A stretch of 64,000 nucleotides of DNA from the sequence record PZ540767.1, one strand, 5' to 3'. Both the position numbers and the translations under genes were made by a program. The notes beneath the pieces were generated by a model that worked only from the letters and a program-made list of their open reading frames with translations, did not search any database and was not told where the DNA came from. Below are positions 1 through 64,000 of the stretch, piece after piece. This stretch comes from a phage. Position 1 is the first letter of the stretch, and the number at the start of each line of letters is the position of its first letter.

Positions 1-5
1 ATTTA

Positions 6-239
6 TTACTTATCATCATCATCCAGTGATACACCAAGTGCAGCCAGCTGATTCTCCAGCTGCTTCTTGGTGCTGATGTATTCAGCTTTATCCTTCAGCT
101 CTACCATCTCACTGAAGCGCTTGGCTTTGTTATCCGCTACTTCAGCCAGACGTTTACCAGCTGATGCAAGCAGACCAGCAGTATCAATGGTATCAGTGAT
201 AGTCTTGGTTGCTGAGTCATACACTGCGCGAATACCCAT
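6..239 (-). CDS. hypothetical protein (77 aa), helical, acidic C-terminus
   Basis: Complete ORF; ATG at 239 preceded by AGAGGAA RBS-like motif; no recognisable family. Confidence 0.45.
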   Translation of the reverse strand: MGIRAVYDSATKTITDTIDTAGLLASAGKRLAEVADNKAKRFSEMVELKDKAEYISTKKQLENQLAALGVSLDDDDK

Positions 240-456
240 GGTTTAATTCCTCTTAGCTAAGTTATGAATGCATCATTGCATCCAATCAATGAGCGTGCTC
301 AGAGATGTGTAAGAAGAATGGTAATGGACATGAGTAAGAATTCTTTTTTATCGTTCAGCTCCGGGGGTAGATTCCCCTCTGTGTATCAGCCAGGTAGTAA
401 GTACTACCTCCATACCCAAATGAGCGAAAATTCCATATAGCGAGAAAATGTATCAA

Positions 457-639
457 TTATAGGTGAAATAGCACTTTTACTACTGCACCTACTAGTACTC
501 CCACTATCACTACGCCTATAACATCCCCTATAAAGCTGGGTAAAAGGTAGCTAAAACTATAGGACTTAAGGCAGTTAAACCAATAGAAACCTAGTAGCAA
601 AGATGTAGCAACTATGTAGATAATTATAAAGATTGTCAT
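457..639 (-). CDS. small hydrophobic membrane protein (about 60 aa)
   Basis: ORF track 457..669 begins at a non-ATG codon; first ATG is at 639; product almost entirely hydrophobic. Confidence 0.3.
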   Translation of the reverse strand: MTIFIIIYIVATSLLLGFYWFNCLKSYSFSYLLPSFIGDVIGVVIVGVLVGAVVKVLFHL

Positions 640-702
640 TTTCTGTACCCAAATTAGAAAAATTACCACAACCTGTAAGTTGAAACCGAATGCACCTATA
701 TC

Positions 703-731
703 TTGCTTATGTTTTAACTCTCATATATAAA
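703..731 (+). promoter_or_regulatory. candidate sigma70-like promoter upstream of 763..1023
   Basis: TTGCTT at 703..708, then TATATA/TATAAA about 15-17 nt downstream in an AT-rich stretch; by-eye only. Confidence 0.25.
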
Positions 732-762
732 ATATATAAATTTCACTATAGGCGGGTAGGTC

Positions 763-1023
763 ATGTTTACATTCACGAAAGCATTGGAAGAACTTAAAGC
801 AGGTAACAAGGTAGCTCGTAAAGGCTGGAATGGCGCTAATCAGTTTATCTGGTATGTACCTCCTGGTTTATACCCTGCACGTATGGAAGCCATCAAAGGA
901 TACTTTGCTGAAGATAAAGTTCCCTATGCTGGTTACATTGCACTTAAGAATGCTCAAGATCAGGTAGTACCTTGGCTACCATCACAGGGTGACTTACTGG
1001 CAGAAGACTGGGTTAAAGTTTAA
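763..1023 (+). CDS. DUF2829-family small protein, Tad2-like candidate anti-Thoeris signal sponge
   Basis: 86 aa; N-terminal ALEELKAGNKVARKGWNG signature resembles DUF2829 as recalled; followed by hairpin 1036..1054. Confidence 0.6.
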   Translation: MFTFTKALEELKAGNKVARKGWNGANQFIWYVPPGLYPARMEAIKGYFAEDKVPYAGYIALKNAQDQVVPWLPSQGDLLAEDWVKV

Positions 1024-1035
1024 AAGTAAAGACAA

Positions 1036-1054
1036 GAGGGGCTTAATGCCCCTC
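1036..1054. terminator. GC-rich hairpin between convergent ORFs
   Basis: GAGGGGC-TTAAT-GCCCCTC inverted repeat; sits right after the stop of 763..1023 and spans the stop of minus ORF 1053..1229; no clear T-tract. Confidence 0.4.
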
Positions 1055-1229
1055 AGTCAATTGGGAAGTACTTGTTGAAGAAAGGTACATACTTATCCCT
1101 GCACCACTCTGCCACTCTCTGTAACCAGTCACCAAACCACTCCAGTGCATTGCCTATCGCAAACAGTACCCAACAGCAGAAGACAAAGGGAAAGCAGAGA
1201 TAGCGTACTGTCCAGTTAAAATATTTCAT
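1053..1229 (-). CDS. small Cys/Trp-rich hydrophobic protein (58 aa), absent from ORF track
   Basis: Hand-translated minus ORF MKYFNWTVRYLCFPFVFCCWVLFAIGNALEWFGDW...; ATG at 1229, TGA at 1053..1055. Confidence 0.3.
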   Translation of the reverse strand: MKYFNWTVRYLCFPFVFCCWVLFAIGNALEWFGDWLQRVAEWCRDKYVPFFNKYFPID

Positions 1230-1285
1230 GATGTTTACCTAAAGTGACCTATAGCTTAAACTCCAGCTATCAACTGGAGGTGTTT

Positions 1286-1981
1286 ATGTCAAAGATTACG
1301 CTAGAAGAATTTAAGAATGCTTTGCCGAGTAACCTGGGTAAGAAAGCCAGTACCAAACTGGTAGATAAGATTAATGATATCTTAACTAATGACCCTGGTT
1401 TTGCAGAGCAGTATGCAAACAATCTATTTCAGTACACTAATGTACTGTCCAATGGTAAGTACAGACTCAGTAACTATGTAGAAGCTGTGCAGTTTGTAAG
1501 TTATCTGTCTATGGGTATGTCAAACCAGGATGCCTGGATTAAGACTTTCCCTGATCGCTATAAATATTATCTGAGTAAAGGACTGTCTTCGAAGGAGGTC
1601 AGTGCTTATGTCAGTATGTATTCTAACTCTAAACTGGTATCCAGCCTTAAAGAGGTAGCGTATATTCCTGTTCATATTATGTACAGGCATGTATTCCATG
1701 ATGCTGTGATGCATCAGGCATTGCTCATGAAGACTGCCACCAGCGAGAAGGTACAGAGTGATGCAGCAACTGCATTGATGAACTACCTGCGGCCTCCTGA
1801 AGCTAAGAAGGTGGAGCTGGATGTTTCTGTGAAACAGGATACCACCTTAACCGAGCTGAGACAGGTTATGGAAGGTTTGAGCCGTGAACAGCAACAAGTC
1901 ATTGCCAGTGGCATGAGAACAGCCAAGGAGATTGCTGAGGGCCGTATTATCGAAGGTGAGGTAATAGGCGATGACGATTAA
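1286..1981 (+). CDS. hypothetical protein; candidate terminase small subunit by position
   Basis: ATG at 1286 with GGAGG RBS 5 nt upstream (ORF track begins at 1244); immediately upstream of terminase large subunit. Confidence 0.5.
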   Translation: MSKITLEEFKNALPSNLGKKASTKLVDKINDILTNDPGFAEQYANNLFQYTNVLSNGKYRLSNYVEAVQFVSYLSMGMSNQDAWIKTFPDRYKYYLSKGLSSKEVSAYVSMYSNSKLVSSLKEVAYIPVHIMYRHVFHDAVMHQALLMKTATSEKVQSDAATALMNYLRPPEAKKVELDVSVKQDTTLTELRQVMEGLSREQQQVIASGMRTAKEIAEGRIIEGEVIGDDD

Positions 1982-2082
1982 CCAATGGTATGCCTGGTTA
2001 TTTCTAACATACCTTATGTGCTGGATAGCAGTGATTATATTGCCACGTAAGAAGCGCCCAGCACTGGGAGAGGAGAAAGGTT

Positions 2083-3687
2083 ATGAGTAATATTTTTGAC
2101 GTTGAACAGCCAAAGAAAACGGTAATAGATTGGCTAAACGGGGTGTCTTATGCAGAAGATCCTACGTATAAGCCGAGTCTGTTTGCTTTGCAGTTCGTTA
2201 ACTTTATCAAGCTGGTCAATGGTGGTCAGGGCGAGGAGCATAAGACTCCGGTGCTTCACTACAAAATGCTGGACACTGTTGTATCGGGTGATCGGCGTAT
2301 TGCTAATATGGTACACCGTGGTGCTGCTAAAACTACTGTGATGGCTGAATACCTATTCTTGTACTTAGGTGTGTTTGGTAGTCTGCCTGAGTTCGGACGT
2401 ATTGAACTGGCCCTGTATGTTTCTGACTCCGTGGATAACGGTGTGAAGAACATGCGTAAGAACTTAGAATTCCGTTGGGAAAACTCAGAATTCCTGAAGC
2501 GAATGATCCCTAAAGCCAAGTTTACGGATATTCGTTGGGAGTTTACCAACCTGGAAGGTCAAACCACAGTAATCAAAGGCTATGGTGCTAAGACGGGTGT
2601 TCGTGGTACGAAAGAGATGGGTAAACGTCCTAAGCTGGCGATCCTTGATGACCTGGTATCGGATGAGGATGCACGTTCACCTACCATCATTGCTGCTATC
2701 GAAGATACGGTATACAAGGCAGTAGAGTACGCATTGCACCCATCCAATAACATGATGATCTGGTCTGGTACTCCCTTTAACGCAGGTGACCCCCTGTATA
2801 AAGCAGTAGAGTCTGGAGCATGGACTGTCAACGTCTACCCAGTGTGTGAGATGTTCCCCTGTGAAGAATCAGAGTTCAGGGGCAGCTGGCCTGATCGTTT
2901 TGATTATCGTTATGTCAAACAGCAGTATGAGAAAGCATTACTGGGTGGCAAGATTGCCATGTTTAACCAGGAACTGATGCTTAAGATCATGTCTGATGAA
3001 GATCGCCTGATCGCTGATGGGGATATTCGTTACTACTCTCGTGCTGCCCTGTTGAAGAACAAGAGCAACTACAACTTCTACATCACCACTGACTTTGCCA
3101 CCAGTGACAAGCAGTCTGCTGACTTCTCTGTCATCTCTGTGTGGGCACTGAACAATAATGGTGACTGGTTCTACGTGGACGGTATCTGTGAACGCCAGCA
3201 CATGGGGCAAAATATCAGAGACTTGTTCCGTCTGGTTTCTCAGTACAACCCGCAGGAAGTTGGTATTGAAGTTACTGGTCAGCAATCTGGTTTCATTCCA
3301 TGGATTATTGAACAGCAGATCGATAAGAACGTATTCTTTAATCTGGCTTCCAGTAACAACTCAAGCCAGCCTGGTATTCGTCCTACCACTGATAAGTTAC
3401 AACGCTTTAACGTAGTGGTGCCCTGGTTTAAAGCTGGGAAGATGTATTTCCCTTCAGAGCTGAGAACCAGTAAAGCAATGATCGAGATGATGGAAGAACT
3501 TCGCCTTGCTTCATTGGGTGGTTTCAAATCCAAACACGATGATGCCATCGATACCATTTCTCAGCTGGCACTGTTGAAAACCTTTAAGCCAGGAACAGCT
3601 GCACCTGTATACTACAACGAAGAGAAAGACGTGTGGTACGAGCCAGACGTTGAAGTAGATACTCGACTCAGTAGCTATCTGGTTTAA
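2083..3687 (+). CDS. terL: terminase large subunit
   Basis: 534 aa; P-loop-like HRGAAKTT and ILDDLVSDEDA ATPase motifs in N-terminal half, acidic nuclease-type residues in C-terminal half; GGAGAAAGG RBS. Confidence 0.85.
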   Translation: MSNIFDVEQPKKTVIDWLNGVSYAEDPTYKPSLFALQFVNFIKLVNGGQGEEHKTPVLHYKMLDTVVSGDRRIANMVHRGAAKTTVMAEYLFLYLGVFGSLPEFGRIELALYVSDSVDNGVKNMRKNLEFRWENSEFLKRMIPKAKFTDIRWEFTNLEGQTTVIKGYGAKTGVRGTKEMGKRPKLAILDDLVSDEDARSPTIIAAIEDTVYKAVEYALHPSNNMMIWSGTPFNAGDPLYKAVESGAWTVNVYPVCEMFPCEESEFRGSWPDRFDYRYVKQQYEKALLGGKIAMFNQELMLKIMSDEDRLIADGDIRYYSRAALLKNKSNYNFYITTDFATSDKQSADFSVISVWALNNNGDWFYVDGICERQHMGQNIRDLFRLVSQYNPQEVGIEVTGQQSGFIPWIIEQQIDKNVFFNLASSNNSSQPGIRPTTDKLQRFNVVVPWFKAGKMYFPSELRTSKAMIEMMEELRLASLGGFKSKHDDAIDTISQLALLKTFKPGTAAPVYYNEEKDVWYEPDVEVDTRLSSYLV

Positions 3688-3696
3688 GGATCCTGT

Positions 3697-4578
3697 ATGA
3701 AACTGAAATTATCAGATGTGTTAGAGAACCTGGCAGCGGGTGAGTTATCTCACCTCTCCTTGTTTGAGAATGGGGCGGATATCCCATTTGAAACTTTTAA
3801 TAAACGACTGTTGCCCATTATCAATGCTGGTTTAACTGATATCCATATGCGTTTCTTTGTGAAACAGAAAGAGGTATGGCTCAAGCATTGTTGTGGTGAT
3901 ACTAAACTGGTACTGGATAGAAAGAATGCAGCAAGTGCTCACAGACTTCGTGGCAATGCTTTTATTCAGGATTGTGATGATCCCTTTAAGGATGATGTGG
4001 TAGAGATCCTCTCTATCTATAACCGGGATGGGCAACAATACCCGCTGAACATGGACACAGACCACACCCAGCCGAGAGGCTGTGGGTGTGGGCGTGGACA
4101 TGGATGCAACTGTACACCACCAAACTCATGGGCACGATATGACAGCACATTGGACTACCCGGCAACCATCACCACCAGAACCCCCTATGGCAGCTATGGT
4201 AGTTGTGGGCCTGGCTTGCCTGTGCTGTATACTCCTGCTGTTAATGTGATCAGACTGCCGGAGAATATGCCTTCTGGTTTCATGAAGGTATTCTATAAAG
4301 CTGCACCTGCTCGTATTCCTAAGCTGGAGGATAACGGGGTAACTACCTATGATCGTATCGATCTGGATTTACCCTTTACTTATCTGGATGCACTGGTTTA
4401 CTACATCTCATCCCGTCTGACTGCACCTACCAATGGTGGGCTGCAAGCAGGGACTAATGAGACAACCCAGTACTACAATAAGTATCTGTCTGCTTGTGCA
4501 GTGCTTACTGATCAAGGGGTGGATGTTTCTACTCAGGGATCTGGTTACAGCAGGTTTGCTAAGTCAGACTTCAGATAA
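3697..4578 (+). CDS. hypothetical protein with Cys/Gly/His-rich motif
   Basis: 293 aa; AAGGA RBS; contains HTQPRGCGCGRGHGCNC; followed by terminator. Confidence 0.6.
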   Translation: MKLKLSDVLENLAAGELSHLSLFENGADIPFETFNKRLLPIINAGLTDIHMRFFVKQKEVWLKHCCGDTKLVLDRKNAASAHRLRGNAFIQDCDDPFKDDVVEILSIYNRDGQQYPLNMDTDHTQPRGCGCGRGHGCNCTPPNSWARYDSTLDYPATITTRTPYGSYGSCGPGLPVLYTPAVNVIRLPENMPSGFMKVFYKAAPARIPKLEDNGVTTYDRIDLDLPFTYLDALVYYISSRLTAPTNGGLQAGTNETTQYYNKYLSACAVLTDQGVDVSTQGSGYSRFAKSDFR

Positions 4579-4583
4579 AAATA

Positions 4584-4610
4584 AAGCCCCTTAACCGGGG
4601 CTTTTCTTTA
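4584..4610. terminator. rho-independent terminator, likely bidirectional
   Basis: AGCCCC-TTAACC-GGGGCT hairpin followed by TTTCTTT on plus and preceded by A-run; lies between convergent genes 3697..4578 and 4608..5027. Confidence 0.7.
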
Positions 4611-5027
4611 GTACACCATATCAGGAGTATATTCCAGGAACCGTGTGACAATGGTTCGTTTAGTGTACGTCTTGCCCTTCATATTAGCCAAAGCCTCCTG
4701 CAAAGCCTGGCTTTCTAACTCGGACACTTTAATGTAGTTGGGGGTTTCCTTTTCCCGAGGGAACTCATGTTCCACCTTGTGCCCACTAATTACACCATTA
4801 GCTTCTACATAAAGTGAGACAGCGATGCACCCATTACCTTTCTTAAGTGCTTCAATAACAAGAGCACTAGGGTTACGTTTGGTAAAAGGATCTGCAAACT
4901 CATGGGCTAAGAATTGATCAGCTTTTTGCAGCATGTGGTGCATATCAGCAGATTCAGCCATCACTGCTTGGGCAGCATTGAGAATTCGTTCACGAACAGG
5001 CCCATCATTCATTTCTGTAATTTTCAT
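4608..5027 (-). CDS. hypothetical protein (139 aa)
   Basis: ATG at 5027 overlaps the stop of the upstream gene (ATGA); last gene of a three-gene minus-strand operon. Confidence 0.55.
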   Translation of the reverse strand: MKITEMNDGPVRERILNAAQAVMAESADMHHMLQKADQFLAHEFADPFTKRNPSALVIEALKKGNGCIAVSLYVEANGVISGHKVEHEFPREKETPNYIKVSELESQALQEALANMKGKTYTKRTIVTRFLEYTPDMVY

Positions 5028-5335
5028 TTCTGGTTTTCCTCGAACATTTTCTGCTTCAGGAGATAACCTTCTTTCTCCCAGATCTTTTCGAAGGCATTAT
5101 CATAGGCTTCCTTCCGCCCGATAGCTTCATTGTAACGGGAAGGATCCACACAGGCAGAAGTGCCTTCAACCTTGAAACCATTTTCCATGATGATGATACA
5201 GATGGTTACCAGGTTGAGTTCTGCGAGATCACGATCAGTGTATCCACCATTGCTGTTTTTAATGGCCTCACCAGCATTGATGAAGTACACACCACGGATC
5301 TTGGCTTCGATACTGGATTTACTTACGGTAGTCAT
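5024..5335 (-). CDS. hypothetical protein (103 aa)
   Basis: ATGA overlaps with both neighbours; no recognisable motif. Confidence 0.55.
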   Translation of the reverse strand: MTTVSKSSIEAKIRGVYFINAGEAIKNSNGGYTDRDLAELNLVTICIIIMENGFKVEGTSACVDPSRYNEAIGRKEAYDNAFEKIWEKEGYLLKQKMFEENQK

Positions 5336-5580
5336 ATGGATTCCTTTAAATAAATTTCGGGAAGATACTCTACAAAATATCCTAACTTTTGTTTAGTTGA
5401 GGTATCTGTACCTTTTACTAATCTTTCTACTTCAGTCCTTAGATGAGATTCAATCGCCCAAACATCAAGGTCTTCTAAAGAAACACCTTCAGGTGGTCTG
5501 TGAAGAATACTATCTACAGTGATGTAGCCATTGTGAGCAAACACCTTAATGACACTGAAGCCTTGTTTATCTGTATGCAT
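5332..5580 (-). CDS. hypothetical protein (82 aa)
   Basis: ATG at 5580 preceded by GGAGTAAACCA RBS; first gene of the three-gene operon. Confidence 0.5.
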   Translation of the reverse strand: MHTDKQGFSVIKVFAHNGYITVDSILHRPPEGVSLEDLDVWAIESHLRTEVERLVKGTDTSTKQKLGYFVEYLPEIYLKESI

Positions 5581-5596
5581 TGGTTTACTCCAGCTA

Positions 5597-5621
5597 AAGA
5601 AAAGCCCCTCCGAAGAGGGGC
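5597..5621 (-). terminator. rho-independent terminator downstream of tRNA cluster
   Basis: GCCCCTC-CGAA-GAGGGGC hairpin; A-run on plus strand gives a T-tract after the hairpin on the minus strand. Confidence 0.55.
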
Positions 5622-5798
5622 ATCCTAAGCATTTTACGTCTGCTAGACGAGGCAGGCGGTAATAACTAAGTATCTCTTACGAGTAAAGGTTGATAGCCAT
5701 ACTTAGTATTACTAATAACAGATTAGGTTACGGATCATAAACCTTGGTATGACAATTCCATAATCTGTTACACGGTCTTCCGGTAGCGAGTCGGAAGT

Positions 5799-5875
5799 TG
5801 GCTGGAGCATCTGGATTCGAACCAGAGAATGTCGGTATCAAAGACCGATGCCTTAACCTACTTGGCTATGCTCCA
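5799..5875 (-). tRNA. tRNA-Gln (anticodon TTG)
   Basis: Cloverleaf folded by eye on reverse complement: acceptor TGGAGCA/TGCTCCA, anticodon loop CTTTGAT, T-loop TTCGAAT, encoded CCA. Confidence 0.7.
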
Positions 5876-5878
5876 ATT

Positions 5879-5968
5879 TGGTGGAAGGTGAAGGATTCGA
5901 ACCTTCGGGCGCATCTCTGCACCTCCTGATTTCAAGTCAGGTACAATCGGCCTCTCTGACAACCTTCC
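5879..5968 (-). tRNA. tRNA-Ser (anticodon TGA), long variable arm
   Basis: Acceptor GGAAGGT/ACCTTCC, anticodon stem CCTGA/TCAGG with loop CTTGAAA, long variable arm, T-loop TTCGAAT, encoded CCA. Confidence 0.7.
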
Positions 5969-5974
5969 TAAATT

Positions 5975-6061
5975 TGGTGGGGGAAGATGGAGTTGAACCA
6001 CCCGAGCTTCTTAGGCAACAGATTTACAGTCTGTCCCGCTACCTCTACGGTCTATTCCCCC
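5975..6061 (-). tRNA. tRNA-Tyr (anticodon GTA), long variable arm
   Basis: Acceptor GGGGGAA/TTCCCCC, anticodon stem ACAGA/TCTGT with loop CTGTAAA, T-loop TTCAACT, encoded CCA. Confidence 0.6.
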
Positions 6062-6066
6062 GAATT

Positions 6067-6143
6067 TGGTCACCACGTAAGGATTCGAACCTTAGACACC
6101 TTGCTCCCAAAGCAAGTGCTCTACCAGACTGAGCTACGCAGTG
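6067..6143 (-). tRNA. tRNA-Pro (anticodon TGG)
   Basis: D-arm TAGCTCAGTCTGGTAGAGC, anticodon stem CTTGC/GCAAG with loop TTTGGGA, T-loop TTCGAAT, encoded CCA. Confidence 0.7.
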
Positions 6144-6209
6144 TAATTAGCCCTCTACTGTCGCCATCCAGTAATCCAGTTGGAATCGAACCAACACAGA
6201 GGGGTTATT

Positions 6210-6284
6210 TGGCGATGGGACTGGGACTCGAACCCAGCTGTCATAGATTAACAGTCTACCGCTTCACCGTTTAGCTATCCCATC
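6210..6284 (-). tRNA. tRNA-Asn (anticodon GTT)
   Basis: Acceptor GATGGGA/TCCCATC, anticodon loop CTGTTAA, T-arm CTGGG-TTCGAGT-CCCAG, encoded CCA. Confidence 0.6.
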
Positions 6285-6579
6285 TTATTAATTAAGACAC
6301 TCTGTTATCTGCCGATCCGTGTGGCAGTACGGAGTGATAACACATTGAGATTAGGGTATGAACCTGTTCAATGTTGAGTGCCCTAATTAATAAGCCCCTG
6401 TAAAGTAGGGGCTACTCCGAGTTCGATAACCTGGTTCTGGTTCCAGGGTACTCCAGCTTTTAGACCTTTGTACATAACAGGACACTGCCTGTGATCTGAA
6501 ATACCTTGTTGGGGTATGGCAACAGAATCAACATCGCAACACGCTTCTTCTGTTCTAAATACACTCGTGAATGTATTTA

Positions 6580-6605
6580 AAAAAGAAGCCCTAGCGAACT
6601 AGGGC
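6580..6605 (-). terminator. rho-independent terminator after 6660..7280
   Basis: GCCCTAG-CGAA-CTAGGGC hairpin with T-tract on the minus strand (AAAAAGAA on plus). Confidence 0.55.
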
Positions 6606-6659
6606 TAATGCAGGAATCCAATCCGAATCTTCGCTGGATTTAGTTATGCCATAGCTAAC

Positions 6660-7280
6660 TTAGTTAGACAAGTGCATTTGATTAATGATTTTAGCAACAG
6701 ACTGATATTTAGCCGCTTGCTCAGGATCATAGTCAGGAAACAGACTGGAAAAGTCAGGCTCCTTGAAGGTGATCATGTTCTTGAGGAACTTACCTTCTGG
6801 GTACTCCTTACCTTCAATGACAGTGGTTTTAGCTACTTTGATGTAAGCACGAGGGTATTCACCTTCAATGGTGAGTTCATCATCACCAAAGCCCATAGCC
6901 CAGTAGTAAGACAGGGCATCTTCCACTTCATCTTCATGACGAATGAACTTAGTCATATTAGATTCATGAACCAGGTCATAGATCTTATCAGCATCGAAGC
7001 CAGCAACATGAGCCAGACCATAAGCTACGGTAAGAATGTCACCAATAGCATCAGCCAGTTGGATCATGTTTACTGGACCAACATCAGCATTCGTTAGGCG
7101 TTTCTGCAAATGTACCTGTACCATCATGTCAGGATTACTGGCTTCAATGGCTTCAACTGATTCTTCAAGGCACAGCTTTGCCTGTTTTCTGATAGCATTG
7201 ACATTAGGATTGGAGAGATCGCCTTTAGGGTTACCAAAAGCAATATTAAGTTCAGCTACTTTTTCGGCATTGGACTTCAT
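6660..7280 (-). CDS. MazG-like nucleoside triphosphate pyrophosphohydrolase
   Basis: 206 aa; EESVEAIEA (EExxE) and IGDILTVAYGLA motifs resemble MazG-type all-alpha NTP-PPase; AAGAGG RBS. Confidence 0.55.
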   Translation of the reverse strand: MKSNAEKVAELNIAFGNPKGDLSNPNVNAIRKQAKLCLEESVEAIEASNPDMMVQVHLQKRLTNADVGPVNMIQLADAIGDILTVAYGLAHVAGFDADKIYDLVHESNMTKFIRHEDEVEDALSYYWAMGFGDDELTIEGEYPRAYIKVAKTTVIEGKEYPEGKFLKNMITFKEPDFSSLFPDYDPEQAAKYQSVAKIINQMHLSN

Positions 7281-7336
7281 TTGTATGGCCTCTTTCTGGT
7301 TTAATACAACAAATTATTTACTAAGGTTAGAACACT

Positions 7337-9598
7337 ATGAACGATGAAGATCAGAGCGTAAGTGTAGCTTACCATGATCAACCTGTAGGCATCGAGACAG
7401 GATGGAAGAATCCACCTACTCTATCGATTCTTAAACAGGATCTGACCAATGCTACGCCTATTCATGATACTCAGACCGCTAAGATAGCGGAGTGGGAACG
7501 CTACCGTAAAGGTAAGACGACTACCCCTAAAGGTGAGGGGCAATCTAAAATTCAGCCTAAGCTTATTCGTAAGCAGGCTGAGTGGCGTTATGCTGCTTTG
7601 TCTGAGCCATTCTTATCTACCCCGGACTTATACAACATTAACCCAGTAACTTGGGAGGATGTTCCTGGTGCCAGACAAAACAGTTTAATTCTTAATAACC
7701 AATTCCAGACACAAATTGATCGTGTTGCTTTCATTGATGCCTACGTTCGTAGTGCAGTAGATGATGGTACGATCATTGTTCGTGTTGGCTGGGATTTTGA
7801 AGAAAGAGAAGTTCCTAAACAGGAGCCTGTATACTCTTTCTCAGTTGCTGCTGACATGATGGATATCTATCAAAAGATGGCACAGGTTGAGCAGGAAAAT
7901 CCTGTATACCTCTTAAATTATCCTCAGCAATTACAGGATGGTTACGAGATTCTCAAGAGTACAGGGATCCCTTATGCACTGACTCCTATTGGTGTAGCTA
8001 ACACTACCGAGATGAAGACAATTAAGAACTGTCCTACGGTAGAAGTCTGTGATTTAAATAACCTGTATGTAGACCCTTCTTGTAAGGGTGACCTGGATAA
8101 CGCTAAGTTTGTTATCTATTCTTTTGAGACGTCCCTTGCAGAACTTAAAGCAGATGGGCGATACAAGAACCTGGAGCAGATCAATGTCTCGAACAGTTCA
8201 CCTCTCACTGAGCAAAACTATGAAGCACCTAATGACCCCAACTTCCAGCCGGAGGGTAAACCTCGAAAAAGAATTGTTGCTTATGAGTATTGGGGATATT
8301 GGGATACTGATAATTCTGGTTTGTTACGCCCTATTGTAGCAACCTGGGTTAACGGTATATTAATCCGTCTGGAAGAGAACCCTTTCCCGGACAAGAAGAT
8401 TCCGTTTGTCTCAGTTCCTTACCTGCCTGTAAAAAACTCTATCTATGGCGAACCAGATGCAGAACTGCTAAAGGATAACCAGGATATCATCGGTGCAGTA
8501 ACCAGGGGTATGATTGACTTGCTTGGTAAGTCAGCTAACTCTCAAACTGGTTTTGCTAAGAACATGCTGGATGAAACTAACAAGCGTAAATTCCAACGTG
8601 GTGATGATTATGAGTTCAACCCTGGTACTGATCCCCGTGTAGGTATTCATACCCACACCTTCCCTGAGATCCCACAGTCTGCTCAGTTTATGCTTCAGCT
8701 TATGAACACTGATGCTGAATCATTGACTGGGGTTAAATCATTCTCTGGGGCAGAAGGTATTTCTGGTGCTGGTTTAGGTCAAACAGCTGCTGGTGTCCGT
8801 GGTGCATTGGATGCTGCTTCTAAACGTGAGCTTGGTATCCTTCGTCGTTTATCCAATGGCCTCATTAAGATTGGTCGTAAGATCATTGCAATGAATGCTG
8901 AGTTCCTGGATGAGGAAACTGTAGTACGTATTACTGAAGATGAGTTTGTGCCTATTCGTCGTGATGACTTACCAGGTAACTATGATCTTCGTCTTACCAT
9001 CTCTACAGCTGAGGATGATCAGGCTAAAGCTCAACAGCTTGCTTTCATGCTGCAAACCAGTGCTCAGACACTTGGCCCTGACTTCAGTAAGTTGTTCCTT
9101 GCTGAAATTGCACGCCTGAACAAGATGCCTGATATGGTTCGTAAGATTGAGCAGTATCAGCCTCAACCTGATCCGATGCAGCAGATGATGCAGCAGAAAC
9201 AACTTGAACTGCTTCAAGCTCAGATCAACCTTACTAATGCCCAAGCTATGGCTGAAGGTAGTAAAGGTCAGCTTAACCAAGTTAAGCAGGGTACTGAGAT
9301 GGCTAAAGCTGGTCAGATCCAATCCCAGACTGACAAGAATAGTCTCGACTTCTTGCAGACTCAGAATGGTGTCAAACATCAACAGGCTCTGGAGATGGAA
9401 CAAGTTAAGGGTGATACCTTACTTGCTGCCCAAGCTCTTAAACAGCAAGGCACTCTGGATCAGATTCAGGCACAGCATCAATCTGGTTTACTCCAGCAAC
9501 TTGCTAATACCAGGCTGAACCATAATAGCCAGCTTCAGTTGTTAAGAGCACAGAGGGATTTAAATCCTCCTACTCAAAGCACTGGTAATAACTCGTAA
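7337..9598 (+). CDS. portal protein (N4 gp59-like by size and synteny)
   Basis: 753 aa; first gene of the head module, two genes upstream of the capsid gene; Gln-rich C-terminus. Confidence 0.7.
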   Translation: MNDEDQSVSVAYHDQPVGIETGWKNPPTLSILKQDLTNATPIHDTQTAKIAEWERYRKGKTTTPKGEGQSKIQPKLIRKQAEWRYAALSEPFLSTPDLYNINPVTWEDVPGARQNSLILNNQFQTQIDRVAFIDAYVRSAVDDGTIIVRVGWDFEEREVPKQEPVYSFSVAADMMDIYQKMAQVEQENPVYLLNYPQQLQDGYEILKSTGIPYALTPIGVANTTEMKTIKNCPTVEVCDLNNLYVDPSCKGDLDNAKFVIYSFETSLAELKADGRYKNLEQINVSNSSPLTEQNYEAPNDPNFQPEGKPRKRIVAYEYWGYWDTDNSGLLRPIVATWVNGILIRLEENPFPDKKIPFVSVPYLPVKNSIYGEPDAELLKDNQDIIGAVTRGMIDLLGKSANSQTGFAKNMLDETNKRKFQRGDDYEFNPGTDPRVGIHTHTFPEIPQSAQFMLQLMNTDAESLTGVKSFSGAEGISGAGLGQTAAGVRGALDAASKRELGILRRLSNGLIKIGRKIIAMNAEFLDEETVVRITEDEFVPIRRDDLPGNYDLRLTISTAEDDQAKAQQLAFMLQTSAQTLGPDFSKLFLAEIARLNKMPDMVRKIEQYQPQPDPMQQMMQQKQLELLQAQINLTNAQAMAEGSKGQLNQVKQGTEMAKAGQIQSQTDKNSLDFLQTQNGVKHQQALEMEQVKGDTLLAAQALKQQGTLDQIQAQHQSGLLQQLANTRLNHNSQLQLLRAQRDLNPPTQSTGNNS

Positions 9599-9667
9599 TT
9601 TATTTAAAACTATAGGCAGGAAGGGCAATTTGTTGTATTGTCCTCCTGCTTCTTTCATGAGGTTTCT

Positions 9668-9982
9668 ATGAACATCAATAATCTCGACAACGATATAAAA
9701 AAGTATAAGCAACAGGTAGCACTGGGCGAAGCTTTAGAACGTCTGGAGGTTAATCCAGATTTTCGTATGCTCATTGAACTCAACTATCTGGGAACTCATG
9801 CTTTGGATCTGGTTTATTCACGTACTCGTGATATGACCCCAGATAATGAAATCGCTCGTAAGATTGATGCTGTAGCTACCTTTAAGCAATATCTGGATGA
9901 AGTAAAAGATAACCGGGCAACGGCTACTAAATCTCTCAGAGAAGCGGAGCAGACCCGAGATGAATTTTACGACGAGGACTAA
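9668..9982 (+). CDS. hypothetical head-module protein
   Basis: ATG at 9668 with GAGG RBS (ORF track begins at a TTG at 9638); between portal and scaffold candidate. Confidence 0.5.
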   Translation: MNINNLDNDIKKYKQQVALGEALERLEVNPDFRMLIELNYLGTHALDLVYSRTRDMTPDNEIARKIDAVATFKQYLDEVKDNRATATKSLREAEQTRDEFYDED

Positions 9983-9985
9983 CCC

Positions 9986-11146
9986 ATGAGTAATTCAAAT
10001 GAGCAACTAGATCCTAATGACATCTTCTCCATGTCTGAGGATGAATTAAGCAAATTTGATCCTGAACAAGCAGCAGCGGAAGCTGATGCCCTGGCTACAG
10101 CTGAAGAAACTCCTGAAGAACATCAGGAAGAAACCCCTGAGACTGAAGAAGAAACAGAGCAGCCAGAGGAAGAAACCACCACTGAAACTGATCCTGAGCA
10201 GCCGGAAGAAACTTCTGATAATCCAGAAGACACAGATCCTAAAGCACAGCCTCAGCAGACTGATCCTAACTCCAGCAACGAAAACGCACCGGACTACAAA
10301 GCGTTATACGAGCAAATTGTTGGTAAGCCTTTCAAGGCTAACGGTCGTGACCTCACCATTAAATCTGCCGATGAAGCTGTTAAGCTCATGCAGATGGGTG
10401 CCAACTACCATGAGAAGATGGCTGCTCTGAAACCAGTTCGCCGTGTTGCTCAGATGCTTCAGCAAGCCAATGCAATGGATGAATCCACTGTGGCTTTCCT
10501 TCTGGATCTTCATAATAAGAAACCAGAAGCAATTGCAAAGCTCGTCAAGGACAGCGGTATTGATCTGTATGAGTTCGATGTAGCTCAAGCAGATAACTAT
10601 CAAACCAGTTATCAAGCTCCAACTGATGTTCAGATGCAGCTTAATGACACCATTGAAACATTAGCTACTCAACCTGGTTTCCAGGAAATGTTCACTGGTA
10701 TTGCTCAAAGCTGGGATGATGTAAGTCAGAAATTCATTACTGAAAATCCAGGTATTCTGGGTGTGCTTCAGGAAATGAATGCTCGTGGTGAATATCAGCA
10801 GATCATGGATGAAGTTAGTCGTCGTCGGTTGTTCCAACCAGAACTGGCTGCACAACCAATGCTTCAGTTATTCCGTGATACTGAAGTACGTTTACGTGAA
10901 GCTGGCCTTTTAAAAGCTACTGCTACCCCTGAACAAATTCAGCAGGTACAGCAAGCTCAAGCTCCAGCTGTTGCTACTACTACCCAGCTTAAACAGGGCA
11001 CTGCCTCTCAAACTGCTCAAGCACGTCGTGCAGCAGCTGCACCTCGTCAAGCTCCACAAACCAGTCAACGTAAATTAACTCCTGAAGATATCTTTTCCCT
11101 TTCTCCAGAAGAATTTGCTAAGATTGACCCAAGCAAATTTAATTAA
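9986..11146 (+). CDS. putative scaffolding protein (highly acidic N-terminal region)
   Basis: 386 aa; long E/T/P-rich acidic stretch, helical remainder; directly upstream of capsid gene. Confidence 0.5.
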   Translation: MSNSNEQLDPNDIFSMSEDELSKFDPEQAAAEADALATAEETPEEHQEETPETEEETEQPEEETTTETDPEQPEETSDNPEDTDPKAQPQQTDPNSSNENAPDYKALYEQIVGKPFKANGRDLTIKSADEAVKLMQMGANYHEKMAALKPVRRVAQMLQQANAMDESTVAFLLDLHNKKPEAIAKLVKDSGIDLYEFDVAQADNYQTSYQAPTDVQMQLNDTIETLATQPGFQEMFTGIAQSWDDVSQKFITENPGILGVLQEMNARGEYQQIMDEVSRRRLFQPELAAQPMLQLFRDTEVRLREAGLLKATATPEQIQQVQQAQAPAVATTTQLKQGTASQTAQARRAAAAPRQAPQTSQRKLTPEDIFSLSPEEFAKIDPSKFN

Positions 11147-11160
11147 GAGGTTACTGACCT

Positions 11161-12333
11161 ATGGTTATGCAATATAAGGCTCCTGCCCAAGGTAAACCGT
11201 CTAGCATTGGCCCGCAGATTAATACTGCGTATTACCAGCGTAAGGCGATGGAAGATGCTCAGAAAGAGCAATACTTTACTCAGCTGGCTTCTGCTAAAGC
11301 TATTCCGTCTAACTACGGTAAAAAGCTGAAGATGTTCCATTACCTGCCACTGCTTGATGATCGTAACATTAACGATCAGGGTATCGATGCAACTGGTGCT
11401 AAAATCGCTAATGGTAACCTGTATGGTTCCAGCCGTGATATCGGTACTATCCCGGACAAATTCCCTGTACTGGGTGAAAACGGTGGTCGTGTTAACCGTG
11501 TTGGTACTACTCGTATTGAACTGGAAGGTTCTTTCGAGAAGTTCGGTTTCTTCATTGAGTACACCCGTGACTCTCTGAACTTCGATACCGATGCTGAACT
11601 ACTCCAGCATATCAACCGTGAGATCATGATTGCTGCATCTGACATGAACGAAGATGCTCTGCAAATCGACCTGATCAACAACGCTGGTACTATCGTCTAT
11701 GCAGGCGATGCCAACTCTCGTGCTGAACTGGGCCAGGATGACGTCCTGTCTTACAGTAACTTCATGAAGCTGGCTATGGCTCTGGATAAGGCTGATACGC
11801 CGAAGAAAACCACCATCCTGTCGGGTACTCGTAATATCGATACTCGTGTAGTCCCAGCTGCTCGCTATCTGTTCTGTGGCCCTGAACTGCGTCCTACCCT
11901 GGAAGCAATGAAGAACCTGCACGATCAGCCAGCATTCATCTCTGCTGAACACTACGCTGCTGGTACTACTCTGGCTAACGGTGAAGTCGGTTCAGTAGGT
12001 CAGTTCCGTCTGATCGAAAACCAGAAGATGATGAAGTGGTCTGGTGGCGGTGCTACCTTGACTGGTGGTGATGAGTCTGTGTATTACAACGATGGCGAGA
12101 AGTACGATGTATTCCCTCTGCTGTGCGTTGGTGATGACTCCTTCTCTACTATCACCTTCCAGACTTCTGGTAACCGTGTGAAGTTCGAGATCAACAGCCG
12201 CAAACCAGGTGAGAACATCGACCGTACTGACCCGTATGGCGAGACTGGCTTCATCTCTATGCGCTGGTTCTATGGCTTCATGGCTCAACGTCCAGAACGC
12301 ATTGGTCTGATCATGACCACTGCTAAGATGTAA
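11161..12333 (+). CDS. major capsid protein (N4 gp56-like by size and synteny)
   Basis: 390 aa; AGAGG RBS; followed by the strongest terminator in the window, as expected for a highly expressed capsid gene. Confidence 0.7.
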   Translation: MVMQYKAPAQGKPSSIGPQINTAYYQRKAMEDAQKEQYFTQLASAKAIPSNYGKKLKMFHYLPLLDDRNINDQGIDATGAKIANGNLYGSSRDIGTIPDKFPVLGENGGRVNRVGTTRIELEGSFEKFGFFIEYTRDSLNFDTDAELLQHINREIMIAASDMNEDALQIDLINNAGTIVYAGDANSRAELGQDDVLSYSNFMKLAMALDKADTPKKTTILSGTRNIDTRVVPAARYLFCGPELRPTLEAMKNLHDQPAFISAEHYAAGTTLANGEVGSVGQFRLIENQKMMKWSGGGATLTGGDESVYYNDGEKYDVFPLLCVGDDSFSTITFQTSGNRVKFEINSRKPGENIDRTDPYGETGFISMRWFYGFMAQRPERIGLIMTTAKM

Positions 12334-12370
12334 TACTGGTTTATTAAATCAGTTTGCATTAAGCTTAAAG

Positions 12371-12394
12371 CCGGGGAATTCTCCCCGGTTTTTT
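12371..12394 (+). terminator. rho-independent terminator after capsid gene
   Basis: CCGGGGA-ATTC-TCCCCGG hairpin followed by TTTTTT. Confidence 0.8.
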
Positions 12395-12416
12395 ATTAAT
12401 TAAAGGTAGGTAAGAA

Positions 12417-12959
12417 ATGTCACAGTACACTGAACAAGATCGTGAATTATTGGAAGCTCAAGCTAACCAACTGGGTGTAGATTTCCACCCTAATATCAGC
12501 TCTGAAAAACTGGCTGCACGTATTGCAGAAGTTATGGAAGGGCAAGAACCCCAAGAAAAAGAACGCCCTGTTAAAGGGGAAACCAAAGAACAACGTCGTC
12601 AGCGTAAGCATAAAGAAGCTATGGCTCTGGTTCGTTGTCTCATCGTCTGTAATGACCCAAATAAACGTGAGTGGCCTGGTGAATGGTTAGGTGTATCCAA
12701 TGGTGCTGGCGTCCAAGTTCGTAAATTGGTTCCGTATAACCAACCTGATAAACCATTCCACTTACCACGTATCATGGTAAACATGCTTCGTGAAAAACAG
12801 GTTCAGATCTTTGCTTCTAAACCTGGTAAATATGGCACTACTATTCGAGTGCCTAAATCTATTCCAGCCTATACCATTACTGAGCTGCCTCCACTGACCC
12901 AAGCAGAGCTGGATGAATTGGCGCTTAGTCAGCTGCAACGTGGTGCTCTGGACGACTAA
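12417..12959 (+). CDS. hypothetical virion-module protein
   Basis: 180 aa; AGGTAGG RBS; located between capsid and structural genes. Confidence 0.5.
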   Translation: MSQYTEQDRELLEAQANQLGVDFHPNISSEKLAARIAEVMEGQEPQEKERPVKGETKEQRRQRKHKEAMALVRCLIVCNDPNKREWPGEWLGVSNGAGVQVRKLVPYNQPDKPFHLPRIMVNMLREKQVQIFASKPGKYGTTIRVPKSIPAYTITELPPLTQAELDELALSQLQRGALDD

Positions 12960-12968
12960 GGATAAACC

Positions 12969-14198
12969 ATGGCCGATATCACTATTGATCAAGTAGTAGC
13001 TAAAGATCTTCACCTTGAGGATCTGACTACTATTGACCTTCAGGGATCTGGCGTGTGGGATAAGATGCTGCGTAATATGCGTGTTCAACTCAACGATCAG
13101 TTTGAGAAGAATCGCATCACTGGCCCTACTTATGGGCAAGTATACGCAGCTACTTATGAGTCTACTCTTCAAGCTGCTATCACTTTACTTCTGGCTAAAG
13201 AACGTCAGGCATTAGAGATTAAGCAGCTTGAATTGCAGAACCAACTCACTCAAGCTCAGATTGATCAAATCCATGACCAGATGCAGAAGACGCCTTATGA
13301 GATCGAACAGATTAAGGCACAGACAGAGAATATCAAAACTGAGACTGCACAGACGCAGTACAATATTGATCATATTCTCCCACTTCAGGCTACTGGTTTA
13401 GAACTTGAAAACCAGACTCGTGAGTATAATCTCAACACTGTACTGCCTACTCAGGTAGCTCAGACCGAAGCTCAGACTTCACTGACTAAATCTCAGGAAG
13501 AACAGATCCGTGCTGAGATGCAGAAAGTACCATATGAGATTGAAGTACTTCAGTCCCAGGTGGATGAGTCTAAAATCAAGGTTCTGCAAGAGCAATATAA
13601 CCTCGATAACCTCATGCCTGCTCAGCTGGGTCAAATCAATGCTCAGACTGCTGGTGTGGTTAAAGAGACTGAACTTAAGGACTATCAACTGGTTAATCTG
13701 TACCCAGCACAGCTTGCAGGTACATTGGCCCAGACTGAGAATGTCCAACAAGATACTGCTCTCAAAGAGTATCAGGTACAGTTCCTCTACCCTGCTCAAT
13801 TAGCTCAGGCTAATAAGCAGCTTGAGTTAACTGAAGCTCAGATTGCTGTACAAAATAAGCAACTTGATCTACTTCAGGAACAGGTTAACCAGGCTAAAGC
13901 TCAGACTGATTACTATGCTCAGAAGGTTGTTACTGAGAAAGCTCAGACTGATGCTACAGTGATTGGGGATGGGTCAGTAATTAATACCCAGGTTCAGCTG
14001 ATGAATGCGCAGAAGGATGGGTATAAGCGTAATGCTGAACAGCAAGCTGCTCAGATTATGTCTAATACCTGGAATGTCCGTCGTCAAACTGATGAGGATA
14101 CTTCTGCAAACAGTACCAACTTACTGGATGATGCTACTGTGGGTAAAACCATTCAGACCTTGCTGTCTGGTGTAGGCGTAAATGTTAGCCCGTCCTAA
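12969..14198 (+). CDS. virion protein with internal tandem repeats (Q-rich, coiled-coil-like)
   Basis: 409 aa; repeated units such as YNLDNLMPAQLGQINAQT, LVNLYPAQLAGTLAQT, VQFLYPAQLAQANKQL. Confidence 0.55.
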   Translation: MADITIDQVVAKDLHLEDLTTIDLQGSGVWDKMLRNMRVQLNDQFEKNRITGPTYGQVYAATYESTLQAAITLLLAKERQALEIKQLELQNQLTQAQIDQIHDQMQKTPYEIEQIKAQTENIKTETAQTQYNIDHILPLQATGLELENQTREYNLNTVLPTQVAQTEAQTSLTKSQEEQIRAEMQKVPYEIEVLQSQVDESKIKVLQEQYNLDNLMPAQLGQINAQTAGVVKETELKDYQLVNLYPAQLAGTLAQTENVQQDTALKEYQVQFLYPAQLAQANKQLELTEAQIAVQNKQLDLLQEQVNQAKAQTDYYAQKVVTEKAQTDATVIGDGSVINTQVQLMNAQKDGYKRNAEQQAAQIMSNTWNVRRQTDEDTSANSTNLLDDATVGKTIQTLLSGVGVNVSPS

Positions 14199-14217
14199 TC
14201 GACTGGTATACTATATA

Positions 14218-14240
14218 GGGAGCCTTGTGCTCCCTTTTTT
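14218..14240 (+). terminator. rho-independent terminator
   Basis: GGGAGC-CTTGT-GCTCCC hairpin followed by TTTTTT. Confidence 0.7.
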
Positions 14241-14254
14241 ATTATGAGGTCACC

Positions 14255-17002
14255 ATGGGACTCTTTAGCGGAAAGAAGAAAACGTACCGAGACTTTAGCT
14301 ACTCTCGCCTAATTGAAGATGATTACCTGCCTGATGTTATGGGTCAGGCAGTTACTACGTATGTGCTGGATAAAGATAATACCAAATCACTTACTGATCT
14401 GATGCTGGAATATGGGTGGTCAGCTAACAATGTTAAGTGGGATGCTGCATATCGCTGGGCCAAAAAAGGTAAGTATTTTTATGGCCTCCCTACTACCACT
14501 ACTGTTACTGCTACTGACTTCACTGGTTCAGAGTCCTTAGAAGATGTTCTGCAATCACTCACAGGTCGTACAGATCTTACCTATGTATATAGTAAGTTTG
14601 TGCCTGGGAATTTCAGGCATGGTATGTGGCAGCAACTGATCTCAACTCAAAATTATAATGCCACTACTAATATCCTGGGATCTCTGACTTCATCTTTGGG
14701 CACTACGTGCTGGCTTCATAATGCTACTAACTATTTAACCAGTGAAACCAGGGAAGCTGTAGAAGACACCATGCTGGAGCATTGGGGCTTGTCACCTAAG
14801 AGTGGAGCTACCAATATTCGAAGCCAGGATTTGAATGCTGCTGATACTCCTGATGGGGTTAGTGCCACTGGTTCCAATTATGTCCGTGTGGAGTATGCGT
14901 GTAGCTTTGCTGGGGTAGAACGAATTAAGACCGTGGAAACCACTAAGGTAACCACTACAATTAAAACCCCAGATCCCAATGAGGAAGGTAGCTACACAGA
15001 AGAGACTTCATCTACTTCTTCAGATACCACTACTAACACGACTAACTGGAATGGGGTAACTCTACCTAATAACGTGATCAGTGCAGTGGATGTAGGTACA
15101 GGTACTTCAGAGGTTACTGAAAGTGATCCTGTCGATACGCAAACTACAACTGATGAAACTACTGGGGTAATTACAGAAGTCGTTACAGAGGTCACCAGAG
15201 TTATCACAACAAACACTGTTTCGATCAATGTTATTGCTTACTTCAATATGTCGTTTGGGATCTATGACTACAACCCTGATTCTGAAACCATTGACACTAC
15301 CACTGTGTTGGATGACCGAGATTCTGGGGATTATGATCCTACTGCTCCTCTGGTTCCAAGTGGGGAAGATACCGATGATTCCCCAGATTACTTCATGGTG
15401 TGTTATGAATATACCTCAGGGGGTACTCTCCATATTGGTTACTTTACCTATCAATATGGGTCTGGGAATTATCCTGCATTGGATGGGATCACAGGTACTG
15501 AGGTTGCCGACTTCGGACAACACTTCCCTCGTATGTATTTCCGTCTGGATGGTAAACGCCTCATTTCAGATGAGTACTCACAAACTGAAGGCTATAAGAC
15601 CAGTAAAAAGTTAGGTAATAAGCTGGACTTAGGTTGGTTAGATGTAGGAGAAGAAATTTATAATAGCTTGAGTTCTTTGGGCAAAATCAGAGATGTAATG
15701 ATGATTCTTATGGTTCCTGCCAATACTGAAAATGCTATTGAACAGGAATATCTCTATAACTATTTTCATACCCTCTGTATGTTACGTCCCCAGTACACTG
15801 AAAAAAACTGGACAATCTACTCAACTGAGTCTTCACAATCTGGTTCAGCTACAGTACCCCCATCAGATCTGGATACTTTTGATATGCGTTTAGGGGCTTT
15901 CATGGAGTCCTCTGACACATTTATTGCAACATCAAACCAGATGGACTGCCTGGGGTATGCTCGTATCACAGGCTCAATAGGTAACATTGGTGCCGTGGCT
16001 TCAGGGAGGGGTACAGGTAAGCTTCCCTTTAGATATGAATACAGACAGGATAATCAGCTTAAATACCGTTATGGTGTGAAAGATGTAGATTATCATTACT
16101 ACAGAGTTCAGGTATCCAGCACTCAGTATGATGAAGTCAGGGTGTATAACCTAAGCCACCAGGTTCGTGTAGGCGGTAAACAGGTTAACCGGAGTGGTTC
16201 CAGTGATGAACTCATGGTGCCTTTGGATCATGCTTTCAGAAAGCTGTTTAGTACTCATGAAAGAGAAACATTATATGCAAGGGCTGCTCAGATTTTAATC
16301 TGCACTGAGTATACAGTTAAGACTAAGTGGTATCAGACTAGCATTTTCAAGGCAATTACCGTTGTAATAGCTGTAGCTGTTTCTTGGTGGACTGGGGGAG
16401 CTTCTTTATCCATGATTAGTGTGTTAACTGCTGTAGCAACAACGGCAGCAACAATGATAGCTTTCTCACTATTGAGTAAGTATGTGTTCAGTAAACTGGG
16501 AAGTTGGGCTTCTATTCTGGCTACTGTAGTTGCTGTGGTCGCTGCTGTTTATGGGGGATATCTTGCTTATACAGGAACTACAGGCCCATATAGTTTAACT
16601 GCCCAAAATCTTATGCAGGCATCCAATGTTGCATTTAAAACTGCTGATGCTTCCCTAAAAGGACAGCAAATAGCTATGCAGCAAAAGTTTGGATCTCTTC
16701 AGAAAGAGTTAGAAGAAAAGCAGGAAGTACTACAGCAAGCTCAAGATGAGTTAAACCAGGGTTCTAATACTATTTCTGACTGGATATTCCTACAGGCTAC
16801 AAATGGCTATGTTAACTTAGGTGAAACACCTGATCAGATGATAACCCGTACTTTGAATACAAATATTGGAACACTGGCTTTACAGCTACCTGACGTATAC
16901 CTAAGTCAGGCATTGTCTTTACCTTCACCTGTAGAGATCATGCAGTTTATGCAACAAAAACTGTATACTGTTCCAGATGACGAACTCAATCCACTTACAT
17001 GA
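14255..17002 (+). CDS. large virion protein, candidate ejection/channel protein
   Basis: ATG at 14255 with GAGG RBS (ORF track begins at a TTG at 14225); Thr-rich low-complexity linker; long hydrophobic segments near C-terminus. Confidence 0.6.
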   Translation: MGLFSGKKKTYRDFSYSRLIEDDYLPDVMGQAVTTYVLDKDNTKSLTDLMLEYGWSANNVKWDAAYRWAKKGKYFYGLPTTTTVTATDFTGSESLEDVLQSLTGRTDLTYVYSKFVPGNFRHGMWQQLISTQNYNATTNILGSLTSSLGTTCWLHNATNYLTSETREAVEDTMLEHWGLSPKSGATNIRSQDLNAADTPDGVSATGSNYVRVEYACSFAGVERIKTVETTKVTTTIKTPDPNEEGSYTEETSSTSSDTTTNTTNWNGVTLPNNVISAVDVGTGTSEVTESDPVDTQTTTDETTGVITEVVTEVTRVITTNTVSINVIAYFNMSFGIYDYNPDSETIDTTTVLDDRDSGDYDPTAPLVPSGEDTDDSPDYFMVCYEYTSGGTLHIGYFTYQYGSGNYPALDGITGTEVADFGQHFPRMYFRLDGKRLISDEYSQTEGYKTSKKLGNKLDLGWLDVGEEIYNSLSSLGKIRDVMMILMVPANTENAIEQEYLYNYFHTLCMLRPQYTEKNWTIYSTESSQSGSATVPPSDLDTFDMRLGAFMESSDTFIATSNQMDCLGYARITGSIGNIGAVASGRGTGKLPFRYEYRQDNQLKYRYGVKDVDYHYYRVQVSSTQYDEVRVYNLSHQVRVGGKQVNRSGSSDELMVPLDHAFRKLFSTHERETLYARAAQILICTEYTVKTKWYQTSIFKAITVVIAVAVSWWTGGASLSMISVLTAVATTAATMIAFSLLSKYVFSKLGSWASILATVVAVVAAVYGGYLAYTGTTGPYSLTAQNLMQASNVAFKTADASLKGQQIAMQQKFGSLQKELEEKQEVLQQAQDELNQGSNTISDWIFLQATNGYVNLGETPDQMITRTLNTNIGTLALQLPDVYLSQALSLPSPVEIMQFMQQKLYTVPDDELNPLT

Positions 17003-17010
17003 GGTGACTA

Positions 17011-17436
17011 ATGGCTGGATTATCGATGTATCCAAGTCTGTGGGATCAGGGGTCTATGTCCCCATCTCTAGACTCTCTGAGTTCTGGTTTTACCAACTCA
17101 GCAAATACTTTTAACAATACGGCCCTTACTGGTTCAGGTGGTTCAGGTAGTTTCCTGGATAGTATCCTGGGAGGCTCTGGTGAAATGTCTGGTTTGCAGA
17201 TGGGCCAGCTTGGTCTGGGGGGTGTAACCAGTTTGCTTAATGGTTATCTTGGTTTCCAGAACCTGGGCCTTGCTAAGAAACAATACCAGTCTCAGCTTGA
17301 CCAGTTTAATAAGCAGTGGGATGCCAACAAGAAGTTAACCAATGCTTCTCTGGCAGACCGTCAGGCTGCTCGTGTTGCAAGTAACCCTAATGCATATCAG
17401 TCTGTTGATGACTATATGAAAAAATATGGGATCTAA
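17011..17436 (+). CDS. Gly/Ser-rich virion protein
   Basis: 141 aa; GAGG RBS; low-complexity G/S/L-rich composition. Confidence 0.5.
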   Translation: MAGLSMYPSLWDQGSMSPSLDSLSSGFTNSANTFNNTALTGSGGSGSFLDSILGGSGEMSGLQMGQLGLGGVTSLLNGYLGFQNLGLAKKQYQSQLDQFNKQWDANKKLTNASLADRQAARVASNPNAYQSVDDYMKKYGI

Positions 17437-17439
17437 ACC

Positions 17440-18516
17440 ATGGCTATTAGACTGCAACAAATTGCTGCACCTAACTTTGCTGGTTCTAACCAATTACTGC
17501 TGGCAGCAAACCAGCAGATTGGTAATGCTCTCCAGGGGCTACAAGGCACCCTGGGGCAGTATCGTGATGAAGTAGTACGCCGTAATACAGCTCAGGCTGT
17601 AGGACTGCTTACTGGGGCTACAGATGCTAATGATCTGGCCCAGCGTCAACAGCAAGTAGCACAGTTGGTTCAGCAAGGGGATATTGACCCCACTCGTGTA
17701 TCTGAAGTGGCAGCAACCATGCCAGATACTTTGTTAGGACGTCAGACTAATCAGCTAAAGCTGAACCAGATTCAGACTGCACAGCATGATGCACCATTAA
17801 TGGGTGCTTATATGCAAGCTGTTATGTCTGGGGATCAGAATGCAGCTAAAGGTATTTTGTCGCAATTCCAGGGGGATGCTTCAGATGCTCTGAAGTTTGC
17901 CTCTGATTGGGATATCAAAAACCAGCAGTTGAATCTTCAACGGTCTGAACTGGCACAGCGTCAAGCTCAGTTTGCTGCAACTCAGGCAGCAGCTAAGGCA
18001 AGAGCCGGGCAGAGTAATGCACTGCTTAAAGCCTTACCTGGTTTGCTTAACACAGGTAATGATATTCAGGGGAAGGCTGAAGCCAGGGATTTACAGGCTA
18101 ATGCTCAGGATGCTCAACAACGTGTTGCTATGGATCCTATAAACAACCCTAAGCTTAATGTTGCTGGGTGGGCTGATGCTAACAGTGATGTTTGGTTTAG
18201 GGGCTGGGGAAGACAGGCAGACTCTGACAGAATTTTTAATGCTCTGAAGGATCAACCAGCTTTTAAAGCACTTAATCCTCAACAGCAGATAAATATCCTA
18301 GACGGTGCCCTTGCTAATGAAAACTCCCGCGAAGATAAGGGAAATGTTTCTACTGTAAATGCTGCTACTAAGTATCTGACTGATGCAACGAAGCGCTTAA
18401 ATACCCTGAAGATTACTTCACGGCAAGCAGAGGATGCAAAAGATCAGCAATCTGTTATGCAAGAGCAAAGGGATCGTTTAAATAAGCTGCTTCTGCCCTT
18501 ACTTTTCCAACAGTAA
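17440..18516 (+). CDS. virion protein (Gln/Ala-rich)
   Basis: 358 aa; immediately upstream of the giant polymerase gene. Confidence 0.5.
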   Translation: MAIRLQQIAAPNFAGSNQLLLAANQQIGNALQGLQGTLGQYRDEVVRRNTAQAVGLLTGATDANDLAQRQQQVAQLVQQGDIDPTRVSEVAATMPDTLLGRQTNQLKLNQIQTAQHDAPLMGAYMQAVMSGDQNAAKGILSQFQGDASDALKFASDWDIKNQQLNLQRSELAQRQAQFAATQAAAKARAGQSNALLKALPGLLNTGNDIQGKAEARDLQANAQDAQQRVAMDPINNPKLNVAGWADANSDVWFRGWGRQADSDRIFNALKDQPAFKALNPQQQINILDGALANENSREDKGNVSTVNAATKYLTDATKRLNTLKITSRQAEDAKDQQSVMQEQRDRLNKLLLPLLFQQ

Positions 18517-18560
18517 TGAGGTTACAATCTGGGTACTCCACAATACTAAGGAATACTCAG

Positions 18561-21500
18561 ATGGCTGGTAACTCATCTCCTCTGGACAAGTTTCTTGTCC
18601 CACAACAGGTAACAGGTCAGGAAGCTGCTCAGGCACTTCCTGCACCTACCCAACCAACTATCGCCCAGCGTGTGAATGATGCTTCTACTCGTATCCTGAA
18701 TAACCTCACAGGACAGGGTATGTATCCTACAGAAGAAGGCGAGATTGCTCGACTCAAACGAATTAATAACGAACAGTCGGCATATGCTAAAGAAGTAGCT
18801 GCAAAAGATTCAGATTACGGTTGGTCTTCTACCAACTTCTTAGATCCTGAAACGTCTTCATTGACTGATCGTACAGCTTCTACCTTTGTTAACTATGGCA
18901 AAGCTCTTACTGATGCTGTTAATGGTCTTGCAGGCAAAACAGATAAGACTTTCAAAACACTGGGTAATGTGCTGGATCAGGCTTCTATTCCTAACGATGC
19001 ACTGGATGCTTATCGTCGTGTGCAAGCTGGTAAAGGCACCGAAGCTGATAATGCCCTGTTAGATCGTCAGGGTGCCTGGTGGACACAGCCTATTGAAGTA
19101 AATCAATATGGTGTACCAGAGATGGGTAACCAGACTCTTCGTCAACGTCTGGATGCTATCAACGAACGTCAGAAAACCCAAAACCAGAGTAGCTATGACA
19201 ATCTTGAGAAACTAGCTAACCCTGTTCAAATGCAGCAAGCTGCTGCTGATATTGAGAAATCAATTGAAGGTAAATCAGGACTTGATAAATTTGCTGCTGG
19301 TTTAGCTGCTATTGCTCGTAACCCTGGTGCTGCTGGTCAGACTATGGTGGAGTCTGCTCCATACATGGTTGGTGGTATCCCGGGTATGCTTGCTTCCTCT
19401 GCTATGCAGGGTGGCTCAGTATTGTCTCAGTATCTGGATACCCAACGTAAAGCTTCTGATGGTCAGATCCCTACAGCTAAAGATGTAGCTATCGGTACTG
19501 GTTTGGGTGTTGTTGATGGTGCTCTGAACTTTGCAGAAAGTATCATTAACCGTACTGCTATGCTTCCAGGATCTAAAGTATTACCTGCCGGAGTTGCTGA
19601 TCGTCTGGTGAACGCAGCACAGCGCATCGCACCACGCAGCTCTACGGCTGCTGCTGCTCTTGCGCGTGTGACTGCTCCTACCCTTGACCTTGCTAAGAAT
19701 GCCTTAACTGAAGGTCTGGTATCTGGTGCTCAAAACCAGATTGAGGAGAACTATGCGAAGGGTAAAAATGAATGGGATACCAAAGGTAATGATGTTGCTT
19801 TCTTCCAGGGGATTGCTGCTGCTACTGGTTTTGGTGCTCCTCGTGCTGCACTTAGTACTGCTGGTGAAGTAGCTAATACTGCTGCTCAGGCTATGCAGAA
19901 ACGTACTGAAGCACAAGATCCTGTAGGCCAAGCTGCTCGTAATACCACCCCAGAAGACTTAATGAATCCACAGTCAGAAGGATATAACCCAGCTGCTGCA
20001 ATTCGTCGTGCTGGTATGGAGTGGACTCGTAACACTGATGCTACTACTGATGAACAAAAGGCTGAGATTCAATCTCAGGCTCAGTCAGCTATGGATGCTG
20101 CACAGAATGATCACCAGAATAACCTGGATATGATTAACCAGAGGGCTACTGCTGAACGTACTCTTGCTGACGCTGGTAAGTTTATTCCTGCTATTCAGGA
20201 GAGACTGGATCAACTTAGTAATGATCCTAATGCAGATCCTGATGCTGTTAATCAGTTACAAACCATTCTGGCTCAACAGACTGAAGCTCGTGATGCTGCA
20301 CAGCAACAACTGGATGCTATGCCTTCTCAGGAGGAACTGGCACAGTCTGCTACCCGTTCTGCTGAAGTACTGGATCAGGCTAAGTCTGAGTTTGGTAAGT
20401 TCTCGTCAGCTACTGGTATGAATACCAATACAGCTAAACCAGAGAACCCAACAGCTTCTGACATTATCAGCCACCCAATGTCTTATACCAATGAAGACCT
20501 GCAAGAGTTTGTGCGTAATGCTCCTGCTAATGCTACCCCTGCTGAATTGGGTACGCTTCGTGCATTAGCTGATGCCAAAGTTGCAGAGAATGCTGTTAAG
20601 ACTGGTTCTAAGGTTAATAGTGAGATCTTCAAATCCACTTCTAATAACCTGTCACTGGGTGATTACCAACAGGGTATTAACACTGCTGTACAAGCTGGTG
20701 ATACTAACCGTATCCAATCCCTGATGACTGGTATCAACAACTTTGAAACTTCCCATACTGCTAAAGCAGATATTGCTCAACAGTACCTTAATGAAGCTAA
20801 ACAGAATGGTAAGTCTTACCAGATCCTGAAAACTTCTAATGGCTGGGAGTTAAATACTGGCAAACGTCTGGATGCTAAAGCACAGGCTAAGAATGGTGGC
20901 TTTACTATCCACAAAGGCTCTACTGGTCTGGTTAACAATATTGTTAATGAGGCCAAAGCTATTACAGCCACTCGTCAGTATATGGAAGGCATTGCTACCC
21001 CATCTACTAACCAGAATGTGACTGGCTCGACTGAGCAAGTAGCAAGCCCGGAGGCGCAGCCCGAGGGTGCAGCTACTGTAGCAGGAGAGACAGGAGCACA
21101 AGAACAACAAGCACAACCAACAATCAGCCCACTGACCACACGAGATATTCGTGCAATGGATCAGGCAACGCTGGAAAAGGTTATGGCTACTACTCAGCAG
21201 GCTATGTCTTCTGACACTAATCCTGTACTGGCTCGTAACCTGGATGCACTTGACCGTGAGTGGACTCGCCGTGCTGATGTGGCTACTAACCAGAATCGTG
21301 GTGTTGATGCTCCTCACCGTAAACTGGATGACTCCTTTAAGCCTAAAGCTCAGGAGAATGAGATCCAGCGTTCACAGGCTGAGACTACTACTCAAACTGA
21401 GCACACCCAGGCTGACATTGACAATGAGTCTACTGGTTCAGAATCTCAACAAACTGCCCCAGTTAACGTAGATGATGTTGTTACCAACACTGATACTTTG

Positions 21501-24500
21501 ACTGAGACTCAACAAGATAATGTAGCTCATGGTGCTCTGAGTATCTTTGGTAAAGTTGGTGAGTCCCTGAAAGCTCTGCGTGAGAAAGCTTTGGCTGAAC
21601 CTAAAGGCTTACAGAACCTTGTGCTTACTGGTTTCAACCAGCGAGTTCGTCCAGGTTTTGGTAGCCCACTGGTAGCAGTGAAAGACTTTATCAATACTCT
21701 GAAAACTGCTGTGGATACTGGTAGCTTCACTGAAGTTAACCGTTTCCTGAAACAGCATATCAGTGAGTCGAAAGCTGAAGGTGCTAAACAGAAAGCTCTG
21801 CTGAAACAGTTTGTGGAATTCCATGATCACATCACAGCTAACCTGGATAACATCATCCGTACTAAAGCCCCTGAGTATCGTTATCAGGACTTTGCTCAGT
21901 TTATCTTGGATGAGAATGGTAACTTTGACTCCAATACTAAAACTGGTATTGCAGCAGGTATCTTCTCCTGGCTTGGTGAGAATGGGGATAAGATGTTCCT
22001 GAACCAGAGTGAAGTAGCTAAAACTCTGCGTATCAAAGAAGATCAGTTAACTCCACAAGCCATGTCTCGTATGGCTGATATTGGCTATCGCCAAGACTTG
22101 ATCATGTCCCAACTTGGTCAACGTATTTATCAGGCTATGGGCTTTGCTAAACGTGCTGACGTTGATCCTAACCGTGCCAGCAAATTGCAGAATGCTCTGG
22201 GTGCTTATGCTCTCCATGCCATGTATTCCAATGGCTATATGGAACAGTCTTTAATGACTGCTAAAGAGTACTTCGATCTGCAAACCATGGGTCTGGATGA
22301 ACAATCAGCTAAAGAAGCTGCACAAGCTTTCCAGAATGACTTTGGTGTTTCCCCTAACGATGCCAAGCACAAGATTGTGTTTAGCCGTCCTGCACGTAAC
22401 TTTGATGCAGAAGGTAAACCAGTAGCTATTGAAGCTATCTCTGACATTAAGAATGGAATGAAAGATACCCGTTCTCTCATGTCTAAGCTGTTCGGTTATG
22501 ATCCTGCTGTACGTGAGGTTCTGACCACTAAGCCTGCTGGTTTCAAACAGAAAGTCTTCGGTAAAATGAATCGTGAAGTTCCTTCTGTTTTGGCTGCTCG
22601 TATCAGCAAAGCAATGCAATATGACTACACCATTGATCAGGGTGTAGTGAATGCTATGCGTACTATGTCCACTGTAGATAATGCTGCTCTGCAACATATC
22701 TTTGGTGTACGTACTGATGCTGATGTGCCCAATGAAATGGAGATCTTCAAGAAAGGACGTGAAGCCAAGAATGCTGATATCCAACGTTCTATGGAAATGG
22801 GTTTAGACTTTGCTAACCGTAGGGGTACTAACCCATTCTGGATGCCTATGGAAGTCTGGACTAACCAACGTATTGGTGATCTGGCTTCAGAGTTCAACCC
22901 ACAGGGTTCCAAAGTACACCGTGCTATGGGTGGCTTGAGTGCTCACCAGGTAGAGATTTCTGTAGCCCGTAATGCTCCTGTGCTGGACGCAGATGGTAAG
23001 CCTACTCAGTATGGCCTGTTCCTTGTATCCCTGGCTCAGGGTATGGAAGAAGCTCCTGTAATTGGTGCTGATGGTAAGAAACTGAAGTCTGTTGATAAGC
23101 AGACCTATGCTACCTTCTTACCTGCTTTCCAGAATTACCTGCGTAAACCAGAGAACATTAAGGCTGTACGTGCTATGCAGAAAGTGATCGCTGGTTCAGC
23201 TACTACTGCTGATACCAACGTCATTAAGAATGCTGTGGCTGAGTATGGTATGAATGGTCAGTCTTTTGCTGCCCTGCATAACCTGGCTCAGTATGCTACT
23301 GCTCTGGAATCTGGTAAGTCTTCTGTTAAGCTGCTGGCTCAAATGGAATCGGACGGTGTTACTAACGGCCCTATCCTGACTAACATCCTGAATGGCTCTG
23401 CTGACTTCGATCTACTGAAGCGTGGTGGTATTTATCGTGAAGGTGACAATATTACCAACATGCCTACTTATCGTGAGTTGGGTGGTCAGGATTACTACGA
23501 GCTGCTGGGTGATGCTATGCGTCAGCATTGGGCTGATTACAAAACCAATGCACCTGCTAGTCAGCAAGGTCAGATTCAGGCTCTGGAATATTTCTCTACT
23601 GGTTATGGTGCTCGTTCTAAGGCCAAGACTCTGGCTACCCCATTCAACTACTCTGCTGGTATTCCAGCACTGAAAGCTGCTATGGGCCGAGCTACTGTAG
23701 AGGATGTTTACTCTAAGATTGGTTCCCTGATCCCACTGGCTAAAAGCAATAACAAAGCAGACTTTGCCAAGGCTTATGCTGAGGTGAGTAAAAACCTTTC
23801 TGTACTCCTGGGTCAGAAAGTAAATCTGCCACGTACTGCTGATGGTCTGGTTAAGTTCAGCCTTAACCCGGCTCAAACTAAACGCATCATTGATGTGGAT
23901 TCTCAGACTCGCGGTGTTGCTACAGAGACTGCTGTTAATGAGGTTGCTGCTGACTTCATTGCATCTCGTGATGCTAATACCAGTCTGGTTAACACAACCT
24001 TTACCCTGGCTAACCTTCGCTACAATGCTGCTAAAGCTGCACTGCTGAAGAAGCGTATTGCTGAGGGTAAAATCCCTGTGGATGCTAAAGGTGCTCCATT
24101 GGAAGGACTCACTCAGGCAGATCTGGATAAGCTATCCCGCATGATTCCTAACATGCCTTCTGCAACTGGTGTTCTGTCTGAGAATACCAAAGCTTCTGGT
24201 TACCCAATGGCTAAGGTGGAGAAAGCTTTTACTGCTAAGTCTCCTGCCACCAGCATTGATATCTACTTCAAAGAAGCTGCTAACCCTAAACCAGCAATGG
24301 ATGCTAATGGGATGCTGCTGAGTCAAGGTCTGGTAGGTGGATACAAATCTACCCAGTCTACTGTGACTGAGACTAAGCTGACTAACCCTGGTGTTGCTAT
24401 GGGTGCTAACGTTACTCAGGGTACTGATGCTGCAATCAGCTCTGATGTAATCAGCAAGATCGAAAGCCAGAACGTGCATGATGCTAACATCCTGTCTCCT

Positions 24501-27500
24501 GACAATGTGCTGAAAGGTGCTCGTATCCAGAACAAAGCTATGTTTGATGCTGTGGTTTCTTATCATCCTCAACATCTGGCTGCTTCTGCACTGCTGACTG
24601 AAGTTCGTAGTCTGGCTGGTGCTAACCTGTCTACCAACGACAAGGTTGCAGCGAAGAAAGCTCTGGAAGCCATGAAGACTAAGATCCTGGGTAAAGACTT
24701 CAAGGGCAACATGAAAGCTGCTCTGAACACTATCCTTAACCAGGCATATGATCGTGACATTAAGAAACTGGAGACTCTCTCTGAAGTCTATGCTGTTAAC
24801 CAGTATGGTACTGAGGGGGGTGAATACCTGATCACTGATACTGATCGTAAGAAAATTGGTGATGAGATTGCACGTCTGAAACGTAGTCGTGCTGCTGGCT
24901 TACAACGTATCTCTGCTATGTTCTCTAAGGGTAATGCCCCAAAGGCTGAGGCCAACCAGTATCCTGATAAGATGAGACAATACCTGTATGAGGCTTCGGC
25001 CTCTACAGGCTCTGTGTCAGCTTCTGAGGTGATGGCTCGTACCAAAGGTAAGTTTGCTAACCCAGTATATAACGAACTCCACAATCTCATTTCTGGTTTG
25101 ATTCCAGCTGATGCTGTGGTGAACGTACTGGATGGGCAGACTATGCCTAAGAATGTTAAGGGGCAGTCACTGCCCCAGAACCGTGATGCCATTGCATGGT
25201 CTTATCAAGATAAAAACACTGCACAGGTTAACCTGTCACTCAGCAAAGAGGCTTCACCTGAAGTCTTGCTGCATGAACTGACTCACATTGCTCTGGGACG
25301 TGCAATTGCTACTGCTGATTCAAATCCAAAAGTAAAAGCTGTACTGGCCCGTACAGAGAAGCTAATGGGTAGAGTGACCAAGCTGGTTTCAGCTGATCCT
25401 CAATTGACTCAGAAGTTTGCCCCTGCTTTGGCTAACGTGGATGAATTTATCTCCTGGGGTATGACTAACCCAGAATTCCAACGTTACCTTGATACCATCA
25501 CTGGTGTGCCTGAAATCTCAGGTCGTAACCGTGGATGGTTGGGTACTGCCTTTAAACAGTTTGTGGATCAAATGTCAGGCATCTTTGCTGCTGTAACTGG
25601 TCGAGCTATTAATGCTCGGGTTACTACTGCTCTGGAAGCTCTGACCTTCGATACTGCACATCTGGTTCAGGCTATTAATCCTACTGCTATTGAGAGTCCT
25701 GTATCTTCTATCAGCCACCCTATGAGCAACACTAACAGTGCTGCTGATCAGGTAGCTAAGTTTAGCCATGTGGATATCTTTGATAACCTGGCTTCAACAG
25801 GTGGCAAGACTAACTCAGCACAGTTCACAGGTAACCTCCGTAATGTAATATCCACTGTGGCGGATCAGCTTTACGGTGCTTTAGGCTCCAGAGTCACCCA
25901 GAATGCCAATGAGAATTATACTCCTGGTCAAGTCTGGAATGAGGCTGTAGCCACTGGGAAAGCCCCTGTCAGCACCGAAGCACTGAGCAATGGGTTTGTA
26001 CTGACTAATCAGGAAGCCTTTGCTGTGGAGGCCATTGAGGCTGCTGTATCTGAATCTCTGGCTTCTGGTTTCACTTCACCAGTTAACCGGGAGATTCGTC
26101 GTACTTGGCAAGCTGCTAAACAATCCCTGAAACCAGAAGACTTCCATAATGGAAACTGGAATCAGGCAACTCAAGCAGAAAAACGAGCTGCTCAACAGAA
26201 ATGGAATTATCTGTTTGATGTAACGAATGACTCTGGTGAGTCCCAGCATCTGTCTCGTTTCGTTGCTATGGCTATTGGGCATGAAGACACCAGTAACTTA
26301 CTTGGCTTCCAGATGGAAGATGGTAAGGACTCTGGTAATACTGCCTTTGAACAGGCTACTGCTTACTTTAACCAGGCTGTTAATACAGTCTCTGGCATGT
26401 TGACCAATACCCATCAAGGACAAGCTGCAAATGCTCGTGCTCAAGCACTAGCTGAAAAGCTGATCCAGATTGAACTTAAGAACCGTGATACCACCATGAA
26501 TATTCTTACTGGTGGGATCGACAAAGTAGAGAATGCCTTAGATACGGCTGCTGCTAAGTCTAAACAGTTCCTGGGTAAAATCGTTAAAGCTACTGGTATT
26601 GATCAGTCCTCCAACAATGCTCTGAATGCTATGGGCAAAGTTGCAGGATTGGCTGCTCGTGATCAGCTGGGTAGCCTGAAAGAAACTATTAAAGAGTTCC
26701 GGGACTTTAATGCCCCTAGTACTCCAGAAGGTTCTCTGGCTTCCATTCTGACTGAAGCAACGAATGCTGATGATGTTCGTGCTCTGCATGAATCTCTGTT
26801 ACGTTCTACTAAACGTATTGAACAGGATCGTGCAACCTTAGCTGCTGTTACTGCTAAGAACTTAAATGAGATGTTTGATAACAATGGTCAAGACCTGACT
26901 AAAGAAGATCGTACAGCAATGACTTACTCACTGCTTCGTACTGATCTTCAGTCTGTGTTGCACATTGAAGGTATGAACCTGAATAACTTACATAAACTGG
27001 TTTCTAATACTGGTTATCGTAAGCAGCAGATCAATAACCTTGAGAAAACCATTAGCCAGTATGCTAACGGTAATGATAAGATCATTCGTGCCAAGGCTCT
27101 GGGATTCTGGATGGCTACTGGCAGAAATACCCTGGGACGTGATTTAGTTCTGAATGCAAAAGCTATTGCTACCGGAGCTGCTACTCACTATTCCACAGTA
27201 GGTATCGAACCGACTCTTGATGAAGTGAACGCCATTGATGCTCTGGCTTCAATGTACGCTCTAAGCTACACCAAGACCGAAAACCGTGTTCGCACTGCTG
27301 CTGTAATGGAACGTGAGCTTGCACGAGGTAAAGACAATGGCATTAAAATGCTGATGGCTACTTATGCGAACCTGATTGAGGATTCTGCTAATACGCTGTT
27401 TGCTGGTAACCAGTTGTCTCGCATTAAAGGCTATTTGCCTGAAGATACCAATCCTCATCATGACTTACGTGCGGTTGAGTCGGGGAGTGCAGATGAAGCA

Positions 27501-29198
27501 GCACTGGTGAACATGGGATACCAAAAAGTATCCCCACTGTCCCAGGACTCTTTGTCAAAACACTCTGGACGTGTACTGTATGTGACCAAAGAGAATGGGT
27601 ATCAACGAACCGTCTCTGGTACTTTCAGTTTAACTGGAAGCCAGCGTAAAGGTTCTTCCCTAAGTGGGGATCGTGCTGTTGCTGATCGTGTTCGAGCTGA
27701 CGAGTTAGAACAGTTAAGGCAAGCGTCCTATGCAGACGTGCGAGGGCGTGAAGCACTGTCCCACACTGCCTTTGATCCTACTCAGATCCAGGATAACCAT
27801 GTAGTGCCTGTATTAAGCACTGATGGTCATATCATGGACTTCCGTTACATGGCTACCCACAATACTCGTGACACGTTCCTTGATCGTAATAATGACTTTG
27901 CTGACCTTGTTGGTCGTCTGGCTGGTCAGAATATCGATAAGGGTGATGCCCCAAGCCAGAATGCTAAGATCCTGGAAGCTCTGCATGAAGACTCTAAGGC
28001 TAATATCCTGAAGAATCCTAATGCTTACTTTGAGATTGGGCCTAATGCACCTACTGAGCGAGGACGTGAGATCTGGGCAATGATGCCTTATGAAGCACGT
28101 ACTAAAGCTACTTCTCTGTGGGGTGCTGATCGTATGTATATTCGAAACGATCTGGTTAACCTTACTTTTGGCTTCCGTAAGTATTCACTGGCTAACATTT
28201 TTGATGTTGATCCAGAACAGCGTAATATTGCTCAGGGTGTTGCTGCTGGTTTACTTGAAGCTGCTTTTGGTGATAAGGCTAAAGCTTATGTAATTAAGGG
28301 TGAGCGTGGCATTCAGGAATTTATGCAGTCCTATAAGGACGTGATCGTTATTCGTAACCTGAAAACCCAGTTCAGTAATATTATGTCTAATACTGCTCTA
28401 CTGGCTGCTTATGGCGTTAACCCGGTACGTATGGTTAAAGATATCCGTACTGCTCTGGTTGCTGGGATTGACTACCGTAAACAGTACTCGCTGCTACTCA
28501 AGTATCAGCAACAGCAACGTGCTGGTATTGGTAACTTTGCTCAGATGGAGTCCCTGATCAATGAGACGCAGGATCGCTTGAATGCTAACCCTCTGGCTAA
28601 GTTTATTCAGGCAGGTATGATGCCTACCATCGTAGAAGACGTTCAGCCTGATGCTGATGGTTACACTTATGGTTCTAAGATCCGTAAGAAATTTAATGAG
28701 GTATCTGCCCATCTGCCAGCTTCTGCTGTAACAGCTGCTCGCTGGGCTGTGATTGATAAAGGTACTGCACCTCATAAATTCTTAAGTGATGCTGCTCAGT
28801 TCAGTGACTTTGCTGCTAAGTATGCTCTGTATAAGCACCTGACAGAACATGCCCGAGATCGCCTGAGTCATACTGAGGCTTTACAACGTGCATCTGATGC
28901 TTTTGTTAACTATGACATTCCAGCTACAGCTACTCGCCAATATCTGGATGATATGGGGATTACCATGTTTACGAAGTATCGTGTTCGTATCCAACGTGCA
29001 ATGTTCTACTTGATGGATAAACGTCCAGCATCTGTTATGGCACATATGGCAATTACAGGGCAGTTTACTCATGCACCTGATGCTATGGAGCCACTGTTTG
29101 CACGTAACTTAGGTAACCCATTCACACCTTCAGTATTGCAGGGTGGGAGTTTGTTGAATGTCCCAATGCCTTGGAACTTATTCAGAATGGCATACTAA
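18561..29198 (+). CDS. virion-packaged RNA polymerase (N4 vRNAP-like giant protein)
   Basis: Single uninterrupted ORF of about 3,550 aa; ATG at 18561 has an AAGGA RBS (first in-frame ATG at 18516 lacks one); followed by terminator. Confidence 0.85.
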   Translation: MAGNSSPLDKFLVPQQVTGQEAAQALPAPTQPTIAQRVNDASTRILNNLTGQGMYPTEEGEIARLKRINNEQSAYAKEVAAKDSDYGWSSTNFLDPETSSLTDRTASTFVNYGKALTDAVNGLAGKTDKTFKTLGNVLDQASIPNDALDAYRRVQAGKGTEADNALLDRQGAWWTQPIEVNQYGVPEMGNQTLRQRLDAINERQKTQNQSSYDNLEKLANPVQMQQAAADIEKSIEGKSGLDKFAAGLAAIARNPGAAGQTMVESAPYMVGGIPGMLASSAMQGGSVLSQYLDTQRKASDGQIPTAKDVAIGTGLGVVDGALNFAESIINRTAMLPGSKVLPAGVADRLVNAAQRIAPRSSTAAAALARVTAPTLDLAKNALTEGLVSGAQNQIEENYAKGKNEWDTKGNDVAFFQGIAAATGFGAPRAALSTAGEVANTAAQAMQKRTEAQDPVGQAARNTTPEDLMNPQSEGYNPAAAIRRAGMEWTRNTDATTDEQKAEIQSQAQSAMDAAQNDHQNNLDMINQRATAERTLADAGKFIPAIQERLDQLSNDPNADPDAVNQLQTILAQQTEARDAAQQQLDAMPSQEELAQSATRSAEVLDQAKSEFGKFSSATGMNTNTAKPENPTASDIISHPMSYTNEDLQEFVRNAPANATPAELGTLRALADAKVAENAVKTGSKVNSEIFKSTSNNLSLGDYQQGINTAVQAGDTNRIQSLMTGINNFETSHTAKADIAQQYLNEAKQNGKSYQILKTSNGWELNTGKRLDAKAQAKNGGFTIHKGSTGLVNNIVNEAKAITATRQYMEGIATPSTNQNVTGSTEQVASPEAQPEGAATVAGETGAQEQQAQPTISPLTTRDIRAMDQATLEKVMATTQQAMSSDTNPVLARNLDALDREWTRRADVATNQNRGVDAPHRKLDDSFKPKAQENEIQRSQAETTTQTEHTQADIDNESTGSESQQTAPVNVDDVVTNTDTLTETQQDNVAHGALSIFGKVGESLKALREKALAEPKGLQNLVLTGFNQRVRPGFGSPLVAVKDFINTLKTAVDTGSFTEVNRFLKQHISESKAEGAKQKALLKQFVEFHDHITANLDNIIRTKAPEYRYQDFAQFILDENGNFDSNTKTGIAAGIFSWLGENGDKMFLNQSEVAKTLRIKEDQLTPQAMSRMADIGYRQDLIMSQLGQRIYQAMGFAKRADVDPNRASKLQNALGAYALHAMYSNGYMEQSLMTAKEYFDLQTMGLDEQSAKEAAQAFQNDFGVSPNDAKHKIVFSRPARNFDAEGKPVAIEAISDIKNGMKDTRSLMSKLFGYDPAVREVLTTKPAGFKQKVFGKMNREVPSVLAARISKAMQYDYTIDQGVVNAMRTMSTVDNAALQHIFGVRTDADVPNEMEIFKKGREAKNADIQRSMEMGLDFANRRGTNPFWMPMEVWTNQRIGDLASEFNPQGSKVHRAMGGLSAHQVEISVARNAPVLDADGKPTQYGLFLVSLAQGMEEAPVIGADGKKLKSVDKQTYATFLPAFQNYLRKPENIKAVRAMQKVIAGSATTADTNVIKNAVAEYGMNGQSFAALHNLAQYATALESGKSSVKLLAQMESDGVTNGPILTNILNGSADFDLLKRGGIYREGDNITNMPTYRELGGQDYYELLGDAMRQHWADYKTNAPASQQGQIQALEYFSTGYGARSKAKTLATPFNYSAGIPALKAAMGRATVEDVYSKIGSLIPLAKSNNKADFAKAYAEVSKNLSVLLGQKVNLPRTADGLVKFSLNPAQTKRIIDVDSQTRGVATETAVNEVAADFIASRDANTSLVNTTFTLANLRYNAAKAALLKKRIAEGKIPVDAKGAPLEGLTQADLDKLSRMIPNMPSATGVLSENTKASGYPMAKVEKAFTAKSPATSIDIYFKEAANPKPAMDANGMLLSQGLVGGYKSTQSTVTETKLTNPGVAMGANVTQGTDAAISSDVISKIESQNVHDANILSPDNVLKGARIQNKAMFDAVVSYHPQHLAASALLTEVRSLAGANLSTNDKVAAKKALEAMKTKILGKDFKGNMKAALNTILNQAYDRDIKKLETLSEVYAVNQYGTEGGEYLITDTDRKKIGDEIARLKRSRAAGLQRISAMFSKGNAPKAEANQYPDKMRQYLYEASASTGSVSASEVMARTKGKFANPVYNELHNLISGLIPADAVVNVLDGQTMPKNVKGQSLPQNRDAIAWSYQDKNTAQVNLSLSKEASPEVLLHELTHIALGRAIATADSNPKVKAVLARTEKLMGRVTKLVSADPQLTQKFAPALANVDEFISWGMTNPEFQRYLDTITGVPEISGRNRGWLGTAFKQFVDQMSGIFAAVTGRAINARVTTALEALTFDTAHLVQAINPTAIESPVSSISHPMSNTNSAADQVAKFSHVDIFDNLASTGGKTNSAQFTGNLRNVISTVADQLYGALGSRVTQNANENYTPGQVWNEAVATGKAPVSTEALSNGFVLTNQEAFAVEAIEAAVSESLASGFTSPVNREIRRTWQAAKQSLKPEDFHNGNWNQATQAEKRAAQQKWNYLFDVTNDSGESQHLSRFVAMAIGHEDTSNLLGFQMEDGKDSGNTAFEQATAYFNQAVNTVSGMLTNTHQGQAANARAQALAEKLIQIELKNRDTTMNILTGGIDKVENALDTAAAKSKQFLGKIVKATGIDQSSNNALNAMGKVAGLAARDQLGSLKETIKEFRDFNAPSTPEGSLASILTEATNADDVRALHESLLRSTKRIEQDRATLAAVTAKNLNEMFDNNGQDLTKEDRTAMTYSLLRTDLQSVLHIEGMNLNNLHKLVSNTGYRKQQINNLEKTISQYANGNDKIIRAKALGFWMATGRNTLGRDLVLNAKAIATGAATHYSTVGIEPTLDEVNAIDALASMYALSYTKTENRVRTAAVMERELARGKDNGIKMLMATYANLIEDSANTLFAGNQLSRIKGYLPEDTNPHHDLRAVESGSADEAALVNMGYQKVSPLSQDSLSKHSGRVLYVTKENGYQRTVSGTFSLTGSQRKGSSLSGDRAVADRVRADELEQLRQASYADVRGREALSHTAFDPTQIQDNHVVPVLSTDGHIMDFRYMATHNTRDTFLDRNNDFADLVGRLAGQNIDKGDAPSQNAKILEALHEDSKANILKNPNAYFEIGPNAPTERGREIWAMMPYEARTKATSLWGADRMYIRNDLVNLTFGFRKYSLANIFDVDPEQRNIAQGVAAGLLEAAFGDKAKAYVIKGERGIQEFMQSYKDVIVIRNLKTQFSNIMSNTALLAAYGVNPVRMVKDIRTALVAGIDYRKQYSLLLKYQQQQRAGIGNFAQMESLINETQDRLNANPLAKFIQAGMMPTIVEDVQPDADGYTYGSKIRKKFNEVSAHLPASAVTAARWAVIDKGTAPHKFLSDAAQFSDFAAKYALYKHLTEHARDRLSHTEALQRASDAFVNYDIPATATRQYLDDMGITMFTKYRVRIQRAMFYLMDKRPASVMAHMAITGQFTHAPDAMEPLFARNLGNPFTPSVLQGGSLLNVPMPWNLFRMAY

Positions 29199-29203
29199 TA
29201 AAA

Positions 29204-29229
29204 AGCCCCTCAATGAGGGGCTTCTTTTT
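29204..29229 (+). terminator. rho-independent terminator after polymerase gene
   Basis: AGCCCCTC-AAT-GAGGGGCT hairpin followed by TCTTTTT. Confidence 0.75.
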
Positions 29230-29235
29230 GGCTCT

Positions 29236-29408
29236 TATGAGTCACGCTTTTCCTGGATGACTGCTCCAATGAGGCAAGCAATAAAAATTACAGCCACAAA
29301 GAACCAGAAGAAGCTAAGTAACCAGAAAGCTACCTTCATTAAAGCCAGTACAGCAATGGCTGCAATCACACAGAACAGGCCAATAAAGCCATTAATAACG
29401 TGTCTCAT
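29236..29408 (-). CDS. small membrane protein (57 aa), absent from ORF track
   Basis: Hand-translated MRHVINGFIGLFCVIAAIAVLALMKVAFWLLSFFWFFVAVIFIACLIGAVIQEKRDS; AGGTGA RBS; 10 nt downstream of 29419..30123. Confidence 0.35.
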
Positions 29409-29418
29409 AGATCACCTG

Positions 29419-30123
29419 TTAGTCGAAGTTAGCAAATGGGTCGTCTTCAGTATCTGCTGGTTTAGCAAAGCCAGCCTCACTGGTTTCAACTACTTTGGTT
29501 ACCGGAGTATCTGCCTGAGCAAACAGCTCGTCACCTTCAGATGAAGCCAGCCCAGCGTCTGCGAATGGATCGACTTCTTCTGCTACAGCAGCATCTTTGG
29601 CTTCTGGCAGCAGTTCATTTTCAGCACGCAGGTTTGCACCTTCGTCAATGTCGAATGGGGCAGCATTGTCTGCATCACTGGTTTCAGCAAAGAGATCTTC
29701 TTCACTTTCAGTTTGAGTTTCTGCTTCAGCTTTTACTTCAGCCTGTGCTGCGGCTTCTTCGGCAGCTTTATCAGCTTCGATTTCAGCTTTAGTACGACGT
29801 TTACGACGCTTAGGCTTATCGTCACCAGGTTCGTTACTGGTTTCCTCAGCTGAATCTTCTTCAGCCTCTTCCTCTTCCACTACTGGAGGCTCTGCGAAGA
29901 GTTGTTTAGCAACTTCAGACACAGAACCAGAACTAAGAGGGCCAGTTAAATCAGCAACAGATTTCAGGCGGAAGTTATCTTCGCCTACAGCTACAGCTGC
30001 CACGATCTGACCATCCAGAATACCTACTGTAACATCAGCCCCTTTAGCTGTAGGTACGAGACTGGAAAACGCATGTTTGGTCACCAGTTCGATCAGATCT
30101 TCAGTAGAAAGCAAAATACGCAT
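29419..30123 (-). CDS. acidic hypothetical protein with DDPF-type C-terminal tail
   Basis: 234 aa; AAGGA RBS; E/A-rich, basic KRRKRR patch, ends DDPFANFD. Confidence 0.55.
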   Translation of the reverse strand: MRILLSTEDLIELVTKHAFSSLVPTAKGADVTVGILDGQIVAAVAVGEDNFRLKSVADLTGPLSSGSVSEVAKQLFAEPPVVEEEEAEEDSAEETSNEPGDDKPKRRKRRTKAEIEADKAAEEAAAQAEVKAEAETQTESEEDLFAETSDADNAAPFDIDEGANLRAENELLPEAKDAAVAEEVDPFADAGLASSEGDELFAQADTPVTKVVETSEAGFAKPADTEDDPFANFD

Positions 30124-30125
30124 AG

Positions 30126-30689
30126 TTAATCCTTAGTAGCTAACATGGTTAGCATTTTGAAAGTTTCAGTTTTAATTCCAGCATGTACGGCTGCTACAGC
30201 GTCTGCCATGTGCTCTGCTTTACTGGCAATGATCTGGCCATTAAGTTTGGGCCAGTTAGCATCAGGATATAAACCAGATGCCCAATCAATACCTTGCTGC
30301 TTTGTTGCAGAGGATTTACCAGTGATTTCCATTCTGGTTTCAGTAGCATTTACACAGATCACAGGTTTAGCACCATGACTGTTTCGTATGGCTGCTATTA
30401 ACCCAATACAGGCACCTGCACCCAGTGAAGCTCTGGCATTCTGACTGCCATGAGGAACTTCAATACAGATGGCATCTATGTAAGGCATATAGCTCATTAC
30501 CTTCTCAAACAGGTATTCAGCTCTGGCTAAGTCCTGAGAAGATTTCCGTACTTGCTTGGAATTATCTTTGGGTGGTTGGATAACATCCAGCTTGGCAACA
30601 CTAAGAGATCTGGCTTCAGTGTCATATAACATTGCAGCCAGTCCCCAGTTACTAAAGCTTGGATCCATCCCCAGCAGTTTGAGTTTCAT
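30126..30689 (-). CDS. RuvC-like Holliday junction resolvase
   Basis: 187 aa; N-terminal LLGMDPSFSNWG resembles the RuvC motif I; later acidic residues (EVPH, HMADA) in expected order; GAGGA RBS. Confidence 0.55.
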   Translation of the reverse strand: MKLKLLGMDPSFSNWGLAAMLYDTEARSLSVAKLDVIQPPKDNSKQVRKSSQDLARAEYLFEKVMSYMPYIDAICIEVPHGSQNARASLGAGACIGLIAAIRNSHGAKPVICVNATETRMEITGKSSATKQQGIDWASGLYPDANWPKLNGQIIASKAEHMADAVAAVHAGIKTETFKMLTMLATKD

Positions 30690-30975
30690 TAGGATCCTCT
30701 TCCATGGTGAAGGGCAGTTTTAAGAACTGGTTCAGAGCATACTCTACACCCAGTTTAAATAAAGCACGTTCACGAGGATCAGTAATCAACTCAGGTTGAT
30801 CAGCACCATCGAATTGGACGTTAAGATCGATATCGTCCGGGGCTTGAATTACAGCCAACAGGTGATGGCCAATGTTACGATGCCAATCTGCTACCAGGAA
30901 ACCTAACTGAAGGTGGTTCTCTACTGGCAGAATGTTTTCAGGTTGATCCTGTACTACGGTTGAATCTTGGGTCAT
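30652..30975 (-). CDS. hypothetical protein (107 aa)
   Basis: ATG at 30975 with GAGG RBS; 3-prime end overlaps the resolvase start by 38 nt. Confidence 0.4.
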   Translation of the reverse strand: MTQDSTVVQDQPENILPVENHLQLGFLVADWHRNIGHHLLAVIQAPDDIDLNVQFDGADQPELITDPRERALFKLGVEYALNQFLKLPFTMEEDPNETQTAGDGSKL

Positions 30976-31017
30976 GGTAACCTCAGAATAAGCCCCCTGG
31001 TTTAGGGGGCTAAGTTA

Positions 31018-31758
31018 TTACATGGTAAATGGATCATCACCAGTGGTGGCATTGTCAGATCCTGGGTTGAAACCAGCACCTGCAAAGTTACCACCCGGAG
31101 CACCAGCGTTACCCTGACCAGTCACTTCTTTGAAGCGATCCCATACCTGGCCTTTGTTAGCTTCGAGCCACTTATCTTTGAAAGTAGCGACTTCCTGCTT
31201 ACCACGAATTTCCTGTTCAGTCTTATCGTCTTTACTACGGAAGACTTTTGCAATGGCATTGATCTCACGAGCTTCATTGATCGGCTCATACTGACCATCA
31301 TCGTTGCGTTTCTGCTTGTTCTCTTTAATACGCTGGATAGCGAAGGTGATCGGTTTACCACACAGATCCACCAGCATAGGAACATCAGTCGGAACTTCGG
31401 CTTTCTTCTCGAAGTTATACAGGTTGATGGTTTTGGTTTCTGGTTCCAGTTTAACCAGAGGCTTACCGCAGGCCAGCAGGCAGATCGAGTTTGCTTTCAG
31501 GAAGTTCTTGGTGTACTCGCCTTTATCGTTGACGACTTTACCCTGACCGTTCATGAACCAGATCTGCTCTTTGTAGATGCCGTGATCATCTTCGAATTCG
31601 ATGTTCATGGCTTGAGCTTTGGACTTTTCCGACTTGGTGATGTAAGCCAGTTTGATGATGCCCGGATAGACGTCAGTGTCACGAATGCGCATACCAGTGC
31701 CCAGGGTATCTTTCTCTACTGCTTTTTCTGCATCATAGTTAAAATCAAAATAAGACAT
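31018..31758 (-). CDS. ssb: single-stranded DNA-binding protein
   Basis: 246 aa; C-terminal Gly-rich linker ending in acidic GDDPFTM tail, like bacterial/phage SSB tips; AAGGTAA RBS; N4-like position. Confidence 0.6.
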   Translation of the reverse strand: MSYFDFNYDAEKAVEKDTLGTGMRIRDTDVYPGIIKLAYITKSEKSKAQAMNIEFEDDHGIYKEQIWFMNGQGKVVNDKGEYTKNFLKANSICLLACGKPLVKLEPETKTINLYNFEKKAEVPTDVPMLVDLCGKPITFAIQRIKENKQKRNDDGQYEPINEAREINAIAKVFRSKDDKTEQEIRGKQEVATFKDKWLEANKGQVWDRFKEVTGQGNAGAPGGNFAGAGFNPGSDNATTGDDPFTM

Positions 31759-31759
31759 G

Positions 31760-32290
31760 TTAGTTACCTTTTGTTTCTAGGCCATGGTTCTCATGGAAGC
31801 CTAATTCAATTAATTTCTCAGCCCGGCAGATAGCTGCTTCATTGGCTGTTTTGAAGGTACGTTGCCATACCTTCTTACGGTTCATCGTGATTTCTGCTAC
31901 ATAGCGATCACGACGTTTGCAGTACCAAATACCTTGGTGTCCAGTAATGGTATTGCTGATTGCACCCCTGTTTCGCATATTCTGAAGCATCGTAGTGTCC
32001 TTCAGATTTACTGCCCTGTTGTCATCACGAATATGGTTATCGTGGTCTACGTGCCCTTTAGGCCACTGCCTGTTGTGCATGTAGTAACAGATGATATGCT
32101 CTCCATAGGTAGTGCCGAAGATTGTTATATGGCGGTAGCCGCTAGCCTTGTGGAGACTCCCAGCGCGACTACCGATAACAATTCTCTTATTACAAGACTT
32201 GCTAATCCAAGTAAGATGTCCAGTAAGAGCATCATATTTTAGTACCTTTTCAAGCATTTCAAGGGTGAGATCTTTTTTGGGAATTTTCAT
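31760..32290 (-). CDS. HNH homing endonuclease with AP2-type DNA-binding domain
   Basis: 176 aa; HVDHDNHIRDDNRAVNL HNH motif followed by AP2-like GIWYCKRRDRYVAEI...ANEAAICRAEKL. Confidence 0.7.
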   Translation of the reverse strand: MKIPKKDLTLEMLEKVLKYDALTGHLTWISKSCNKRIVIGSRAGSLHKASGYRHITIFGTTYGEHIICYYMHNRQWPKGHVDHDNHIRDDNRAVNLKDTTMLQNMRNRGAISNTITGHQGIWYCKRRDRYVAEITMNRKKVWQRTFKTANEAAICRAEKLIELGFHENHGLETKGN

Positions 32291-33018
32291 GCGTAATACT
32301 CATGCAAACGGTCTAAGACCAACTGCATGTCATTATCGATGAAGGTTTCCTTGATATCAAATAAGTCCTCTGGGCCACGTAAACGCTCGTTAATGGTGTT
32401 CTTAGTAACCTGGGTCTGGTAAACATGCTTGTACCCGAGCATCTCCTCGCGCTCGTTAATGTGAAGTAACCCGTTCTGGTATTCTTCCAGATCCGTAAGC
32501 TTCACTTTCTTACAGGCAATAACCAGACTGAAGTATGACTCAATGCCCTGGTTCTTCAGTGCCCCTTTAACAGGTACACAGGTTTCACGAACCATGTCAT
32601 CGTTAACTTCATCCTTCGTGTGAGCTAAGAAGATCACGTTCTTGGTAGACGTGGCTACCAGCACCTGCATCAGGTGTTTGAACTGCTGGGCAAATTGGCC
32701 CCATGCAGCTTGGGTATTCGAGCTAGTAAGTACGAGCTGGCTCTCTACCATGTCCATGTAGTACGTCAGTGAATCAACTACAATGGTGTGAATATTCGGC
32801 TGGGTTTCAGCCCACTGAAACGCTTTAGGGAGGATATCCCAACGTGCAATGGTACGTTCCAGGAAACCTGATTTGAACGGCAGCTTTTTACCTGATTCAC
32901 AGTTAAGGTACAGCACACCTTCCGGGTTCTTCAGGTTCTTCAGTGACCGTGATTTACCACTTGCTGATTTACCTACAAGCAGTACAAGGTTGTCATTAAC
33001 GCTGATTTGATCGGACAT
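32287..33018 (-). CDS. P-loop ATPase, probably RecA-like recombination/replication ATPase
   Basis: Walker A GKSASGKS near N-terminus; ATG at 33018 with AGAGGT RBS (ORF track begins earlier at a non-ATG codon). Confidence 0.55.
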   Translation of the reverse strand: MSDQISVNDNLVLLVGKSASGKSRSLKNLKNPEGVLYLNCESGKKLPFKSGFLERTIARWDILPKAFQWAETQPNIHTIVVDSLTYYMDMVESQLVLTSSNTQAAWGQFAQQFKHLMQVLVATSTKNVIFLAHTKDEVNDDMVRETCVPVKGALKNQGIESYFSLVIACKKVKLTDLEEYQNGLLHINEREEMLGYKHVYQTQVTKNTINERLRGPEDLFDIKETFIDNDMQLVLDRLHEYYA

Positions 33019-33087
33019 AATTACCTCTTTTGAAATGCCCCCGAAGGGGCAAACCCACAAAGGGAACGGAAGTTCCCCAACACACAA

Positions 33088-35247
33088 TTACTTAACTTTC
33101 TTGGCAATGGTGAGCATGATGCTGCCATCAATTTCACTCTCGTCCAGCTTACCGGGAAGCTTGTTGTTCAGTTCCTTCACCTGGCTTCTGATACGATCCA
33201 GAGAGAACCCTGCATCTACCAGTACCATGGCATAGTTGAACAGCTGCTTATTACGGTTACCATCACCAGTGTTGTTAAGTACCCAACGTTCCAGATTATC
33301 CAGTTGATGCTGATCAGTAAGCATTTGCTTACGATCCTCGTTCTTACTGGTTTTAGGAATGAAGGGGAGCACATCGAATAGCTGACCATCCGTATACTCA
33401 TAATGCCCTTTATGTGTTAACCATTTCTTAGAACGGTGTGAACACTGGTCATCAGCTTTAAATGGCAAGCCTTCAAGGACGTTGTTATAAAACTCCTTGT
33501 AGTCTTTGGCATCCAGCTTCAGCTCATAGTTAATAGGCAAAATGATACGGAAACGGTTAGTCTCTTCGGTATGTCGTTTAGTGGTGTAATACAAAGCCCT
33601 GTAGTCTTTCAGCAGTAACTTAGCTGTAGACAACTGACAGGTTCCATCCACATCAATAACCAGAAGGTTAAAGCCAGGAATGGCATTCTCTTCATTACGA
33701 TAACCGTTCATCACTTTATGGGTCAGCCAGTGAAGATCAGGCTGATTTACCAGTCTGTGCAGTTGATCGAATGGTACGTCTTTAGGTACGAAACCAGTGG
33801 TTAAATCCTTGCTGTATGACAAGATCATCTCATCAAGGTTAGTTGGTTTCAGAGATTCACCACTCAGGAATAAGATGCCATCAGTGTAGCTTCGCTTCAC
33901 AATGATGTTGTTTTTATAACCATAAGCAATAGCCAGGTTAATCATCTCATCCTTCTGGTTTTTACCACCACGGAAATAAGGCAGATCCTCATCCATGTCA
34001 GCCAAAGTAACGTCTGTGCCTACATCAGCTAAATACTTAGCCAACTTGGCATAGTTACGTTCAGGCGTAAGCAGCTTGGCAAAAGCTTCACCACATTCTT
34101 CAGTAAGCTTAATGGCGTTCTCCAGATGATCCTGAGAAAGCACAGGTGAACCATCTACGAAAGCATAAGCAGCAGCCAACTTCATGCACTTAAAGTAACG
34201 GTTCTCAAGTTCACCCTTTTGGATAGTTTGATACTCGTTTAAGTGTTTGGATTTGGCTTCGCAGTCCAGACGGTACTGCAAGATGTTACGTAGTACTTCG
34301 CGTGGGATAGTGATAGCTTTACGAAGGTTAGAGATATCTGCCAGCTTCTCCAGCTTCTTACCTAGATCGGTAATGAAGGTATCAGCATTGGCATCAAACA
34401 TCTGCTTCATAATGTCATCAGCTGTAATCCCTTCTGGTTTCTTAGCTTTCAGCAGGAAACCAAAGTGACAACGACGTGCATAGCCCATCTCCAGCATGTC
34501 ATACAGACGACGTTCAGTTACATCCCCATCAAACAGCTTGGTTGGAGTACCAAACAACAACATGTTAGTTGGAGTACTACCTACCAGCTTCTCATGGCGA
34601 ACGTTTTCAGCAGACGATTTGATCAGCTTATCTTTTACTAAACCGAGGTCATAGAGTTCCAGGAAAGTATCCAGTACCTCAGTCTGACCTACCAGGTTTG
34701 CACCGATTTCATCAATCTGCAAGTTAACAGCACCTGCATTACCCATAAGCAGTTTATGACGCATCTGCTTAACTGCTGGGGTAGTACCAGAGTCAAAGCT
34801 AAACAGAAGACTGCCTAAGCTTTCAAACTCTTTACGCACCTTCTCCAGCTCATCTTCTGGGTCAACCAGATTAGACGCTGTGGATTTACGTTGAGCACGT
34901 TTCTGAGCAAGCTCAAACATGTTCTGTTCAGCTACTGTAGGGAAAGTTACTTCCAGGAATCGTTCACGGAATCCTGCAAGCAATTCACGTTCGATCAGGC
35001 TGGTGGAATAGCCTTTACCAGTACCTGACGGAGACAGGTTCAGAGCGTAGATATTGATAGGCAGATCGTTACGATCATATCCTTTAATGACTGCTCGCAT
35101 AGACGAGGCCATTACACCCCAGTAGTAAGCCAGAACTACCCTGAAAAAGAGTCGTTCTTCGTTAAGGGTTTTAGCATTGAGAAAATCAACGATCTTCTCA
35201 CTGGTGGGATGATATTTCATCTCACTCACTGGTTTGATGGAGATCAT
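33088..35247 (-). CDS. primase-like replication protein (N4 gp43-like by position)
   Basis: 719 aa; N-terminal P-loop-like SPSGTGKGYS, C-terminal acidic LLVIDVDG motif; AAGGA RBS. Confidence 0.5.
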   Translation of the reverse strand: MISIKPVSEMKYHPTSEKIVDFLNAKTLNEERLFFRVVLAYYWGVMASSMRAVIKGYDRNDLPINIYALNLSPSGTGKGYSTSLIERELLAGFRERFLEVTFPTVAEQNMFELAQKRAQRKSTASNLVDPEDELEKVRKEFESLGSLLFSFDSGTTPAVKQMRHKLLMGNAGAVNLQIDEIGANLVGQTEVLDTFLELYDLGLVKDKLIKSSAENVRHEKLVGSTPTNMLLFGTPTKLFDGDVTERRLYDMLEMGYARRCHFGFLLKAKKPEGITADDIMKQMFDANADTFITDLGKKLEKLADISNLRKAITIPREVLRNILQYRLDCEAKSKHLNEYQTIQKGELENRYFKCMKLAAAYAFVDGSPVLSQDHLENAIKLTEECGEAFAKLLTPERNYAKLAKYLADVGTDVTLADMDEDLPYFRGGKNQKDEMINLAIAYGYKNNIIVKRSYTDGILFLSGESLKPTNLDEMILSYSKDLTTGFVPKDVPFDQLHRLVNQPDLHWLTHKVMNGYRNEENAIPGFNLLVIDVDGTCQLSTAKLLLKDYRALYYTTKRHTEETNRFRIILPINYELKLDAKDYKEFYNNVLEGLPFKADDQCSHRSKKWLTHKGHYEYTDGQLFDVLPFIPKTSKNEDRKQMLTDQHQLDNLERWVLNNTGDGNRNKQLFNYAMVLVDAGFSLDRIRSQVKELNNKLPGKLDESEIDGSIMLTIAKKVK

Positions 35248-35255
35248 ACTTGTCC

Positions 35256-36230
35256 TTATACTTCGAGATGACCAGAACGAATTAGCTCATCTTTTTGTTT
35301 ACAGATTGGAAAGGCTGGGCAGTATGCACAAGCTTTAACTTGACCAGGGTTATGTACGATCATACCCACGTTGCCATCGTCAGCTAGACGCTTATAAGCT
35401 TCAGCCTCAGTGTCAAAGTTTTTGGTTGATCGGGTCATGTTTGCCGGGTTCTTGTAGTACTTCCAGACCGGAGCATCACGCCATAACTCTTCATCGGTAC
35501 ATTCAGGAATGTCTTCGTCTTTGGCCTGTTTATATTTCTCATACAGGGCAATACGACCTTCAACATACTTCTGAGTTTCTTCCAGAGAGAGCAACTGATA
35601 ACGCTTGGTTTCAGTCTTTCGCTGTGGGTAGTTAGGGTTAGCTCTGGCTTGAGCACGTTGCCAGTCAGTAAAGATAAACTGGATAGACATTACATCTTTA
35701 GTAATGATATCCGGGTTAAGCCAGCGATAGATACTACCTTGCAGGGCATAGTCCAGATCCTTACTACCCTTCATATAGCTGAAGGTTGAGGTGGACTTAA
35801 AGTCCTCTAAGGCACCATTACCTACAAAGTCAAACTTACCAGTAACACGGTAACCCATGACTTCTTTCTCAGATCGGATTTCCATATACACTGGGATATC
35901 CCCAGCCTTCAATTCCCATGGTTTAGGGTTCACCTTAACCTTGGCAATCAGATCAGGTGAGTAACCTAGCTTCTCCATAGCTTTAGGGAAGTTTTCCGGT
36001 GACCAAGCCAGCTCAATACCCGAGTGAATAGCTGTACCCATACGAGACGCTACCAGGTCTTCCAGGTCAGCTGTTTGCAGCTCTGGAGGAACACGGGGAG
36101 TCAGTATCAACTGACGAATAGGCTTCAGCAGTTTGGTTGCTGAGAAGGTTCCAGGGATATAATCGTAATGATCAGTAGCCAGGAACACTGCCATAGATAA
36201 TGGGATCTTAGTGTTGTTTGTGTAAATCAT
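35256..36230 (-). CDS. PD-(D/E)xK family nuclease with C-terminal Cys cluster (Cas4/RecB-like)
   Basis: GKFDFVGNGALEDFK resembles a D...E.K nuclease core; C-terminal CAYCPAFPIC cluster; first ATG at 36230 (ORF track begins at a GTG at 36239). Confidence 0.5.
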   Translation of the reverse strand: MIYTNNTKIPLSMAVFLATDHYDYIPGTFSATKLLKPIRQLILTPRVPPELQTADLEDLVASRMGTAIHSGIELAWSPENFPKAMEKLGYSPDLIAKVKVNPKPWELKAGDIPVYMEIRSEKEVMGYRVTGKFDFVGNGALEDFKSTSTFSYMKGSKDLDYALQGSIYRWLNPDIITKDVMSIQFIFTDWQRAQARANPNYPQRKTETKRYQLLSLEETQKYVEGRIALYEKYKQAKDEDIPECTDEELWRDAPVWKYYKNPANMTRSTKNFDTEAEAYKRLADDGNVGMIVHNPGQVKACAYCPAFPICKQKDELIRSGHLEV

Positions 36231-36341
36231 AACAACCACCCAGTAAGGTTTGTGATCAGTTTAGCTACACCAAAGTACATGAAGAAACCTGCTGTAGCTC
36301 CCCAGGCTGCAAATGCTGCAAACACAAAGGTAGACATTAAC

Positions 36342-36809
36342 TTACTTAGCATTGGCTGATTCCTCGCCCCATAAGGCTGCATATGCTGCCAGATCTTCAA
36401 AGTTATCCAGCTTAAATTCACCCTGGTTTGCACGGACAATTTTCAGTAGGACTTGAATGAGCCACCCATCAGCCGGGGTAAGATCCTTACCACGAATCTT
36501 ATTGAACAGCTCAATGACCAGTGGAATGGAACGTTCACCTTCTGCATTATCATAGGTAACTGCACGATCCTCTAAATGCCCAGCAGCAGCCAGTAGTACC
36601 TTGTGGGCACTGACTGTTGTATCTACTGGTTTAGGTTTAAGATCTTCAAGCTGTGCCTTTAGGTCAGTTATAGCTTGCTCATACTTTTTAACCTGGTTTC
36701 CCCAGTAAACTTTTTTATGCTCTGCACAAGACATACCTAAGTAGTTCTTAGCCTCATGCAGACACTTTTCTGCATAAGCAAGAGAGCGTTTTAATGATCT
36801 TTTACTCAT
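36342..36809 (-). CDS. hypothetical protein (about 156 aa)
   Basis: ATG at 36809 with AGGAAA RBS (ORF track begins at a GTG at 36866). Confidence 0.45.
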   Translation of the reverse strand: MSKRSLKRSLAYAEKCLHEAKNYLGMSCAEHKKVYWGNQVKKYEQAITDLKAQLEDLKPKPVDTTVSAHKVLLAAAGHLEDRAVTYDNAEGERSIPLVIELFNKIRGKDLTPADGWLIQVLLKIVRANQGEFKLDNFEDLAAYAALWGEESANAK

Positions 36810-36866
36810 TTGGATTTCCTTTGCAAAGAATTCACAGAGTGCCCGGAAGGGCACCCCACAAAACAC

Positions 36867-38597
36867 TTAAGCCTGACAGCTTAAGCATTCATCCTTAACA
36901 ACCACACCACTTCGTGAGTAGACGTAGTAAACAGACAGGATTTCTTCATCCAGTACACAACGAGTCATCAACTCTGAGATCAGATCTTCTGATCCATCTT
37001 CAGGTACGAAGAAGTTCAGGGACTGACCTTGGCAGATATGTTTCTGACGTAAGCTGGCACGACGTAACAGGACTCGCTGATCCATTTCAAAGGCAGTCTT
37101 AAATACCTGCTTCTCGTGGTCATCAAGCCAGTCAACGTGTTGTACTGAGCCTACATGGTTAATGATATCGTTGATGGTTTCTGCTGAGTACACTCCACGT
37201 TCCTGCATGAGTTTGTAAATCTCAGGCACGATACGACTGAGCTGCCCAGCAGCAGAGCTGGCTTCAAATACCATTCCAGGATCCGGGAACCAGGATTCAG
37301 ATACACCACCCATTAACAGGGCTGTGCTCTTGGTAGGTGCAATGGCTGTACGGTGAGTATTACGTACACCATGACCTTCACACCATTCTGGTTCACCCAT
37401 GACTTCTGCCATCCACTGAGAAGCTTTGAGGCTTTCATCATGGATATGCTTGAAGATCTCTTGGTCGATAAATTGAGCTTCCAGTGACTCGTAGGGAATA
37501 CGCTTCGATTGGAAATAGGTACTGAGTCCCATTACACCTAAGCCAATTGCTCGGCCTTTGATGGTAAAGTCTCGTACTTTTTCTAAGCCCTCAATACCAT
37601 CACTAACTTCGATGAACTCTGAGCACAAGCAGTCCAGGAAAATAGTGGAATAGAATACTGCTTTGCTGGTTTTAATCTTATCCCAGTGAACCAGGTTCAA
37701 TGAGGACAGAATACAGCTATAGGTCAGATCCTTGGATGAATGCAGCATGATTTCGGTACACAGATTGCTTGCCTTAAGCATCAGGTCACGGTCTTTGTAC
37801 ATTGCAGGACGATGGCGGTTAGCCTTGTCTATGAAGTACAGATAACCCTTACCTGTCAGCATTTTGACATGCACAGCATCTTCGAATCGCTGGTTTGCTT
37901 CTGCATCACCAGCTTTCAGTTTCTCAACGAAACTATCTTTAATGATCCAGCCATAGTTCTTACCATTAGGATCGGTCTTCAGTGAGTTAAGGCACTCATA
38001 GAAATCCCCATGCTCGATATCGAGATAGGCACCAACAGAACCACGTCTGTTACCTCCCTGGCTTACCTTGCTGGTACAAGTGAAGAAGTCATCAATAACT
38101 TCCTTAGCACCATTAGCAATGCCACCAGTGCTGATCTTGGCACCACGAGGTCGGATATCCGAGAAGTCTGCTGAAGTACCAAATCCATATTTGGACAGGA
38201 TTGCAGTCTCTCGTAAGGCTGAGTAGAAGCCATCAATGCTATCTGCCACTACCTGCCCAGAGCAGGACACAGGCATACCACGATCGGTTCCTGTATTAGC
38301 CAGTGCTGGTGTAGCGGGTGACAAGATGCCATTCCACATAAGATCGAAGAATGCTTTTTCAAGTTCACCACGATAAAGCTGTGGTACATGACGTGCCAGA
38401 GTGTGTGCAATCTTCTGGTGACGTGCTCTTAATGAGCCTTCACTCTCGACGATGTACTTACTCTTGAACATTTGCCATGCTTGAGTTGTATACCAATCAG
38501 GGAGTAATCCCTGTGCTTGTAACTTCTTACGCTCGGCACTAAGTGCTTCGAACTCAGTAGCGACTGAAGTTTCTACTCCTGTAGGTTTAAACGACAT
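36867..38597 (-). CDS. nrdA: ribonucleotide reductase large subunit
   Basis: 576 aa; NLCTEI active-site region, IAPTKS motif, C-terminal ECLSCQA cysteine pair; AGGAGAG RBS. Confidence 0.85.
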   Translation of the reverse strand: MSFKPTGVETSVATEFEALSAERKKLQAQGLLPDWYTTQAWQMFKSKYIVESEGSLRARHQKIAHTLARHVPQLYRGELEKAFFDLMWNGILSPATPALANTGTDRGMPVSCSGQVVADSIDGFYSALRETAILSKYGFGTSADFSDIRPRGAKISTGGIANGAKEVIDDFFTCTSKVSQGGNRRGSVGAYLDIEHGDFYECLNSLKTDPNGKNYGWIIKDSFVEKLKAGDAEANQRFEDAVHVKMLTGKGYLYFIDKANRHRPAMYKDRDLMLKASNLCTEIMLHSSKDLTYSCILSSLNLVHWDKIKTSKAVFYSTIFLDCLCSEFIEVSDGIEGLEKVRDFTIKGRAIGLGVMGLSTYFQSKRIPYESLEAQFIDQEIFKHIHDESLKASQWMAEVMGEPEWCEGHGVRNTHRTAIAPTKSTALLMGGVSESWFPDPGMVFEASSAAGQLSRIVPEIYKLMQERGVYSAETINDIINHVGSVQHVDWLDDHEKQVFKTAFEMDQRVLLRRASLRQKHICQGQSLNFFVPEDGSEDLISELMTRCVLDEEILSVYYVYSRSGVVVKDECLSCQA

Positions 38598-38599
38598 GC

Positions 38600-39664
38600 T
38601 TACTCTCCTGGTTTCAATAAAGCTGACAGATCACGGGCACCAGATAGCTCAGTAGCTAAGTTCTGGTTAAAGCCTAATTTATGCTTGGCCCAGTTACGGG
38701 TGTACTGCAACTGAGTACCAGCAAAGAAATCTGCAAACTTATAGGAAGACAAGGAGGTATAGAACCAACTGGAGATAACGCCTGATTCCTGCTCGAACAT
38801 GTTCGGCATACCCAGACGATTCAGCACCACGTTCACACGATCACGAATGAAGTGCTGCATTTCTTCTTTGGTTACTACACGGATGGTTTCAGGAGCCTTG
38901 GCAAAGATACGTTCGATCATAGCGAACTCATGATCATGAACATCTTTAGCCATCTTCCAGATAGCATCAGCTAATGCTTCCTGTTTGGCTTCATCCATAT
39001 TGCCAGCTTCAATACGTTCCTTTTTACAGGTGTTATGAAGCCAGGCAGAGAACATGCTGTGATAGTTTTCATCTTTGGCTGAACCGTCGATACCTGCCAC
39101 AAAATGGGGGATCAACTTAAAGCCAGGACGGCTGAATGATTTGAAGAATGCAAATGCTGAGAACAGCATCACACCTTCGAGGAATGCTAACGCTGCTGTA
39201 GCTTCCAGAGCATCACCAGAAGACGCTTGTTCGTCGATCCATGCAATATGCTTGGACAGGTCTTCGTCACGCTTCCAGGTGGTGTAGAACTCATCTGTAG
39301 CCAGATCCAATGACTGATTAATCAGATCATAGAATGGGGCATGAGAGTTAAGCTCAACCATAGCGAATACAGCACAGGCACGTTGAACGTGAGGACGAGG
39401 GAACAGACGCTGGATACGTCCACCCCACATCTCTTCACCACCGATCATTAACTCATACTGAGTCAGGACGGTCTGGAGAGTGAGGATACCTTCACGTTCA
39501 CCTTCAGTTAGTTTGTTGTGGAAGTCACCAACGTCTTCCTCTACACCCAGTTCTTCAGCAGGCCAGAAGATAGCCATCTGGCTAGTGGCTGCTTCGATAG
39601 CTTGGGGGTAGTCGATGACGTAAGACTCTGTTGGAGTCTCAATACGTGAGAGAGGTTTAGTCAT
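38600..39664 (-). CDS. nrdB: ribonucleotide reductase small subunit
   Basis: 354 aa; ferritin-like di-iron carboxylate protein pattern; 2 nt downstream of nrdA. Confidence 0.8.
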   Translation of the reverse strand: MTKPLSRIETPTESYVIDYPQAIEAATSQMAIFWPAEELGVEEDVGDFHNKLTEGEREGILTLQTVLTQYELMIGGEEMWGGRIQRLFPRPHVQRACAVFAMVELNSHAPFYDLINQSLDLATDEFYTTWKRDEDLSKHIAWIDEQASSGDALEATAALAFLEGVMLFSAFAFFKSFSRPGFKLIPHFVAGIDGSAKDENYHSMFSAWLHNTCKKERIEAGNMDEAKQEALADAIWKMAKDVHDHEFAMIERIFAKAPETIRVVTKEEMQHFIRDRVNVVLNRLGMPNMFEQESGVISSWFYTSLSSYKFADFFAGTQLQYTRNWAKHKLGFNQNLATELSGARDLSALLKPGE

Positions 39665-39750
39665 AATTTACCCAAAGAATATTGAGTTGGTTGAAAAGGG
39701 TAGTGAGCATAACTCACTTCCCCGGATTCTGTAATCTGGTTATTTAACCA

Positions 39751-40509
39751 TTATGACTTGGTGAGTGCTGCCCAGCTAACCGGGAACAGAGGTTCCACAA
39801 TAGCTGCTACAGCATGGGCCAGATCCTGAATTTCCTGCTGTGCATGAGAATCAGAACGCTTGTTGAAGAAATTAGCAAAGGCCAGCAAGTTACCTGTCCA
39901 AATCCAGTTAACCATAGCACCTTGAGGCAGTACGAAACGTGCTTGCTCAGGGGCAACACCATCTTCAATCATCTTCTCATAAAGAGCTACTGCCTCTTGA
40001 GTATGGTAGATGTATTGGCGTTTCCAGTAGTCGTTTGCTTCATGGATACCAGCACTACCTTGCTTGATTGAGCCTTCTGGTTTCTGGCGGAATTCAGGGA
40101 TGAAGATCTCAGGAGTACTGCTGATATAACGACGAGACTCTTCATTCTCAACCAGTCCCTGCTTATGTTTGAAGCACTGGGTACGGATAGGAATTGGAGC
40201 CTTCATACGCAACGTGATTGCAGTATGGGCAAATGGTGTCCAGTGAACAGCCTGATGACGGATACGATCATAAAGCCATTCTGCTTCTTCTTTGCCAGAA
40301 GTAGAGTAGTTATCTGATCCCTCTTGGATCATGTTGATAATTACAGCTTTATCTTTACTGGTTACACCATTAGCCAGGAAACGGATAAGACTGGCATCCT
40401 GTTCAGGGGTAGTGACCTTTTTCAGTGGGCCAAATGAAATACGAGCTACATCTACTACACGTTGATCATCACCCATGTGATCAATGTACTCTGCTACTTG
40501 TTGGATCAT
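39751..40509 (-). CDS. thyX: flavin-dependent thymidylate synthase
   Basis: 252 aa; ESRRYISS and FFNKRSDSHAQQEIQDLA segments match ThyX signature regions; GAGGTAAG RBS. Confidence 0.7.
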   Translation of the reverse strand: MIQQVAEYIDHMGDDQRVVDVARISFGPLKKVTTPEQDASLIRFLANGVTSKDKAVIINMIQEGSDNYSTSGKEEAEWLYDRIRHQAVHWTPFAHTAITLRMKAPIPIRTQCFKHKQGLVENEESRRYISSTPEIFIPEFRQKPEGSIKQGSAGIHEANDYWKRQYIYHTQEAVALYEKMIEDGVAPEQARFVLPQGAMVNWIWTGNLLAFANFFNKRSDSHAQQEIQDLAHAVAAIVEPLFPVSWAALTKS

Positions 40510-40591
40510 TATACTTACCTCAGTAAAGGGCTATGCTGCCCATTGTTTAAAAAACAGTTATCATGTCTGTATTCATATACAGGAGACTCCC

Positions 40592-41311
40592 ATGAATATT
40601 CGAACCACTAAGGTAGATGTGTACCTGGTTAATCCAGATGGATCGCCAGCTACTAATTTACGTTTTTACGTTAAACCATTGCGAGCAAGCTTCTGGTCAA
40701 CCTACCCAGGGGTTGCTATAGATGTGGAGCTTTGTGAAACTACGGACAGTACAGGGCATTGTATTTTAGATCTCGTTGCTCTGCCTTATCCATATGAGCT
40801 TACCTATGATGACTCTGATGATTCAATCCCTGGTAGCTTCTTGTTCTATGTCCCGGATGTAGACTTCACAGTTAATTTCCAGGATCTGATCGTTACCCGA
40901 GCTGATTCTCAGGATAAGTATGTAGATAATGCTCTTAACCAGATTATTGATGGTGTGGTTAAATCTAAGCATTATAGCGAAGTGGCTCAAGCAGCTTCTG
41001 AAGCTGCGAAGCAAGCGGAAGAAGCCATTGAGACACAAGCTCAAGTACTCGCACCACAGATTACACAAACTGAACAGATGTTAACAGAAGCTCAAGAGGC
41101 TTTGACTGAAGTTCAGCAAGCCAAATCAGACTTTGAAAGTACCAATGCTTCCATTGTTACTGCTGCGGGTATTATTCAAAACAGTGCTATTACTGGAAAG
41201 TTACCTATTGGGGAATACACCCTCTGGGTTGATGCTGATGGATTACTTCGTATTATCCATGGCAACCCAACAGGGGACAAAGATGGGGTTGTTGTGGGAT
41301 CTCAATCATAA
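40592..41311 (+). CDS. hypothetical tail-associated protein
   Basis: ATG at 40592 with AGGAG RBS; ORF-track start at 40484 would overlap thyX on the other strand; first gene of the plus-strand island. Confidence 0.5.
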   Translation: MNIRTTKVDVYLVNPDGSPATNLRFYVKPLRASFWSTYPGVAIDVELCETTDSTGHCILDLVALPYPYELTYDDSDDSIPGSFLFYVPDVDFTVNFQDLIVTRADSQDKYVDNALNQIIDGVVKSKHYSEVAQAASEAAKQAEEAIETQAQVLAPQITQTEQMLTEAQEALTEVQQAKSDFESTNASIVTAAGIIQNSAITGKLPIGEYTLWVDADGLLRIIHGNPTGDKDGVVVGSQS

Positions 41312-41389
41312 CGGGTAATTTCGATAGCCTTATAGTAAGATCTTCCATTAAGATTAGGGTAGTGACTTATTTTTGATGGGAGATCTTCT

Positions 41390-43627
41390 ATGTCTTGTAA
41401 TTGCACCAACAATTGCAATTGTGGTGATCCATGTTCAGATACCCAGATTCGTCGCATTGTTGATGATGCTGTAGCAGACCGCGTAGAGGACTTGGAAGGT
41501 ATTGCTTCTGACGCCCAAGGTTCTGCTACTGCTTCTGCAAACTCTGCAAACCAATCTGCACAATCTGCTACACAATCACAGCAATTTGCAACCACTGCTG
41601 GTAACAATGCCACTTCTGCTGCCCAGTCAGCACAGCAAGCTGCTGTATCTGCTACTGCTGCGGCTGAATCCGCGTCAGCAGCTGTTCAGGTTACTACTGG
41701 TTTAAAACAAGTAGCTGATGAGCTGACTGCTACTGCTTCTGGTTTATCTTCTAAGGTTGATCAGGCAAACCAGAATGCTGAATTAGCTGAGACTGCTCGT
41801 GATGAGGCTGTTGCTGCTGCTTCCAGTGCTCAAAATAGTGCTGCTACTTCCACAGCATCTGCCAGTGCTGCTAATGTGGCTGCTTCGGCTGCTGCTTCGT
41901 CGTCAGGCACTGCACAAACTGCTGCGGGTCAAGCAGGTGAGTACGCTGTACAAGCTGCTGAGTTAGTTTCTAATCTTGATACTAAGATTGATACTGCTGT
42001 ATCTACTGCACTGGATAATGCAACCGAAGATGTAATTAATGCTGCTACTGAACAGGCTACTTCAGCTGCAAACTCTGCATCTGCTGCTGCCAGTTCTTTA
42101 GAAACTATGTCCAGCACTCTCGCAGCTGCAACTACTAGTGCGGTTGCTCAAGCTACTGAAGATGCTGAAGCTGCACGAGATGCTGCTGAGTTAGCTCGTG
42201 ATCAGGCTAATGCAATAGCAACCTCTGTGGGACTGGTGCCTGATGAGGCTACTGGTTTAGCAAATACCACTGAAGGGCAGTATTTTACTGTAGGTCAGGG
42301 TACAGAATCTGATGCTGCAACTATCACCTACCGTAATGTTGGCGGGGTTGCTGTGCCAGTATTTACTTCTGTGGGTACGGCTGCTTTTACCAAACTGTCT
42401 ACTAAGTTCTTAAACCTGGTAACCCAGGTAGACTATGGAAATGCTGTTGCTGGTTTTATCGATGATGCAAACATGTCTCCTCTGTTTATTAATCCAGAAG
42501 GGTATGTGATCATTAACAACCTCAATTTCCTTGAGCAAGTGCAAGCTCTGCTTAATAAAATTGATGCTTTCTATAACTTCTTTAATAGCTATCCATCTGA
42601 TGAGTATGTCCAGAAGGGTGGCTTTATTGATGATGAAGGCAAACTTCCCCTGTACTTTGACCAGTATGGGGATGTTTGGTTGGGTGATGGCCCGGTTAAC
42701 CTCAGCAAATTTGTGCAGGATTACTCAGCACTGGTTACTAAGGTTAATGATGCAGTTTATGAGATCAATGGAACAGGTAATATTGTCTGTCATGGTGACT
42801 CATTAACTGCTGGTGCAGGTTCTGCTACAGGTCGTGGGTATGTTGAACGTTTACGTACTCGTCTTGCCCCACAGGGTATTACTGTAACTAAACGTGCTGT
42901 AGGTGGGCAGGGTGCCCAGGCTATCGCTACTCGACAAGGTGGTTATGTTAACCTGTTAACGCTGGAGAATAACATTCTTCCTGCTGCTGTTCAGCCAGTT
43001 AACATTGTATCCAGTTCCCAAAATCCAATCACCAGCCAAGGTGGTGGGCCTATCTCAGGTATGCTTAATGGTATTCGTGGTACTGTAGCTGCTACTTTCA
43101 ATGGCACTACCCGCCTTACTTATACCTTTACCCGAGCAGAGGCTGGAACTGCTGATGTCTATATTGATCCTGAATCTCCGTTTATCAAAACTGAAGACGG
43201 TCATGAATACGATATTGACATTATCTGGCTTGGTCGTAATAACACCTCAAGCCCTGACTTGGCTCAAATTTGTTTAGATGCTCTGGATGCTTGTGTTAAG
43301 CATCTTAAAGCTAAAAATAAACGTTTTGTGGTAATGTCCATCCTCAATGGTGCGTACTCCACTGAGTACAAGGGAGGCGAGGTTTACCAGCGTATTATTA
43401 ATGCAAACAATGCCATTAAGTACAAATACCCTGAGAACTATTTGGAAGTTCGTGGGCCATTGGTGCGTTCTTATAACCCATCTGTTCCTCAAGATGTGGT
43501 TGATTTTAACAATGATATTGTTCCTTCAAGTCTCCGTAATGATGCTATCCACTTAAATGACAGTGGGTATGATATCCTTGAAGAACTGGTTTACAACTTT
43601 TTGAAAAGTAAAGGATGGGTAGCCTAA
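41390..43627 (+). CDS. tail fibre/spike protein with C-terminal SGNH (GDSL) esterase domain
   Basis: 745 aa; Cys-rich N-terminus, long Ala/Ser/Thr-rich helical repeat region, then IVCHGDSLTAGAG GDSL block with downstream D/H residues. Confidence 0.7.
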   Translation: MSCNCTNNCNCGDPCSDTQIRRIVDDAVADRVEDLEGIASDAQGSATASANSANQSAQSATQSQQFATTAGNNATSAAQSAQQAAVSATAAAESASAAVQVTTGLKQVADELTATASGLSSKVDQANQNAELAETARDEAVAAASSAQNSAATSTASASAANVAASAAASSSGTAQTAAGQAGEYAVQAAELVSNLDTKIDTAVSTALDNATEDVINAATEQATSAANSASAAASSLETMSSTLAAATTSAVAQATEDAEAARDAAELARDQANAIATSVGLVPDEATGLANTTEGQYFTVGQGTESDAATITYRNVGGVAVPVFTSVGTAAFTKLSTKFLNLVTQVDYGNAVAGFIDDANMSPLFINPEGYVIINNLNFLEQVQALLNKIDAFYNFFNSYPSDEYVQKGGFIDDEGKLPLYFDQYGDVWLGDGPVNLSKFVQDYSALVTKVNDAVYEINGTGNIVCHGDSLTAGAGSATGRGYVERLRTRLAPQGITVTKRAVGGQGAQAIATRQGGYVNLLTLENNILPAAVQPVNIVSSSQNPITSQGGGPISGMLNGIRGTVAATFNGTTRLTYTFTRAEAGTADVYIDPESPFIKTEDGHEYDIDIIWLGRNNTSSPDLAQICLDALDACVKHLKAKNKRFVVMSILNGAYSTEYKGGEVYQRIINANNAIKYKYPENYLEVRGPLVRSYNPSVPQDVVDFNNDIVPSSLRNDAIHLNDSGYDILEELVYNFLKSKGWVA

Positions 43628-44403
43628 TGGGTAACTTCATTAAAATGGGCACTACGCTGAGTAATGCCAACCTGACTAAATTAACTGCTGATGCGACCAT
43701 CGATAACAGCACTGTAATGCTGATTGACTTTGGGCGTAAAACTTCAGTGCCTAACCAAACAGATCTGGTTAACGGTGATACTGTTGGCAACCTGGTTGAA
43801 GGTCAAGCAGGGGGTTCTGTAATTACCGGAACCAAATTCCTCTTCTCTGCTGCTGGTAAGTACATTACTAAGCAAGAAGGCGATATCTCAACCCGAATCC
43901 AGTTGCCTGATGTTTGTAAGGTTAAATCTACTGATCGTAGCTTCCAATTTAGCCTGTGGTTTACCCACATTGATAAAACGGATACTCAGGGTAGCCAAGC
44001 ATTGGGTGGTTATGCATCTAACTCCAGTAACCAGATGCCTTTTGCATTTTACTGGTATGATGGTCAATACAACTTGGGTTGTGCTGGTTCACGTACTGCA
44101 TTTGCTACTCCAGCGGCGGGAACAGTACACCAGTTGTCTGTTGCTTGTGACCTAGATCTGGGTATTCGTAAGTTCTATCACAACAATGAACTGATCCGTA
44201 CTGAGACTAATATTGGTCTTAGTGAAATGACTCAGCCTGCTGCTGGATCTCTGCCTTGGTTGTTCTACCTGGGTGGTGGTTTTAACAGCCGTGGTAACGT
44301 TAAGATGCACCGAGCATGGCTTGATATTAACGGTGGTGGTGCTAAGTTCGATGCAAAAGTAGCTGCGGACTACAACACCAACTACAGCCGATTTGCGGCT
44401 TAA
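43627..44403 (+). CDS. tail fibre-associated protein, possible receptor-binding jelly-roll domain
   Basis: ATG at 43627 overlaps the upstream stop (TAATG); Gly/aromatic-rich beta-type composition; followed by terminator. Confidence 0.45.
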   Translation: MGNFIKMGTTLSNANLTKLTADATIDNSTVMLIDFGRKTSVPNQTDLVNGDTVGNLVEGQAGGSVITGTKFLFSAAGKYITKQEGDISTRIQLPDVCKVKSTDRSFQFSLWFTHIDKTDTQGSQALGGYASNSSNQMPFAFYWYDGQYNLGCAGSRTAFATPAAGTVHQLSVACDLDLGIRKFYHNNELIRTETNIGLSEMTQPAAGSLPWLFYLGGGFNSRGNVKMHRAWLDINGGGAKFDAKVAADYNTNYSRFAA

Positions 44404-44420
44404 GTTAGTAACTTAGAACT

Positions 44421-44446
44421 AAGCCCCTTTATTAGGGGCTTTTTTA
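44421..44446 (+). terminator. rho-independent terminator
   Basis: AAGCCCCT-TTATT-AGGGGCTT hairpin followed by TTTTT. Confidence 0.8.
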
Positions 44447-44461
44447 TATATGAGGTTTATT

Positions 44462-44950
44462 ATGAAAATGTCGAATGAAGGACGCAAAGTAACTAAGTAT
44501 TTTGAGTCCCTTAAATTACGTGCTTACCCTGATCCTGCTACTGGGGGTAAACCATGGACTATTGGGTATGGTCATACTGGCCCAGATGTTTATCCTGGTT
44601 TGGCAATTTCGCAAACCAGAGCTGAACAGTTGCTTGATGCTGACCTTGCTAAGGCTGAAGCAGAAGTAAACAAGTATGGGCATAACCTTACCCAAGGTCA
44701 GTTCGATTGCCTTGTGGACATGGTATTTAATATGGGATCTGGTTTTATCCGGCCTGACAACATCAAGGGTGATTTTGATGACTTTGTTGCATCGGGTAAT
44801 ACTGCTGAGATGCGTAAACGTATTCCTCAATTCCGTATGGCCAACGGTAAAGTTATGAGAGGTTTAGTACGTCGTCGTGCTGCTAACCTTGCTACATGGG
44901 ACGGTAAGTCTGGTGATGAAGCAATTAAAATAGGGGTAAATGCTGCATGA
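44462..44950 (+). CDS. endolysin, GH24 T4-type lysozyme
   Basis: FESLKL...YPDPATGG...TIGYGHT catalytic E/D/T triad pattern and DCLVDMVFNMG motif; GAGG RBS before ATG 44462. Confidence 0.85.
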   Translation: MKMSNEGRKVTKYFESLKLRAYPDPATGGKPWTIGYGHTGPDVYPGLAISQTRAEQLLDADLAKAEAEVNKYGHNLTQGQFDCLVDMVFNMGSGFIRPDNIKGDFDDFVASGNTAEMRKRIPQFRMANGKVMRGLVRRRAANLATWDGKSGDEAIKIGVNAA

Positions 44951-45168
44951 AACTTGTAGAAAACTGGAAGTCAGCATGGAAGTGGTATTCTGTGCATATT
45001 ATGGTAGTGATCGTTGCACTTCCTGAAATCTGGAGTTACTTTCCACAGGAGTTTAAGGATTCATTACCTCCACATGCTCTTGCTGGATTAACAACTTTCC
45101 TGGGTATCTCAGCGATTGTTGCTCGTCTGGTTTCTCAGGAGAAACGTAATGATCAAGGATCTAATTAA
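44947..45168 (+). CDS. small membrane protein, candidate holin
   Basis: 73 aa; start overlaps endolysin stop (ATGA); two hydrophobic segments; inside lysis cassette. Confidence 0.45.
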   Translation: MKLVENWKSAWKWYSVHIMVVIVALPEIWSYFPQEFKDSLPPHALAGLTTFLGISAIVARLVSQEKRNDQGSN

Positions 45169-45658
45169 ACAGTATGCTGTTTTGTTAGGTTCTGTTCTGG
45201 CCCTGGCTTTACTTGCCGGGGCTTGTTACTTAACCTATGTTGTAACAGATAACCACTGGTCTGCTAAGTATTCTGGATTAGAACAGAAGTATAGTGATGC
45301 TTCTGCCAAAGCTACTCAGGAGGCCAGAGTCAAAGAATGGGAGTACCAAAACAATGTTGATGCAATCGCACAGCAAGGGGCTAAAGACCTCGCACAAGCT
45401 CGCTCTGACGCTGATATTGCCAATGCTTCTGTTAGCAGGTTGCAGCAACGGATCAACCGTTTACTTGCCAACACCAGCTCCGAAGATTCCGGCACTACCC
45501 AAAGAGGCAAGACAGCCAGAGAAGCCCTCGATCTGCTTGCCAACGTGCTCGAAAAATCTCTCGAACGAAACAGACAGTTGGCTGACTACGCCGACAAAGC
45601 CAGTAGTGCTGGATTCACCTGTGAAAAAGCCTACGACGCCATCCAATCAGGCAAGTAA
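45149..45658 (+). CDS. i-spanin (Rz-like)
   Basis: AGGAG RBS before ATG 45149; N-terminal TM helix then periplasmic coiled-coil region; an o-spanin-like ORF overlaps in another frame. Confidence 0.6.
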   Translation: MIKDLIKQYAVLLGSVLALALLAGACYLTYVVTDNHWSAKYSGLEQKYSDASAKATQEARVKEWEYQNNVDAIAQQGAKDLAQARSDADIANASVSRLQQRINRLLANTSSEDSGTTQRGKTAREALDLLANVLEKSLERNRQLADYADKASSAGFTCEKAYDAIQSGK

Positions 45659-45683
45659 TACTAAGTTGGTTTATTTCGTATAA
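45354..45683 (+). CDS. o-spanin (Rz1-like outer-membrane lipoprotein), out of frame within and past i-spanin
   Basis: Signal peptide ending in lipobox LLAGC, Pro-rich mature region; start is my best guess among in-frame ATGs. Confidence 0.5.
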   Translation: MLMQSHSKGLKTSHKLALTLILPMLLLAGCSNGSTVYLPTPAPKIPALPKEARQPEKPSICLPTCSKNLSNETDSWLTTPTKPVVLDSPVKKPTTPSNQASNTKLVYFV

Positions 45684-45734
45684 ACCAGTAGAATGATGTA
45701 CATTAACTAGACTTTTCATGAAGAGGAAACACCT

Positions 45735-46178
45735 ATGTCTAAAGTCCCCTCTATCGGTGCTGGTGTTATCACTACCGATGATGTGCTGGCACAAGGCTAT
45801 GATTTTATCCCCCTGAAAATGGGTGGTATGGCTAAAGTGCCTGCTGATGTAGCCGCTGCTCAATCTAAAGACGTCACTGGTGCTGCTTATACTAAACCAG
45901 CAGCTCTGAGTCTGACTACTGATCTGACTGCTACTAAATCTGTTGCTGAAGGTGCTGCCCTGGAACTGAAAGTAGTTCCTGCTGGCGGTGTTGCACCTTA
46001 CAGCGTTACCTGGTTTAAAGGTGGCTCTGCTATCCAGACTCTGGGTAGTTCTACCCTTAACCTGGGTGCAGCTACTCTGGATATGGCTGGCTCTTACCAT
46101 GCTGAAGTCTACGACGCAGCTGGTAAAGAGATTCAGTCTACTACCTGCGTAGTGACTGTCACTGAAGCTGGTGGTTAA
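45735..46178 (+). CDS. Ig-like domain capsid decoration protein (N4 gp17-like)
   Basis: 147 aa; GAGGAAA RBS; beta-sandwich-type pattern YSVTWFKGG...GSYHAEVYD...CVVTV; followed by terminator. Confidence 0.55.
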   Translation: MSKVPSIGAGVITTDDVLAQGYDFIPLKMGGMAKVPADVAAAQSKDVTGAAYTKPAALSLTTDLTATKSVAEGAALELKVVPAGGVAPYSVTWFKGGSAIQTLGSSTLNLGAATLDMAGSYHAEVYDAAGKEIQSTTCVVTVTEAGG

Positions 46179-46196
46179 TAGCTACCAGCATGAATA

Positions 46197-46220
46197 AGCC
46201 CCCATTTGGGGGCTTTTTTA
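46197..46220. terminator. rho-independent terminator, likely bidirectional
   Basis: AGCCCCC-ATTT-GGGGGCT hairpin followed by TTTTTT; lies between convergent plus and minus genes. Confidence 0.8.
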
Positions 46221-46406
46221 TTACCCTGTTAAACCTAAAAGGTTATCAGGATCCTTTACCGCCGTATCTTTGATAAAGGCAAAGGGAACGATGATCTTCC
46301 CGAAATGGAAGGCATTAGCACTTTCTACAATTTTATTTGCTTTGAAAGTGAGTGCACCATTATTTCTGAAAAAGATAGTTATCTCAGCTGGAATTTTGTC
46401 TGTCAT
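46221..46406 (-). CDS. small hypothetical protein (61 aa)
   Basis: Translationally coupled (ATGA overlap) to the upstream small ORF. Confidence 0.35.
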   Translation of the reverse strand: MTDKIPAEITIFFRNNGALTFKANKIVESANAFHFGKIIVPFAFIKDTAVKDPDNLLGLTG

Positions 46407-46633
46407 AGAGAGGCAATCCTGTGAGTTGCAGCCCTGATACGACTAATACGCTTAGTGTGTATTGTCTCATTTCTGTCGTAGCCTCGGGCATTTCTACGAA
46501 TGGTTTCACACTCTGCCCTATAGGCAGGAGTCTGAGTTTGTTTTTGTAGGATCTTAGAACATTTAGAGTGAACTCGTTTATTTCGTAAGATCCCACAGAT
46601 TGGACATACGTTAAATGTTGGACTGAAAATCAT
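46403..46633 (-). CDS. small basic Cys-containing protein, possible zinc ribbon
   Basis: 76 aa; CPICG near N-terminus, Arg/Lys-rich; start overlaps methyltransferase stop (ATGA); competing frame 46384..46596 judged less likely. Confidence 0.4.
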   Translation of the reverse strand: MIFSPTFNVCPICGILRNKRVHSKCSKILQKQTQTPAYRAECETIRRNARGYDRNETIHTKRISRIRAATHRIASL

Positions 46634-47436
46634 GGTTTTAGTACAGCAATGATATCTTTGGCTACTTCTCGTGATTCAGCTTTAGCTGAGATGCTACGAG
46701 TTGCAGTTAATGGGTGAATGTCAAAACCAGCTTTGGTATAGAGATCAACTAAACGTGGAGCACTACTATTTGTAATGACCACTCTTACACCTCTGGCTTT
46801 AAGCTCAAGAGCTTTACCTACCAGACGTTTCTGATCTCCCCACTTAAAGCTGGTGCCACTATAGCTTGTGAACCCCTGATGTTTAGGCATAGGCTCATAA
46901 GGTGGATCACAAAATACAACATTACCTTCCTCAGCAGTGTTCATAAATAACATGAAGTCTGTATTTGCTACTGTTGGTTTCAAACCAGAATTGATGAAAT
47001 CTCTGAGTTCCTGTTCAGGGAAGTAAGGTTGTTCTTTCTGGCCCCAAGGAACATTGAATTCCTTTTTCTTGTTGTAACGACACAGGCCATTAAAGCCAGT
47101 ACGATTGAGCACCAGGAAGAACACGGCTTTAGACAGGGAATTGAACTTACCACTGTTAAAGTTAGCCCTGAGCTGATTGTAGCGAGCTTCTGAGTTACAC
47201 CACTCATGCAGTTTCTTTGCCTGGTTCAATACATAATCACCATTATGGATGAGGGCTAAGTAGAGCTGGCATAGATCAGGATTTACATCATTGATAGCCA
47301 CCTTATCGAAACCAGCATTCATAAATACTGATCCTGCACCCACAAAAGGTTCAATGAGACGATTACCAACTAAGAATGGTTGGATTTGAGGAAGCTGGCG
47401 ATACTTGCCACCTGCCCACTTAAGCCAAGGTTTCAT
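46630..47436 (-). CDS. dam: Dam-like N6-adenine DNA methyltransferase
   Basis: 268 aa; N-terminal WAGGKYRQL, FVGAGSVF AdoMet-binding motif and catalytic DPPY motif. Confidence 0.85.
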   Translation of the reverse strand: MKPWLKWAGGKYRQLPQIQPFLVGNRLIEPFVGAGSVFMNAGFDKVAINDVNPDLCQLYLALIHNGDYVLNQAKKLHEWCNSEARYNQLRANFNSGKFNSLSKAVFFLVLNRTGFNGLCRYNKKKEFNVPWGQKEQPYFPEQELRDFINSGLKPTVANTDFMLFMNTAEEGNVVFCDPPYEPMPKHQGFTSYSGTSFKWGDQKRLVGKALELKARGVRVVITNSSAPRLVDLYTKAGFDIHPLTATRSISAKAESREVAKDIIAVLKP

Positions 47437-47545
47437 TTGAGCACCAATGCTAACAGGTTCATAACGAGTTCATTGGCTTGATAGGCCAAGAACCAGAAGG
47501 CACCCAGCAGTATTGCCAGTATGCACCACACTTTTCCGCGAAAGC

Positions 47546-47884
47546 TCATAAAATTCCTATCCTCTTTTTGAGTAAAATTTCAGCAGTTAAAGGGACTGAT
47601 ACTTGAACTTTGATGGGTAATACAACATCATCATAGATATCCCAGGCATCCCCTTCAGTAAGTGCTATCGTCCCTTCCCCTAACTCATTTAATACAATGA
47701 CTTGATCATGAGGGCAGTACCAGCTATCACTACGTTCTCGGAACATAATTACTGTTTTTTCTACTTCAATGAATTGGTCATTGAATATTGTAAAAGTGTC
47801 GTCTACCTCTACTCCTACTTCCCTGTTATTTAGCAGGATGATAATACCTGTAATAGTAGTTAGATCCATTGCAGTAATCTGCAT
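47546..47884 (-). CDS. hypothetical protein
   Basis: ATG at 47884 with GGAGGGG RBS (ORF track begins at a TTG at 47896). Confidence 0.45.
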   Translation of the reverse strand: MQITAMDLTTITGIIILLNNREVGVEVDDTFTIFNDQFIEVEKTVIMFRERSDSWYCPHDQVIVLNELGEGTIALTEGDAWDIYDDVVLPIKVQVSVPLTAEILLKKRIGIL

Positions 47885-47896
47885 GATCCCCTCCAA

Positions 47897-47920
47897 TGAA
47901 AAAGCCCTCCGAAGAGGGCT
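47897..47920 (-). terminator. rho-independent terminator
   Basis: AGCCCTC-CGAA-GAGGGCT hairpin with T-tract on the minus strand. Confidence 0.55.
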
Positions 47921-47925
47921 TGAGG

Positions 47926-48249
47926 TTACTTAGGTGAACCTGTGTAGGACGTCTTGCCTTCAAACAGCCTTTCTACATACTGGAAGATCTTAATCCCCAG
48001 ATAGGCAGATGCTGAAGTGAATATGGGTTGCGTAATCCCAGTAGGCAACTGACTTGCCACTACAGGGTAGGCATCCCATGCCAAATAGCCTGCGAGTAGA
48101 GCTGCTGACATTTCTGTAGCTGCTGCAACGAAGGTTACCTGACCATAGCGTAGGATTCGTCTCCCAACGGAGATTGCACCACTGACAGTACTAATCAGGA
48201 GAGCACCCAGTAGCTGAACATAAAAGTTCTGTTGCTGATCTGGGGTCAT
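47926..48249 (-). CDS. membrane protein with three predicted TM segments
   Basis: ATG at 48249 with GGAG RBS; hydrophobic segments throughout. Confidence 0.45.
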   Translation of the reverse strand: MTPDQQQNFYVQLLGALLISTVSGAISVGRRILRYGQVTFVAAATEMSAALLAGYLAWDAYPVVASQLPTGITQPIFTSASAYLGIKIFQYVERLFEGKTSYTGSPK

Positions 48250-48294
48250 GACACTACTCCAATTCACTTACATGAAATGGATTGTAACGTTAAT

Positions 48295-48669
48295 TTACTT
48301 TGAATGCTCAGAATTATCTGACCATAAACTAGCAAATTTAGCGTTGATCGCTTTCATGAACCCTTTCTGGTTATGGTTACGAAGACGTAGACGACTAAAG
48401 TTAATCTCATGAAGACCTTTAGTAATCCCTTTAAGGTTCTCAACAAAGATAGCCTTGTCAGGTTCTTCTTGTACCAATGTGACTTTCTGGTTTAGAAAGT
48501 ACAACTGACCATTAAGCAACGTCCAGAAACCAGTGCATTGATACACACTCTCAGCCACTGGAGCACCCATAATTATCTGGCTTGCCAGTGATGTGATGCT
48601 CTCAGGGCATTCAAGGTATAACCCTACCTCTGGTTTAAGGTACTTGAGTTCAATGTTAAGTTTTACCAT
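48295..48669 (-). CDS. hypothetical protein (124 aa)
   Basis: GAGGA RBS; start overlaps stop of the HAD-like gene. Confidence 0.45.
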   Translation of the reverse strand: MVKLNIELKYLKPEVGLYLECPESITSLASQIIMGAPVAESVYQCTGFWTLLNGQLYFLNQKVTLVQEEPDKAIFVENLKGITKGLHEINFSRLRLRNHNQKGFMKAINAKFASLWSDNSEHSK

Positions 48670-49163
48670 GGATCCTCTACGCTAAACTTGGGCACCAAGA
48701 TAGCGCTGACGTTAGGCAGGTATTTTCTGACTTTATTAATGACAGATTTGTCATCATCGATCAGGAAAATTTCTACTTTATCCATCGTAGTCATGGCACC
48801 CATGCAAAACATTGGGATCAGTGACAGCAATGCTTCCAGTTTGAAGTTAGCTGCACTTCCACCCAGATTTTCACTGCGGTTATGGAGTAAGTCGAAGATA
48901 AGATTACCTTCTTCTTTGAAACGATCGTTTGTTTCTTTATCCAGAACTTTGCTACGGTTAGACAGACTAATCAGAACTGAATCCTGATTAATCAGCGATT
49001 TAACCATTTCAATACCTTTATGGTTCAAAGGCTCTAAGATCCAGGCTTTATGCCAATCAAGCCACTCGTGCTGGTTTGATGGGTCTTTGGGGATGTACTG
49101 CTTTCGAAACTCACTGTTACCGTTTAGAACTCCGTCCAGGTCACAGAAGATCAGTCTACGCAT
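48663..49163 (-). CDS. HAD-superfamily phosphatase, possibly deoxyribonucleotidase-like
   Basis: N-terminal IFCDLDGVLNG matches HAD motif I (DxDGV); AGAGG RBS; start overlaps DNA polymerase stop. Confidence 0.55.
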   Translation of the reverse strand: MRRLIFCDLDGVLNGNSEFRKQYIPKDPSNQHEWLDWHKAWILEPLNHKGIEMVKSLINQDSVLISLSNRSKVLDKETNDRFKEEGNLIFDLLHNRSENLGGSAANFKLEALLSLIPMFCMGAMTTMDKVEIFLIDDDKSVINKVRKYLPNVSAILVPKFSVEDPW

Positions 49164-51780
49164 GTGATGCCTCTTTTTGTTTTAGCTTATCCAGTGCTTT
49201 AGCCACAAAGGGCTTTATATCATCTTCTGCGAGGTTGTTAGGCAGAGTGATAGCATTGGCCCAGTTGGGATAATACAAGTCCAGTTCAGCTGGCAGAGGG
49301 ATTCGTGGATCAGCAATTTCAGGTAAACCTTTCCATGCCATACACTCGATCAAGTTGTCATTAACAAACTTGATTACCCTTACGTTGTTACGCATCAGCA
49401 CATAGATAGCATCATGAATCAGAGCCACAGGCAGAATGTCATAACGAAACTCTGAAGCCCACACACGCTCCATGAACTCATTAGCAGCACGGTTGGTTAA
49501 CAGACCATAAGACTGACCTGAGATAGCATTGCCTAATGTACGTCCCTCAGCTTCAGCTTCACGTAGCGTCTTGGTGGTATCCAGGATCGAACGTGCAAGG
49601 AGCGGGGTACGAATACGCAGCCCAAAGGCAGCAGTGGCATAGCCGTCATTACAGGCTTGTCTGATGCGTTCTTTAACCCATTCACCCGATACAGCATAGA
49701 GTGCATGGAAACTGGCTTCAGTTTCTTTGGCTTCCTCTTCAGAGAAACCACAGTTCTTAACCAGGGTAATCCAGGTGCCTTGATACTGAAGTGCAAAGCT
49801 TGGTGCTTTAGACTTATTACGTAGCGGGTAGTATGGGTGATCCTTTTCAGCTATCTGGTTTACAGAAGCTGGATCATTAATGTCGATATCCGGCATTAAC
49901 TTGGCACCCCAATAGCCCACAGCACGTAACGAGTGACCGTCGAAGCCATCCGTGAACACTTTGACCTTGTTAGGATCTTGTGTTAACAGTGCATTGATAC
50001 GATCTTCCAGAGCATTAAAGTCTGCTCCACCGAATACCCAACCATCGGGTGCAGCAAAGCATTTCTTGATGAGTTTACCGAAGGTACTCCCAGAAGGTAG
50101 CTGCTGTAGGTTTGGATCCGATGAGCTTAATCGCCCTGATACTGTACCACCCAGGTTGAAGTTACCATGAAGGTAAGATCTTCCATTACCTTTGTTGAAG
50201 GCATTTTTAAAGGTGGGTATAAAACTGGTGAGGATCTTCTCACCGTCTCCAAACTCACGAAGAGTTTTGAGTACTATCTTTCCACTTTCAGTAGCATGGT
50301 TTTCCAGCTTCTTAAGTGTTGCACCAGCCGTAGATGGCTGCTTGGTTTTGGTTCTGTCCAGCACAGGAAGTTTCATCACTTCATAAAGTAAAGTGATCAG
50401 ATGGTTGCCACTATTAGGGTTAAACTTAAGGTGACTGAAAGCACTGAGAGGGTACTGTTTAGTCTTCAGAGTGGCATTCTTAGCTTCCATTGCTCTGGTT
50501 TGAATAAGCAATTCTGCTTTCTGAACCAGGGGGTGTGCATACAAAGTTTTAAGACTTCGATCATGCAATTCCTGTAATTGCTTCTCTGCCTTATCCACCA
50601 TAGCGGGGATCATAGGCATACCAGTAAGTTCAATCTGGGTGATTGTCTTCTGGCTTGGCATCATCAGGTATTTATACAGCTCAAGCTGCATATCACGAAC
50701 CATAACAGGGTAATACTTGTTATAGACGTACCAGGTAGACATGGTATCGATGATGTTATAGCGGAGCAGTTCAGGCAGGGGGATCACCAGGATATTGGTA
50801 ATATCAGACATAGCCCAGTTACCTGCAAATTCATGAGCAAGCTGTTTCAAGCTCAGTTCATTTTTTGCAGTATTGTTCAGTGCGAGATAAGCAATGATGC
50901 GAGTATCATCACAATCTCGATAGAGACAATCCAGGCCACGCAGTAAACCTTCATTATCCAGGGGATCTTTCATCCAGAGGTTATAGATCAGGACTTTGGT
51001 ATCAAAGTTAGCCCTGTGGAATTTCAGGTTACCCTTATATTCCTCAAAGAACTTACGCAGCTTAATACGAAAGCCTTCGTTAAACCAACGGTAGTTTTCC
51101 CCTTCACTTACTGCAAGGTCACAGGTAAATGCTATACCGCCTGTATTATCAGGGCTGAAAGCAATAGTACCAATGCCAGCAGTAAAGATATCAAGACTGA
51201 AAGTTTCGATATCACAGGTCAGCTTAGGGTAAGACATTAACTTGGCAAATGCCTCGTCAATTTCCTTTTCAGTCTGGGGATACAAAGCCCATTTCAGGAT
51301 ATCAGCACCCAAAGCTTTATAGCTGTTGGTTACCTTACCTGCTAAGGCTTGCACAGACATTTCCAGTTTATCTGCCTGGTTTGGGTTATAGAGTAGAGCC
51401 TGATAGTTAATACCTACCAGTATTTCAATATCCTCGTACCCCGGTATTGAACAGGGAGTGCCATAACCGATCATTGCATCGATCTTGGCATTCTTAACCA
51501 GACACTTAAAGTAAGTGGAGTCAGCACAGTAAATGTACTTAACACCCATCTTCTTAAGCTGAGGGAGAATTTTAGCCAGATAATCCTTACAGAACTTGGC
51601 TGGAGCTTTACCATTGGATTCATACTCTAGCGAAAACGCCAGAATGTTCTCTTTGGCATAGCCAGCTTCGACTAAAGGATTAACGTAGTGACGCTCAATC
51701 TGATCCTGATAGAAAGCAGACTCTTTGATGAGTATTGCTGTCTCGAATTCAGGTTTATGAGCGAACATGATATGACGCAT
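49156..51780 (-). CDS. DNA polymerase, family A
   Basis: 874 aa; exonuclease-like CDIETFSLD near N-terminal half; polymerase-type FGGADFNALEDR, KAPSFALQYQG and HDAIY in C-terminal half. Confidence 0.85.
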   Translation of the reverse strand: MRHIMFAHKPEFETAILIKESAFYQDQIERHYVNPLVEAGYAKENILAFSLEYESNGKAPAKFCKDYLAKILPQLKKMGVKYIYCADSTYFKCLVKNAKIDAMIGYGTPCSIPGYEDIEILVGINYQALLYNPNQADKLEMSVQALAGKVTNSYKALGADILKWALYPQTEKEIDEAFAKLMSYPKLTCDIETFSLDIFTAGIGTIAFSPDNTGGIAFTCDLAVSEGENYRWFNEGFRIKLRKFFEEYKGNLKFHRANFDTKVLIYNLWMKDPLDNEGLLRGLDCLYRDCDDTRIIAYLALNNTAKNELSLKQLAHEFAGNWAMSDITNILVIPLPELLRYNIIDTMSTWYVYNKYYPVMVRDMQLELYKYLMMPSQKTITQIELTGMPMIPAMVDKAEKQLQELHDRSLKTLYAHPLVQKAELLIQTRAMEAKNATLKTKQYPLSAFSHLKFNPNSGNHLITLLYEVMKLPVLDRTKTKQPSTAGATLKKLENHATESGKIVLKTLREFGDGEKILTSFIPTFKNAFNKGNGRSYLHGNFNLGGTVSGRLSSSDPNLQQLPSGSTFGKLIKKCFAAPDGWVFGGADFNALEDRINALLTQDPNKVKVFTDGFDGHSLRAVGYWGAKLMPDIDINDPASVNQIAEKDHPYYPLRNKSKAPSFALQYQGTWITLVKNCGFSEEEAKETEASFHALYAVSGEWVKERIRQACNDGYATAAFGLRIRTPLLARSILDTTKTLREAEAEGRTLGNAISGQSYGLLTNRAANEFMERVWASEFRYDILPVALIHDAIYVLMRNNVRVIKFVNDNLIECMAWKGLPEIADPRIPLPAELDLYYPNWANAITLPNNLAEDDIKPFVAKALDKLKQKEASHA

Positions 51781-51803
51781 AGCCTACCTCTCTAGTGGCA
51801 TAC

Positions 51804-51827
51804 GAAAGAAAAGGGGCCGAAGCCCCT
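51804..51827 (-). terminator. rho-independent terminator
   Basis: AGGGGC-CGAA-GCCCCT hairpin with T-tract on the minus strand. Confidence 0.55.
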
Positions 51828-51832
51828 CGGTA

Positions 51833-53710
51833 CTACTTAAGCCAGGTTTTCAGTTCATCACTGACTTTCGGATCAAGTCCGAATGCTTTTGGCCCTTTCT
51901 TACGAGAGGACATGAAGAACTGGAGTTCCCCTGCTGCATCTTTGGTGTCAGCACGGTTACCTTTGGCTTTAGTCTCTTTGAAGACACGATACAGCTCTTG
52001 TGCCTGCTCTTTGACTGTCATAGCCTTACCTTCTGGTTTAGCTGGAGATTCAGCTTTTGTTTCAGGAGTAGTGACTTTGATATCACTGGCTTCACGAATG
52101 GACAGGATCAGCTCTGCATCTTCATCAGAGATGCCCAGTTTAGCCCAGCCTTTCTTAGCTTTCTGTTTGGCAGAGATTAATTCCTCTGCAAACTTCTGGG
52201 CAGTAGCCAGATCTTCAGCCAGATAAGCAGCTTCAAATTGCTCCCAAAGGAGGTCAATTTTAGTCTTCTTGATTTCAGGGGCAATAACTGGGGCAGGTTC
52301 TTTCAGATCAGCAGCCAACACTGGCGATACTTTTTCAGTAGGTGCTGCTTCTGACAGATCAGATTGTTCCAGTGTTTCCTTAACCAGATCTACTTTTACT
52401 TCTTCAGCTTTTGCTGTTTCAGTATTTTCGACCTTGGTATAGGTTACATTGCTGCCATTGTGACCACCCACTTCAACCAGTTCAGTAATGCCCACATGAG
52501 CACCACGCAGAACTTTGTTCAGCAGCTCTTTACCCTCTGGGATAGAAGAAATAGAGCCACCACTGTTAACGTGGTTACGCAGCGATTCAGGCAGTACAGC
52601 AAGGATGTGGTAACCACATACACGCATTTTAGTGCGGCTGTATTCTGGTACAGCAAAGACGTCTTCAGGACGTACTTTAGCCATCACAGTGACGTTACCA
52701 GGGAAGCTGCTGAGATAGCCCAGGGAAGCTACATGGAGGCCATTAGAGCAGTCCTGACGGCGGTTAGGATCTACCAGACCTGGTTTCATGAAGACATAGG
52801 AACCCACATTCTGTTTGATGTTCCCGGAATGAACATCCACGAAAGTTCCATGCTTCTCTTTGAGACGTTTGTAGATAACGATACAGCCGTCATCTGCAAT
52901 AGGAAGATCACCATGTTCGATGAACTTCATCAGGTCTTCAGCAGAGTGACCACGATCTTTCAGAACAGGTTCCAGACGGTTCAGGAAGTTTACGAAGCCA
53001 CGGAAATCCTTCAGCTTACTTGCTGCTTTCATCTGAGATGATAGCTTGTGAGCATGAGGAATCACACTACCTGTCTTGGTGTTGACTGCCACAATGGTAT
53101 CAGGATCTTCATCCGTGATAGGTTTGTGGAAATCAGGATCATCAACAGTACTACCTTTGCCTGCAAGCTCGCGCATACGGGCTGTAGCCAGATCGATTTT
53201 CTGATCATTGGTGAGTTCTGCTGGTTTGGTTACCTCATTTGCAGGGGCTTCAACTACTTCTTTCAATGCTTCTAGGGCTTCTTCTGCTTCTACTGCCGCA
53301 GATGGAGCTTCCAAAGCATAAGTGAGGTCATCAGCTTCCTCTACATCCAGAATGGTCTGGCCTGGCTTGATACCCAGTTCCAGTGGCGAGATGTGAGCAA
53401 CACTCTCATCCACCTTTTCAGGGGATTCAGTGTCGATGAACTTTTTGACGAAACTTTTGGCAACACGGAAGAACTTGATAAGTCCCCCAGTGCCTTCTTC
53501 AGTTTCTTTGAACTCATTGCGTACCTTGATAGGTTCTGCAATGTCTACAACCGCAGAGCCATCCACAGGGATGTACTTTTTGGCTGTTTCGACGATGTTC
53601 GGCAAACGAGGATCACCCTGTGCAATGGTCACAGTACTGCCATCCTCTAAATAGAGGACAGCATTCTGAGCATCGACAGAGATTCCTACGATGGTCACTA
53701 GTTTTTTCAT
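51833..53710 (-). CDS. rIIB: rIIB-like protein
   Basis: 625 aa; start overlaps stop of rIIA-like gene (ATGA); assignment by position and pairing, no diagnostic motif recognised. Confidence 0.45.
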   Translation of the reverse strand: MKKLVTIVGISVDAQNAVLYLEDGSTVTIAQGDPRLPNIVETAKKYIPVDGSAVVDIAEPIKVRNEFKETEEGTGGLIKFFRVAKSFVKKFIDTESPEKVDESVAHISPLELGIKPGQTILDVEEADDLTYALEAPSAAVEAEEALEALKEVVEAPANEVTKPAELTNDQKIDLATARMRELAGKGSTVDDPDFHKPITDEDPDTIVAVNTKTGSVIPHAHKLSSQMKAASKLKDFRGFVNFLNRLEPVLKDRGHSAEDLMKFIEHGDLPIADDGCIVIYKRLKEKHGTFVDVHSGNIKQNVGSYVFMKPGLVDPNRRQDCSNGLHVASLGYLSSFPGNVTVMAKVRPEDVFAVPEYSRTKMRVCGYHILAVLPESLRNHVNSGGSISSIPEGKELLNKVLRGAHVGITELVEVGGHNGSNVTYTKVENTETAKAEEVKVDLVKETLEQSDLSEAAPTEKVSPVLAADLKEPAPVIAPEIKKTKIDLLWEQFEAAYLAEDLATAQKFAEELISAKQKAKKGWAKLGISDEDAELILSIREASDIKVTTPETKAESPAKPEGKAMTVKEQAQELYRVFKETKAKGNRADTKDAAGELQFFMSSRKKGPKAFGLDPKVSDELKTWLK

Positions 53711-56184
53711 GGTTTAGTTCCGTTTTTGAGTGCACTTAAAACGATGGTTTTCAGAGCAGAAGCTCGCTCTGGGTATTGAATGAGCCACTGAAGGACACTT
53801 CCGTCACCATGCCCAAGGGCACGTAACATAGGGTCTTTACGCAGCACTTTCAATTTCTTGATAAAGGGTAACTCTTCCAGCCTACCCCGCATGATGGTTT
53901 GGATAGGATCCCAGTTTTCATCTGCGTTGAGTTTCTCATACTCTTCTGGAGTATAAGCATAGACAGCCACCACAGACGGAGTAAGAGTGAGAATACGCTC
54001 AAAGTAAGGATCATACCGTAGTTTCTCTAAACCAGGCAGTTTAATGCCGAGTTTAGTACACAGCTTGATATCCTGAGATGAGATACGATGCTGAGTAGCC
54101 AAGGCTTTCTGGCGTTCTTTGGTAACATACTTTGCAAATGCTTTACTCAATACCACTTGTTTAACACGCGGTATAAAATAGGCATCTACATCGATAGCAC
54201 CACGGTTCTCAGCCATACGGCGTTCGATACCATTACGAACAACTACCCCATCAAACAAGTCCTCTGGTGTAGCATCCTTCAGATGAATAAAGCTTCCCAG
54301 CATACCCCCATGGATATCATCAATAGAGATGAAATACTTAGGGTTTTGGTTCACCTGGGTTGGCTCTTTACAGGCAGTAATTTCACCTTTAAGTTTCCAG
54401 TTACCGTTTTTCAGATAAGCAGAGACAGTACCCAGATTATTGCCTGGTTTTTCAGCTTTAATCTTGGCTTTTTTCTCACGCTTTTCCTTTGCTTCAAGGA
54501 TTTCTTGATAGGCAGGATCCCATTCTACACCTGGGGTTAGATCCACTACAGTAAACCCAAGCTTTTCCAGTTTTGCTGTGACAGCAGCAATCTCAGGAGC
54601 TTTAGCTCGTGGATCCACTTTCAGTGCCCATGCAGCATTGGAAGTTCCCTGAACATAACCCTTATATGCTGACTTACTCGCAGCAATACCTTTCAAACGG
54701 GAAGTAAGAAACACTACCTGGTTTTCAAGGTAAGTTACGATTTGAGTTCCTGAGAATGGAATACGACGCATAAAGCCATCGCTATAGACATTACGGCCCC
54801 ACCAGGTATTTTCCTGGGTACTAAAGCGTAAACTCTTAACCGAGATAAAATCAGCCCCAGCAATACCTCGCATAATACGTTTGATAGTATGTTTGCGAAG
54901 GAATGCATAGATAGCTTCACGGGTTCTGTGAGTGCCATATGTGGTAGCTTTACGTAAATCCCACAGAGCCTGGTTAGCATATAGCCATTCTGGATTAGTA
55001 AACTGGTATAACTTTTTGAAGCCAACATGTTCGGCTTCTTTGAGTTCTTTCCAGTACTTCATACGAATAGAGGATCCCAGGTTACTACCAAGATAGCGTT
55101 TAACTACGTTAGGTTGGATTTCCTCCAGAATGTTGGCAGTACTGCCAATAGCAGGTTGTCCCTTATAAAACTTACCTTCACGCATACGCTTGCAAGTAGC
55201 AGCAATAGAAGAAGGAATCTGAGCAATGATATCCTTTTCCATGGTTGCAACTAATTGCACACAGAGATCGGTAAGACCATCTTCAGTCAGTTTCTGACTG
55301 GAGAGGGCTTCACGAGCTGGGGTTAATGCCAGAGTATCAGGGGCTGCTTGAACCAGCAGACGTTGAATACCAACGATCTCCATAAACTCTGAGAGCATTC
55401 CAGTGGCTTTGCTGGTGGCTTCTGTAAACAGCATTGGGTAGATGACAGCACCATAACGCACAAAGATTCTGTGGTTACCCATGTACTTGTTGTACCAGAC
55501 TTCATCATCTGTATTCCATGAACCAGGCTCCTGGGACATACCCAGTTTAGCCATAGGCTCAAATTCGCCACCCATCCAACTGAGTTCTGCATTCATTTCA
55601 CCATGCATAACCAGATACTTCAGGTAGGTATGAGCTGTCTGGGCCTGATCCAGGGTTAAACGAAAGCTGACAGTTAAACCAGAGCGGGTAGTAGGGACGC
55701 TAACCATAGGTGTAATACCTGGTTTGCCCCGGTTCTCTACTACTGAACGAGCCATGTTATAGACTGTCTTCGTTCCGTTGTGCTCAGAAGTCACACGGAA
55801 GGCATCCACAAGTGCCCATGGAGCTTTACTACCCAAACCAAAGCCACCGGTAGTCTTACTGTCGTTACGCTTGGTGGAAGCACCATAGGTGCCATAGATT
55901 TGGGCGATCTTCTCCGGGGGAATACCCAGACCGTTATCCTGAATGATCAGTTCACCATCAGTGGTGATGGAGATCTTCAGGGGTTGATCGGTAGTACCAG
56001 CTTCGATATTAGCATCCCATGCATTACACAGTGGCTCACGAATAGCTGCCAGCAGCTGGTTTGAATACAGGTTAGATGACAGCATCATCAGAAATGCAGC
56101 ATCCTCTACCATAGATACAGCGAGAGTTTCCCCAGCACCCAGAGAGGCAGAGGTCGATTTGTTTTGCATATCCGCAACTTGCAT
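53707..56184 (-). CDS. rIIA: rIIA-like protein with GHKL (histidine kinase-like) ATPase domain
   Basis: 825 aa; N-terminal EPLCNAWDA (N box), DNGLGI (G1) and GGFGLGSKA (G2) ATP-binding motifs; GAGGA RBS. Confidence 0.7.
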   Translation of the reverse strand: MQVADMQNKSTSASLGAGETLAVSMVEDAAFLMMLSSNLYSNQLLAAIREPLCNAWDANIEAGTTDQPLKISITTDGELIIQDNGLGIPPEKIAQIYGTYGASTKRNDSKTTGGFGLGSKAPWALVDAFRVTSEHNGTKTVYNMARSVVENRGKPGITPMVSVPTTRSGLTVSFRLTLDQAQTAHTYLKYLVMHGEMNAELSWMGGEFEPMAKLGMSQEPGSWNTDDEVWYNKYMGNHRIFVRYGAVIYPMLFTEATSKATGMLSEFMEIVGIQRLLVQAAPDTLALTPAREALSSQKLTEDGLTDLCVQLVATMEKDIIAQIPSSIAATCKRMREGKFYKGQPAIGSTANILEEIQPNVVKRYLGSNLGSSIRMKYWKELKEAEHVGFKKLYQFTNPEWLYANQALWDLRKATTYGTHRTREAIYAFLRKHTIKRIMRGIAGADFISVKSLRFSTQENTWWGRNVYSDGFMRRIPFSGTQIVTYLENQVVFLTSRLKGIAASKSAYKGYVQGTSNAAWALKVDPRAKAPEIAAVTAKLEKLGFTVVDLTPGVEWDPAYQEILEAKEKREKKAKIKAEKPGNNLGTVSAYLKNGNWKLKGEITACKEPTQVNQNPKYFISIDDIHGGMLGSFIHLKDATPEDLFDGVVVRNGIERRMAENRGAIDVDAYFIPRVKQVVLSKAFAKYVTKERQKALATQHRISSQDIKLCTKLGIKLPGLEKLRYDPYFERILTLTPSVVAVYAYTPEEYEKLNADENWDPIQTIMRGRLEELPFIKKLKVLRKDPMLRALGHGDGSVLQWLIQYPERASALKTIVLSALKNGTKP

Positions 56185-56223
56185 TTGAATATCCTCAAGT
56201 AAGATTTACTAAGACTTTTAATA

Positions 56224-56248
56224 AGAAAAAGCCAGAATAAATCTGGCT
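56224..56248 (-). terminator. rho-independent terminator
   Basis: AGCCAGA-ATAAA-TCTGGCT hairpin with T-tract on the minus strand. Confidence 0.5.
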
Positions 56249-56390
56249 TATTTGTTAGGCAGCTTGATTTAAGGCTTCAATACCTTGTGGTGTGAGGTGC
56301 CAGCCATACATCTGATTAAACTTGATAAGGCCAGCTTTAGCTAAAGCAGTCCCTGTACGGTTTTTATTAGAACGAGGGGCAGTACCAGAC

Positions 56391-56759
56391 TTAGCCATCT
56401 TGAGGAAGACGACTTGTTGCTTCGAGAGCGGCATTTCTTTTCCTTTCAAAACGTAGGTTTTTGAGTCCTCCCGGATAGCTATCAGCTATACGTCTGGCAA
56501 GACGATGGGAGATATTAAAGTGAGCTTCGGCCTGTTCCAGCGTGTGATCAAAGAGATAATCCAGGATTTTAATTCTGGTTTCATCTCTGATCTCTTTACG
56601 CAATTCAGAAAGTCCAAGCACCCTGATTGCAGAGTCTATTGAGTTAATAGATCTCCCCAAACAGACAGCAAGTCTTTTAATGGGCATACCTCGTAGGTAG
56701 TTATCAATCAGGAAGCTTTTTTCTTCTTTAGTCCATGGCCTCCTAATTGATGAGGCCAT
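56391..56759 (-). CDS. putative DNA-binding regulator (helix-turn-helix)
   Basis: 122 aa; WTKEEKSFLIDNYLRGMPIKRLAVCLGRSINSIDSAI resembles an HTH module; 3-prime end overlaps the uncertain ORF 56255..56449. Confidence 0.4.
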   Translation of the reverse strand: MASSIRRPWTKEEKSFLIDNYLRGMPIKRLAVCLGRSINSIDSAIRVLGLSELRKEIRDETRIKILDYLFDHTLEQAEAHFNISHRLARRIADSYPGGLKNLRFERKRNAALEATSRLPQDG

Positions 56760-57124
56760 TAGTCAGGCTCTTTAGGCAACTTGCTTGCCATAGCTTGCAG
56801 GGTGAATACAGCCATATCAGATGCCTGATCATCGCTGATTTCAGCTAAATCAAAGTCCCAGGATTCATCCCACTCTTCAGCGATTCGTTGAACTTCACCT
56901 AGACCGGCATTCACCATGTCTTTGGTAGGCTCTATCCAGAGCTTTTCCAACTGTTCAATACGATCCAGCAAGACTGTGATCATTGCTGGTGAAGTGAGTT
57001 CACGCCATTGACTGATAGCTGTAACACGCTCATCCAGTTTCATGGTTTGAGTACTCAATGCCTGTTCAGCTACTGGAAGCAGCTTACGAAGGTCATGCAT
57101 AACATCTTTGACTACTGGTTTCAT
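56759..57124 (-). CDS. hypothetical protein (121 aa)
   Basis: Acidic helical protein; translationally coupled to both neighbours. Confidence 0.45.
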   Translation of the reverse strand: MKPVVKDVMHDLRKLLPVAEQALSTQTMKLDERVTAISQWRELTSPAMITVLLDRIEQLEKLWIEPTKDMVNAGLGEVQRIAEEWDESWDFDLAEISDDQASDMAVFTLQAMASKLPKEPD

Positions 57125-57642
57125 ATGATTGATCCTTTGTTAACCCCAATGCTTTCCATCGTTTTACGACGTTTAAACATTGAGATTGCTTTTGCATGTT
57201 CTTTACGGAATTCTACGATTTGCTCTGAAGATACCGAAGTGGGTTCATCATGAGCTTTTAATCCTATTGACCTGATAGTTTCATGCATAGCTTCAGGCAG
57301 AAGGACAAAAAAGTCAGATAGACTGCCACTATTAGCTACGAGATCCCTCAGAAGGTATTCGTAGTAATTACCCTCAAGTTCTTCCATTTGACGTAACTGG
57401 TCATACCGTTCGTCAAAGGCTTCACATAATGAAGGGTGTAGTTGAACTACAGGGGCATCCTCTATTACGTAAGTTGGGTGATGCTCCCCATTTCTGGTGA
57501 AATACTTAGAACCTGTTAAAGCTGTGTGTTTAGGCACTATCTCTTCGAACACCCAAACTTTAAAGTCTGTTTTGGCTTTATCAAACATAGCCTGTTTGAA
57601 ACACCGACAAAAAAGATCCATTTCAGTGGTCTTAATTATCAT
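57121..57642 (-). CDS. hypothetical protein (about 173 aa)
   Basis: ATG at 57642 overlaps helicase stop (ATGA); ORF-track start at 57729 would overlap the helicase. Confidence 0.45.
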   Translation of the reverse strand: MIIKTTEMDLFCRCFKQAMFDKAKTDFKVWVFEEIVPKHTALTGSKYFTRNGEHHPTYVIEDAPVVQLHPSLCEAFDERYDQLRQMEELEGNYYEYLLRDLVANSGSLSDFFVLLPEAMHETIRSIGLKAHDEPTSVSSEQIVEFRKEHAKAISMFKRRKTMESIGVNKGSII

Positions 57643-59036
57643 GGTATATCCCCCGTAAGTACTACCTGCAAACGAGCACGAGAAATAGCTACGTAGAGCA
57701 GGCGACGAAGCTGATCGATATCCCGGCAACGATTGAGGTCACCCAAGTCCACATAGACACGACGGAAGGTGGAACCTTGTGCTTTATGGATAGTGCATCC
57801 GAACACTGGACGTAGATCGATCCAGGTACTTTTAACCTTATCCAAGGCATTTTTGATTGCGGTGAACTCTTCTGGGTTTTCTGCGAAAACCATTCCCTGA
57901 AGCTTCTTGGAGTAACGTCTTAACAGCTTATCTTTGGCCTTTTTATCATTAGGCATAAAATAAGCTTGAACTTTCTCACCTGATTTAAAATCCTTTGAAC
58001 CTTTACGGTTACGGTCGGTATAAACCCAGTGCCCTTCTTCCCCCAACTGTTTACCTCGTTCTAAACCAGTAAGGTAAACGAGACGGTCTGTGCCAATAGC
58101 AGGTAGGACATTCTTAATGCCCCCTACATAGCTGTTACAGATCGCATAGTCACCTTCTCTGAGCGTCTGAGAGCCAGTAACCTGAGAATAAATCTTATGG
58201 TTTACTTCGTTCACACGCTTGTTGGTAAAGGCCAGGAATTTGCTGGTGGAGTATTCCCATTCATCACGGGACATATCCCTGATCATCCCTGCTTCGAACT
58301 TACTACGTTCTACCCAGATGATGTTCTTACCGTCCACATTACATGGAGGAGTAGGGCCACCTTCAAGCACCCATTGACGAAGACGCTTAGATAACGCCTG
58401 TACAGGGTTATCGTCAGACTGTCTCATGATCTGGGTTAACTCGACCATGGGGAAGCGTCCTTCTTCGAATACAGGCAAGTCACCTTCAGCAGTCTTACAT
58501 TGGGCTTTGTCACCCATGAAGATTACTTTGGTGCCTTTACCCAGCTTCATATAGATATGCTCTAACAAGGTCATATCGATGTAGCTGGCTTCATCAACAA
58601 AGACGAAGGTATTCCACAGCAATTCATCTGGTTTATGGGATACGAGAACATCCTTATAAGTCTTAGGATCTTCTTCCATACCCAACCGAAGCAAGCTATG
58701 GATCGTCTTTGCAGTACAACCCATAGCATGTTCGAAGGCTTCAGCAGCCTTATTGGTGGTAGCTGTGAATTCGACGCGGGGATTACGCTGTACTTTAATC
58801 CCCAGTGCTTCCATCGTCTTTTGTACTTTTTCCAGATGTTCAAGCACATACTTAATGACGGTGGTTTTCCCTGTACCAGCAGCACCAGATAAGACCATTA
58901 CCTGATTACTGTTGAATATCATGGGATCTTCATCCCCCTTAAAGCGGGGGACATAGATATCATGAGGTTGATGTTTGTTAAGCAGAAAGTCCGTGATGAA
59001 CTCACAGGCTTTCTGTTGACCTTGGGATAGCTGCAT
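57639..59036 (-). CDS. Dda/RecD-like superfamily 1 DNA helicase
   Basis: 465 aa; Walker A SGAAGTGKTT, C-terminal CTIHKAQGSTF motif typical of RecD/Dda-type helicases; AGGAG RBS. Confidence 0.8.
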   Translation of the reverse strand: MQLSQGQQKACEFITDFLLNKHQPHDIYVPRFKGDEDPMIFNSNQVMVLSGAAGTGKTTVIKYVLEHLEKVQKTMEALGIKVQRNPRVEFTATTNKAAEAFEHAMGCTAKTIHSLLRLGMEEDPKTYKDVLVSHKPDELLWNTFVFVDEASYIDMTLLEHIYMKLGKGTKVIFMGDKAQCKTAEGDLPVFEEGRFPMVELTQIMRQSDDNPVQALSKRLRQWVLEGGPTPPCNVDGKNIIWVERSKFEAGMIRDMSRDEWEYSTSKFLAFTNKRVNEVNHKIYSQVTGSQTLREGDYAICNSYVGGIKNVLPAIGTDRLVYLTGLERGKQLGEEGHWVYTDRNRKGSKDFKSGEKVQAYFMPNDKKAKDKLLRRYSKKLQGMVFAENPEEFTAIKNALDKVKSTWIDLRPVFGCTIHKAQGSTFRRVYVDLGDLNRCRDIDQLRRLLYVAISRARLQVVLTGDIP

Positions 59037-59060
59037 AAATGCTCCTGGTTAAGGGGGCTT

Positions 59061-60242
59061 CTATACAAGCCCTTCCATTGTAAAGTGAACCACTTTGCCA
59101 AATTTTGGTACAAAGTTGGGGTTATCATAAACGAACCAGATTACAGGACGTTTAGGATCTACCAGATTGTGCTGGCTGAGGTAACCATCAGTCAGGATAA
59201 ACATCCCCAGTGATGCTTTATCACGGGCGAAGTCTTCGATGGTACTGTCGATGCAAGTACCGCCACCACCACTGAATTTAACATTGAGCAGATCACGTAC
59301 TGTACATATACGAGAGATATCCTTGATATCAGTATCAAACTGATACAGCTTTATCTCGTCTGGTTTAAACAGTTTCAGTACCTGATAAACACCACCTAAG
59401 AAGATGGTGAACTCTTTCTTGCCAATGGAACCAGATACGTCAATAGCCCATGAAATACGTCCCAGGGACTTACCACGGCGTTCTGGAGCAGTGATATCGT
59501 GTACCAGCATACGACGACGAAGACGTGACCATGTACGGCCAGGCTTACGTGTGACCTTCTCACAGAAGATCTTCAGATAGTGCTGCCAAGGAATTGGAGG
59601 ATTCAGGAGATCCTCAATACGGCGAGCCATATCCTTAGTACCACGCCCAAACTGTTTACCAGTCTGGTTTGCCTCAGCCATTTCAGCTGCCATGTTAGCA
59701 CCCAGTAAGATGCTATCAATTTGCTGCTTCTGGCTATCCTGTTCTTCTTGGGTCAGGGACTGTTTATTGAAATCAGGCATAGGGTTTTTACCCTTGTGAG
59801 TGCCTGGTTTCTTAGCCTCTTCCTGTTGAAGAATCCGGTATACCTGCATGGTGGTCATACCATCAAAGCGGGAGTCTACCAATACCTTAATAGTTGTAGG
59901 CATTGGCATTCCAGACTTTTTCAATTCCAGGTTGATTACATAGTCACCAGCCTGGTTCCACAGATCTTCATCCAGATCGGCAGGGAAAGTAGTGCAGTGT
60001 TCATGCACAATATGCCCAACTTCATGAGCCACCACAAAAGGGTGTTCAGCAGGTTTGAGCATCTCCATGAATTTCTGGTTGTAATACACGGTTAAAGAAT
60101 CCGTGTAAGCAGAATCACAAGGGTGCCCAGCGGGCACTTCCTTATGTTTTAATCTGAGGATCATTGAAGCCCAGAACACATACTTCTCATCCAAAGCCAG
60201 GGTAGTAAAGGCTTTGTCGAGGATCTTCTCAAGTGGTGACAT
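59061..60242 (-). CDS. metallopeptidase-motif protein with probable VWA-like C-terminal domain
   Basis: 393 aa; HExxH-type motif AHEVGHIVHEH in N-terminal half; adjacent to AAA+ ATPase; AAGGAA RBS. Confidence 0.5.
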   Translation of the reverse strand: MSPLEKILDKAFTTLALDEKYVFWASMILRLKHKEVPAGHPCDSAYTDSLTVYYNQKFMEMLKPAEHPFVVAHEVGHIVHEHCTTFPADLDEDLWNQAGDYVINLELKKSGMPMPTTIKVLVDSRFDGMTTMQVYRILQQEEAKKPGTHKGKNPMPDFNKQSLTQEEQDSQKQQIDSILLGANMAAEMAEANQTGKQFGRGTKDMARRIEDLLNPPIPWQHYLKIFCEKVTRKPGRTWSRLRRRMLVHDITAPERRGKSLGRISWAIDVSGSIGKKEFTIFLGGVYQVLKLFKPDEIKLYQFDTDIKDISRICTVRDLLNVKFSGGGGTCIDSTIEDFARDKASLGMFILTDGYLSQHNLVDPKRPVIWFVYDNPNFVPKFGKVVHFTMEGLV

Positions 60243-60251
60243 TGTAATTCC

Positions 60252-61304
60252 TTAGAAAAGTTCGTCAGCGTGGCGAGTACACCAGTTGCTTACCTCAGCA
60301 TTACTGCCGAGTTTAGGGTTACGTGCAATGATGCTGCGCATTGAGATTACCTGGTAGGACGCTGGCATACGCTCAATGAAGGTCATTGCTTTAGCAATGT
60401 TATCTTCAGCTACACCACGAGCCAGTACACCAGTCAGCGCATACATCCAGGATGGTTCATTAGTAGGGATACGAGCACCTTCAGGATCTTTGAGGATCTG
60501 TTCCATAGTTACTACTTTAGAGAAGTAGGTAACGAAGGTACGGAAGCTACGTCCAGTGGCTACACCTACAGTGCCGTCGATCATCGGTTCCCAGCCTTCA
60601 ATAGATTCCAGCGGGGTGATGAGCTTGGACAGCATAGACCAGGTACGAGCACACGCATGGGTATACTCGTTGGCATCCGGGTTGAATTTGTTGAATGCAT
60701 CTGGCTCGTAGTTGAGGAATGCCACAATACGAGGATCCAGAGTTGCAGTGAACAGTTTCAGCCAGTACTTCAGGTTTTCTTTGATGGTCAGGTTGACCAC
60801 ACGAGAACCCAGAGCAGTACCCAGAGAGGATGCAATTGCACCATCATCTTCACGGTTACCAGCAGCCATGATCCACATACGTTTGTGTACGTGTTTCTGG
60901 CCTACTTTCTTGTCCAGAATGAACTTGTAGCTTGCAGCTTTGGTGTCGTCAGCAGCAGAGGTCAGTTCGTCCAGCAGTACCAGGAAACCAGCGTACTGCT
61001 TGCCAGTTTTAGGGTTAACCGGGATAGGATCACCTTCCAGCGGGATTTCATCCAGAGGGATGTATTTACCCTTGGTTTTGTCATCGTTGAAGCCCAGTAC
61101 GCCATTCATGTCTACTGGTTCCATACCAGCCAAACGCAGGTCGATCAGCAGCAGGTTGTAAGTATCAGCTACTTCCTGCGCAATAGAGGATTTACCGAAG
61201 CCAGGAGCACCATACAGCATTGGTACAAGACCCTGCTTCATGATGTGGGCTACGGTAGTAGCAGCTTTGGAAATGTCGAGCGGAGTTGTCAGAGTCGTTG
61301 CCAT
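60252..61304 (-). CDS. AAA+ ATPase, MoxR-like
   Basis: 350 aa; Walker A GAPGFGKS, Walker B-like LLLIDL and LVLLDEL segments. Confidence 0.65.
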   Translation of the reverse strand: MATTLTTPLDISKAATTVAHIMKQGLVPMLYGAPGFGKSSIAQEVADTYNLLLIDLRLAGMEPVDMNGVLGFNDDKTKGKYIPLDEIPLEGDPIPVNPKTGKQYAGFLVLLDELTSAADDTKAASYKFILDKKVGQKHVHKRMWIMAAGNREDDGAIASSLGTALGSRVVNLTIKENLKYWLKLFTATLDPRIVAFLNYEPDAFNKFNPDANEYTHACARTWSMLSKLITPLESIEGWEPMIDGTVGVATGRSFRTFVTYFSKVVTMEQILKDPEGARIPTNEPSWMYALTGVLARGVAEDNIAKAMTFIERMPASYQVISMRSIIARNPKLGSNAEVSNWCTRHADELF

Positions 61305-61305
61305 G

Positions 61306-61545
61306 TTAGATAGTCTCTACTTTAGATGCGGTGAATTTAATACGGTCGCCTAAGCTACCGTCTTTATTGATCATATAACCAATACCCTTACCACCTTGGG
61401 CAAGGATCTTGTTTGATACAGCAGACATTACTTCAGCAGTAATGACTTGAGGATCCATGATAGGCACACCATCAAGGATCACTTGAACAGTAATTTCTGG
61501 GGTAGTGTCGGTAGTGACACCGATTGCTAATGCAACATCGAACAT
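61306..61545 (-). CDS. hypothetical protein (79 aa)
   Basis: AAGGAA RBS; tightly packed with neighbours. Confidence 0.4.
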   Translation of the reverse strand: MFDVALAIGVTTDTTPEITVQVILDGVPIMDPQVITAEVMSAVSNKILAQGGKGIGYMINKDGSLGDRIKFTASKVETI

Positions 61546-61554
61546 GTGAATTCC

Positions 61555-62238
61555 TTAGCAGGAGCAGGAGAAGAAGTTAGGTTTCTCAACATTAGTGAGA
61601 TCACGATTAAGCAATACAGACATTGCTTCCCAAAATTCAGCAGAAGGTCGTTCACCTTCCATAGAGGAACCACCCACCAGGTAGTTATATCCGTTAGGAT
61701 CCTCAATGGCTTCTAACCCCTGATCAAAAAGTTGTTCAGCAGTTATGTCACCCTCATAGTCTGAGAGTTCTTCAGCATAGTTTTCCATGAACTCCCATGC
61801 TTTACCTAACTCAGTACCGATAGCTACATGGGTTTTACGTTCAGCATCATTGAGATCATCCCATGCTTTGGATACTGCTACTTCATGGCTGGTTTCACGA
61901 GAATCAGGAAAATCAGGATGTTCCCAGACGTGGCGAAGGGAAGTGATCATACGTGGGGCCATGACGAACCAAAACGCTTCCCCTGGTAATGGGCCTTTAG
62001 GAAGGAATGGGTCAACAATACCGTGATACGGTACAATTTTACCATCCCATTCAATACCAGTGGCATATGCATGACCGTCAATAATGCCAATACGCTGACC
62101 TGGGTATAGGCCAGCACTTGCTGCTATTACTGGCTCAACACCCAAGTGAATAGCATCACGTTTTTCATCGTGTTGATGGATCATGCCCAGAGTTTCCAGA
62201 GCATCAGTATGGGGAGTACGTTTGTCATTATGGGACAT
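61555..62238 (-). CDS. hypothetical protein (227 aa)
   Basis: AAGGAA RBS; acidic, ends in CSC; no recognisable family. Confidence 0.5.
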   Translation of the reverse strand: MSHNDKRTPHTDALETLGMIHQHDEKRDAIHLGVEPVIAASAGLYPGQRIGIIDGHAYATGIEWDGKIVPYHGIVDPFLPKGPLPGEAFWFVMAPRMITSLRHVWEHPDFPDSRETSHEVAVSKAWDDLNDAERKTHVAIGTELGKAWEFMENYAEELSDYEGDITAEQLFDQGLEAIEDPNGYNYLVGGSSMEGERPSAEFWEAMSVLLNRDLTNVEKPNFFSCSC

Positions 62239-62262
62239 GATTAATTCCTTAATAGGTTGAAG

Positions 62263-62448
62263 TTACTTAATAGGTTTAAACGCATTAGCAGGTAATTTTT
62301 TAGCTCCTGCTACAGCATTCTGAATTGCTTTGATTCTCCCAAATAGGGTGTCAGGTTCACCTGGATAGGATCGGGCAAATTCAAAGCCAGAATGTTCAAG
62401 TTGCCCCTCTTTGGTAACAACCATGTATCCGAATTTAGTTACGATCAT
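62263..62448 (-). CDS. hypothetical protein (61 aa)
   Basis: Strong GGAGGA RBS before ATG at 62448. Confidence 0.45.
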   Translation of the reverse strand: MIVTKFGYMVVTKEGQLEHSGFEFARSYPGEPDTLFGRIKAIQNAVAGAKKLPANAFKPIK

Positions 62449-62532
62449 TAATCCTCCAGATTTTCTGAATAATTAGGGAATAGTGTGAATAACTTTCACA
62501 AACCTGGCTTACATGAAACCAGGTTTAGGAAG

Positions 62533-63369
62533 TTACTTAACAGGGACGAAAGGTACAGAAGCACCTGGCACCATAGTGGTAGGCATTACACCGTTCCACT
62601 TAGCAATGGCATCCAGTTGAATTACGTTCGGGTTAGCAGCGAGTGCTTCACCACGCAATTTGATAGCATCAGCTTCACCTTGGGCACGGATACGTGCAGA
62701 GTCGGATTCACCACGAGCTTTCGCACGTTCTTTCTCCGCTTCAGCTTCAGATTGTTTGATCTCTTGTTCACGCTGCAATGTAACCTGGTTTGCAGTTACT
62801 TTGGCGTTAATGGAAGCAATGACGGTTGGTGGGTATTCAGGCTTGCCCACATAGGACAGACTGATCACCTCAATACCAACTGGGGTCATTTCAGCCTGGA
62901 TCATACTGAGTGCTTGGGTCAAGAGATCAGATTTACCACCATCAATGAACTTGTCAGTAGTCATACGTGAGGCCAGACGGTTCAGGCTGTCAGCAATCTT
63001 CTGTTGCAGATCGCTGTCGGTGATTTCATCCACACCTTTACGATAGGTCTGGAAGACTGTCGCTACTTTAGTCGGGTTGACTTTATAAGCCACACCGATG
63101 TGATAGCCGATGGTTGTACCGTCAGACATTTGGAACGTAAAGATCCCGTCGTAGGTTTTCATCTGCTTGAAGGTCGGGAACGTGTACAGGTCTTCGTTCC
63201 AGCCGATCCAGTAACGGCCTACACCTTTCACTTGCTGTTCAACACCCTTCTCGTCACCGAGACGGTTAACGATAATACCCACGTTACCTGGTTCGACACG
63301 CTCATAGCAGCCTGTCAGCGAGGTCATTGCAACGACTGCCAGAATGCAGCCCATGATAAATTTACGCAT
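62533..63369 (-). CDS. SPFH/band-7 (stomatin/prohibitin-like) domain lipoprotein
   Basis: Signal peptide MRKFIMGCILAVVAMTSLTGC with lipobox LTGC, then SPFH-like core and C-terminal Ala/Glu-rich coiled coil; ORF-track start at 63510 is a non-ATG extension. Confidence 0.55.
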   Translation of the reverse strand: MRKFIMGCILAVVAMTSLTGCYERVEPGNVGIIVNRLGDEKGVEQQVKGVGRYWIGWNEDLYTFPTFKQMKTYDGIFTFQMSDGTTIGYHIGVAYKVNPTKVATVFQTYRKGVDEITDSDLQQKIADSLNRLASRMTTDKFIDGGKSDLLTQALSMIQAEMTPVGIEVISLSYVGKPEYPPTVIASINAKVTANQVTLQREQEIKQSEAEAEKERAKARGESDSARIRAQGEADAIKLRGEALAANPNVIQLDAIAKWNGVMPTTMVPGASVPFVPVK

Positions 63370-63565
63370 GTTTGATCTTCTTTTTGATTTGACGATAAAC
63401 GAAAGTGACCACCAGAGCAGGCCACACCAGAGCACCAGCAATGCCGATGAACACGAGGATGGTATCTTTAGCTGATACCAATGAAGGCAATATGCCTCCA
63501 TACAGGACACCTGACAGGAGTAAGATCACTACTCCATACAGGTAGAGTTTCAGATATTTATTCAT
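63362..63565 (-). CDS. small two-TM membrane protein, possible partner of SPFH protein
   Basis: 67 aa; two hydrophobic segments and basic C-terminus; 8-nt overlap with SPFH gene start. Confidence 0.45.
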   Translation of the reverse strand: MNKYLKLYLYGVVILLLSGVLYGGILPSLVSAKDTILVFIGIAGALVWPALVVTFVYRQIKKKIKHA

Positions 63566-63884
63566 CTGTTTTGCGATTCCTTAAACCAGGGATTGTGTAG
63601 GCTTTGGAGATATACTCCCCAATATAGAAATACTCATGAATTTCACTTTCAATCATTCGTACTTCAGAGCCTGCATCAGTCAGTACGGTGTAACAGGGTT
63701 CTGGCTTAAAGTCGGCAATGCTCATTGTGGATCCGATTTTGGTAATGAAAGCATTACCTAACCGACGTCCATCTTTTGTGCATAGCTGACGATGTAATTC
63801 CAGAGTCCCGGACGGATCGTAACGTTCAGCCCAGTCAGGCAGGACTTCACGTTTAAACTGTTCGTCATACTCTTCGTCTGTCAT
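63558..63884 (-). CDS. hypothetical protein (108 aa)
   Basis: Strong AAGGAGG RBS; start overlaps stop of a partial upstream ORF (ATGA). Confidence 0.45.
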   Translation of the reverse strand: MTDEEYDEQFKREVLPDWAERYDPSGTLELHRQLCTKDGRRLGNAFITKIGSTMSIADFKPEPCYTVLTDAGSEVRMIESEIHEYFYIGEYISKAYTIPGLRNRKTDE

Positions 63885-64000
63885 GAAGCCTCCTTTAAAG
63901 CTTTGTCACGACGCTTACAGTTTTCTTTCTGGCTTACCATTTCCAGATGTGCAGGGTTACAGCACAAGCGATTACGACACTTATGGTCTATCTGCTTCTT
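63881..64000 (-). CDS. partial ORF (C-terminus only), Cys/His-rich nuclease-like motif
   Basis: Hand-translated ...KKQIDHKCRNRLCCNPAHLEMVSQKENCKRRDKALKEAS; truncated by window edge. Confidence 0.3.
   Translation of the reverse strand, partial: KKQIDHKCRNRLCCNPAHLEMVSQKENCKRRDKALKEAS

Follow-up and report, generated by a model that had tools for sequence, protein, structure and literature searches.

A Dam methyltransferase and two small coupled genes closing the replication operon of an N4-like phage of Klebsiella

The window, by which we mean the whole 64,000-nucleotide stretch of DNA that was analysed (sequence record PZ540767.1), belongs to an Efbeekayvirus-type Klebsiella phage of the N4-like group (Schitoviridae), and 13 GenBank records match it at 85–94% DNA identity. 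The locus described here lies at the distal end of this phage's replication operon, a middle-gene operon on the minus strand. Five genes form a coupled chain on the minus strand. The first, orf112 (47546–47884, 112 amino acids), is followed by orf38 (47433–47549), which encodes a hydrophobic peptide of 38 amino acids, and by dam (46630–47436), which encodes an EcoDam-type N6-adenine methyltransferase of 268 amino acids. The last two are orf76 (46403–46633), encoding a basic Cys/His protein of 76 amino acids that belongs to phrog_6887, and orf61 (46221–46406), encoding a protein of 61 amino acids with a predicted small β-barrel fold. The same genes are found in 13 GenBank phages and the synteny of the locus is conserved among relatives. 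An earlier, sequence-only reading had described the last three ORFs, all of which are present on the minus strand, as a Dam-like methyltransferase with two coupled small ORFs; both of these junctions are indeed ATGA overlaps, but the chain is longer and includes orf112 and orf38. The finding as a whole is ordinary. Our overall interpretation, which we hold with reasonable confidence, is that of an operon-end locus carrying an orphan, probably GATC-specific Dam, an independent zinc-knuckle protein (orf76) and a lineage-specific protein (orf61).

Stop and start codons overlap as ATGA at each of the four junctions of the chain. These overlaps are kept at all four junctions across ten related loci, the sole exception being an ATAA at the orf76/orf61 junction of phage FBKp27, and this conservation bears out the proposal that both small ORFs are translationally coupled to dam. 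Shine–Dalgarno sequences precede orf112 (GGAGG) and orf38 (AAGAGGA), while none is found ahead of dam, orf76 or orf61. Since only the first two genes have a recognisable Shine–Dalgarno sequence, the other three are most likely translated by termination–reinitiation.

The upstream edge of the five-gene unit is formed by a terminator-like GC hairpin (AAGCCCTCTTCGGAGGGCTT, followed by TTTCATT; 47902–47921, minus strand) directly upstream of orf112, and the records of FBKp27 and Halo_KS_7 have an annotated terminator at the corresponding position. As the space between this hairpin and orf112 is too short for a promoter of its own, expression of the unit probably depends on read-through, and the hairpin could restrict transcription of all five genes. 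A second GC-rich hairpin (AAGCCCCCATTTGGGGGCTT, 46196–46215) bounds the unit on the other side, where the convergent late (plus-strand) and replication (minus-strand) transcription units meet. As an intrinsic terminator it is good on the plus strand, while its T-tail is weak for the minus strand; it is conserved in all loci compared, and the FBKp27 and Halo_KS_7 records label it a bidirectional terminator. Within the five-gene unit we detected neither an internal terminator nor a credible promoter. A scan for σ70 promoters returned fewer sites than shuffled controls (5 versus 7.4) and we do not claim an internal promoter. An Rfam scan of 44000–50000 gave nothing in the locus.

The first two genes can be described briefly. 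The orf112 product is acidic (pI about 4.2) and has no Pfam or PHROG match. The ORF as mechanically called reaches a TTG at 47896, while its homologs in relatives are 112 amino acids long, and gp88 of Erwinia phage MIF8 is a weak homolog. The orf38 peptide is hydrophobic (GRAVY 1.28) and probably embedded in the membrane; its gene is called in relatives and has a pN/pS of 0.20 in its own frame versus 0.65 and 1.8 in the other frames.

The assignment of the methyltransferase agrees with the sequence-only reading, which had recognised a DPPY catalytic motif and an FxGxG AdoMet site. Both are intact (FVGAG at residues 31–35 and DPPY at residues 177–180), and the order, with FxGxG N-terminal to DPPY, is that of the α group; the enzyme is of the D12 class. 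The protein matches Pfam PF02086 with E = 3.3e-47 (161.8 bits, cutoff 22) and the TIGR00571 'dam' model with 219.7 bits (cutoff 114.85). It aligns over its full length with the EcoDam structures (PDB entries 2G1P and 4GOL; phage residues 3–268 against 6–270, E = 4e-50). Matches of this strength go far beyond coincidence. The score against NF008152, which describes chromosomal Dam, is 217.7 bits and lies below the equivalog cutoff of 441 bits. Judged by these profiles, the phage enzyme is a member of the family and not an orthologue of the housekeeping Dam of the host. It also differs from EcoDam in being encoded by a phage-borne gene within a translationally coupled chain of small genes. Near-identical GenBank phages already have this gene annotated as Dam.

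Six of the seven residues with which EcoDam contacts GATC, whose roles have been described (PMC4417163), are kept in the alignment. Lys9, Asn120, Leu122, Arg124 and Pro134 of EcoDam are identical in the phage protein (Lys6, Asn116, Leu118, Arg120 and Pro130), and Tyr119 is conserved as Phe115. The seventh, Tyr138, which takes part in recognition of the first base pair, is replaced by Lys134. Because of this substitution and the NF008152 score below the cutoff, specificity for the first base is not guaranteed. The enzyme is nevertheless probably GATC-specific, and methylation of GATC is the most likely outcome given the conserved contact residues together with digest data on an orthologue: in the Pectobacterium phages CB1, CB3 and CB4, which carry an approximately 60% identical Dam, ClaI digests indicate that the virion DNA is adenine-methylated (PMC6027278). 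No nuclease domain was detected by Pfam, PHROGs or NCBIfam in the neighbouring products of orf112, orf38, orf76 and orf61. As an adjacent cognate restriction endonuclease was not found, we regard the enzyme as an orphan methyltransferase and not as part of a type II restriction–modification system. In its α-group order and in having no partner nuclease it resembles EcoDam and the orphan phage Dams of the TIGR00571/PF02086 subfamily.

A close comparison outside the genus is with the Cbunavirus phages CB1, CB3, CB4, Nepra, phiA41 and Kc283 (Schitoviridae), whose Dams are also 268 amino acids long and about 60% identical. There, too, Dam closes the DNA-polymerase operon and faces Hoc-like and lysis genes, so that it occupies the same syntenic slot, and it is followed by small ORFs that include a member of the same CCHC family as orf76. 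The Cbunavirus loci differ in that the CCHC gene stands two genes further downstream and is unannotated, in the lack of a clear orf61 homolog and, in some members, in the insertion of an HNH endonuclease immediately before Dam.

As the sequence-only reading noted, the product of orf76 contains a CPICG motif and is very basic (pI 10.9, with 16 Lys and Arg versus four Asp and Glu). The same reading called it zinc-ribbon-like, and here we differ. A zinc ribbon consists of two CxxC knuckles, each on a β-hairpin, and a three-stranded sheet. The orf76 protein has a single CxxC and the second ligand pair, His22-x2-Cys25, starts a helix (from residue 23 in the model); in the Pfam zinc-ribbon models only one family member each was matched, with E-values of 0.012 or worse. 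The arrangement is instead a C-x2-C-x8-H-x2-C knuckle plus basic helix, with long helices following the knuckle. Cys10, Cys13, His22, Cys25 and Ser26 are invariant in 19 diverse members of a family whose identities fall to about 30%, while the fifth cysteine, Cys42, is not conserved. Invariance of the four ligands over such divergence makes it very probable that the protein binds zinc. The structure model is of moderate confidence (pLDDT 73, from a shallow alignment), and fold searches with the models of orf76 and orf61 gave nothing specific.

The family is well defined. The orf76 protein matches the phrog_6887 profile over residues 1–71 with E = 9.6e-13 and carries the C-x2-C-x8-H-x2-C-S signature, and 138 phage records contain a member, mostly in the company of early genes. 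Examples are phi32_122 of phiEco32, orf89 ('gp9.1') of Bp4, gp10 of Erwinia phage Frozen and gp86 of MIF8. Like orf76, they are 67–78 amino acids long and start with M-I-x-S, and they share the pattern C-x2-C-G-x-x-R-x-K-R-x-H-x-K-C-S-[RK]-x-L-Q-K followed by a charged helical tail. They differ from orf76 in context: in phiEco32, Bp4 and Frozen, though not in MIF8, the gene lies in the early region within a block of host-takeover genes, and Dam may be present or absent. The right-end cluster of phiEco32 belongs to the early class (PMC8948821). A search of the early region of phage N4 (bases 1–12000) gave no CCHC homolog, there are no paralogs of orf76 or orf61 within the window, and a literature search found no study of phi32_122 or gp9.1. 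The phiEco32 protein phi32_124 (299 amino acids), encoded two genes upstream of the CCHC gene, was considered as a hidden Dam and set aside, as it has no methyltransferase domain. In our reading orf76 is a small protein in its own right, with a zinc knuckle and a basic helix, and its most likely binding partner is nucleic acid or a host protein.

The second small gene, orf61, is found only in the 13 Klebsiella phages of the Efbeekayvirus lineage and in metagenomic relatives. Its product is modelled with moderate confidence (pLDDT 74, from a shallow alignment) as a small β-barrel with a C-terminal tail that scores below 50 and is probably disordered. Small β-barrels of the SH3-like and Sm-like type, for example Hfq, may be the closest known comparison for the predicted fold. 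The Sm/Hfq fold comprises an N-terminal helix and a five-stranded bent sheet with the Sm1 and Sm2 motifs. The C-terminal peptide of orf61, DPDN[LV]LGLTG, is invariant across the loci compared, and no second copy of this motif exists in the window. The protein would be a lineage-specific small β-barrel whose flexible C-terminal peptide most likely docks on a partner protein. Two isolates, Halo_KS_7 and FBKp27, have a disrupted copy, and the gene is dispensable for growth in culture. Escherichia coli Pol IV binds the β-clamp through a C-terminal peptide, QLVLGL, which the orf61 tail may resemble in a loose sense. We think it improbable that the tail is a short docking motif capturing a host factor or, alternatively, that the CCHC protein has been recruited as a Dam modulator within the clade; if the docking reading were true, a new host-replication or repair effector would be encoded next to Dam. 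CB4 gp057, which also has 61 amino acids and directly follows Dam in Cbunavirus, was examined as an orf61 homolog and rejected as unproven (hhalign probability 13%, nothing by BLASTP, HMM E = 0.08–0.28).

Several features of the small ORFs might suggest that one or both are chance frames in a 3′ untranslated region, their conservation reflecting a nucleotide-level element near the terminator. In FBKp27 the orf61 start is ATA in place of ATG and the annotators put a predicted promoter there, orf61 of Halo_KS_7 has a 101-nucleotide frame-shifting deletion, the synonymous rate pS falls to 0.22 over the final 13 codons of orf61 from 0.55 in the rest of the gene, and both ORFs do without a Shine–Dalgarno sequence. 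Against this stands the pattern of substitution. The in-frame pN/pS is 0.34 for orf76 and 0.25 for orf61, versus 1.0–2.6 in the other two forward frames, and over all coupled genes that were tested the ratio runs from 0.10 (dam) to 0.34 in frame and never falls below 0.65 in the wrong frames. Even the orf61 tail has accumulated 17 synonymous and two nonsynonymous changes (pN/pS 0.04 over the last 13 codons). Lengths are kept exactly in homologs down to 61% (orf76) and 44% (orf61) identity, and the orf76 family retains its metal ligands throughout its many phage records. A non-coding origin is therefore extremely improbable; since purifying selection is confined to their own frames, orf76 and orf61 are, by this comparative evidence, real genes, as had been assumed. 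Whether orf76 also works together with Dam, as the sequence-only reading implied, is a separate matter. The zinc protein might control the translation, activity or target choice of Dam, in analogy to Com of phage Mu, a small zinc-finger translational activator of the DNA-modification gene mom, or to the controller proteins of restriction–modification systems. The dam and orf76 genes overlap directly by ATGA in all Efbeekayvirus loci, they are neighbours also in MIF8, whose Dam is only 54% identical, and in the Cbunavirus phages CB4 and Kc283 a CCHC gene follows Dam two genes further on; the orf76 protein is, moreover, basic enough that it could bind RNA or DNA. Like Com it would be a small basic zinc-binding protein whose gene overlaps a DNA-modification gene in one operon. 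However, orf76 lies downstream of dam whereas com lies upstream of mom, its predicted ligands are CCHC and not the four cysteines of Com, nothing in its sequence resembles Com, and its family occurs in genomes without Dam; a Com-like translational activator was rejected on these grounds of gene order, ligands and distribution. The CCHC gene is present in phiEco32 and Bp4, in neither of which tblastn detects a Dam homolog (best E = 2.3 and 0.59, respectively), and in Frozen the early-block CCHC gene is 16 kb away from Dam. Shared descent of closely related genera fully explains why the two genes stand close together in Efbeekayvirus, MIF8 and Cbunavirus, which are related lineages. A functional pair within the clade is thus unlikely and a dedicated partnership is not supported; in our reading orf76 would adjoin Dam by descent within the clade and would not be its obligate partner.

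Several roles are conceivable for the phage Dam. Evasion of restriction, as originally proposed, is plausible, but it does not follow simply from the presence of the gene. K. pneumoniae itself methylates GATC, in 14 of the 14 strains examined (PMC9684165). The phage enzyme therefore repeats what the host already does, and a resident nuclease that cuts unmethylated GATC is impossible in these strains. Nor is GATC avoided by the phage: the 64 kb contain 404 sites, with an observed/expected ratio of 1.13, and the count is about 1.65 times the roughly 244 sites predicted from mononucleotide frequencies. The enzyme might therefore serve mainly to manage the phage's own DNA, either by keeping GATC methylated against host MutH and SeqA or by controlling packaging or late transcription, and not to evade restriction. 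There is precedent in phage P1, where packaging is regulated by Dam. For CB1, CB3 and CB4, packaging, transcription and anti-restriction were given as alternative roles (PMC6027278). On the other hand, phages shift between strains and genera, an anti-restriction role is the usual reading of orphan Dam genes, and the Dam-less N4-like phage Bp4 replicates well in Dam+ E. coli, which means that the function is not essential to such a replication strategy. We consider management of the phage DNA as the main role to be a possible but less probable explanation. As for the selective benefit over the host Dam, we infer that the phage enzyme probably keeps the fast-replicating, GATC-rich phage DNA fully methylated, more than the host Dam manages. 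Full methylation would guard the DNA against enzymes cutting GATC that lacks methylation, in hosts that possess them, and against host processes directed at hemimethylated or unmethylated sites. No methylome or transcriptome of an Efbeekayvirus phage came up in our literature search.

The practical value of these results is modest. This group of phages very probably carries GATC-methylated DNA, which bears on the choice of restriction enzymes, on the interpretation of long-read methylation signals and on sensitivity to methylation-dependent defences in therapeutic use. The CCHC family of phrog_6887, which is common to two unrelated podovirus groups (N4-like and phiEco32-like), is well defined, widely conserved and completely unstudied, and would be a reasonable target for host-takeover screens. 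With regard to annotation, the Cbunavirus CCHC gene could be added to its records, several GenBank records leave out orf61 and orf38 although both are real genes, and in the FBKp27 record the annotated start of Dam is placed too far upstream.

At the core of the locus is an ordinary, already annotated orphan Dam methyltransferase of an N4-like phage. The three minus-strand ORFs claimed by the sequence-only reading agree exactly with the ORF listing: dam (46630..47436, 268 aa), orf76 (46403..46633, 76 aa) and orf61 (46221..46406, 61 aa). A 3-kb locus query of the phage collection yielded matches of 85-94% identity, all of them in 13 Klebsiella phage records; the curated records among these are N4-like podoviruses of the Schitoviridae, genus Efbeekayvirus. 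In these relatives dam is annotated as 'methyl-directed repair DNA adenine methylase' or 'DNA methyltransferase', orf76 is hypothetical and orf61 is present in some records and left out of others. The locus forms the distal end of a minus-strand operon beginning with DNA polymerase and faces convergent late genes for a Hoc-like decoration protein, spanin, holin and endolysin. The nearest of these (45735..46178, plus strand, 147 aa), named Hoc-like head decoration protein in relatives, shows weak matches to Pfam Ig_3 and Ig_2, and its stop codon lies ~20 nt short of the shared terminator hairpin.

The coupled unit is larger than the three genes originally described. The dam/orf76 and orf76/orf61 couplings hold, both as ATGA overlaps, with each stop codon sharing bases with the start of the gene after it, and the chain extends upstream of dam: the hydrophobic orf38 (47433..47549, minus strand, 38 aa) overlaps the dam start, and the acidic orf112 (47546..47884, minus strand, 112 aa) overlaps that of orf38. 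ATGA is found at all four junctions in the window and in about nine to ten related loci, the sole exception among the latter being the orf76/orf61 junction of FBKp27, which reads ATAA. A recognisable Shine-Dalgarno sequence precedes orf112 (GGAGG) and orf38 (AAGAGGA) only; none was recognised ahead of dam, orf76 or orf61, a distribution that fits translation of these three genes by termination-reinitiation. A terminator-like hairpin (47902-47921, minus strand) immediately precedes orf112, and a strong hairpin closes the unit (46196-46215). Since a promoter scan returned fewer sigma-70-like sites than shuffled sequence, no internal promoter is claimed, and together with the hairpin boundaries this makes the predicted co-transcription of all five genes likely.

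Both small downstream ORFs are genuine genes. Among 5.8 billion proteins, the homolog clusters of orf76 (n = 7) and orf61 (n = 11) contain proteins of equal length throughout, with identity down to 61%, and the contigs encoding them hold the order orf38, dam, orf76, orf61. In an operon alignment of nine loci, with substitutions counted relative to the window, pN/pS in the gene's own frame is 0.10 for dam, 0.20 for orf38, 0.34 for orf76 and 0.25 for orf61, against 2.8-2.9, 0.65-1.8, 1.2-1.6 and 1.0-2.6, respectively, in the other two forward frames. These substitution patterns indicate purifying selection at the protein level in all four.

The AdoMet and catalytic motifs attributed to the 268-aa protein are in place (FVGAG, residues 31-35; DPPY, residues 177-180). 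It matches the entire profile of Pfam PF02086 (D12-class N6-adenine methyltransferase; E = 3.3e-47), scores 219.7 bits against NCBIfam TIGR00571 'dam' (cutoff 114.85) and aligns over residues 3-268 with solved E. coli Dam (EcoDam) structures (E = 4e-50). In EcoDam, R124 reaches the fourth base pair at its guanine; L122 and P134 make contacts described as the same as in the cognate GATC complex, and touch the second position in non-cognate ones; Y119 inserts itself between the inner A-T pairs, N120 hydrogen bonds to bases, and the first base pair is recognised by K9 and Y138 (PMC4417163). The aligned residues in the phage protein are R120, L118, P130, F115, N116, K6 and K134. With the Tyr-to-Phe exchange counted as conservative, six of the seven contacts are retained, which makes GATC the likely target, its first base being less certain.

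The nearest relatives of Dam outside Klebsiella phages occupy the same syntenic site in other N4-like phages at 54-60% identity (Pectobacterium CB1/CB3/CB4, Nepra, phiA41 and Possum, Kosakonia Kc283 and Erwinia MIF8). ClaI digestion patterns are reported to indicate adenine methylation of CB1/CB3/CB4 virion DNA (PMC6027278). In CB4 (locus L014, 1992-2504) and close relatives, an HNH endonuclease gene is inserted directly upstream of Dam and overlaps it; this gene is absent from the corresponding site in Kc283 (locus L015, 2462-2501), consistent with a mobile, homing-type insertion.

No nuclease domain was found in the neighbours of dam, which makes it an orphan methyltransferase. The window shows no avoidance of GATC (404 sites; Markov O/E 1.13, a slight enrichment), and CTAG is strongly depleted (32 observed versus 149 expected; O/E 0.22). 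GCGC, TATA and GGCC are moderately depleted. GATC was methylated in all 14 K. pneumoniae strains examined (PMC9684165), so the phage enzyme duplicates a host activity. Restriction evasion, the role originally proposed, is thus reasonable but not straightforward; presumably Dam tops up the methylation of fast-replicating DNA, or counts in other hosts or in DNA management.

The CPICG motif and very basic character (pI 10.9) ascribed to orf76 are borne out, whereas the 'zinc-ribbon-like' label is not. A profile run against 1.84 billion representatives returned 17 additional small proteins. In the 19-sequence alignment C10, C13, H22, C25 and S26 are invariant and Q30 nearly so, giving the signature C-x2-C-x8-H-x2-C-S-[RK]-x-L-Q-K; C42, a further cysteine of orf76, is not conserved. 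In the AlphaFold model (pLDDT 73) a short hairpin carries C10 and C13, H22 and C25 sit where a first helix begins, and a long helix comes next, so that the predicted fold is a treble-clef-like knuckle plus helix. The protein matches phrog_6887 (function unassigned; E = 9.6e-13), and Pfam, NCBIfam, PDB-sequence and fold searches returned nothing informative.

By tblastn this CCHC family occurs in 138 phage records, covering N4-like phages of Klebsiella, Escherichia, Shigella and Erwinia and also unrelated phiEco32-like podoviruses, and its position relative to Dam differs between phages. A clade-specific link of orf76 to Dam would agree with the arrangement in Klebsiella Efbeekayvirus (directly after Dam, ATGA overlap), in Erwinia MIF8 (gp86, directly after Dam) and in the Cbunavirus phages CB4 and Kc283 (an ATGA-coupled 76-aa ORF two genes after Dam, E about 1e-10). 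The wider distribution speaks against a dedicated role with Dam: in Erwinia Frozen the gene (gp10) sits in an early block, 16 kb from a Dam of about 38% identity, and the early-block genes of Bp4 (orf89, 'gp9.1') and phiEco32 (phi32_122) belong to phages without a Dam (best tblastn E = 0.59 and 2.3, respectively). The right-end cluster of phiEco32 is an experimentally defined early class thought to serve host takeover (PMC8948821). We therefore consider such a link improbable; the simplest reading is that the Dam-orf76 neighbourhood is synteny inherited within one clade and that orf76 has its own function. Nucleic-acid or host-protein binding is the most likely prediction, judged by the protein's charge and by the early genes that surround it in other phages.

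orf61 was found in the 13 Klebsiella phages and metagenomic relatives only, HS106 and pKP-BM327-1.1 carrying a version just 42-44% identical. It is dispensable in culture, as it is disrupted in two isolates: in FBKp27 (locus L001, about 3707) the start codon is ATA, not ATG, and in Halo_KS_7 (locus L009, about 1420-1495) a 101-nt internal deletion shifts the frame. The Halo_KS_7 genome is 58.7 kb long, its relatives about 76 kb. The C-terminal tail DPDN[LV]LGLTG is unchanged even in the 44%-identical version. Across the last 13 codons, 17 synonymous and 2 non-synonymous substitutions (pN/pS 0.04) indicate that the peptide itself is constrained and not just the terminator-adjacent DNA. The motif occurs in no other ORF of the window, and we read the tail as a putative docking peptide for a partner. 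It may loosely resemble the clamp-binding peptide of Pol IV.

At the other end of the unit, orf112 is strongly acidic (pI about 4.2) and has no family match; an acidic protein beside a methyltransferase could be a putative anti-restriction DNA mimic. Its C-terminus, VPLTAEILLKKRIGIL, is invariant, which may be explained by overlap of the same stretch with the orf38 ribosome-binding site. MIF8 gp88, directly upstream of Dam in that Erwinia phage, is a weak homolog (E = 3e-5). orf112 is missing from a metagenomic locus (L007) and also from Halo_KS_7.

The value of the locus lies chiefly in annotation corrections and in two tractable small-protein questions, orf76 being a member of a broad, unstudied CCHC family and orf61 a lineage-restricted protein with a conserved tail. 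In CB4 (L014) and Kc283 (L015), an unannotated 76-aa ORF beginning MSLSNCPICGKLRAHYSHKGCSRKLQ (3762-3992, plus strand, in each) lies between two annotated genes and looks like a gene missed in both RefSeq records. The FBKp27 Dam CDS (L001, 3931-4830, minus strand) has a 5' extension of 93 nt relative to its annotation in other phages; this added stretch overlaps the conserved orf38, itself absent from the FBKp27 record, and the upstream start is probably mis-annotated. In OY979417.1 (Klebsiella phage vB_Kpn_K17alpha62), the Dam/orf76/orf61 region (8182-11181) bears the labels 'RNA polymerase', 'N4-like RNA polymerase' and 'toxin', which disagree with the sequences and suggest that annotation was shifted or transferred wrongly. 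Finally, a 113-aa membrane protein within the replication operon (47926..48267, minus strand) matches the holin family phrog_6854 (E = 1.3e-28), apart from the lysis cassette of endolysin, holin and spanin (44450..45658, plus strand).

What the first reader, a model, noticed from the sequence alone, without database searches (positions are those of the whole stretch)
46221..49163. Accessory block of unknown proteins and a HAD-like phosphatase upstream of DNA polymerase
Between dam and the polymerase lie three unknown proteins, a three-TM membrane protein and a HAD-motif phosphatase whose stop overlaps the polymerase start. A deoxyribonucleotidase-like enzyme co-transcribed with the polymerase could tune dNMP/dNTP pools or remove modified nucleotides.
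Basis: inference. Interest (0 to 1): 0.4.

Follow-up and report, generated by a model that had tools for sequence, protein, structure and literature searches.

The report
Stand-alone Pnkp-type phosphatase after phage polymerase
This is an ordinary accessory gene block at the end of the replication operon of an N4-like Klebsiella phage. Its "HAD" gene is a real, probably active phosphatase, but it lies downstream of the DNA polymerase, not upstream, and it most resembles the 3'-phosphatase half of T4 polynucleotide kinase rather than a dNMP nucleotidase.

Summary
The window is an Efbeekayvirus-like N4-type Klebsiella phage, 92-93% identical to cp20, FBKp27 and GADU21. All genes in 46221-49163 are real and lie on the minus strand. 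The transcription order is rIIB, DNA polymerase, HAD, X (124 aa), a 107-aa membrane protein, a terminator, a 112-aa protein, a 38-aa protein, Dam, a 76-aa protein, a 61-aa protein, and a bidirectional terminator.

The HAD start overlaps the polymerase stop (ATGCGTAG), so the block is downstream of the polymerase.

The HAD protein keeps all four HAD motifs across 22 diverse relatives (D8, D10, S/T68, K108, D136/D137). It also keeps two arginines that align with T4 Pnkp R176 and R213. Its family profile best matches the phosphatase domains of Pnkp1 (5e-13) and T4 Pnkp (6e-9). Sixteen of the 22 relatives hit Pfam HAD_PNKP, and none hit the NT5C deoxyribonucleotidase family.

The protein has no kinase domain, and no ligase is annotated in the closely related FBKp27 genome. 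The most likely role is a Mg-dependent 3'-phosphomonoesterase acting on DNA ends or 3'-dNMPs in the replication module. The substrate is unproven.

The order pol, HAD, X, membrane protein, Dam is conserved in several N4-like lineages. Interest is low to moderate.

The parts
49156..51780 (-). Family A DNA polymerase (874 aa). This is the gene immediately upstream in transcription. Its stop codon overlaps the HAD start codon.
   Evidence: Pfam DNA_pol_A 6.7e-38; phrog_17 2.3e-143; junction sequence ATGCGTAG.
48663..49163 (-). Stand-alone HAD phosphatase (166 aa) of the Pnkp-phosphatase / acid-phosphatase-B clade. Motif I is D8-x-D10, motif II is S68, motif III is K108 and motif IV is D136-D137. 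R20 and R70 are also invariant. Compared with T4 Pnkp there is a 13-residue insert that carries conserved P25 and W34.
48295..48669 (-). Protein X (124 aa), of unknown function. It is translationally coupled to HAD through an ATGGTAA overlap. The predicted fold is eight beta strands plus a C-terminal helix. All homologues traced to a long contig or a named phage lie in N4-like phages, and in every locus examined X sits directly after the HAD gene.
47926..48249 (-). Conserved 107-aa membrane protein with two clear and one weak hydrophobic segments. It is labelled 'holin' by PHROG transfer, but it lies outside the lysis cassette. It is 100% identical in the closest relatives listed.
   Evidence: phrog_6854 1.3e-28; hydropathy; tblastn finds it in 121 phage records, including the N4-like LIT1 and LUZ7; it follows rIIA-rIIB in LIT1 and LUZ7; 0 non-synonymous changes.
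47902..47921 (-). Intrinsic-terminator-like hairpin (AAGCCCTCTTCGGAGGGCTT followed by TTTC). It splits the block into pol-HAD-X-membrane and p112-p38-Dam-p76-p61.
   Evidence: the same site is annotated as a terminator in FBKp27.
47546..47884 (-). Acidic (pI 4.2), fast-evolving 112-aa protein of unknown function.
   Evidence: Non-synonymous codons outnumber synonymous ones against both relatives (13 vs 9 and 30 vs 17).
47433..47549 (-). 38-aa hydrophobic peptide. Its start overlaps the stop of p112, and its stop overlaps the start of dam (ATGA in both cases).
   Evidence: It is annotated in phage Tribble and called in L021.
46630..47436 (-). Dam-family N6-adenine DNA methyltransferase (268 aa) with a DPPY motif.
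   Evidence: Pfam MethyltransfD12 3.3e-47; TIGR00571 219.7 bits against a cutoff of 114.85; DPPY read in the translation.
46403..46633 (-). Very basic (pI 10.9) 76-aa protein with CxxC...HxxC. It is widespread in phage records of Escherichia, Klebsiella, Erwinia and Shigella, including N4-like phages. Function unknown.
   Evidence: phrog_6887 9.6e-13.
46221..46406 (-). 61-aa protein of unknown function, the last gene of the minus-strand operon.
   Evidence: Third-position-biased divergence 4/1/21; annotated in Tribble.
46196..46215 (.). Bidirectional terminator hairpin between the minus-strand replication operon and the converging plus-strand late genes.
   Evidence: annotated on both strands in FBKp27.

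Best explanation
The block is the 3' end of the replication (N4 'middle'-type) operon of an N4-like Klebsiella phage.

Its HAD gene encodes a small, stand-alone, Mg2+-dependent aspartyl-phosphate phosphomonoesterase. It is a divergent relative of the 3'-phosphatase domain of T4 polynucleotide kinase-phosphatase, with no kinase domain attached. By analogy with T4 Pnkp:
- D8 is the nucleophile that forms the acyl-phosphate intermediate.
- D10 is the general acid/base.
- S68 and K108 hold the phosphate.
- D136/D137 hold the metal.

The most likely substrates are 3'-phosphomonoesters of deoxynucleotides or of DNA strand ends. The enzyme would restore 3'-OH ends usable by the polymerase encoded immediately upstream, or it would clear 3'-dNMPs.

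The gene is translated in tandem with the polymerase and with a partner of unknown fold (X). It belongs to a module, pol-HAD-X-membrane protein-Dam, that is conserved in several enterobacterial N4-like lineages.

Shown: the gene order, the overlaps, the catalytic-residue conservation, the family relationship and the synteny. Inferred: catalytic activity, the 3'-phosphate specificity and the DNA-end role.
For: Identity and gene order.

HAD motifs: they are invariant in 22 sequences that are 22-33% identical to the query, apart from one close relative at 75%.

Sequence relationship:
- The family profile against PDB sequences gives Pnkp1 4xrp 5.3e-13, T4 Pnkp phosphatase 5uj0 6e-9 and 1ltq 7.7e-8, ahead of class C acid phosphatase at 2.8e-7.
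- The alignment places D8/D10/R20 on T4 D165/D167/R176, S68/R70 on S211/R213, K108 on K258 and D136/D137 on D277/D278.
- 16 of 22 relatives hit Pfam PF25109 HAD_PNKP, best 1.2e-24.
- The window protein itself hits phrog_415 at 2.1e-14.

Residue roles and 3'-dTMP hydrolysis by T4 Pnkp: PMC3592404.

Context:
- The neighbours with a family assignment in the loci examined are DNA replication, modification or repair genes: polymerase, helicase, VRR_NUC, RNase H, DNA ligase, adenine methyltransferases and Nmad5, apart from a DUF6378 protein and lysis genes (a DUF2514 spanin and a lysozyme) in L025/L026. None is an RNA ligase or a kinase.
- The pol-HAD-X-membrane-Dam order is conserved in CB3, L008, L018-L021 and L030.
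- The coding signal is under purifying selection.
Against: - The window protein itself does not reach any Pfam HAD_PNKP hit at E<=0.1. It shows only weak HAD_SAK_2 and Acid_phosphat_B matches, so the link to Pnkp goes through its relatives.
- The family differs from T4 Pnkp. It has a 13-residue insert between motif I and the E44/N47 region. The position aligned to T4 Asp254 is Pro in most members and Ala in this protein. I recall Asp254 as essential in T4, but I could not check that from the papers held.
- HAD enzymes are notoriously promiscuous, and substrate cannot be read from sequence.
- The model is only moderate in quality (pLDDT 70).
- No experiment exists for any member of this subfamily in the literature I could search.
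Confidence: 0.5

Rival explanations
1. The enzyme would be a 5'-(deoxy)nucleotidase, like mitochondrial/cytosolic dNT or class B/C acid phosphatases. It would trim dNMP pools or remove unwanted or modified dNMPs.
Against: There is no match to the NT5C deoxyribonucleotidase family. The Pnkp-type domains score better than the acid phosphatases. The 'nucleotidase' labels are unverified similarity transfers.
Confidence: 0.2
2. The enzyme would heal RNA ends as in T4. It would remove 2',3'-cyclic or 3'-phosphates from tRNAs cut by host anticodon nucleases, as a counter-defence.
For: The closest solved relatives, T4 Pnkp and Pnkp1, are RNA-repair enzymes, and HAD_SAK_2 is an RNA-repair HAD domain. 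The phage carries a tRNA cluster. In other phages, viral tRNAs rescue infection from tRNA-targeting defence (PARIS; abstract listed).
Against: There is no 5'-kinase domain in the protein. No RNA ligase or polynucleotide kinase is annotated anywhere in the FBKp27 genome. No RNA-repair neighbour appears in any context examined. Removing the 3'-phosphate alone would block, not help, host RtcB-type ligation (my inference from the RtcB chemistry named in PMC3592404).
Confidence: 0.1
3. The enzyme would be a phosphatase for a non-nucleic-acid substrate, such as a sugar phosphate, a lipid-linked phosphate or a phosphoprotein, unrelated to replication. It would sit here only because accessory genes collect at the ends of operons.
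For: HAD folds accept many substrates. Foldseek's top hit is the Lem4 HAD domain, and many sugar phosphatases score similarly. The block does contain fast-evolving accessory genes.
Against: The pol-HAD-X order is conserved across N4-like lineages whose HAD proteins share only about 30% identity with this one. In siphoviruses the gene again sits in the DNA-metabolism module. Sequence affinity is highest to nucleic-acid phosphatases.
Confidence: 0.1

Closest known systems
T4 polynucleotide kinase-phosphatase (Pnkp), C-terminal 3'-phosphatase domain (PDB 1LTQ, 5UJ0; Pfam PF25109 HAD_PNKP)
   Same: It shares the DxDxT acyl-phosphatase chemistry. The aligned equivalents are D165/D167/R176/S211/R213/K258/D277/D278. 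The domain size is similar, at about 145 vs 166 aa. Both are phage-encoded (PMC3592404).
   Different: There is no N-terminal 5'-kinase domain and no partner RNA ligase. There is a 13-residue insert carrying conserved Pro and Trp after motif I. The position aligned to T4 Asp254 is not acidic. The window protein itself is below Pfam's threshold for the family.
Pnkp1 of the bacterial Pnkp1-Rnl-Hen1 RNA repair complex (PDB 4XRP)
   Different: Pnkp1 is a 312-aa kinase-phosphatase that works with a ligase and Hen1. None of these partners is found next to this gene.
Class B/C bacterial acid phosphatases and plant VSP (Pfam PF03767 Acid_phosphat_B; PDB 2I33, 3PCT, 4FYP)
   Different: Those proteins are larger (chains of 258-263 aa). 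To my knowledge they are secreted or lipoprotein enzymes. This one is 166 aa, and I see no N-terminal hydrophobic signal in its sequence. Profile scores are lower than for the Pnkp domains.
Stand-alone DNA 3'-phosphatases of the PNK3P family (yeast Tpp1, mammalian PNKP phosphatase domain; Pfam PF08645)
   Same: This is a functional analogy for what I propose: a HAD enzyme that removes blocking 3'-phosphates from DNA ends. Two of the 22 relatives give weak PNK3P hits.
   Different: It is only a marginal sequence relative. The analogy rests on my own knowledge of Tpp1 and was not tested here.
   Same: Same HAD superfamily and same DxD chemistry.
   Different: There is no detectable family-level match for this protein or for any of its 21 relatives.

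Membership tests
HAD superfamily phosphatase | Motif I DxDx(T/V) at the end of strand 1 | tested here: met
   The motif reads F6-C-D8-L-D10-G-V12. D8 and D10 are invariant in 22 sequences.
HAD superfamily phosphatase | Motif II Ser/Thr, motif III Lys, and motif IV acidic pair | tested here: met
   S68 is Ser or Thr in all 22 rows, K108 is invariant, D136 is at least 90% conserved and D137 is invariant.
HAD superfamily phosphatase | Rossmann-like alpha/beta core fold | tested here: met
HAD superfamily phosphatase | Mg-dependent phosphatase activity through an aspartyl-phosphate intermediate | not testable with these tools
   This needs purified protein and D8N/D10N mutants.
Pnkp-type polynucleotide 3'-phosphatase domain (PF25109 HAD_PNKP) | Significant match of the protein to the family model | tested here: inconclusive
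   The window protein has no PF25109 hit at E<=0.1. However, 16 of 22 relatives hit it, best 1.2e-24, and the family profile hits solved Pnkp phosphatase domains at 5e-13 to 8e-8.
Pnkp-type polynucleotide 3'-phosphatase domain (PF25109 HAD_PNKP) | Two arginines aligned with T4 R176 and R213, beside the HAD motifs | tested here: met
   R20 and R70 are invariant and align to R176 and R213. That these are essential in T4 is my recollection of Wang & Shuman 2002, a paper not held here.
Bifunctional polynucleotide kinase-phosphatase (the label 'polynucleotide kinase' used in some GenBank records) | N-terminal P-loop 5'-kinase domain | tested here: not met
   The protein is 166 aa and the HAD core runs from residue 2 to about 156. 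There is no GxxxxGK[ST] in the sequence and no kinase family in Pfam or NCBIfam. The 'polynucleotide kinase' label is a misnomer.
T4-style RNA repair system | Partner RNA ligase in the genome or neighbourhood | tested here: not met
   No ligase or kinase is annotated in the whole FBKp27 genome. None appears in the neighbourhoods examined, apart from one DNA ligase 4 kb away in L028.
NT5C-type 5'(3')-deoxyribonucleotidase | Match to PF06941 | tested here: not met
   It is absent at E<=0.1 for the protein and at E<=0.01 for all 22 family members.
Holin (label on the 107-aa membrane protein) | Small protein with at least one transmembrane segment | tested here: met
   Hydrophobic segments at 8-29 and 38-58, plus a weaker third one; phrog_6854 'holin' 1.3e-28.
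Holin (label on the 107-aa membrane protein) | Encoded in the lysis cassette next to the endolysin and spanins | tested here: not met
   The cassette (endolysin 44450-44950, 73-aa two-TM holin 44947-45168, spanin 45116-45658) is on the opposite strand. In the related CB phages the holin assigned is the one beside the endolysin (PMC6027278). The 107-aa gene instead follows rIIA-rIIB or the polymerase.
Holin (label on the 107-aa membrane protein) | Forms membrane holes that release endolysin at a set time | not testable with these tools
   This needs a complementation or lysis assay.
Dam-family N6-adenine DNA methyltransferase | Family model above the curated cutoff, and the DPPY catalytic motif | tested here: met
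   TIGR00571 219.7 bits against a cutoff of 114.85; PF02086 3.3e-47; 'FCDPPYEP' in the translation. GATC specificity was not tested.

The most novel reading that the evidence does not exclude
This HAD subfamily may be functionally tied to phage N6-adenine DNA methylation rather than to the polymerase.

In N4-like phages the HAD gene lies at most four genes upstream of a D12-class Dam. In unrelated siphoviruses it lies at most three genes downstream of a PF05869-type Dam. These are Dhillonvirus, a Guernseyvirinae phage and two metagenomic contigs. In one contig it directly follows an Nmad5 'nucleotide modification' protein.

The enzyme could dephosphorylate N6-methyl-deoxyadenosine nucleotides released from methylated DNA. 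A 2026 preprint (10.64898/2026.01.15.699771) reports m6-dAMP as the trigger of a bacterial PUA-Cal-HAD defence. Alternatively it could heal 3'-phosphate breaks made at modified DNA. Either way it would act as a counter-defence or a pool-sanitising enzyme.

Probability: 0.1. Interest if true: 0.7.

Novelty: new member of a known kind. Interest (0 to 1): 0.3.

Why it matters
In practical terms, this result cleans up the annotation. The same protein is labelled 'HAD family hydrolase', 'polynucleotide kinase', 'putative avirulence protein' or 'hypothetical' in near-identical phages that are being studied for therapy. The kinase and avirulence labels are wrong.

Biologically, a kinase-less Pnkp-type phosphatase translated in tandem with the replicative polymerase points to an unexplored step in N4-like phage replication. 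That step could be cleaning 3'-phosphate ends or removing 3'-nucleotides. A conserved partner protein (X) of unknown fold goes with it.

If the recurrent linkage to adenine methyltransferases is functional, the enzyme could connect to the new field of modified-nucleotide sensing in anti-phage defence. As it stands, the block is an ordinary accessory module of a known phage genus.

Tried and rejected
1. TAL-effector / 'avirulence protein' relationship. phmmer against PDB gives AvrBs3/PthA at 4.8e-10, but that score is the sum of 16 weak repeat matches, each at most 6.4 bits, to residues about 97-151. I rejected it as a repeat-summation artefact. It probably explains the RefSeq note in FBKp27.

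2. 'Toxin' label over X in phage K17alpha62. The CDS coordinates of that record do not coincide with the ORFs, so the annotation is out of register. I ignored it.

3. Defence and anti-defence libraries. PADLOC gave nothing meaningful for any of the seven small proteins.

4. RNA elements. Rfam found no hit in 45500-52000 at E<=0.1.

7. Context sampling. The search for related loci with the diverse HAD alignment failed because no stretch was conserved enough. With the X alignment it returned only near-identical phages. I sampled context instead with the look-up of encoding contigs.

8. Primary mutagenesis papers for T4 Pnkp (PMC2761019, PMC100346) are not held. The statements about R176, R213 and D254 therefore rest on my memory.

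9. Sigma-70 promoter scan. It found fewer sites than in shuffled sequence (11 vs 15.9) and is uninformative for an N4-type phage.
Full report
WHAT THE WINDOW IS. The 2.9-kb region is 92-93% identical over its full length to Klebsiella phages cp20, pKP-BM327-1.2, GADU21 and FBKp27. FBKp27 is the type of genus Efbeekayvirus, family Schitoviridae, the N4-like phages. The window also carries the hallmark 3560-aa ORF at 18516-29198. This corresponds to the gene annotated as virion RNA polymerase in FBKp27.

CHECK OF THE OBSERVATION. All genes of the finding are on the minus strand. In transcription order they are:
- rIIB-like, 53710-51833
- a terminator-like hairpin, 51828-51811
- family A DNA polymerase, 51780-49156
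- HAD, 49163-48663
- X (124 aa), 48669-48295
- a 107-aa membrane protein, 48249-47926
- a terminator hairpin, 47921-47902
- p112, 47884-47546
- p38, 47549-47433
- Dam, 47436-46630
- p76, 46633-46403
- p61, 46406-46221
- a bidirectional terminator, 46196-46215, facing the plus-strand late genes (Hoc-like protein, spanin, holin, endolysin)

The orientation is reversed. The polymerase ends ...S-H-A-stop and the HAD begins M-R-R-L within the shared ATGCGTAG. The HAD START overlaps the polymerase STOP, and the block is downstream of the polymerase. HAD/X (ATGGTAA), p112/p38, p38/Dam, Dam/p76 and p76/p61 (ATGA) also overlap, which is the usual signature of translational coupling.

The ORFs are not chance. 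Against FBKp27 and Tribble the differences fall mainly on third codon positions for every gene except p112: polymerase 8/0/84, HAD 7/2/43, X 4/1/11, membrane protein 0/0/7, Dam 4/3/39, p61 4/1/21. Only p112 evolves fast, with non-synonymous codons outnumbering synonymous ones.

THE HAD PROTEIN. Direct library hits are weak in Pfam: HAD_SAK_2 at 3.9e-4 and Acid_phosphat_B at 5.3e-3, both below cutoff. The hit in PHROGs is clear: phrog_415, labelled 'polynucleotide kinase', at 2.1e-14.

The word-indexed protein search found only six close relatives. An exhaustive HMMER search of 1.84 billion representatives found only 24 clusters at E<=1e-3, so this is a small, divergent lineage.

In an alignment of 22 of these sequences (22-33% identical to the query, apart from one close relative at 75%) the invariant columns are D8, D10, R20, P25, W34, R70, K108 and D137. 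T78 and D136 are at least 90% conserved, and position 68 is Ser or Thr in every row. These residues are the four HAD motifs plus two arginines.

A profile of this alignment searched against all PDB sequences gives these results:
- Pnkp1 (4XRP): 5.3e-13
- isolated T4 Pnkp phosphatase domain (5UJ0): 6e-9
- full T4 Pnkp (1LTQ): 7.7e-8
- class C acid phosphatase (2I33): 2.8e-7
- plant VSP (4FYP): 9e-6

In those alignments D8/D10/R20 fall on T4 D165/D167/R176, S68/R70 on S211/R213, K108 on K258 and D136/D137 on D277/D278.

According to PMC3592404, D165 is the phosphoryl acceptor and D167 is the general acid/base. S211 and K258 contact the phosphate, and D165, D278 and the D167 carbonyl bind Mg2+. 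T4 Pnkp turns over 3'-dTMP at 24 per second but does not hydrolyse 3'-rNMPs.

Scanning each of the 22 family members against Pfam, 16 hit PF25109 (HAD_PNKP, best 1.2e-24) and 16 hit Acid_phosphat_B. None hits the NT5C deoxyribonucleotidase family.

Differences from T4 Pnkp:
- The protein is only 166 aa. It has no P-loop motif and no kinase family hit.
- The segment between R20 and E44 is 13 residues longer than in T4. It carries the family-invariant P25 and W34 and a mostly aromatic position 37.
- The column aligned with T4 D254 is Pro in most members and Ala in this protein.

My inference, not tested here, is that the Trp-bearing insert acts as a small cap and determines specificity.

WRONG LABELS IN RELATIVES. 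The same protein is called 'HAD family hydrolase' (GADU21), 'polynucleotide kinase' (Tribble), 'putative avirulence protein' (FBKp27 RefSeq) or 'hypothetical'. The kinase label fails because there is no kinase domain. The avirulence label most likely comes from a TAL-effector hit, which I reproduced at 4.8e-10. That hit is the sum of 16 repeat matches of at most 6.4 bits each, so it is an artefact.

CONTEXT AND SYNTENY. No RNA ligase or polynucleotide kinase is annotated in the FBKp27 genome. It does carry ThyX, ribonucleotide reductase, MazG, nucleases, primase, SSB, a Sak4-like annealing protein, Gam and RuvC.

The order rIIB, polymerase, (0-2 small ORFs), HAD, X, a 106-114-aa membrane protein, (0-2 small ORFs), D12-class Dam, small ORFs, then the converging lysis cassette recurs in:
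- Pectobacterium phage CB3, genus Cbunavirus. Pairwise similarity there is HAD 31%, X 28% at E 1e-9, and membrane protein 45% at E 2e-27.
- Five metagenomic N4-like contigs: L008, L018, L019, L020 and L021.
- A more distant 75-kb contig, L030. Its gene after the HAD is an X homologue by hhalign (88.5%, E 2.7e-6), and its membrane protein is 45% identical.

In every X-containing locus examined, X directly follows the HAD. All 28 X homologues come from metagenome assemblies. Those on long contigs or in named phages are N4-like. The HAD itself also occurs without X in siphoviruses (Dhillonvirus, Guernseyvirinae), again inside the DNA-metabolism module.

The membrane protein is more widespread than the HAD. 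It is present in 121 phage records. In the N4-like Pseudomonas phages LIT1 and LUZ7 it follows rIIA-rIIB without any HAD or polymerase between.

THE OTHER PROTEINS.
- The 107-aa membrane protein matches phrog_6854 'holin' at 1.3e-28. A complete lysis cassette lies on the other strand: a GH24-type endolysin, a 73-aa two-TM holin and a spanin pair. In the CB phages the holin assigned by the authors is the one next to the endolysin (PMC6027278). The 'holin' label is therefore unproven. The protein is 100% conserved among the closest relatives.
- p112 is acidic (pI 4.2) and fast-evolving. p38 is a single hydrophobic helix. p76 is very basic with CxxC...HxxC and is common in phage records of Escherichia, Klebsiella, Erwinia and Shigella, including N4-like phages. 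p61 has no relatives outside the genus.
- Dam is secure: TIGR00571 at 219.7 bits against a cutoff of 114.85, plus the DPPY motif. The related CB phages have adenine-methylated DNA by restriction analysis (PMC6027278).

HOW IT MOST LIKELY WORKS. The following are shown:
- a catalytically complete HAD core
- closest kinship to polynucleotide 3'-phosphatase domains
- tandem, overlapping translation units with the replicative polymerase
- conserved placement among DNA replication and modification genes

The following are inferred. The enzyme forms an Asp8-phosphate intermediate with Mg2+. It removes 3'-phosphates from DNA ends, giving 3'-OH ends that the polymerase and host ligase can use, and/or from 3'-dNMPs.

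I give about 0.85 to 'active HAD phosphomonoesterase of the Pnkp / acid-phosphatase-B clade' and about 0.5 to the 3'-phosphate / DNA-end reading as a whole.

COMPARISON AND NOVELTY. It probably works like the phosphatase half of T4 Pnkp, or like stand-alone DNA 3'-phosphatases such as yeast Tpp1. The Tpp1 analogy rests on my own knowledge and was not tested here. It is not a bifunctional Pnkp, and it is not a member of the NT5C deoxyribonucleotidase family. The window protein itself falls below Pfam's HAD_PNKP threshold, so membership of that family is shown only for its relatives.

Near-identical genes are already public. I found no experimental work on this subfamily. I rate it a new, uncharacterised member of a known kind, with low to moderate interest.

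A LEAD WORTH RECORDING. This HAD subfamily is repeatedly close to an N6-adenine methyltransferase of two different Pfam families. In the N4-like phages it is PF02086, downstream of the HAD. In Dhillonvirus, phage Otaku and contigs L027 and L029 it is PF05869, upstream of the HAD. In contig L028 the HAD overlaps the stop of an Nmad5 protein.

Because synteny is inherited within each group, this amounts to perhaps two or three independent associations. It is suggestive, not demonstrated. GATC is also 1.9-fold over-represented in the window: 404 sites against 215 +/- 15 in shuffles. A 2026 preprint reports that Dam-derived m6-dAMP triggers a bacterial dNTP-depleting defence (10.64898/2026.01.15.699771). 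A phage phosphatase that removes such nucleotides would be an attractive counter-measure, but nothing here tests that.

Noticed in passing
window 46630-49163; loci L004, L023, L024, L027, L029, L028: The HAD subfamily lies within four genes or fewer of an N6-adenine DNA methyltransferase in unrelated phage groups. In N4-likes it is the D12 class (PF02086). In siphoviruses it is the PF05869 Dam type. In one contig it directly follows an Nmad5 nucleotide-modification protein. This may be a functional link, or it may be shared placement at the end of replication modules.
   Followed up: partly
window 1-64000: GATC occurs 404 times against 215 +/- 15 in dinucleotide-preserving shuffles, about 1.9-fold over-represented. 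This is in a phage that encodes its own Dam methylase.
   Followed up: no
window 5799-6284 (minus strand): There is a cluster of five tRNA genes: Gln-TTG, Ser-TGA, Tyr-GTA, Pro-TGG and Asn-GTT. The relative FBKp27 has six, with Asp in addition.
   Followed up: no
window 47546-47884 (minus strand): The 112-aa protein is acidic (pI 4.2) and evolves much faster than its neighbours. Non-synonymous codon changes outnumber synonymous ones against two relatives. This pattern is often seen in host-interaction or anti-defence proteins.
   Followed up: partly
window 47926-48249 (minus strand); L005, L006: The 107-aa membrane protein labelled 'holin' is 100% identical in the closest relatives listed. It is found in 121 phage records, including the N4-like LIT1 and LUZ7, where it follows rIIA-rIIB. 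It lies outside the real lysis cassette (44450-45683, plus strand). A role connected with the rII-like proteins or with lysis timing is possible but untested.
   Followed up: partly
window 48663-49163: Third-codon-position divergence of the HAD gene from FBKp27 and Tribble is about 26%, against about 9-10% in the flanking polymerase and X genes. This hints at local recombination or mosaicism at this gene.
   Followed up: no
NC_068555.1 gp39; OY979417.1 (L007): Two public annotation problems. The FBKp27 RefSeq note 'putative avirulence protein' reproduces a TAL-repeat summation artefact. The CDS table of phage K17alpha62 is out of register with the actual ORFs, with 'toxin' and 'N4-like RNA polymerase' over this block.
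   Followed up: yes
L003 (Pectobacterium phage CB3) 1906-4617: The 903-aa CB3_050 'hypothetical protein' occupies the slot of the 903-aa family A DNA polymerase in the syntenic loci L008, L018 and L019. The gene annotated as 'DNA polymerase I' just upstream sits where rIIB lies in those loci. This looks like a probable annotation shift in that record.
   Followed up: no

Follow-up and report, generated by a model that had tools for sequence, protein, structure and literature searches.

Two adjacent genes in the 64,000-nucleotide stretch of phage DNA analysed here (the window; record PZ540767.1) are, judging from their sequences, the ordinary rIIA and rIIB of a Klebsiella-infecting phage of the N4-like type (Schitoviridae, Efbeekayvirus), a real and correctly identified pair. 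By analogy with the orthologues of phage N4, the two genes probably form a counter-defence module directed against Rex-like abortive infection. The pair is already known, since it is annotated as RIIA and RIIB in published genomes that are about 93% nucleotide-identical to the window; with the pair annotated in relatives and the N4 orthologues experimentally tested, its weight as a discovery is small. What it does offer is a view of the core and the lineage-specific modules of rIIB, which bear on how rII works and on the host-range engineering of therapeutic Klebsiella phages.

Both genes, as well as all the features described below, lie on the minus strand. The rIIA-like gene (53707..56184) is an 825-aa open reading frame located directly upstream of the co-oriented rIIB-like gene (51833..53710), which encodes 625 aa, according to the list of reading frames and the junction sequence. 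Just as the initial annotation had described, the stop codon of the first overlaps the start of the second, the TGA of rIIA and the ATG of rIIB being merged in the sequence ATGA at 53707..53710, a configuration of translational coupling. A Shine-Dalgarno-like GAGGA, read from the sequence, is found at 56192..56196, 7 nt 5' of the rIIA ATG. One terminator-like hairpin followed by a T-run (56229..56249) separates rIIA from the upstream gene, and a second, GC-rich one (GAGGGGCTTCGGCCCCTT plus a T-run; 51811..51828) is placed 4 nt past the rIIB stop, ahead of the DNA polymerase gene. Because of the ATGA overlap and these flanking hairpins, rIIA and rIIB are to be regarded as a translationally coupled bicistronic unit with terminator-like hairpins on both sides. 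A scan for sigma-70 promoters returned 5 sites, fewer than in shuffled sequences (6.7); in N4-like phages, the middle genes are served by a phage RNA polymerase.

The identity of both products is supported by several comparisons. The rIIA protein matches PHROG 2979 'RIIA' (E 4.6e-185) and PHROG 612 (E 6.3e-52, aa 14-382), and the rIIB protein matches PHROG 2886 'RIIB' (E 9.5e-165, aa 1-536). These matches, together with the 184 phage records that match the gene pair at the DNA level, argue that the two reading frames are not due to chance. The assignment as rIIA and rIIB was further borne out by BLASTP against the T4 proteins, which aligned rIIA over 134 aa (aa 15-137, 34% identity, E 2e-16) and rIIB over aa 246-378 to T4 179-312 (31% identity, E 7e-17), and by hhalign, which placed aa 240-374 of the rIIB family profile on T4 rIIB 177-309 with a probability of 98.5%. 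The N4 orthologues gp33 and gp34 gave 35% identity over the full length of rIIA (E 2e-141) and 43% identity for rIIB (E 2e-97).

The N-terminal part of rIIA carries a GHKL (Bergerat-fold) ATP-binding domain (aa 44-161; 55702..56055), recognised above the Pfam cut-offs by HATPase_c_3 (E 4.9e-10, 40 bits against a cut-off of 25) and HATPase_c (E 3.4e-07, 31.1 bits against 26.4). The N, G1 and G2 motifs noted by the first reading of the sequence are all intact: the N box E50-PLCN54-AWD57 (aa 50-57; nt 56014-56037), the G1 box D83-NGLG87 (aa 83-87; nt 55924-55938), and the G2 box G113-GFGLG118 (aa 113-118; nt 55831-55848). A protein of this type would be expected to hydrolyse ATP. When other rIIA proteins are compared by profile or by tblastn, the matches extend to about aa 400, and no sequence similarity to T4 rIIA is detectable in the C-terminal half.

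The ATPase domain invites a different reading, according to which rIIA would be a DNA-directed GHKL ATPase resembling topoisomerases or MutL, assisted by rIIB as an accessory subunit, in a replication module. The pair does sit in the DNA-replication gene block, with a Dda-like helicase block on one side and the DNA polymerase on the other, and its neighbours are replication genes rather than other anti-defence genes. Moreover, subunit B of TopoVI provides both the best NCBIfam match and the best sequence relatives among solved structures for the ATPase domain (E 1.4e-4), and a weak PHROG match points to the large subunit of topoisomerase II. However, the TopoVI-B likeness, at 37 bits far short of the NCBIfam cut-off of 274, does not go beyond the generic ATP-binding fold (aa ~43-191), and neither rIIA nor rIIB yielded a Toprim, cleavage or DNA-binding domain in the Pfam and NCBIfam scans. 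The pair thus falls outside the type II topoisomerase and TopoVI-B families, with a score below the cut-off and no topoisomerase domains in the partner. In addition, knockdown of rII is neutral in Rex-free cells for N4, T4, and other phages (PMC11879866), which fits poorly with a core replication role, and we consider this reading very unlikely. PADLOC returned weak GHKL-fold matches alone for rIIA (TmtA, a type II REase) and no match for rIIB, therefore neither of them is a known defence protein.

The rIIB protein is built from a universal core of about 135 aa to which N4-type modules are added on both sides. The core (aa 240-374; 52589..52993), defined by the BLASTP and hhalign alignments to T4 rIIB, is common to 2,900 phage records and 7,000 representatives of 50%-identity clusters, and bears a C320-S-x-G-L-H325 motif in which C320, S321, G323, L324, and H325 are invariant. 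It is preceded by an N4-type-specific N-terminal domain (aa 1-95; 53426..53710; pLDDT 85-93 in the AF2 model, 99% occupancy in a 60-sequence alignment), which aligns to aa 3-114 of N4 gp34 with 41% identity and did not align to T4 rIIB with either BLASTP or hhalign. An Ala/Glu-rich disordered linker of variable length follows (aa 96-160; 53231..53425), with pLDDT mostly below 50, 54% alignment occupancy, and a short helix predicted by AF2 at aa 141-151. The C-terminal region holds two modules predicted by AF2 to be helical (aa 483-542 and 565-623; 51842..52264; pLDDT 86-96), in which a K-rich KKxxKKSWxxLG-type motif occurs twice in the family consensus. These modules were also considered as an internal repeat of this particular rIIB, a candidate that was rejected because their pairwise score of 27 does not differ significantly from the shuffle mean of 26.8.

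Structure searches with the confident AF2 model of rIIB, core included, retrieved no relative, enzyme-like or other, among solved structures, and on the basis of this model the core appears to adopt a fold without a solved relative. Among predicted structures in BFVD, 28 matches were obtained at E <= 1e-3, many of them unnamed; those named by function are all rIIB-type (RIIB, rII protector or lysis inhibitor) with the exception of one 'transposase'. The partner of rIIA thus resembles rIIB, with no sign of a different enzymatic fold in these searches. As for sequence families, the local Pfam scan gave nothing significant for rIIB (Lum_binding, E 0.055; RNA_replicase_B, E 0.17), the NCBIfam scan gave 0 families, and a PDB sequence search gave chance transthyretin matches alone (E ~0.35). 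PF26926 is precomputed on rIIB homologues and did not surface for this rIIB in the local Pfam scan.

The initial annotation had also called rIIB oversized, against a T4 length of roughly 300 aa. That length was correct (312 aa), and the description holds against T4, which rIIB with its 625 aa does not approach. It does not hold within the N4-type proteins, whose lengths range from 503 to 795 aa (360 homologues, median 617) and include the 696 aa of N4 gp34, so that 625 aa is typical and represents no novelty. Nor does length define the family, given that the named structural matches span 147-1049 aa and the best 150 core-domain representatives 305-759 aa.

Regarding function, the membrane association of T4 rII is known, and the proteins described here may likewise be membrane-associated. 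The most likely role of the pair is anti-Rex counter-defence, since knockdown of either RIIA or RIIB by CRISPRi-ART lowers the plating efficiency of N4 only on E. coli carrying lambda RexAB (PMC11879866). The same need for rII on RexAB hosts, and dispensability otherwise, was found with this method for T4, MM02, EdH4, and SUSP1 (PMC11879866), and T4 rIIA/B insertions are depleted only in the presence of RexAB, as determined by HIDEN-SEQ. In an N4-like Pseudomonas phage, rIIB was a hotspot of recombination while the host range was expanding (PMC6466182). In the mechanism we propose, rIIA would be a GHKL-type ATPase and rIIB its obligate partner, the two of them forming a physical complex that would prevent the collapse of the infected cell by Rex-like abortive-infection systems, whether these are carried by prophages or by the host, and this block would allow the phage to grow on hosts with such systems. 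The same role would presumably apply in Klebsiella. Several points weaken the counter-defence reading: the tested N4 proteins are only 35-43% identical to those of the window, the rIIB core lacks a solved structural relative hinting at its biochemical activity, and the pair has replication genes rather than further anti-defence genes around it. We further speculate that the N-terminal domain (~95 aa) and the C-terminal helical modules of N4-type rIIB might aim the module at Klebsiella abortive-infection systems beyond lambda RexAB, an unlikely extension.

T4 rII mutants were first isolated as rapid-lysis plaque types, and both families are named 'lysis inhibitor' in PHROG and RefSeq. Accordingly, the pair could be seen as a true lysis-inhibition system that delays holin triggering and thereby enlarges the burst size, and N4 does display lysis inhibition, as stated in a preprint on N4 rapid lysis. 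However, for the more than 60 N4 rapid-lysis mutants of that preprint, the main text describes changes in the pinholin gp63, the SAR endolysin gp61, the vRNAP gp50, and the DTR, besides scattered single hits; rII, gp33, and gp34 go unmentioned in the running text of the preprint, and its authors state that the T4 lysis-inhibition proteins are not conserved in N4. The lack of effect of the N4 knockdown without Rex points the same way, and even in T4 the rII plaque phenotype is host-dependent, with near-normal lysis inhibition in some hosts. Filing the pair as a lysis-inhibition system is thus disfavoured by what the running text of the preprint says of the rapid lysers, despite the database name, and we regard it as quite unlikely. 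The link to lysis inhibition made by the initial annotation is a historical T4 label; the current N4-type evidence favours anti-Rex counter-defence, and for N4-like phages, the name 'lysis inhibitor' is misleading.

A last alternative concerns rIIB as a liability: in Klebsiella hosts, the N4-type protein would mainly be a trigger sensed by host immunity instead of a protector. T6 RIIB alone activates a CARD/gasdermin defence of Lysobacter, and escape mutants inactivate rIIB (PMC10312443). Such a triggering role is nevertheless compatible with counter-defence, as the trade-off with RexAB in the same paper illustrates (PMC10312443), and it has been demonstrated only for T-even rIIB, which has just the ~135-aa core in common with the rIIB of the window. 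As rIIB is, moreover, kept in every N4-type genome examined, this explanation seems very improbable, and counter-defence remains the preferred role of the pair.

The closest known relatives of the pair are those of the Klebsiella phages FBKp27 (full name vB_KpP_FBKp27; RIIA and RIIB encoded by gp42 and gp41, respectively), cp20, P184, and Tribble_ER49. FBKp27, cp20, and P184 show 92.6-93% nucleotide identity across all 4,352 bp of the gene pair, and the gene order of the group (small ORFs, terminator, rIIA, rIIB, DNA polymerase) is that of the window, including in FBKp27 the 4-nt overlap between rIIA and rIIB and a terminator annotated at the position equivalent to the hairpin at 56229..56249. 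RIIA from Tribble_ER49 is 97.7% identical in aa sequence to the rIIA described here, and the rIIB proteins of the FBKp27 group are about 93-94% identical to ours. The latter have 616 aa in FBKp27, P184, and cp20, compared with 625 aa here, the 9 extra residues being located in the Ala/Glu-rich linker; the 625-aa form is also present in uncultured relatives (96-98% identity), and homologues of rIIB that are 93-98% identical occur on contigs of about 75 kb.

In N4, gp33 (RIIA, 841 aa) and gp34 (RIIB, 696 aa) are collinear from end to end with the proteins of the window, at identities of 35% (rIIA) and 41-43% (rIIB), and gp34 has the same layout of N-terminal domain, linker, core, and C-terminal helical region. 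This rIIB therefore displays the complete N4-type architecture, within its usual 500-800 aa. Both N4 genes are adjacent and co-oriented as well, but their annotated coding sequences share a single base instead of 4 nt, and gp34 exceeds the rIIB of the window by 71 aa and has a more extended linker region. The N4 pair is also found upstream of the helicase, in the order rIIA-rIIB-gp35-gp36-helicase-gp38-polymerase, whereas that of the window is flanked by the helicase block and the polymerase.

T4 also has adjacent genes in the order rIIA then rIIB, and shares with N4 the phenotype on RexAB hosts (PMC11879866). Its rIIA (725 aa) follows an identical GHKL motif logic, including GGFGLGSK, and its rIIB core has the CSxGLH motif. 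Contrary to these common elements, the pairwise BLASTP alignment of the rIIA proteins is confined to the GHKL domain, only about 135 aa of rIIB can be aligned, and T4 rIIB stops right past the core, without the N4-type N-terminal domain or the ~250-aa C-terminal extension with its two helical modules. Finally, natural fusions of both proteins are represented by phrog_609 (1055 positions), which matches the N-terminus of rIIA and the core of rIIB, and by the 'RIIA-RIIB' protein of phage RB43 (Q56C47, 1049 aa), a structural match to the rIIB model. These fusions combine a GHKL N-terminus and an rIIB core as in the window, but in one polypeptide instead of two coupled genes, and their existence suggests that rIIA and rIIB are functionally linked and act as one unit.

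The rIIA gene (53707..56184) and the rIIB gene (51833..53710), both on the minus strand, were recovered by ORF calling with the positions and lengths given in the initial annotation, 825 and 625 amino acids, respectively. The overlap proposed between the rIIA stop and the rIIB start was borne out by an ATGA at the junction. In the minus-strand sequence, a Shine-Dalgarno-like GAGGA precedes the rIIA start by 7 nt, and reading by eye revealed no obvious element of this type upstream of the rIIB start which, together with the location of this start within the rIIA stop codon, suggests that both genes are translationally coupled. Minus-strand terminator-like hairpins lie just upstream of rIIA (56249-56229), corresponding to the annotated terminator of Klebsiella phage vB_KpP_FBKp27, and 4 nt past the rIIB stop (51828-51811).

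The 825-aa protein carries, as had been claimed, all three GHKL motifs: the N box (E50-x3-N54-x2-D57), G1 (D83-x-G-x-G87), and G2 (G113-G-F-G-L-G118). Residues 44-161 match Pfam HATPase_c_3 and HATPase_c, both over their gathering scores, and the N4-type RIIA PHROG profile matches the protein with an E-value of 4.6e-185. It aligns end to end with the 841-aa gp33 of N4 (35% identity, E 2e-141), and its residues 15-137 align with the GHKL domain of T4 rIIA (34%, E 2e-16).

The N4-type RIIB PHROG profile matches the 625-aa partner with an E-value of 9.5e-165, and identity to the 696-aa gp34 of N4 reaches 43% over residues 156-539 and 41% over the N-terminal 116 residues. Similarity to T4 rIIB is confined to a shared core, directly after which the T4 protein terminates: residues 246-378 align with T4 179-312 (31%, E 7e-17), and a profile of 60 N4-type rIIB sequences matches only through residues 240-374 (T4 177-309; 98.5% probability). 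The description of rIIB as oversized holds against T4, whose protein has indeed 312 aa, but not within the N4-type, where the 360 homologues collected range from 503 to 795 aa (median 617), that of Klebsiella phage KP8 having 678 aa. The core domain retrieved 7,000 cluster representatives among 1.84 billion (E <= 1e-3), the best 150 of which span 305-759 aa with a usually central core.

In the AlphaFold2 model of rIIB, built from a 60-sequence alignment (mean pLDDT 79.6), a compact N-terminal domain (aa 1-95) and a largely disordered linker (aa 96-160) precede a confidently modelled alpha/beta core (aa ~165-430), which a second linker connects to two helical modules (aa 483-542 and 565-623). 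Conservation is highest in the core, with 54% mean identity versus 23-38% elsewhere; its invariant residues include H254, D258, D273, K280, D291, and R316, as well as C320-S-x-G-L-H325, K344, P347-E-D349, K360, and R362. Foldseek returned zero PDB matches at E <= 1e-3 and 28 significant BFVD matches, several of them nameless, where the functionally named ones are rIIB-type except for one 'transposase'; those named rIIB span 147-1049 aa. No clear different enzymatic fold thus emerged from either search for the protein initially called rIIB-like. The rIIB of published relatives has 616 aa, the 9 extra residues here being located in a disordered Ala/Glu-rich linker. Two homologues, P0122 (689 aa) and P0123 (678 aa), bear a precomputed Pfam PF00542 assignment (ribosomal protein L7/L12 C-terminal domain), and one of them was named 'ribosomal protein L7/L12' by JGI; this may reflect either a likeness of the Ala/Glu/Lys-rich N4-type linker region to L7/L12 or a genuine L12-like insert in some lineages.

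Natural rIIA-rIIB fusions in one chain of ~1,050 aa are known from some myoviruses, and a further one is annotated in Escherichia phage FL20. The profile of the fusion family phrog_609 matches both proteins of the window, and the RB43 fusion Q56C47 is a structural match to rIIB. By the Rosetta-stone argument, such fusions argue that rIIA and rIIB would act as one unit or complex.

The strongest evidence on what the N4-type pair does comes from the published study of the N4 orthologues (PMC11879866), where knockdown of either gene lowers plating only on RexAB+ cells; T4 transposon data (HIDEN-SEQ) are in agreement. Additionally, rIIB was a recombination hotspot in an N4-like Pseudomonas phage during host-range expansion (PMC6466182), and a CARD/gasdermin defence system can sense T6 RIIB (PMC10312443). 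Even though the relatives' genes are named 'RIIA lysis inhibitor' and 'RIIB lysis inhibitor' in RefSeq, a role in true lysis inhibition is unlikely: in a preprint that examined over 60 rapid-lysis mutants of N4, the changes affect the pinholin, the SAR endolysin, the vRNAP, the DTR, and scattered singletons, and the text makes no mention of rII; according to the authors, N4 does not conserve the lysis inhibition proteins of T4. A role in DNA topology, to which the genomic neighbourhood and a weak similarity of rIIA to TopoVI-B would point, appears very unlikely. In the light of the published rII data and this preprint, the pair is therefore best read as a probable counter-defence against Rex-like abortive infection. 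Its biochemical activity is a question for the whole rII family rather than for this locus.

The window encodes a 3,560-aa N4-type virion RNA polymerase (18516-29198, plus strand; phrog_2206, E 0), the hallmark of N4-like phages, which confirms it as Schitoviridae. Five tRNA genes are clustered within ~490 bp of the minus strand (5799-6284): Gln-TTG, Ser-TGA, Tyr-GTA, Pro-TGG, and Asn-GTT. An HNH endonuclease of 393 aa (59061-60242, minus strand; phrog_1314, E 2.2e-93) lies in the replication block, flanked by the helicase and an ATPase gene, as annotated in FBKp27. A minus-strand ORF of 202 aa that begins with TTG and matches no PHROG family (57121-57729) overlaps the helicase 3' end by 91 nt; its true start is probably further downstream, since the FBKp27 protein is shorter (173 aa).

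The full 4.35-kb region shares 92.6-93% DNA identity with Klebsiella phages cp20, vB_KpP_FBKp27, Tribble_ER49, and P184, N4-like podoviruses of the genus Efbeekayvirus (Schitoviridae), where the pair is likewise preceded by small ORFs and a terminator and followed by the DNA polymerase. The identification is real and correctly interpreted, with the underlying observation confirmed in every detail, and the pair is already known, the same genes being annotated in these near-identical genomes and their N4 orthologues tested. Significant similarity to T4 is restricted to one domain in each protein. A long rIIB, as part of the N4-type architecture, is the usual state among the N4-type genomes that were compared. 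Gene order differs between this part of the window (56255-59036) and the N4 locus (L004, 3461-13401): the N4 pair comes before the helicase (rIIAB, gp35, gp36, helicase, gp38, polymerase), whereas here rIIAB follows a Dda-like helicase (57639-59036) plus four small ORFs and directly abuts the DNA polymerase.
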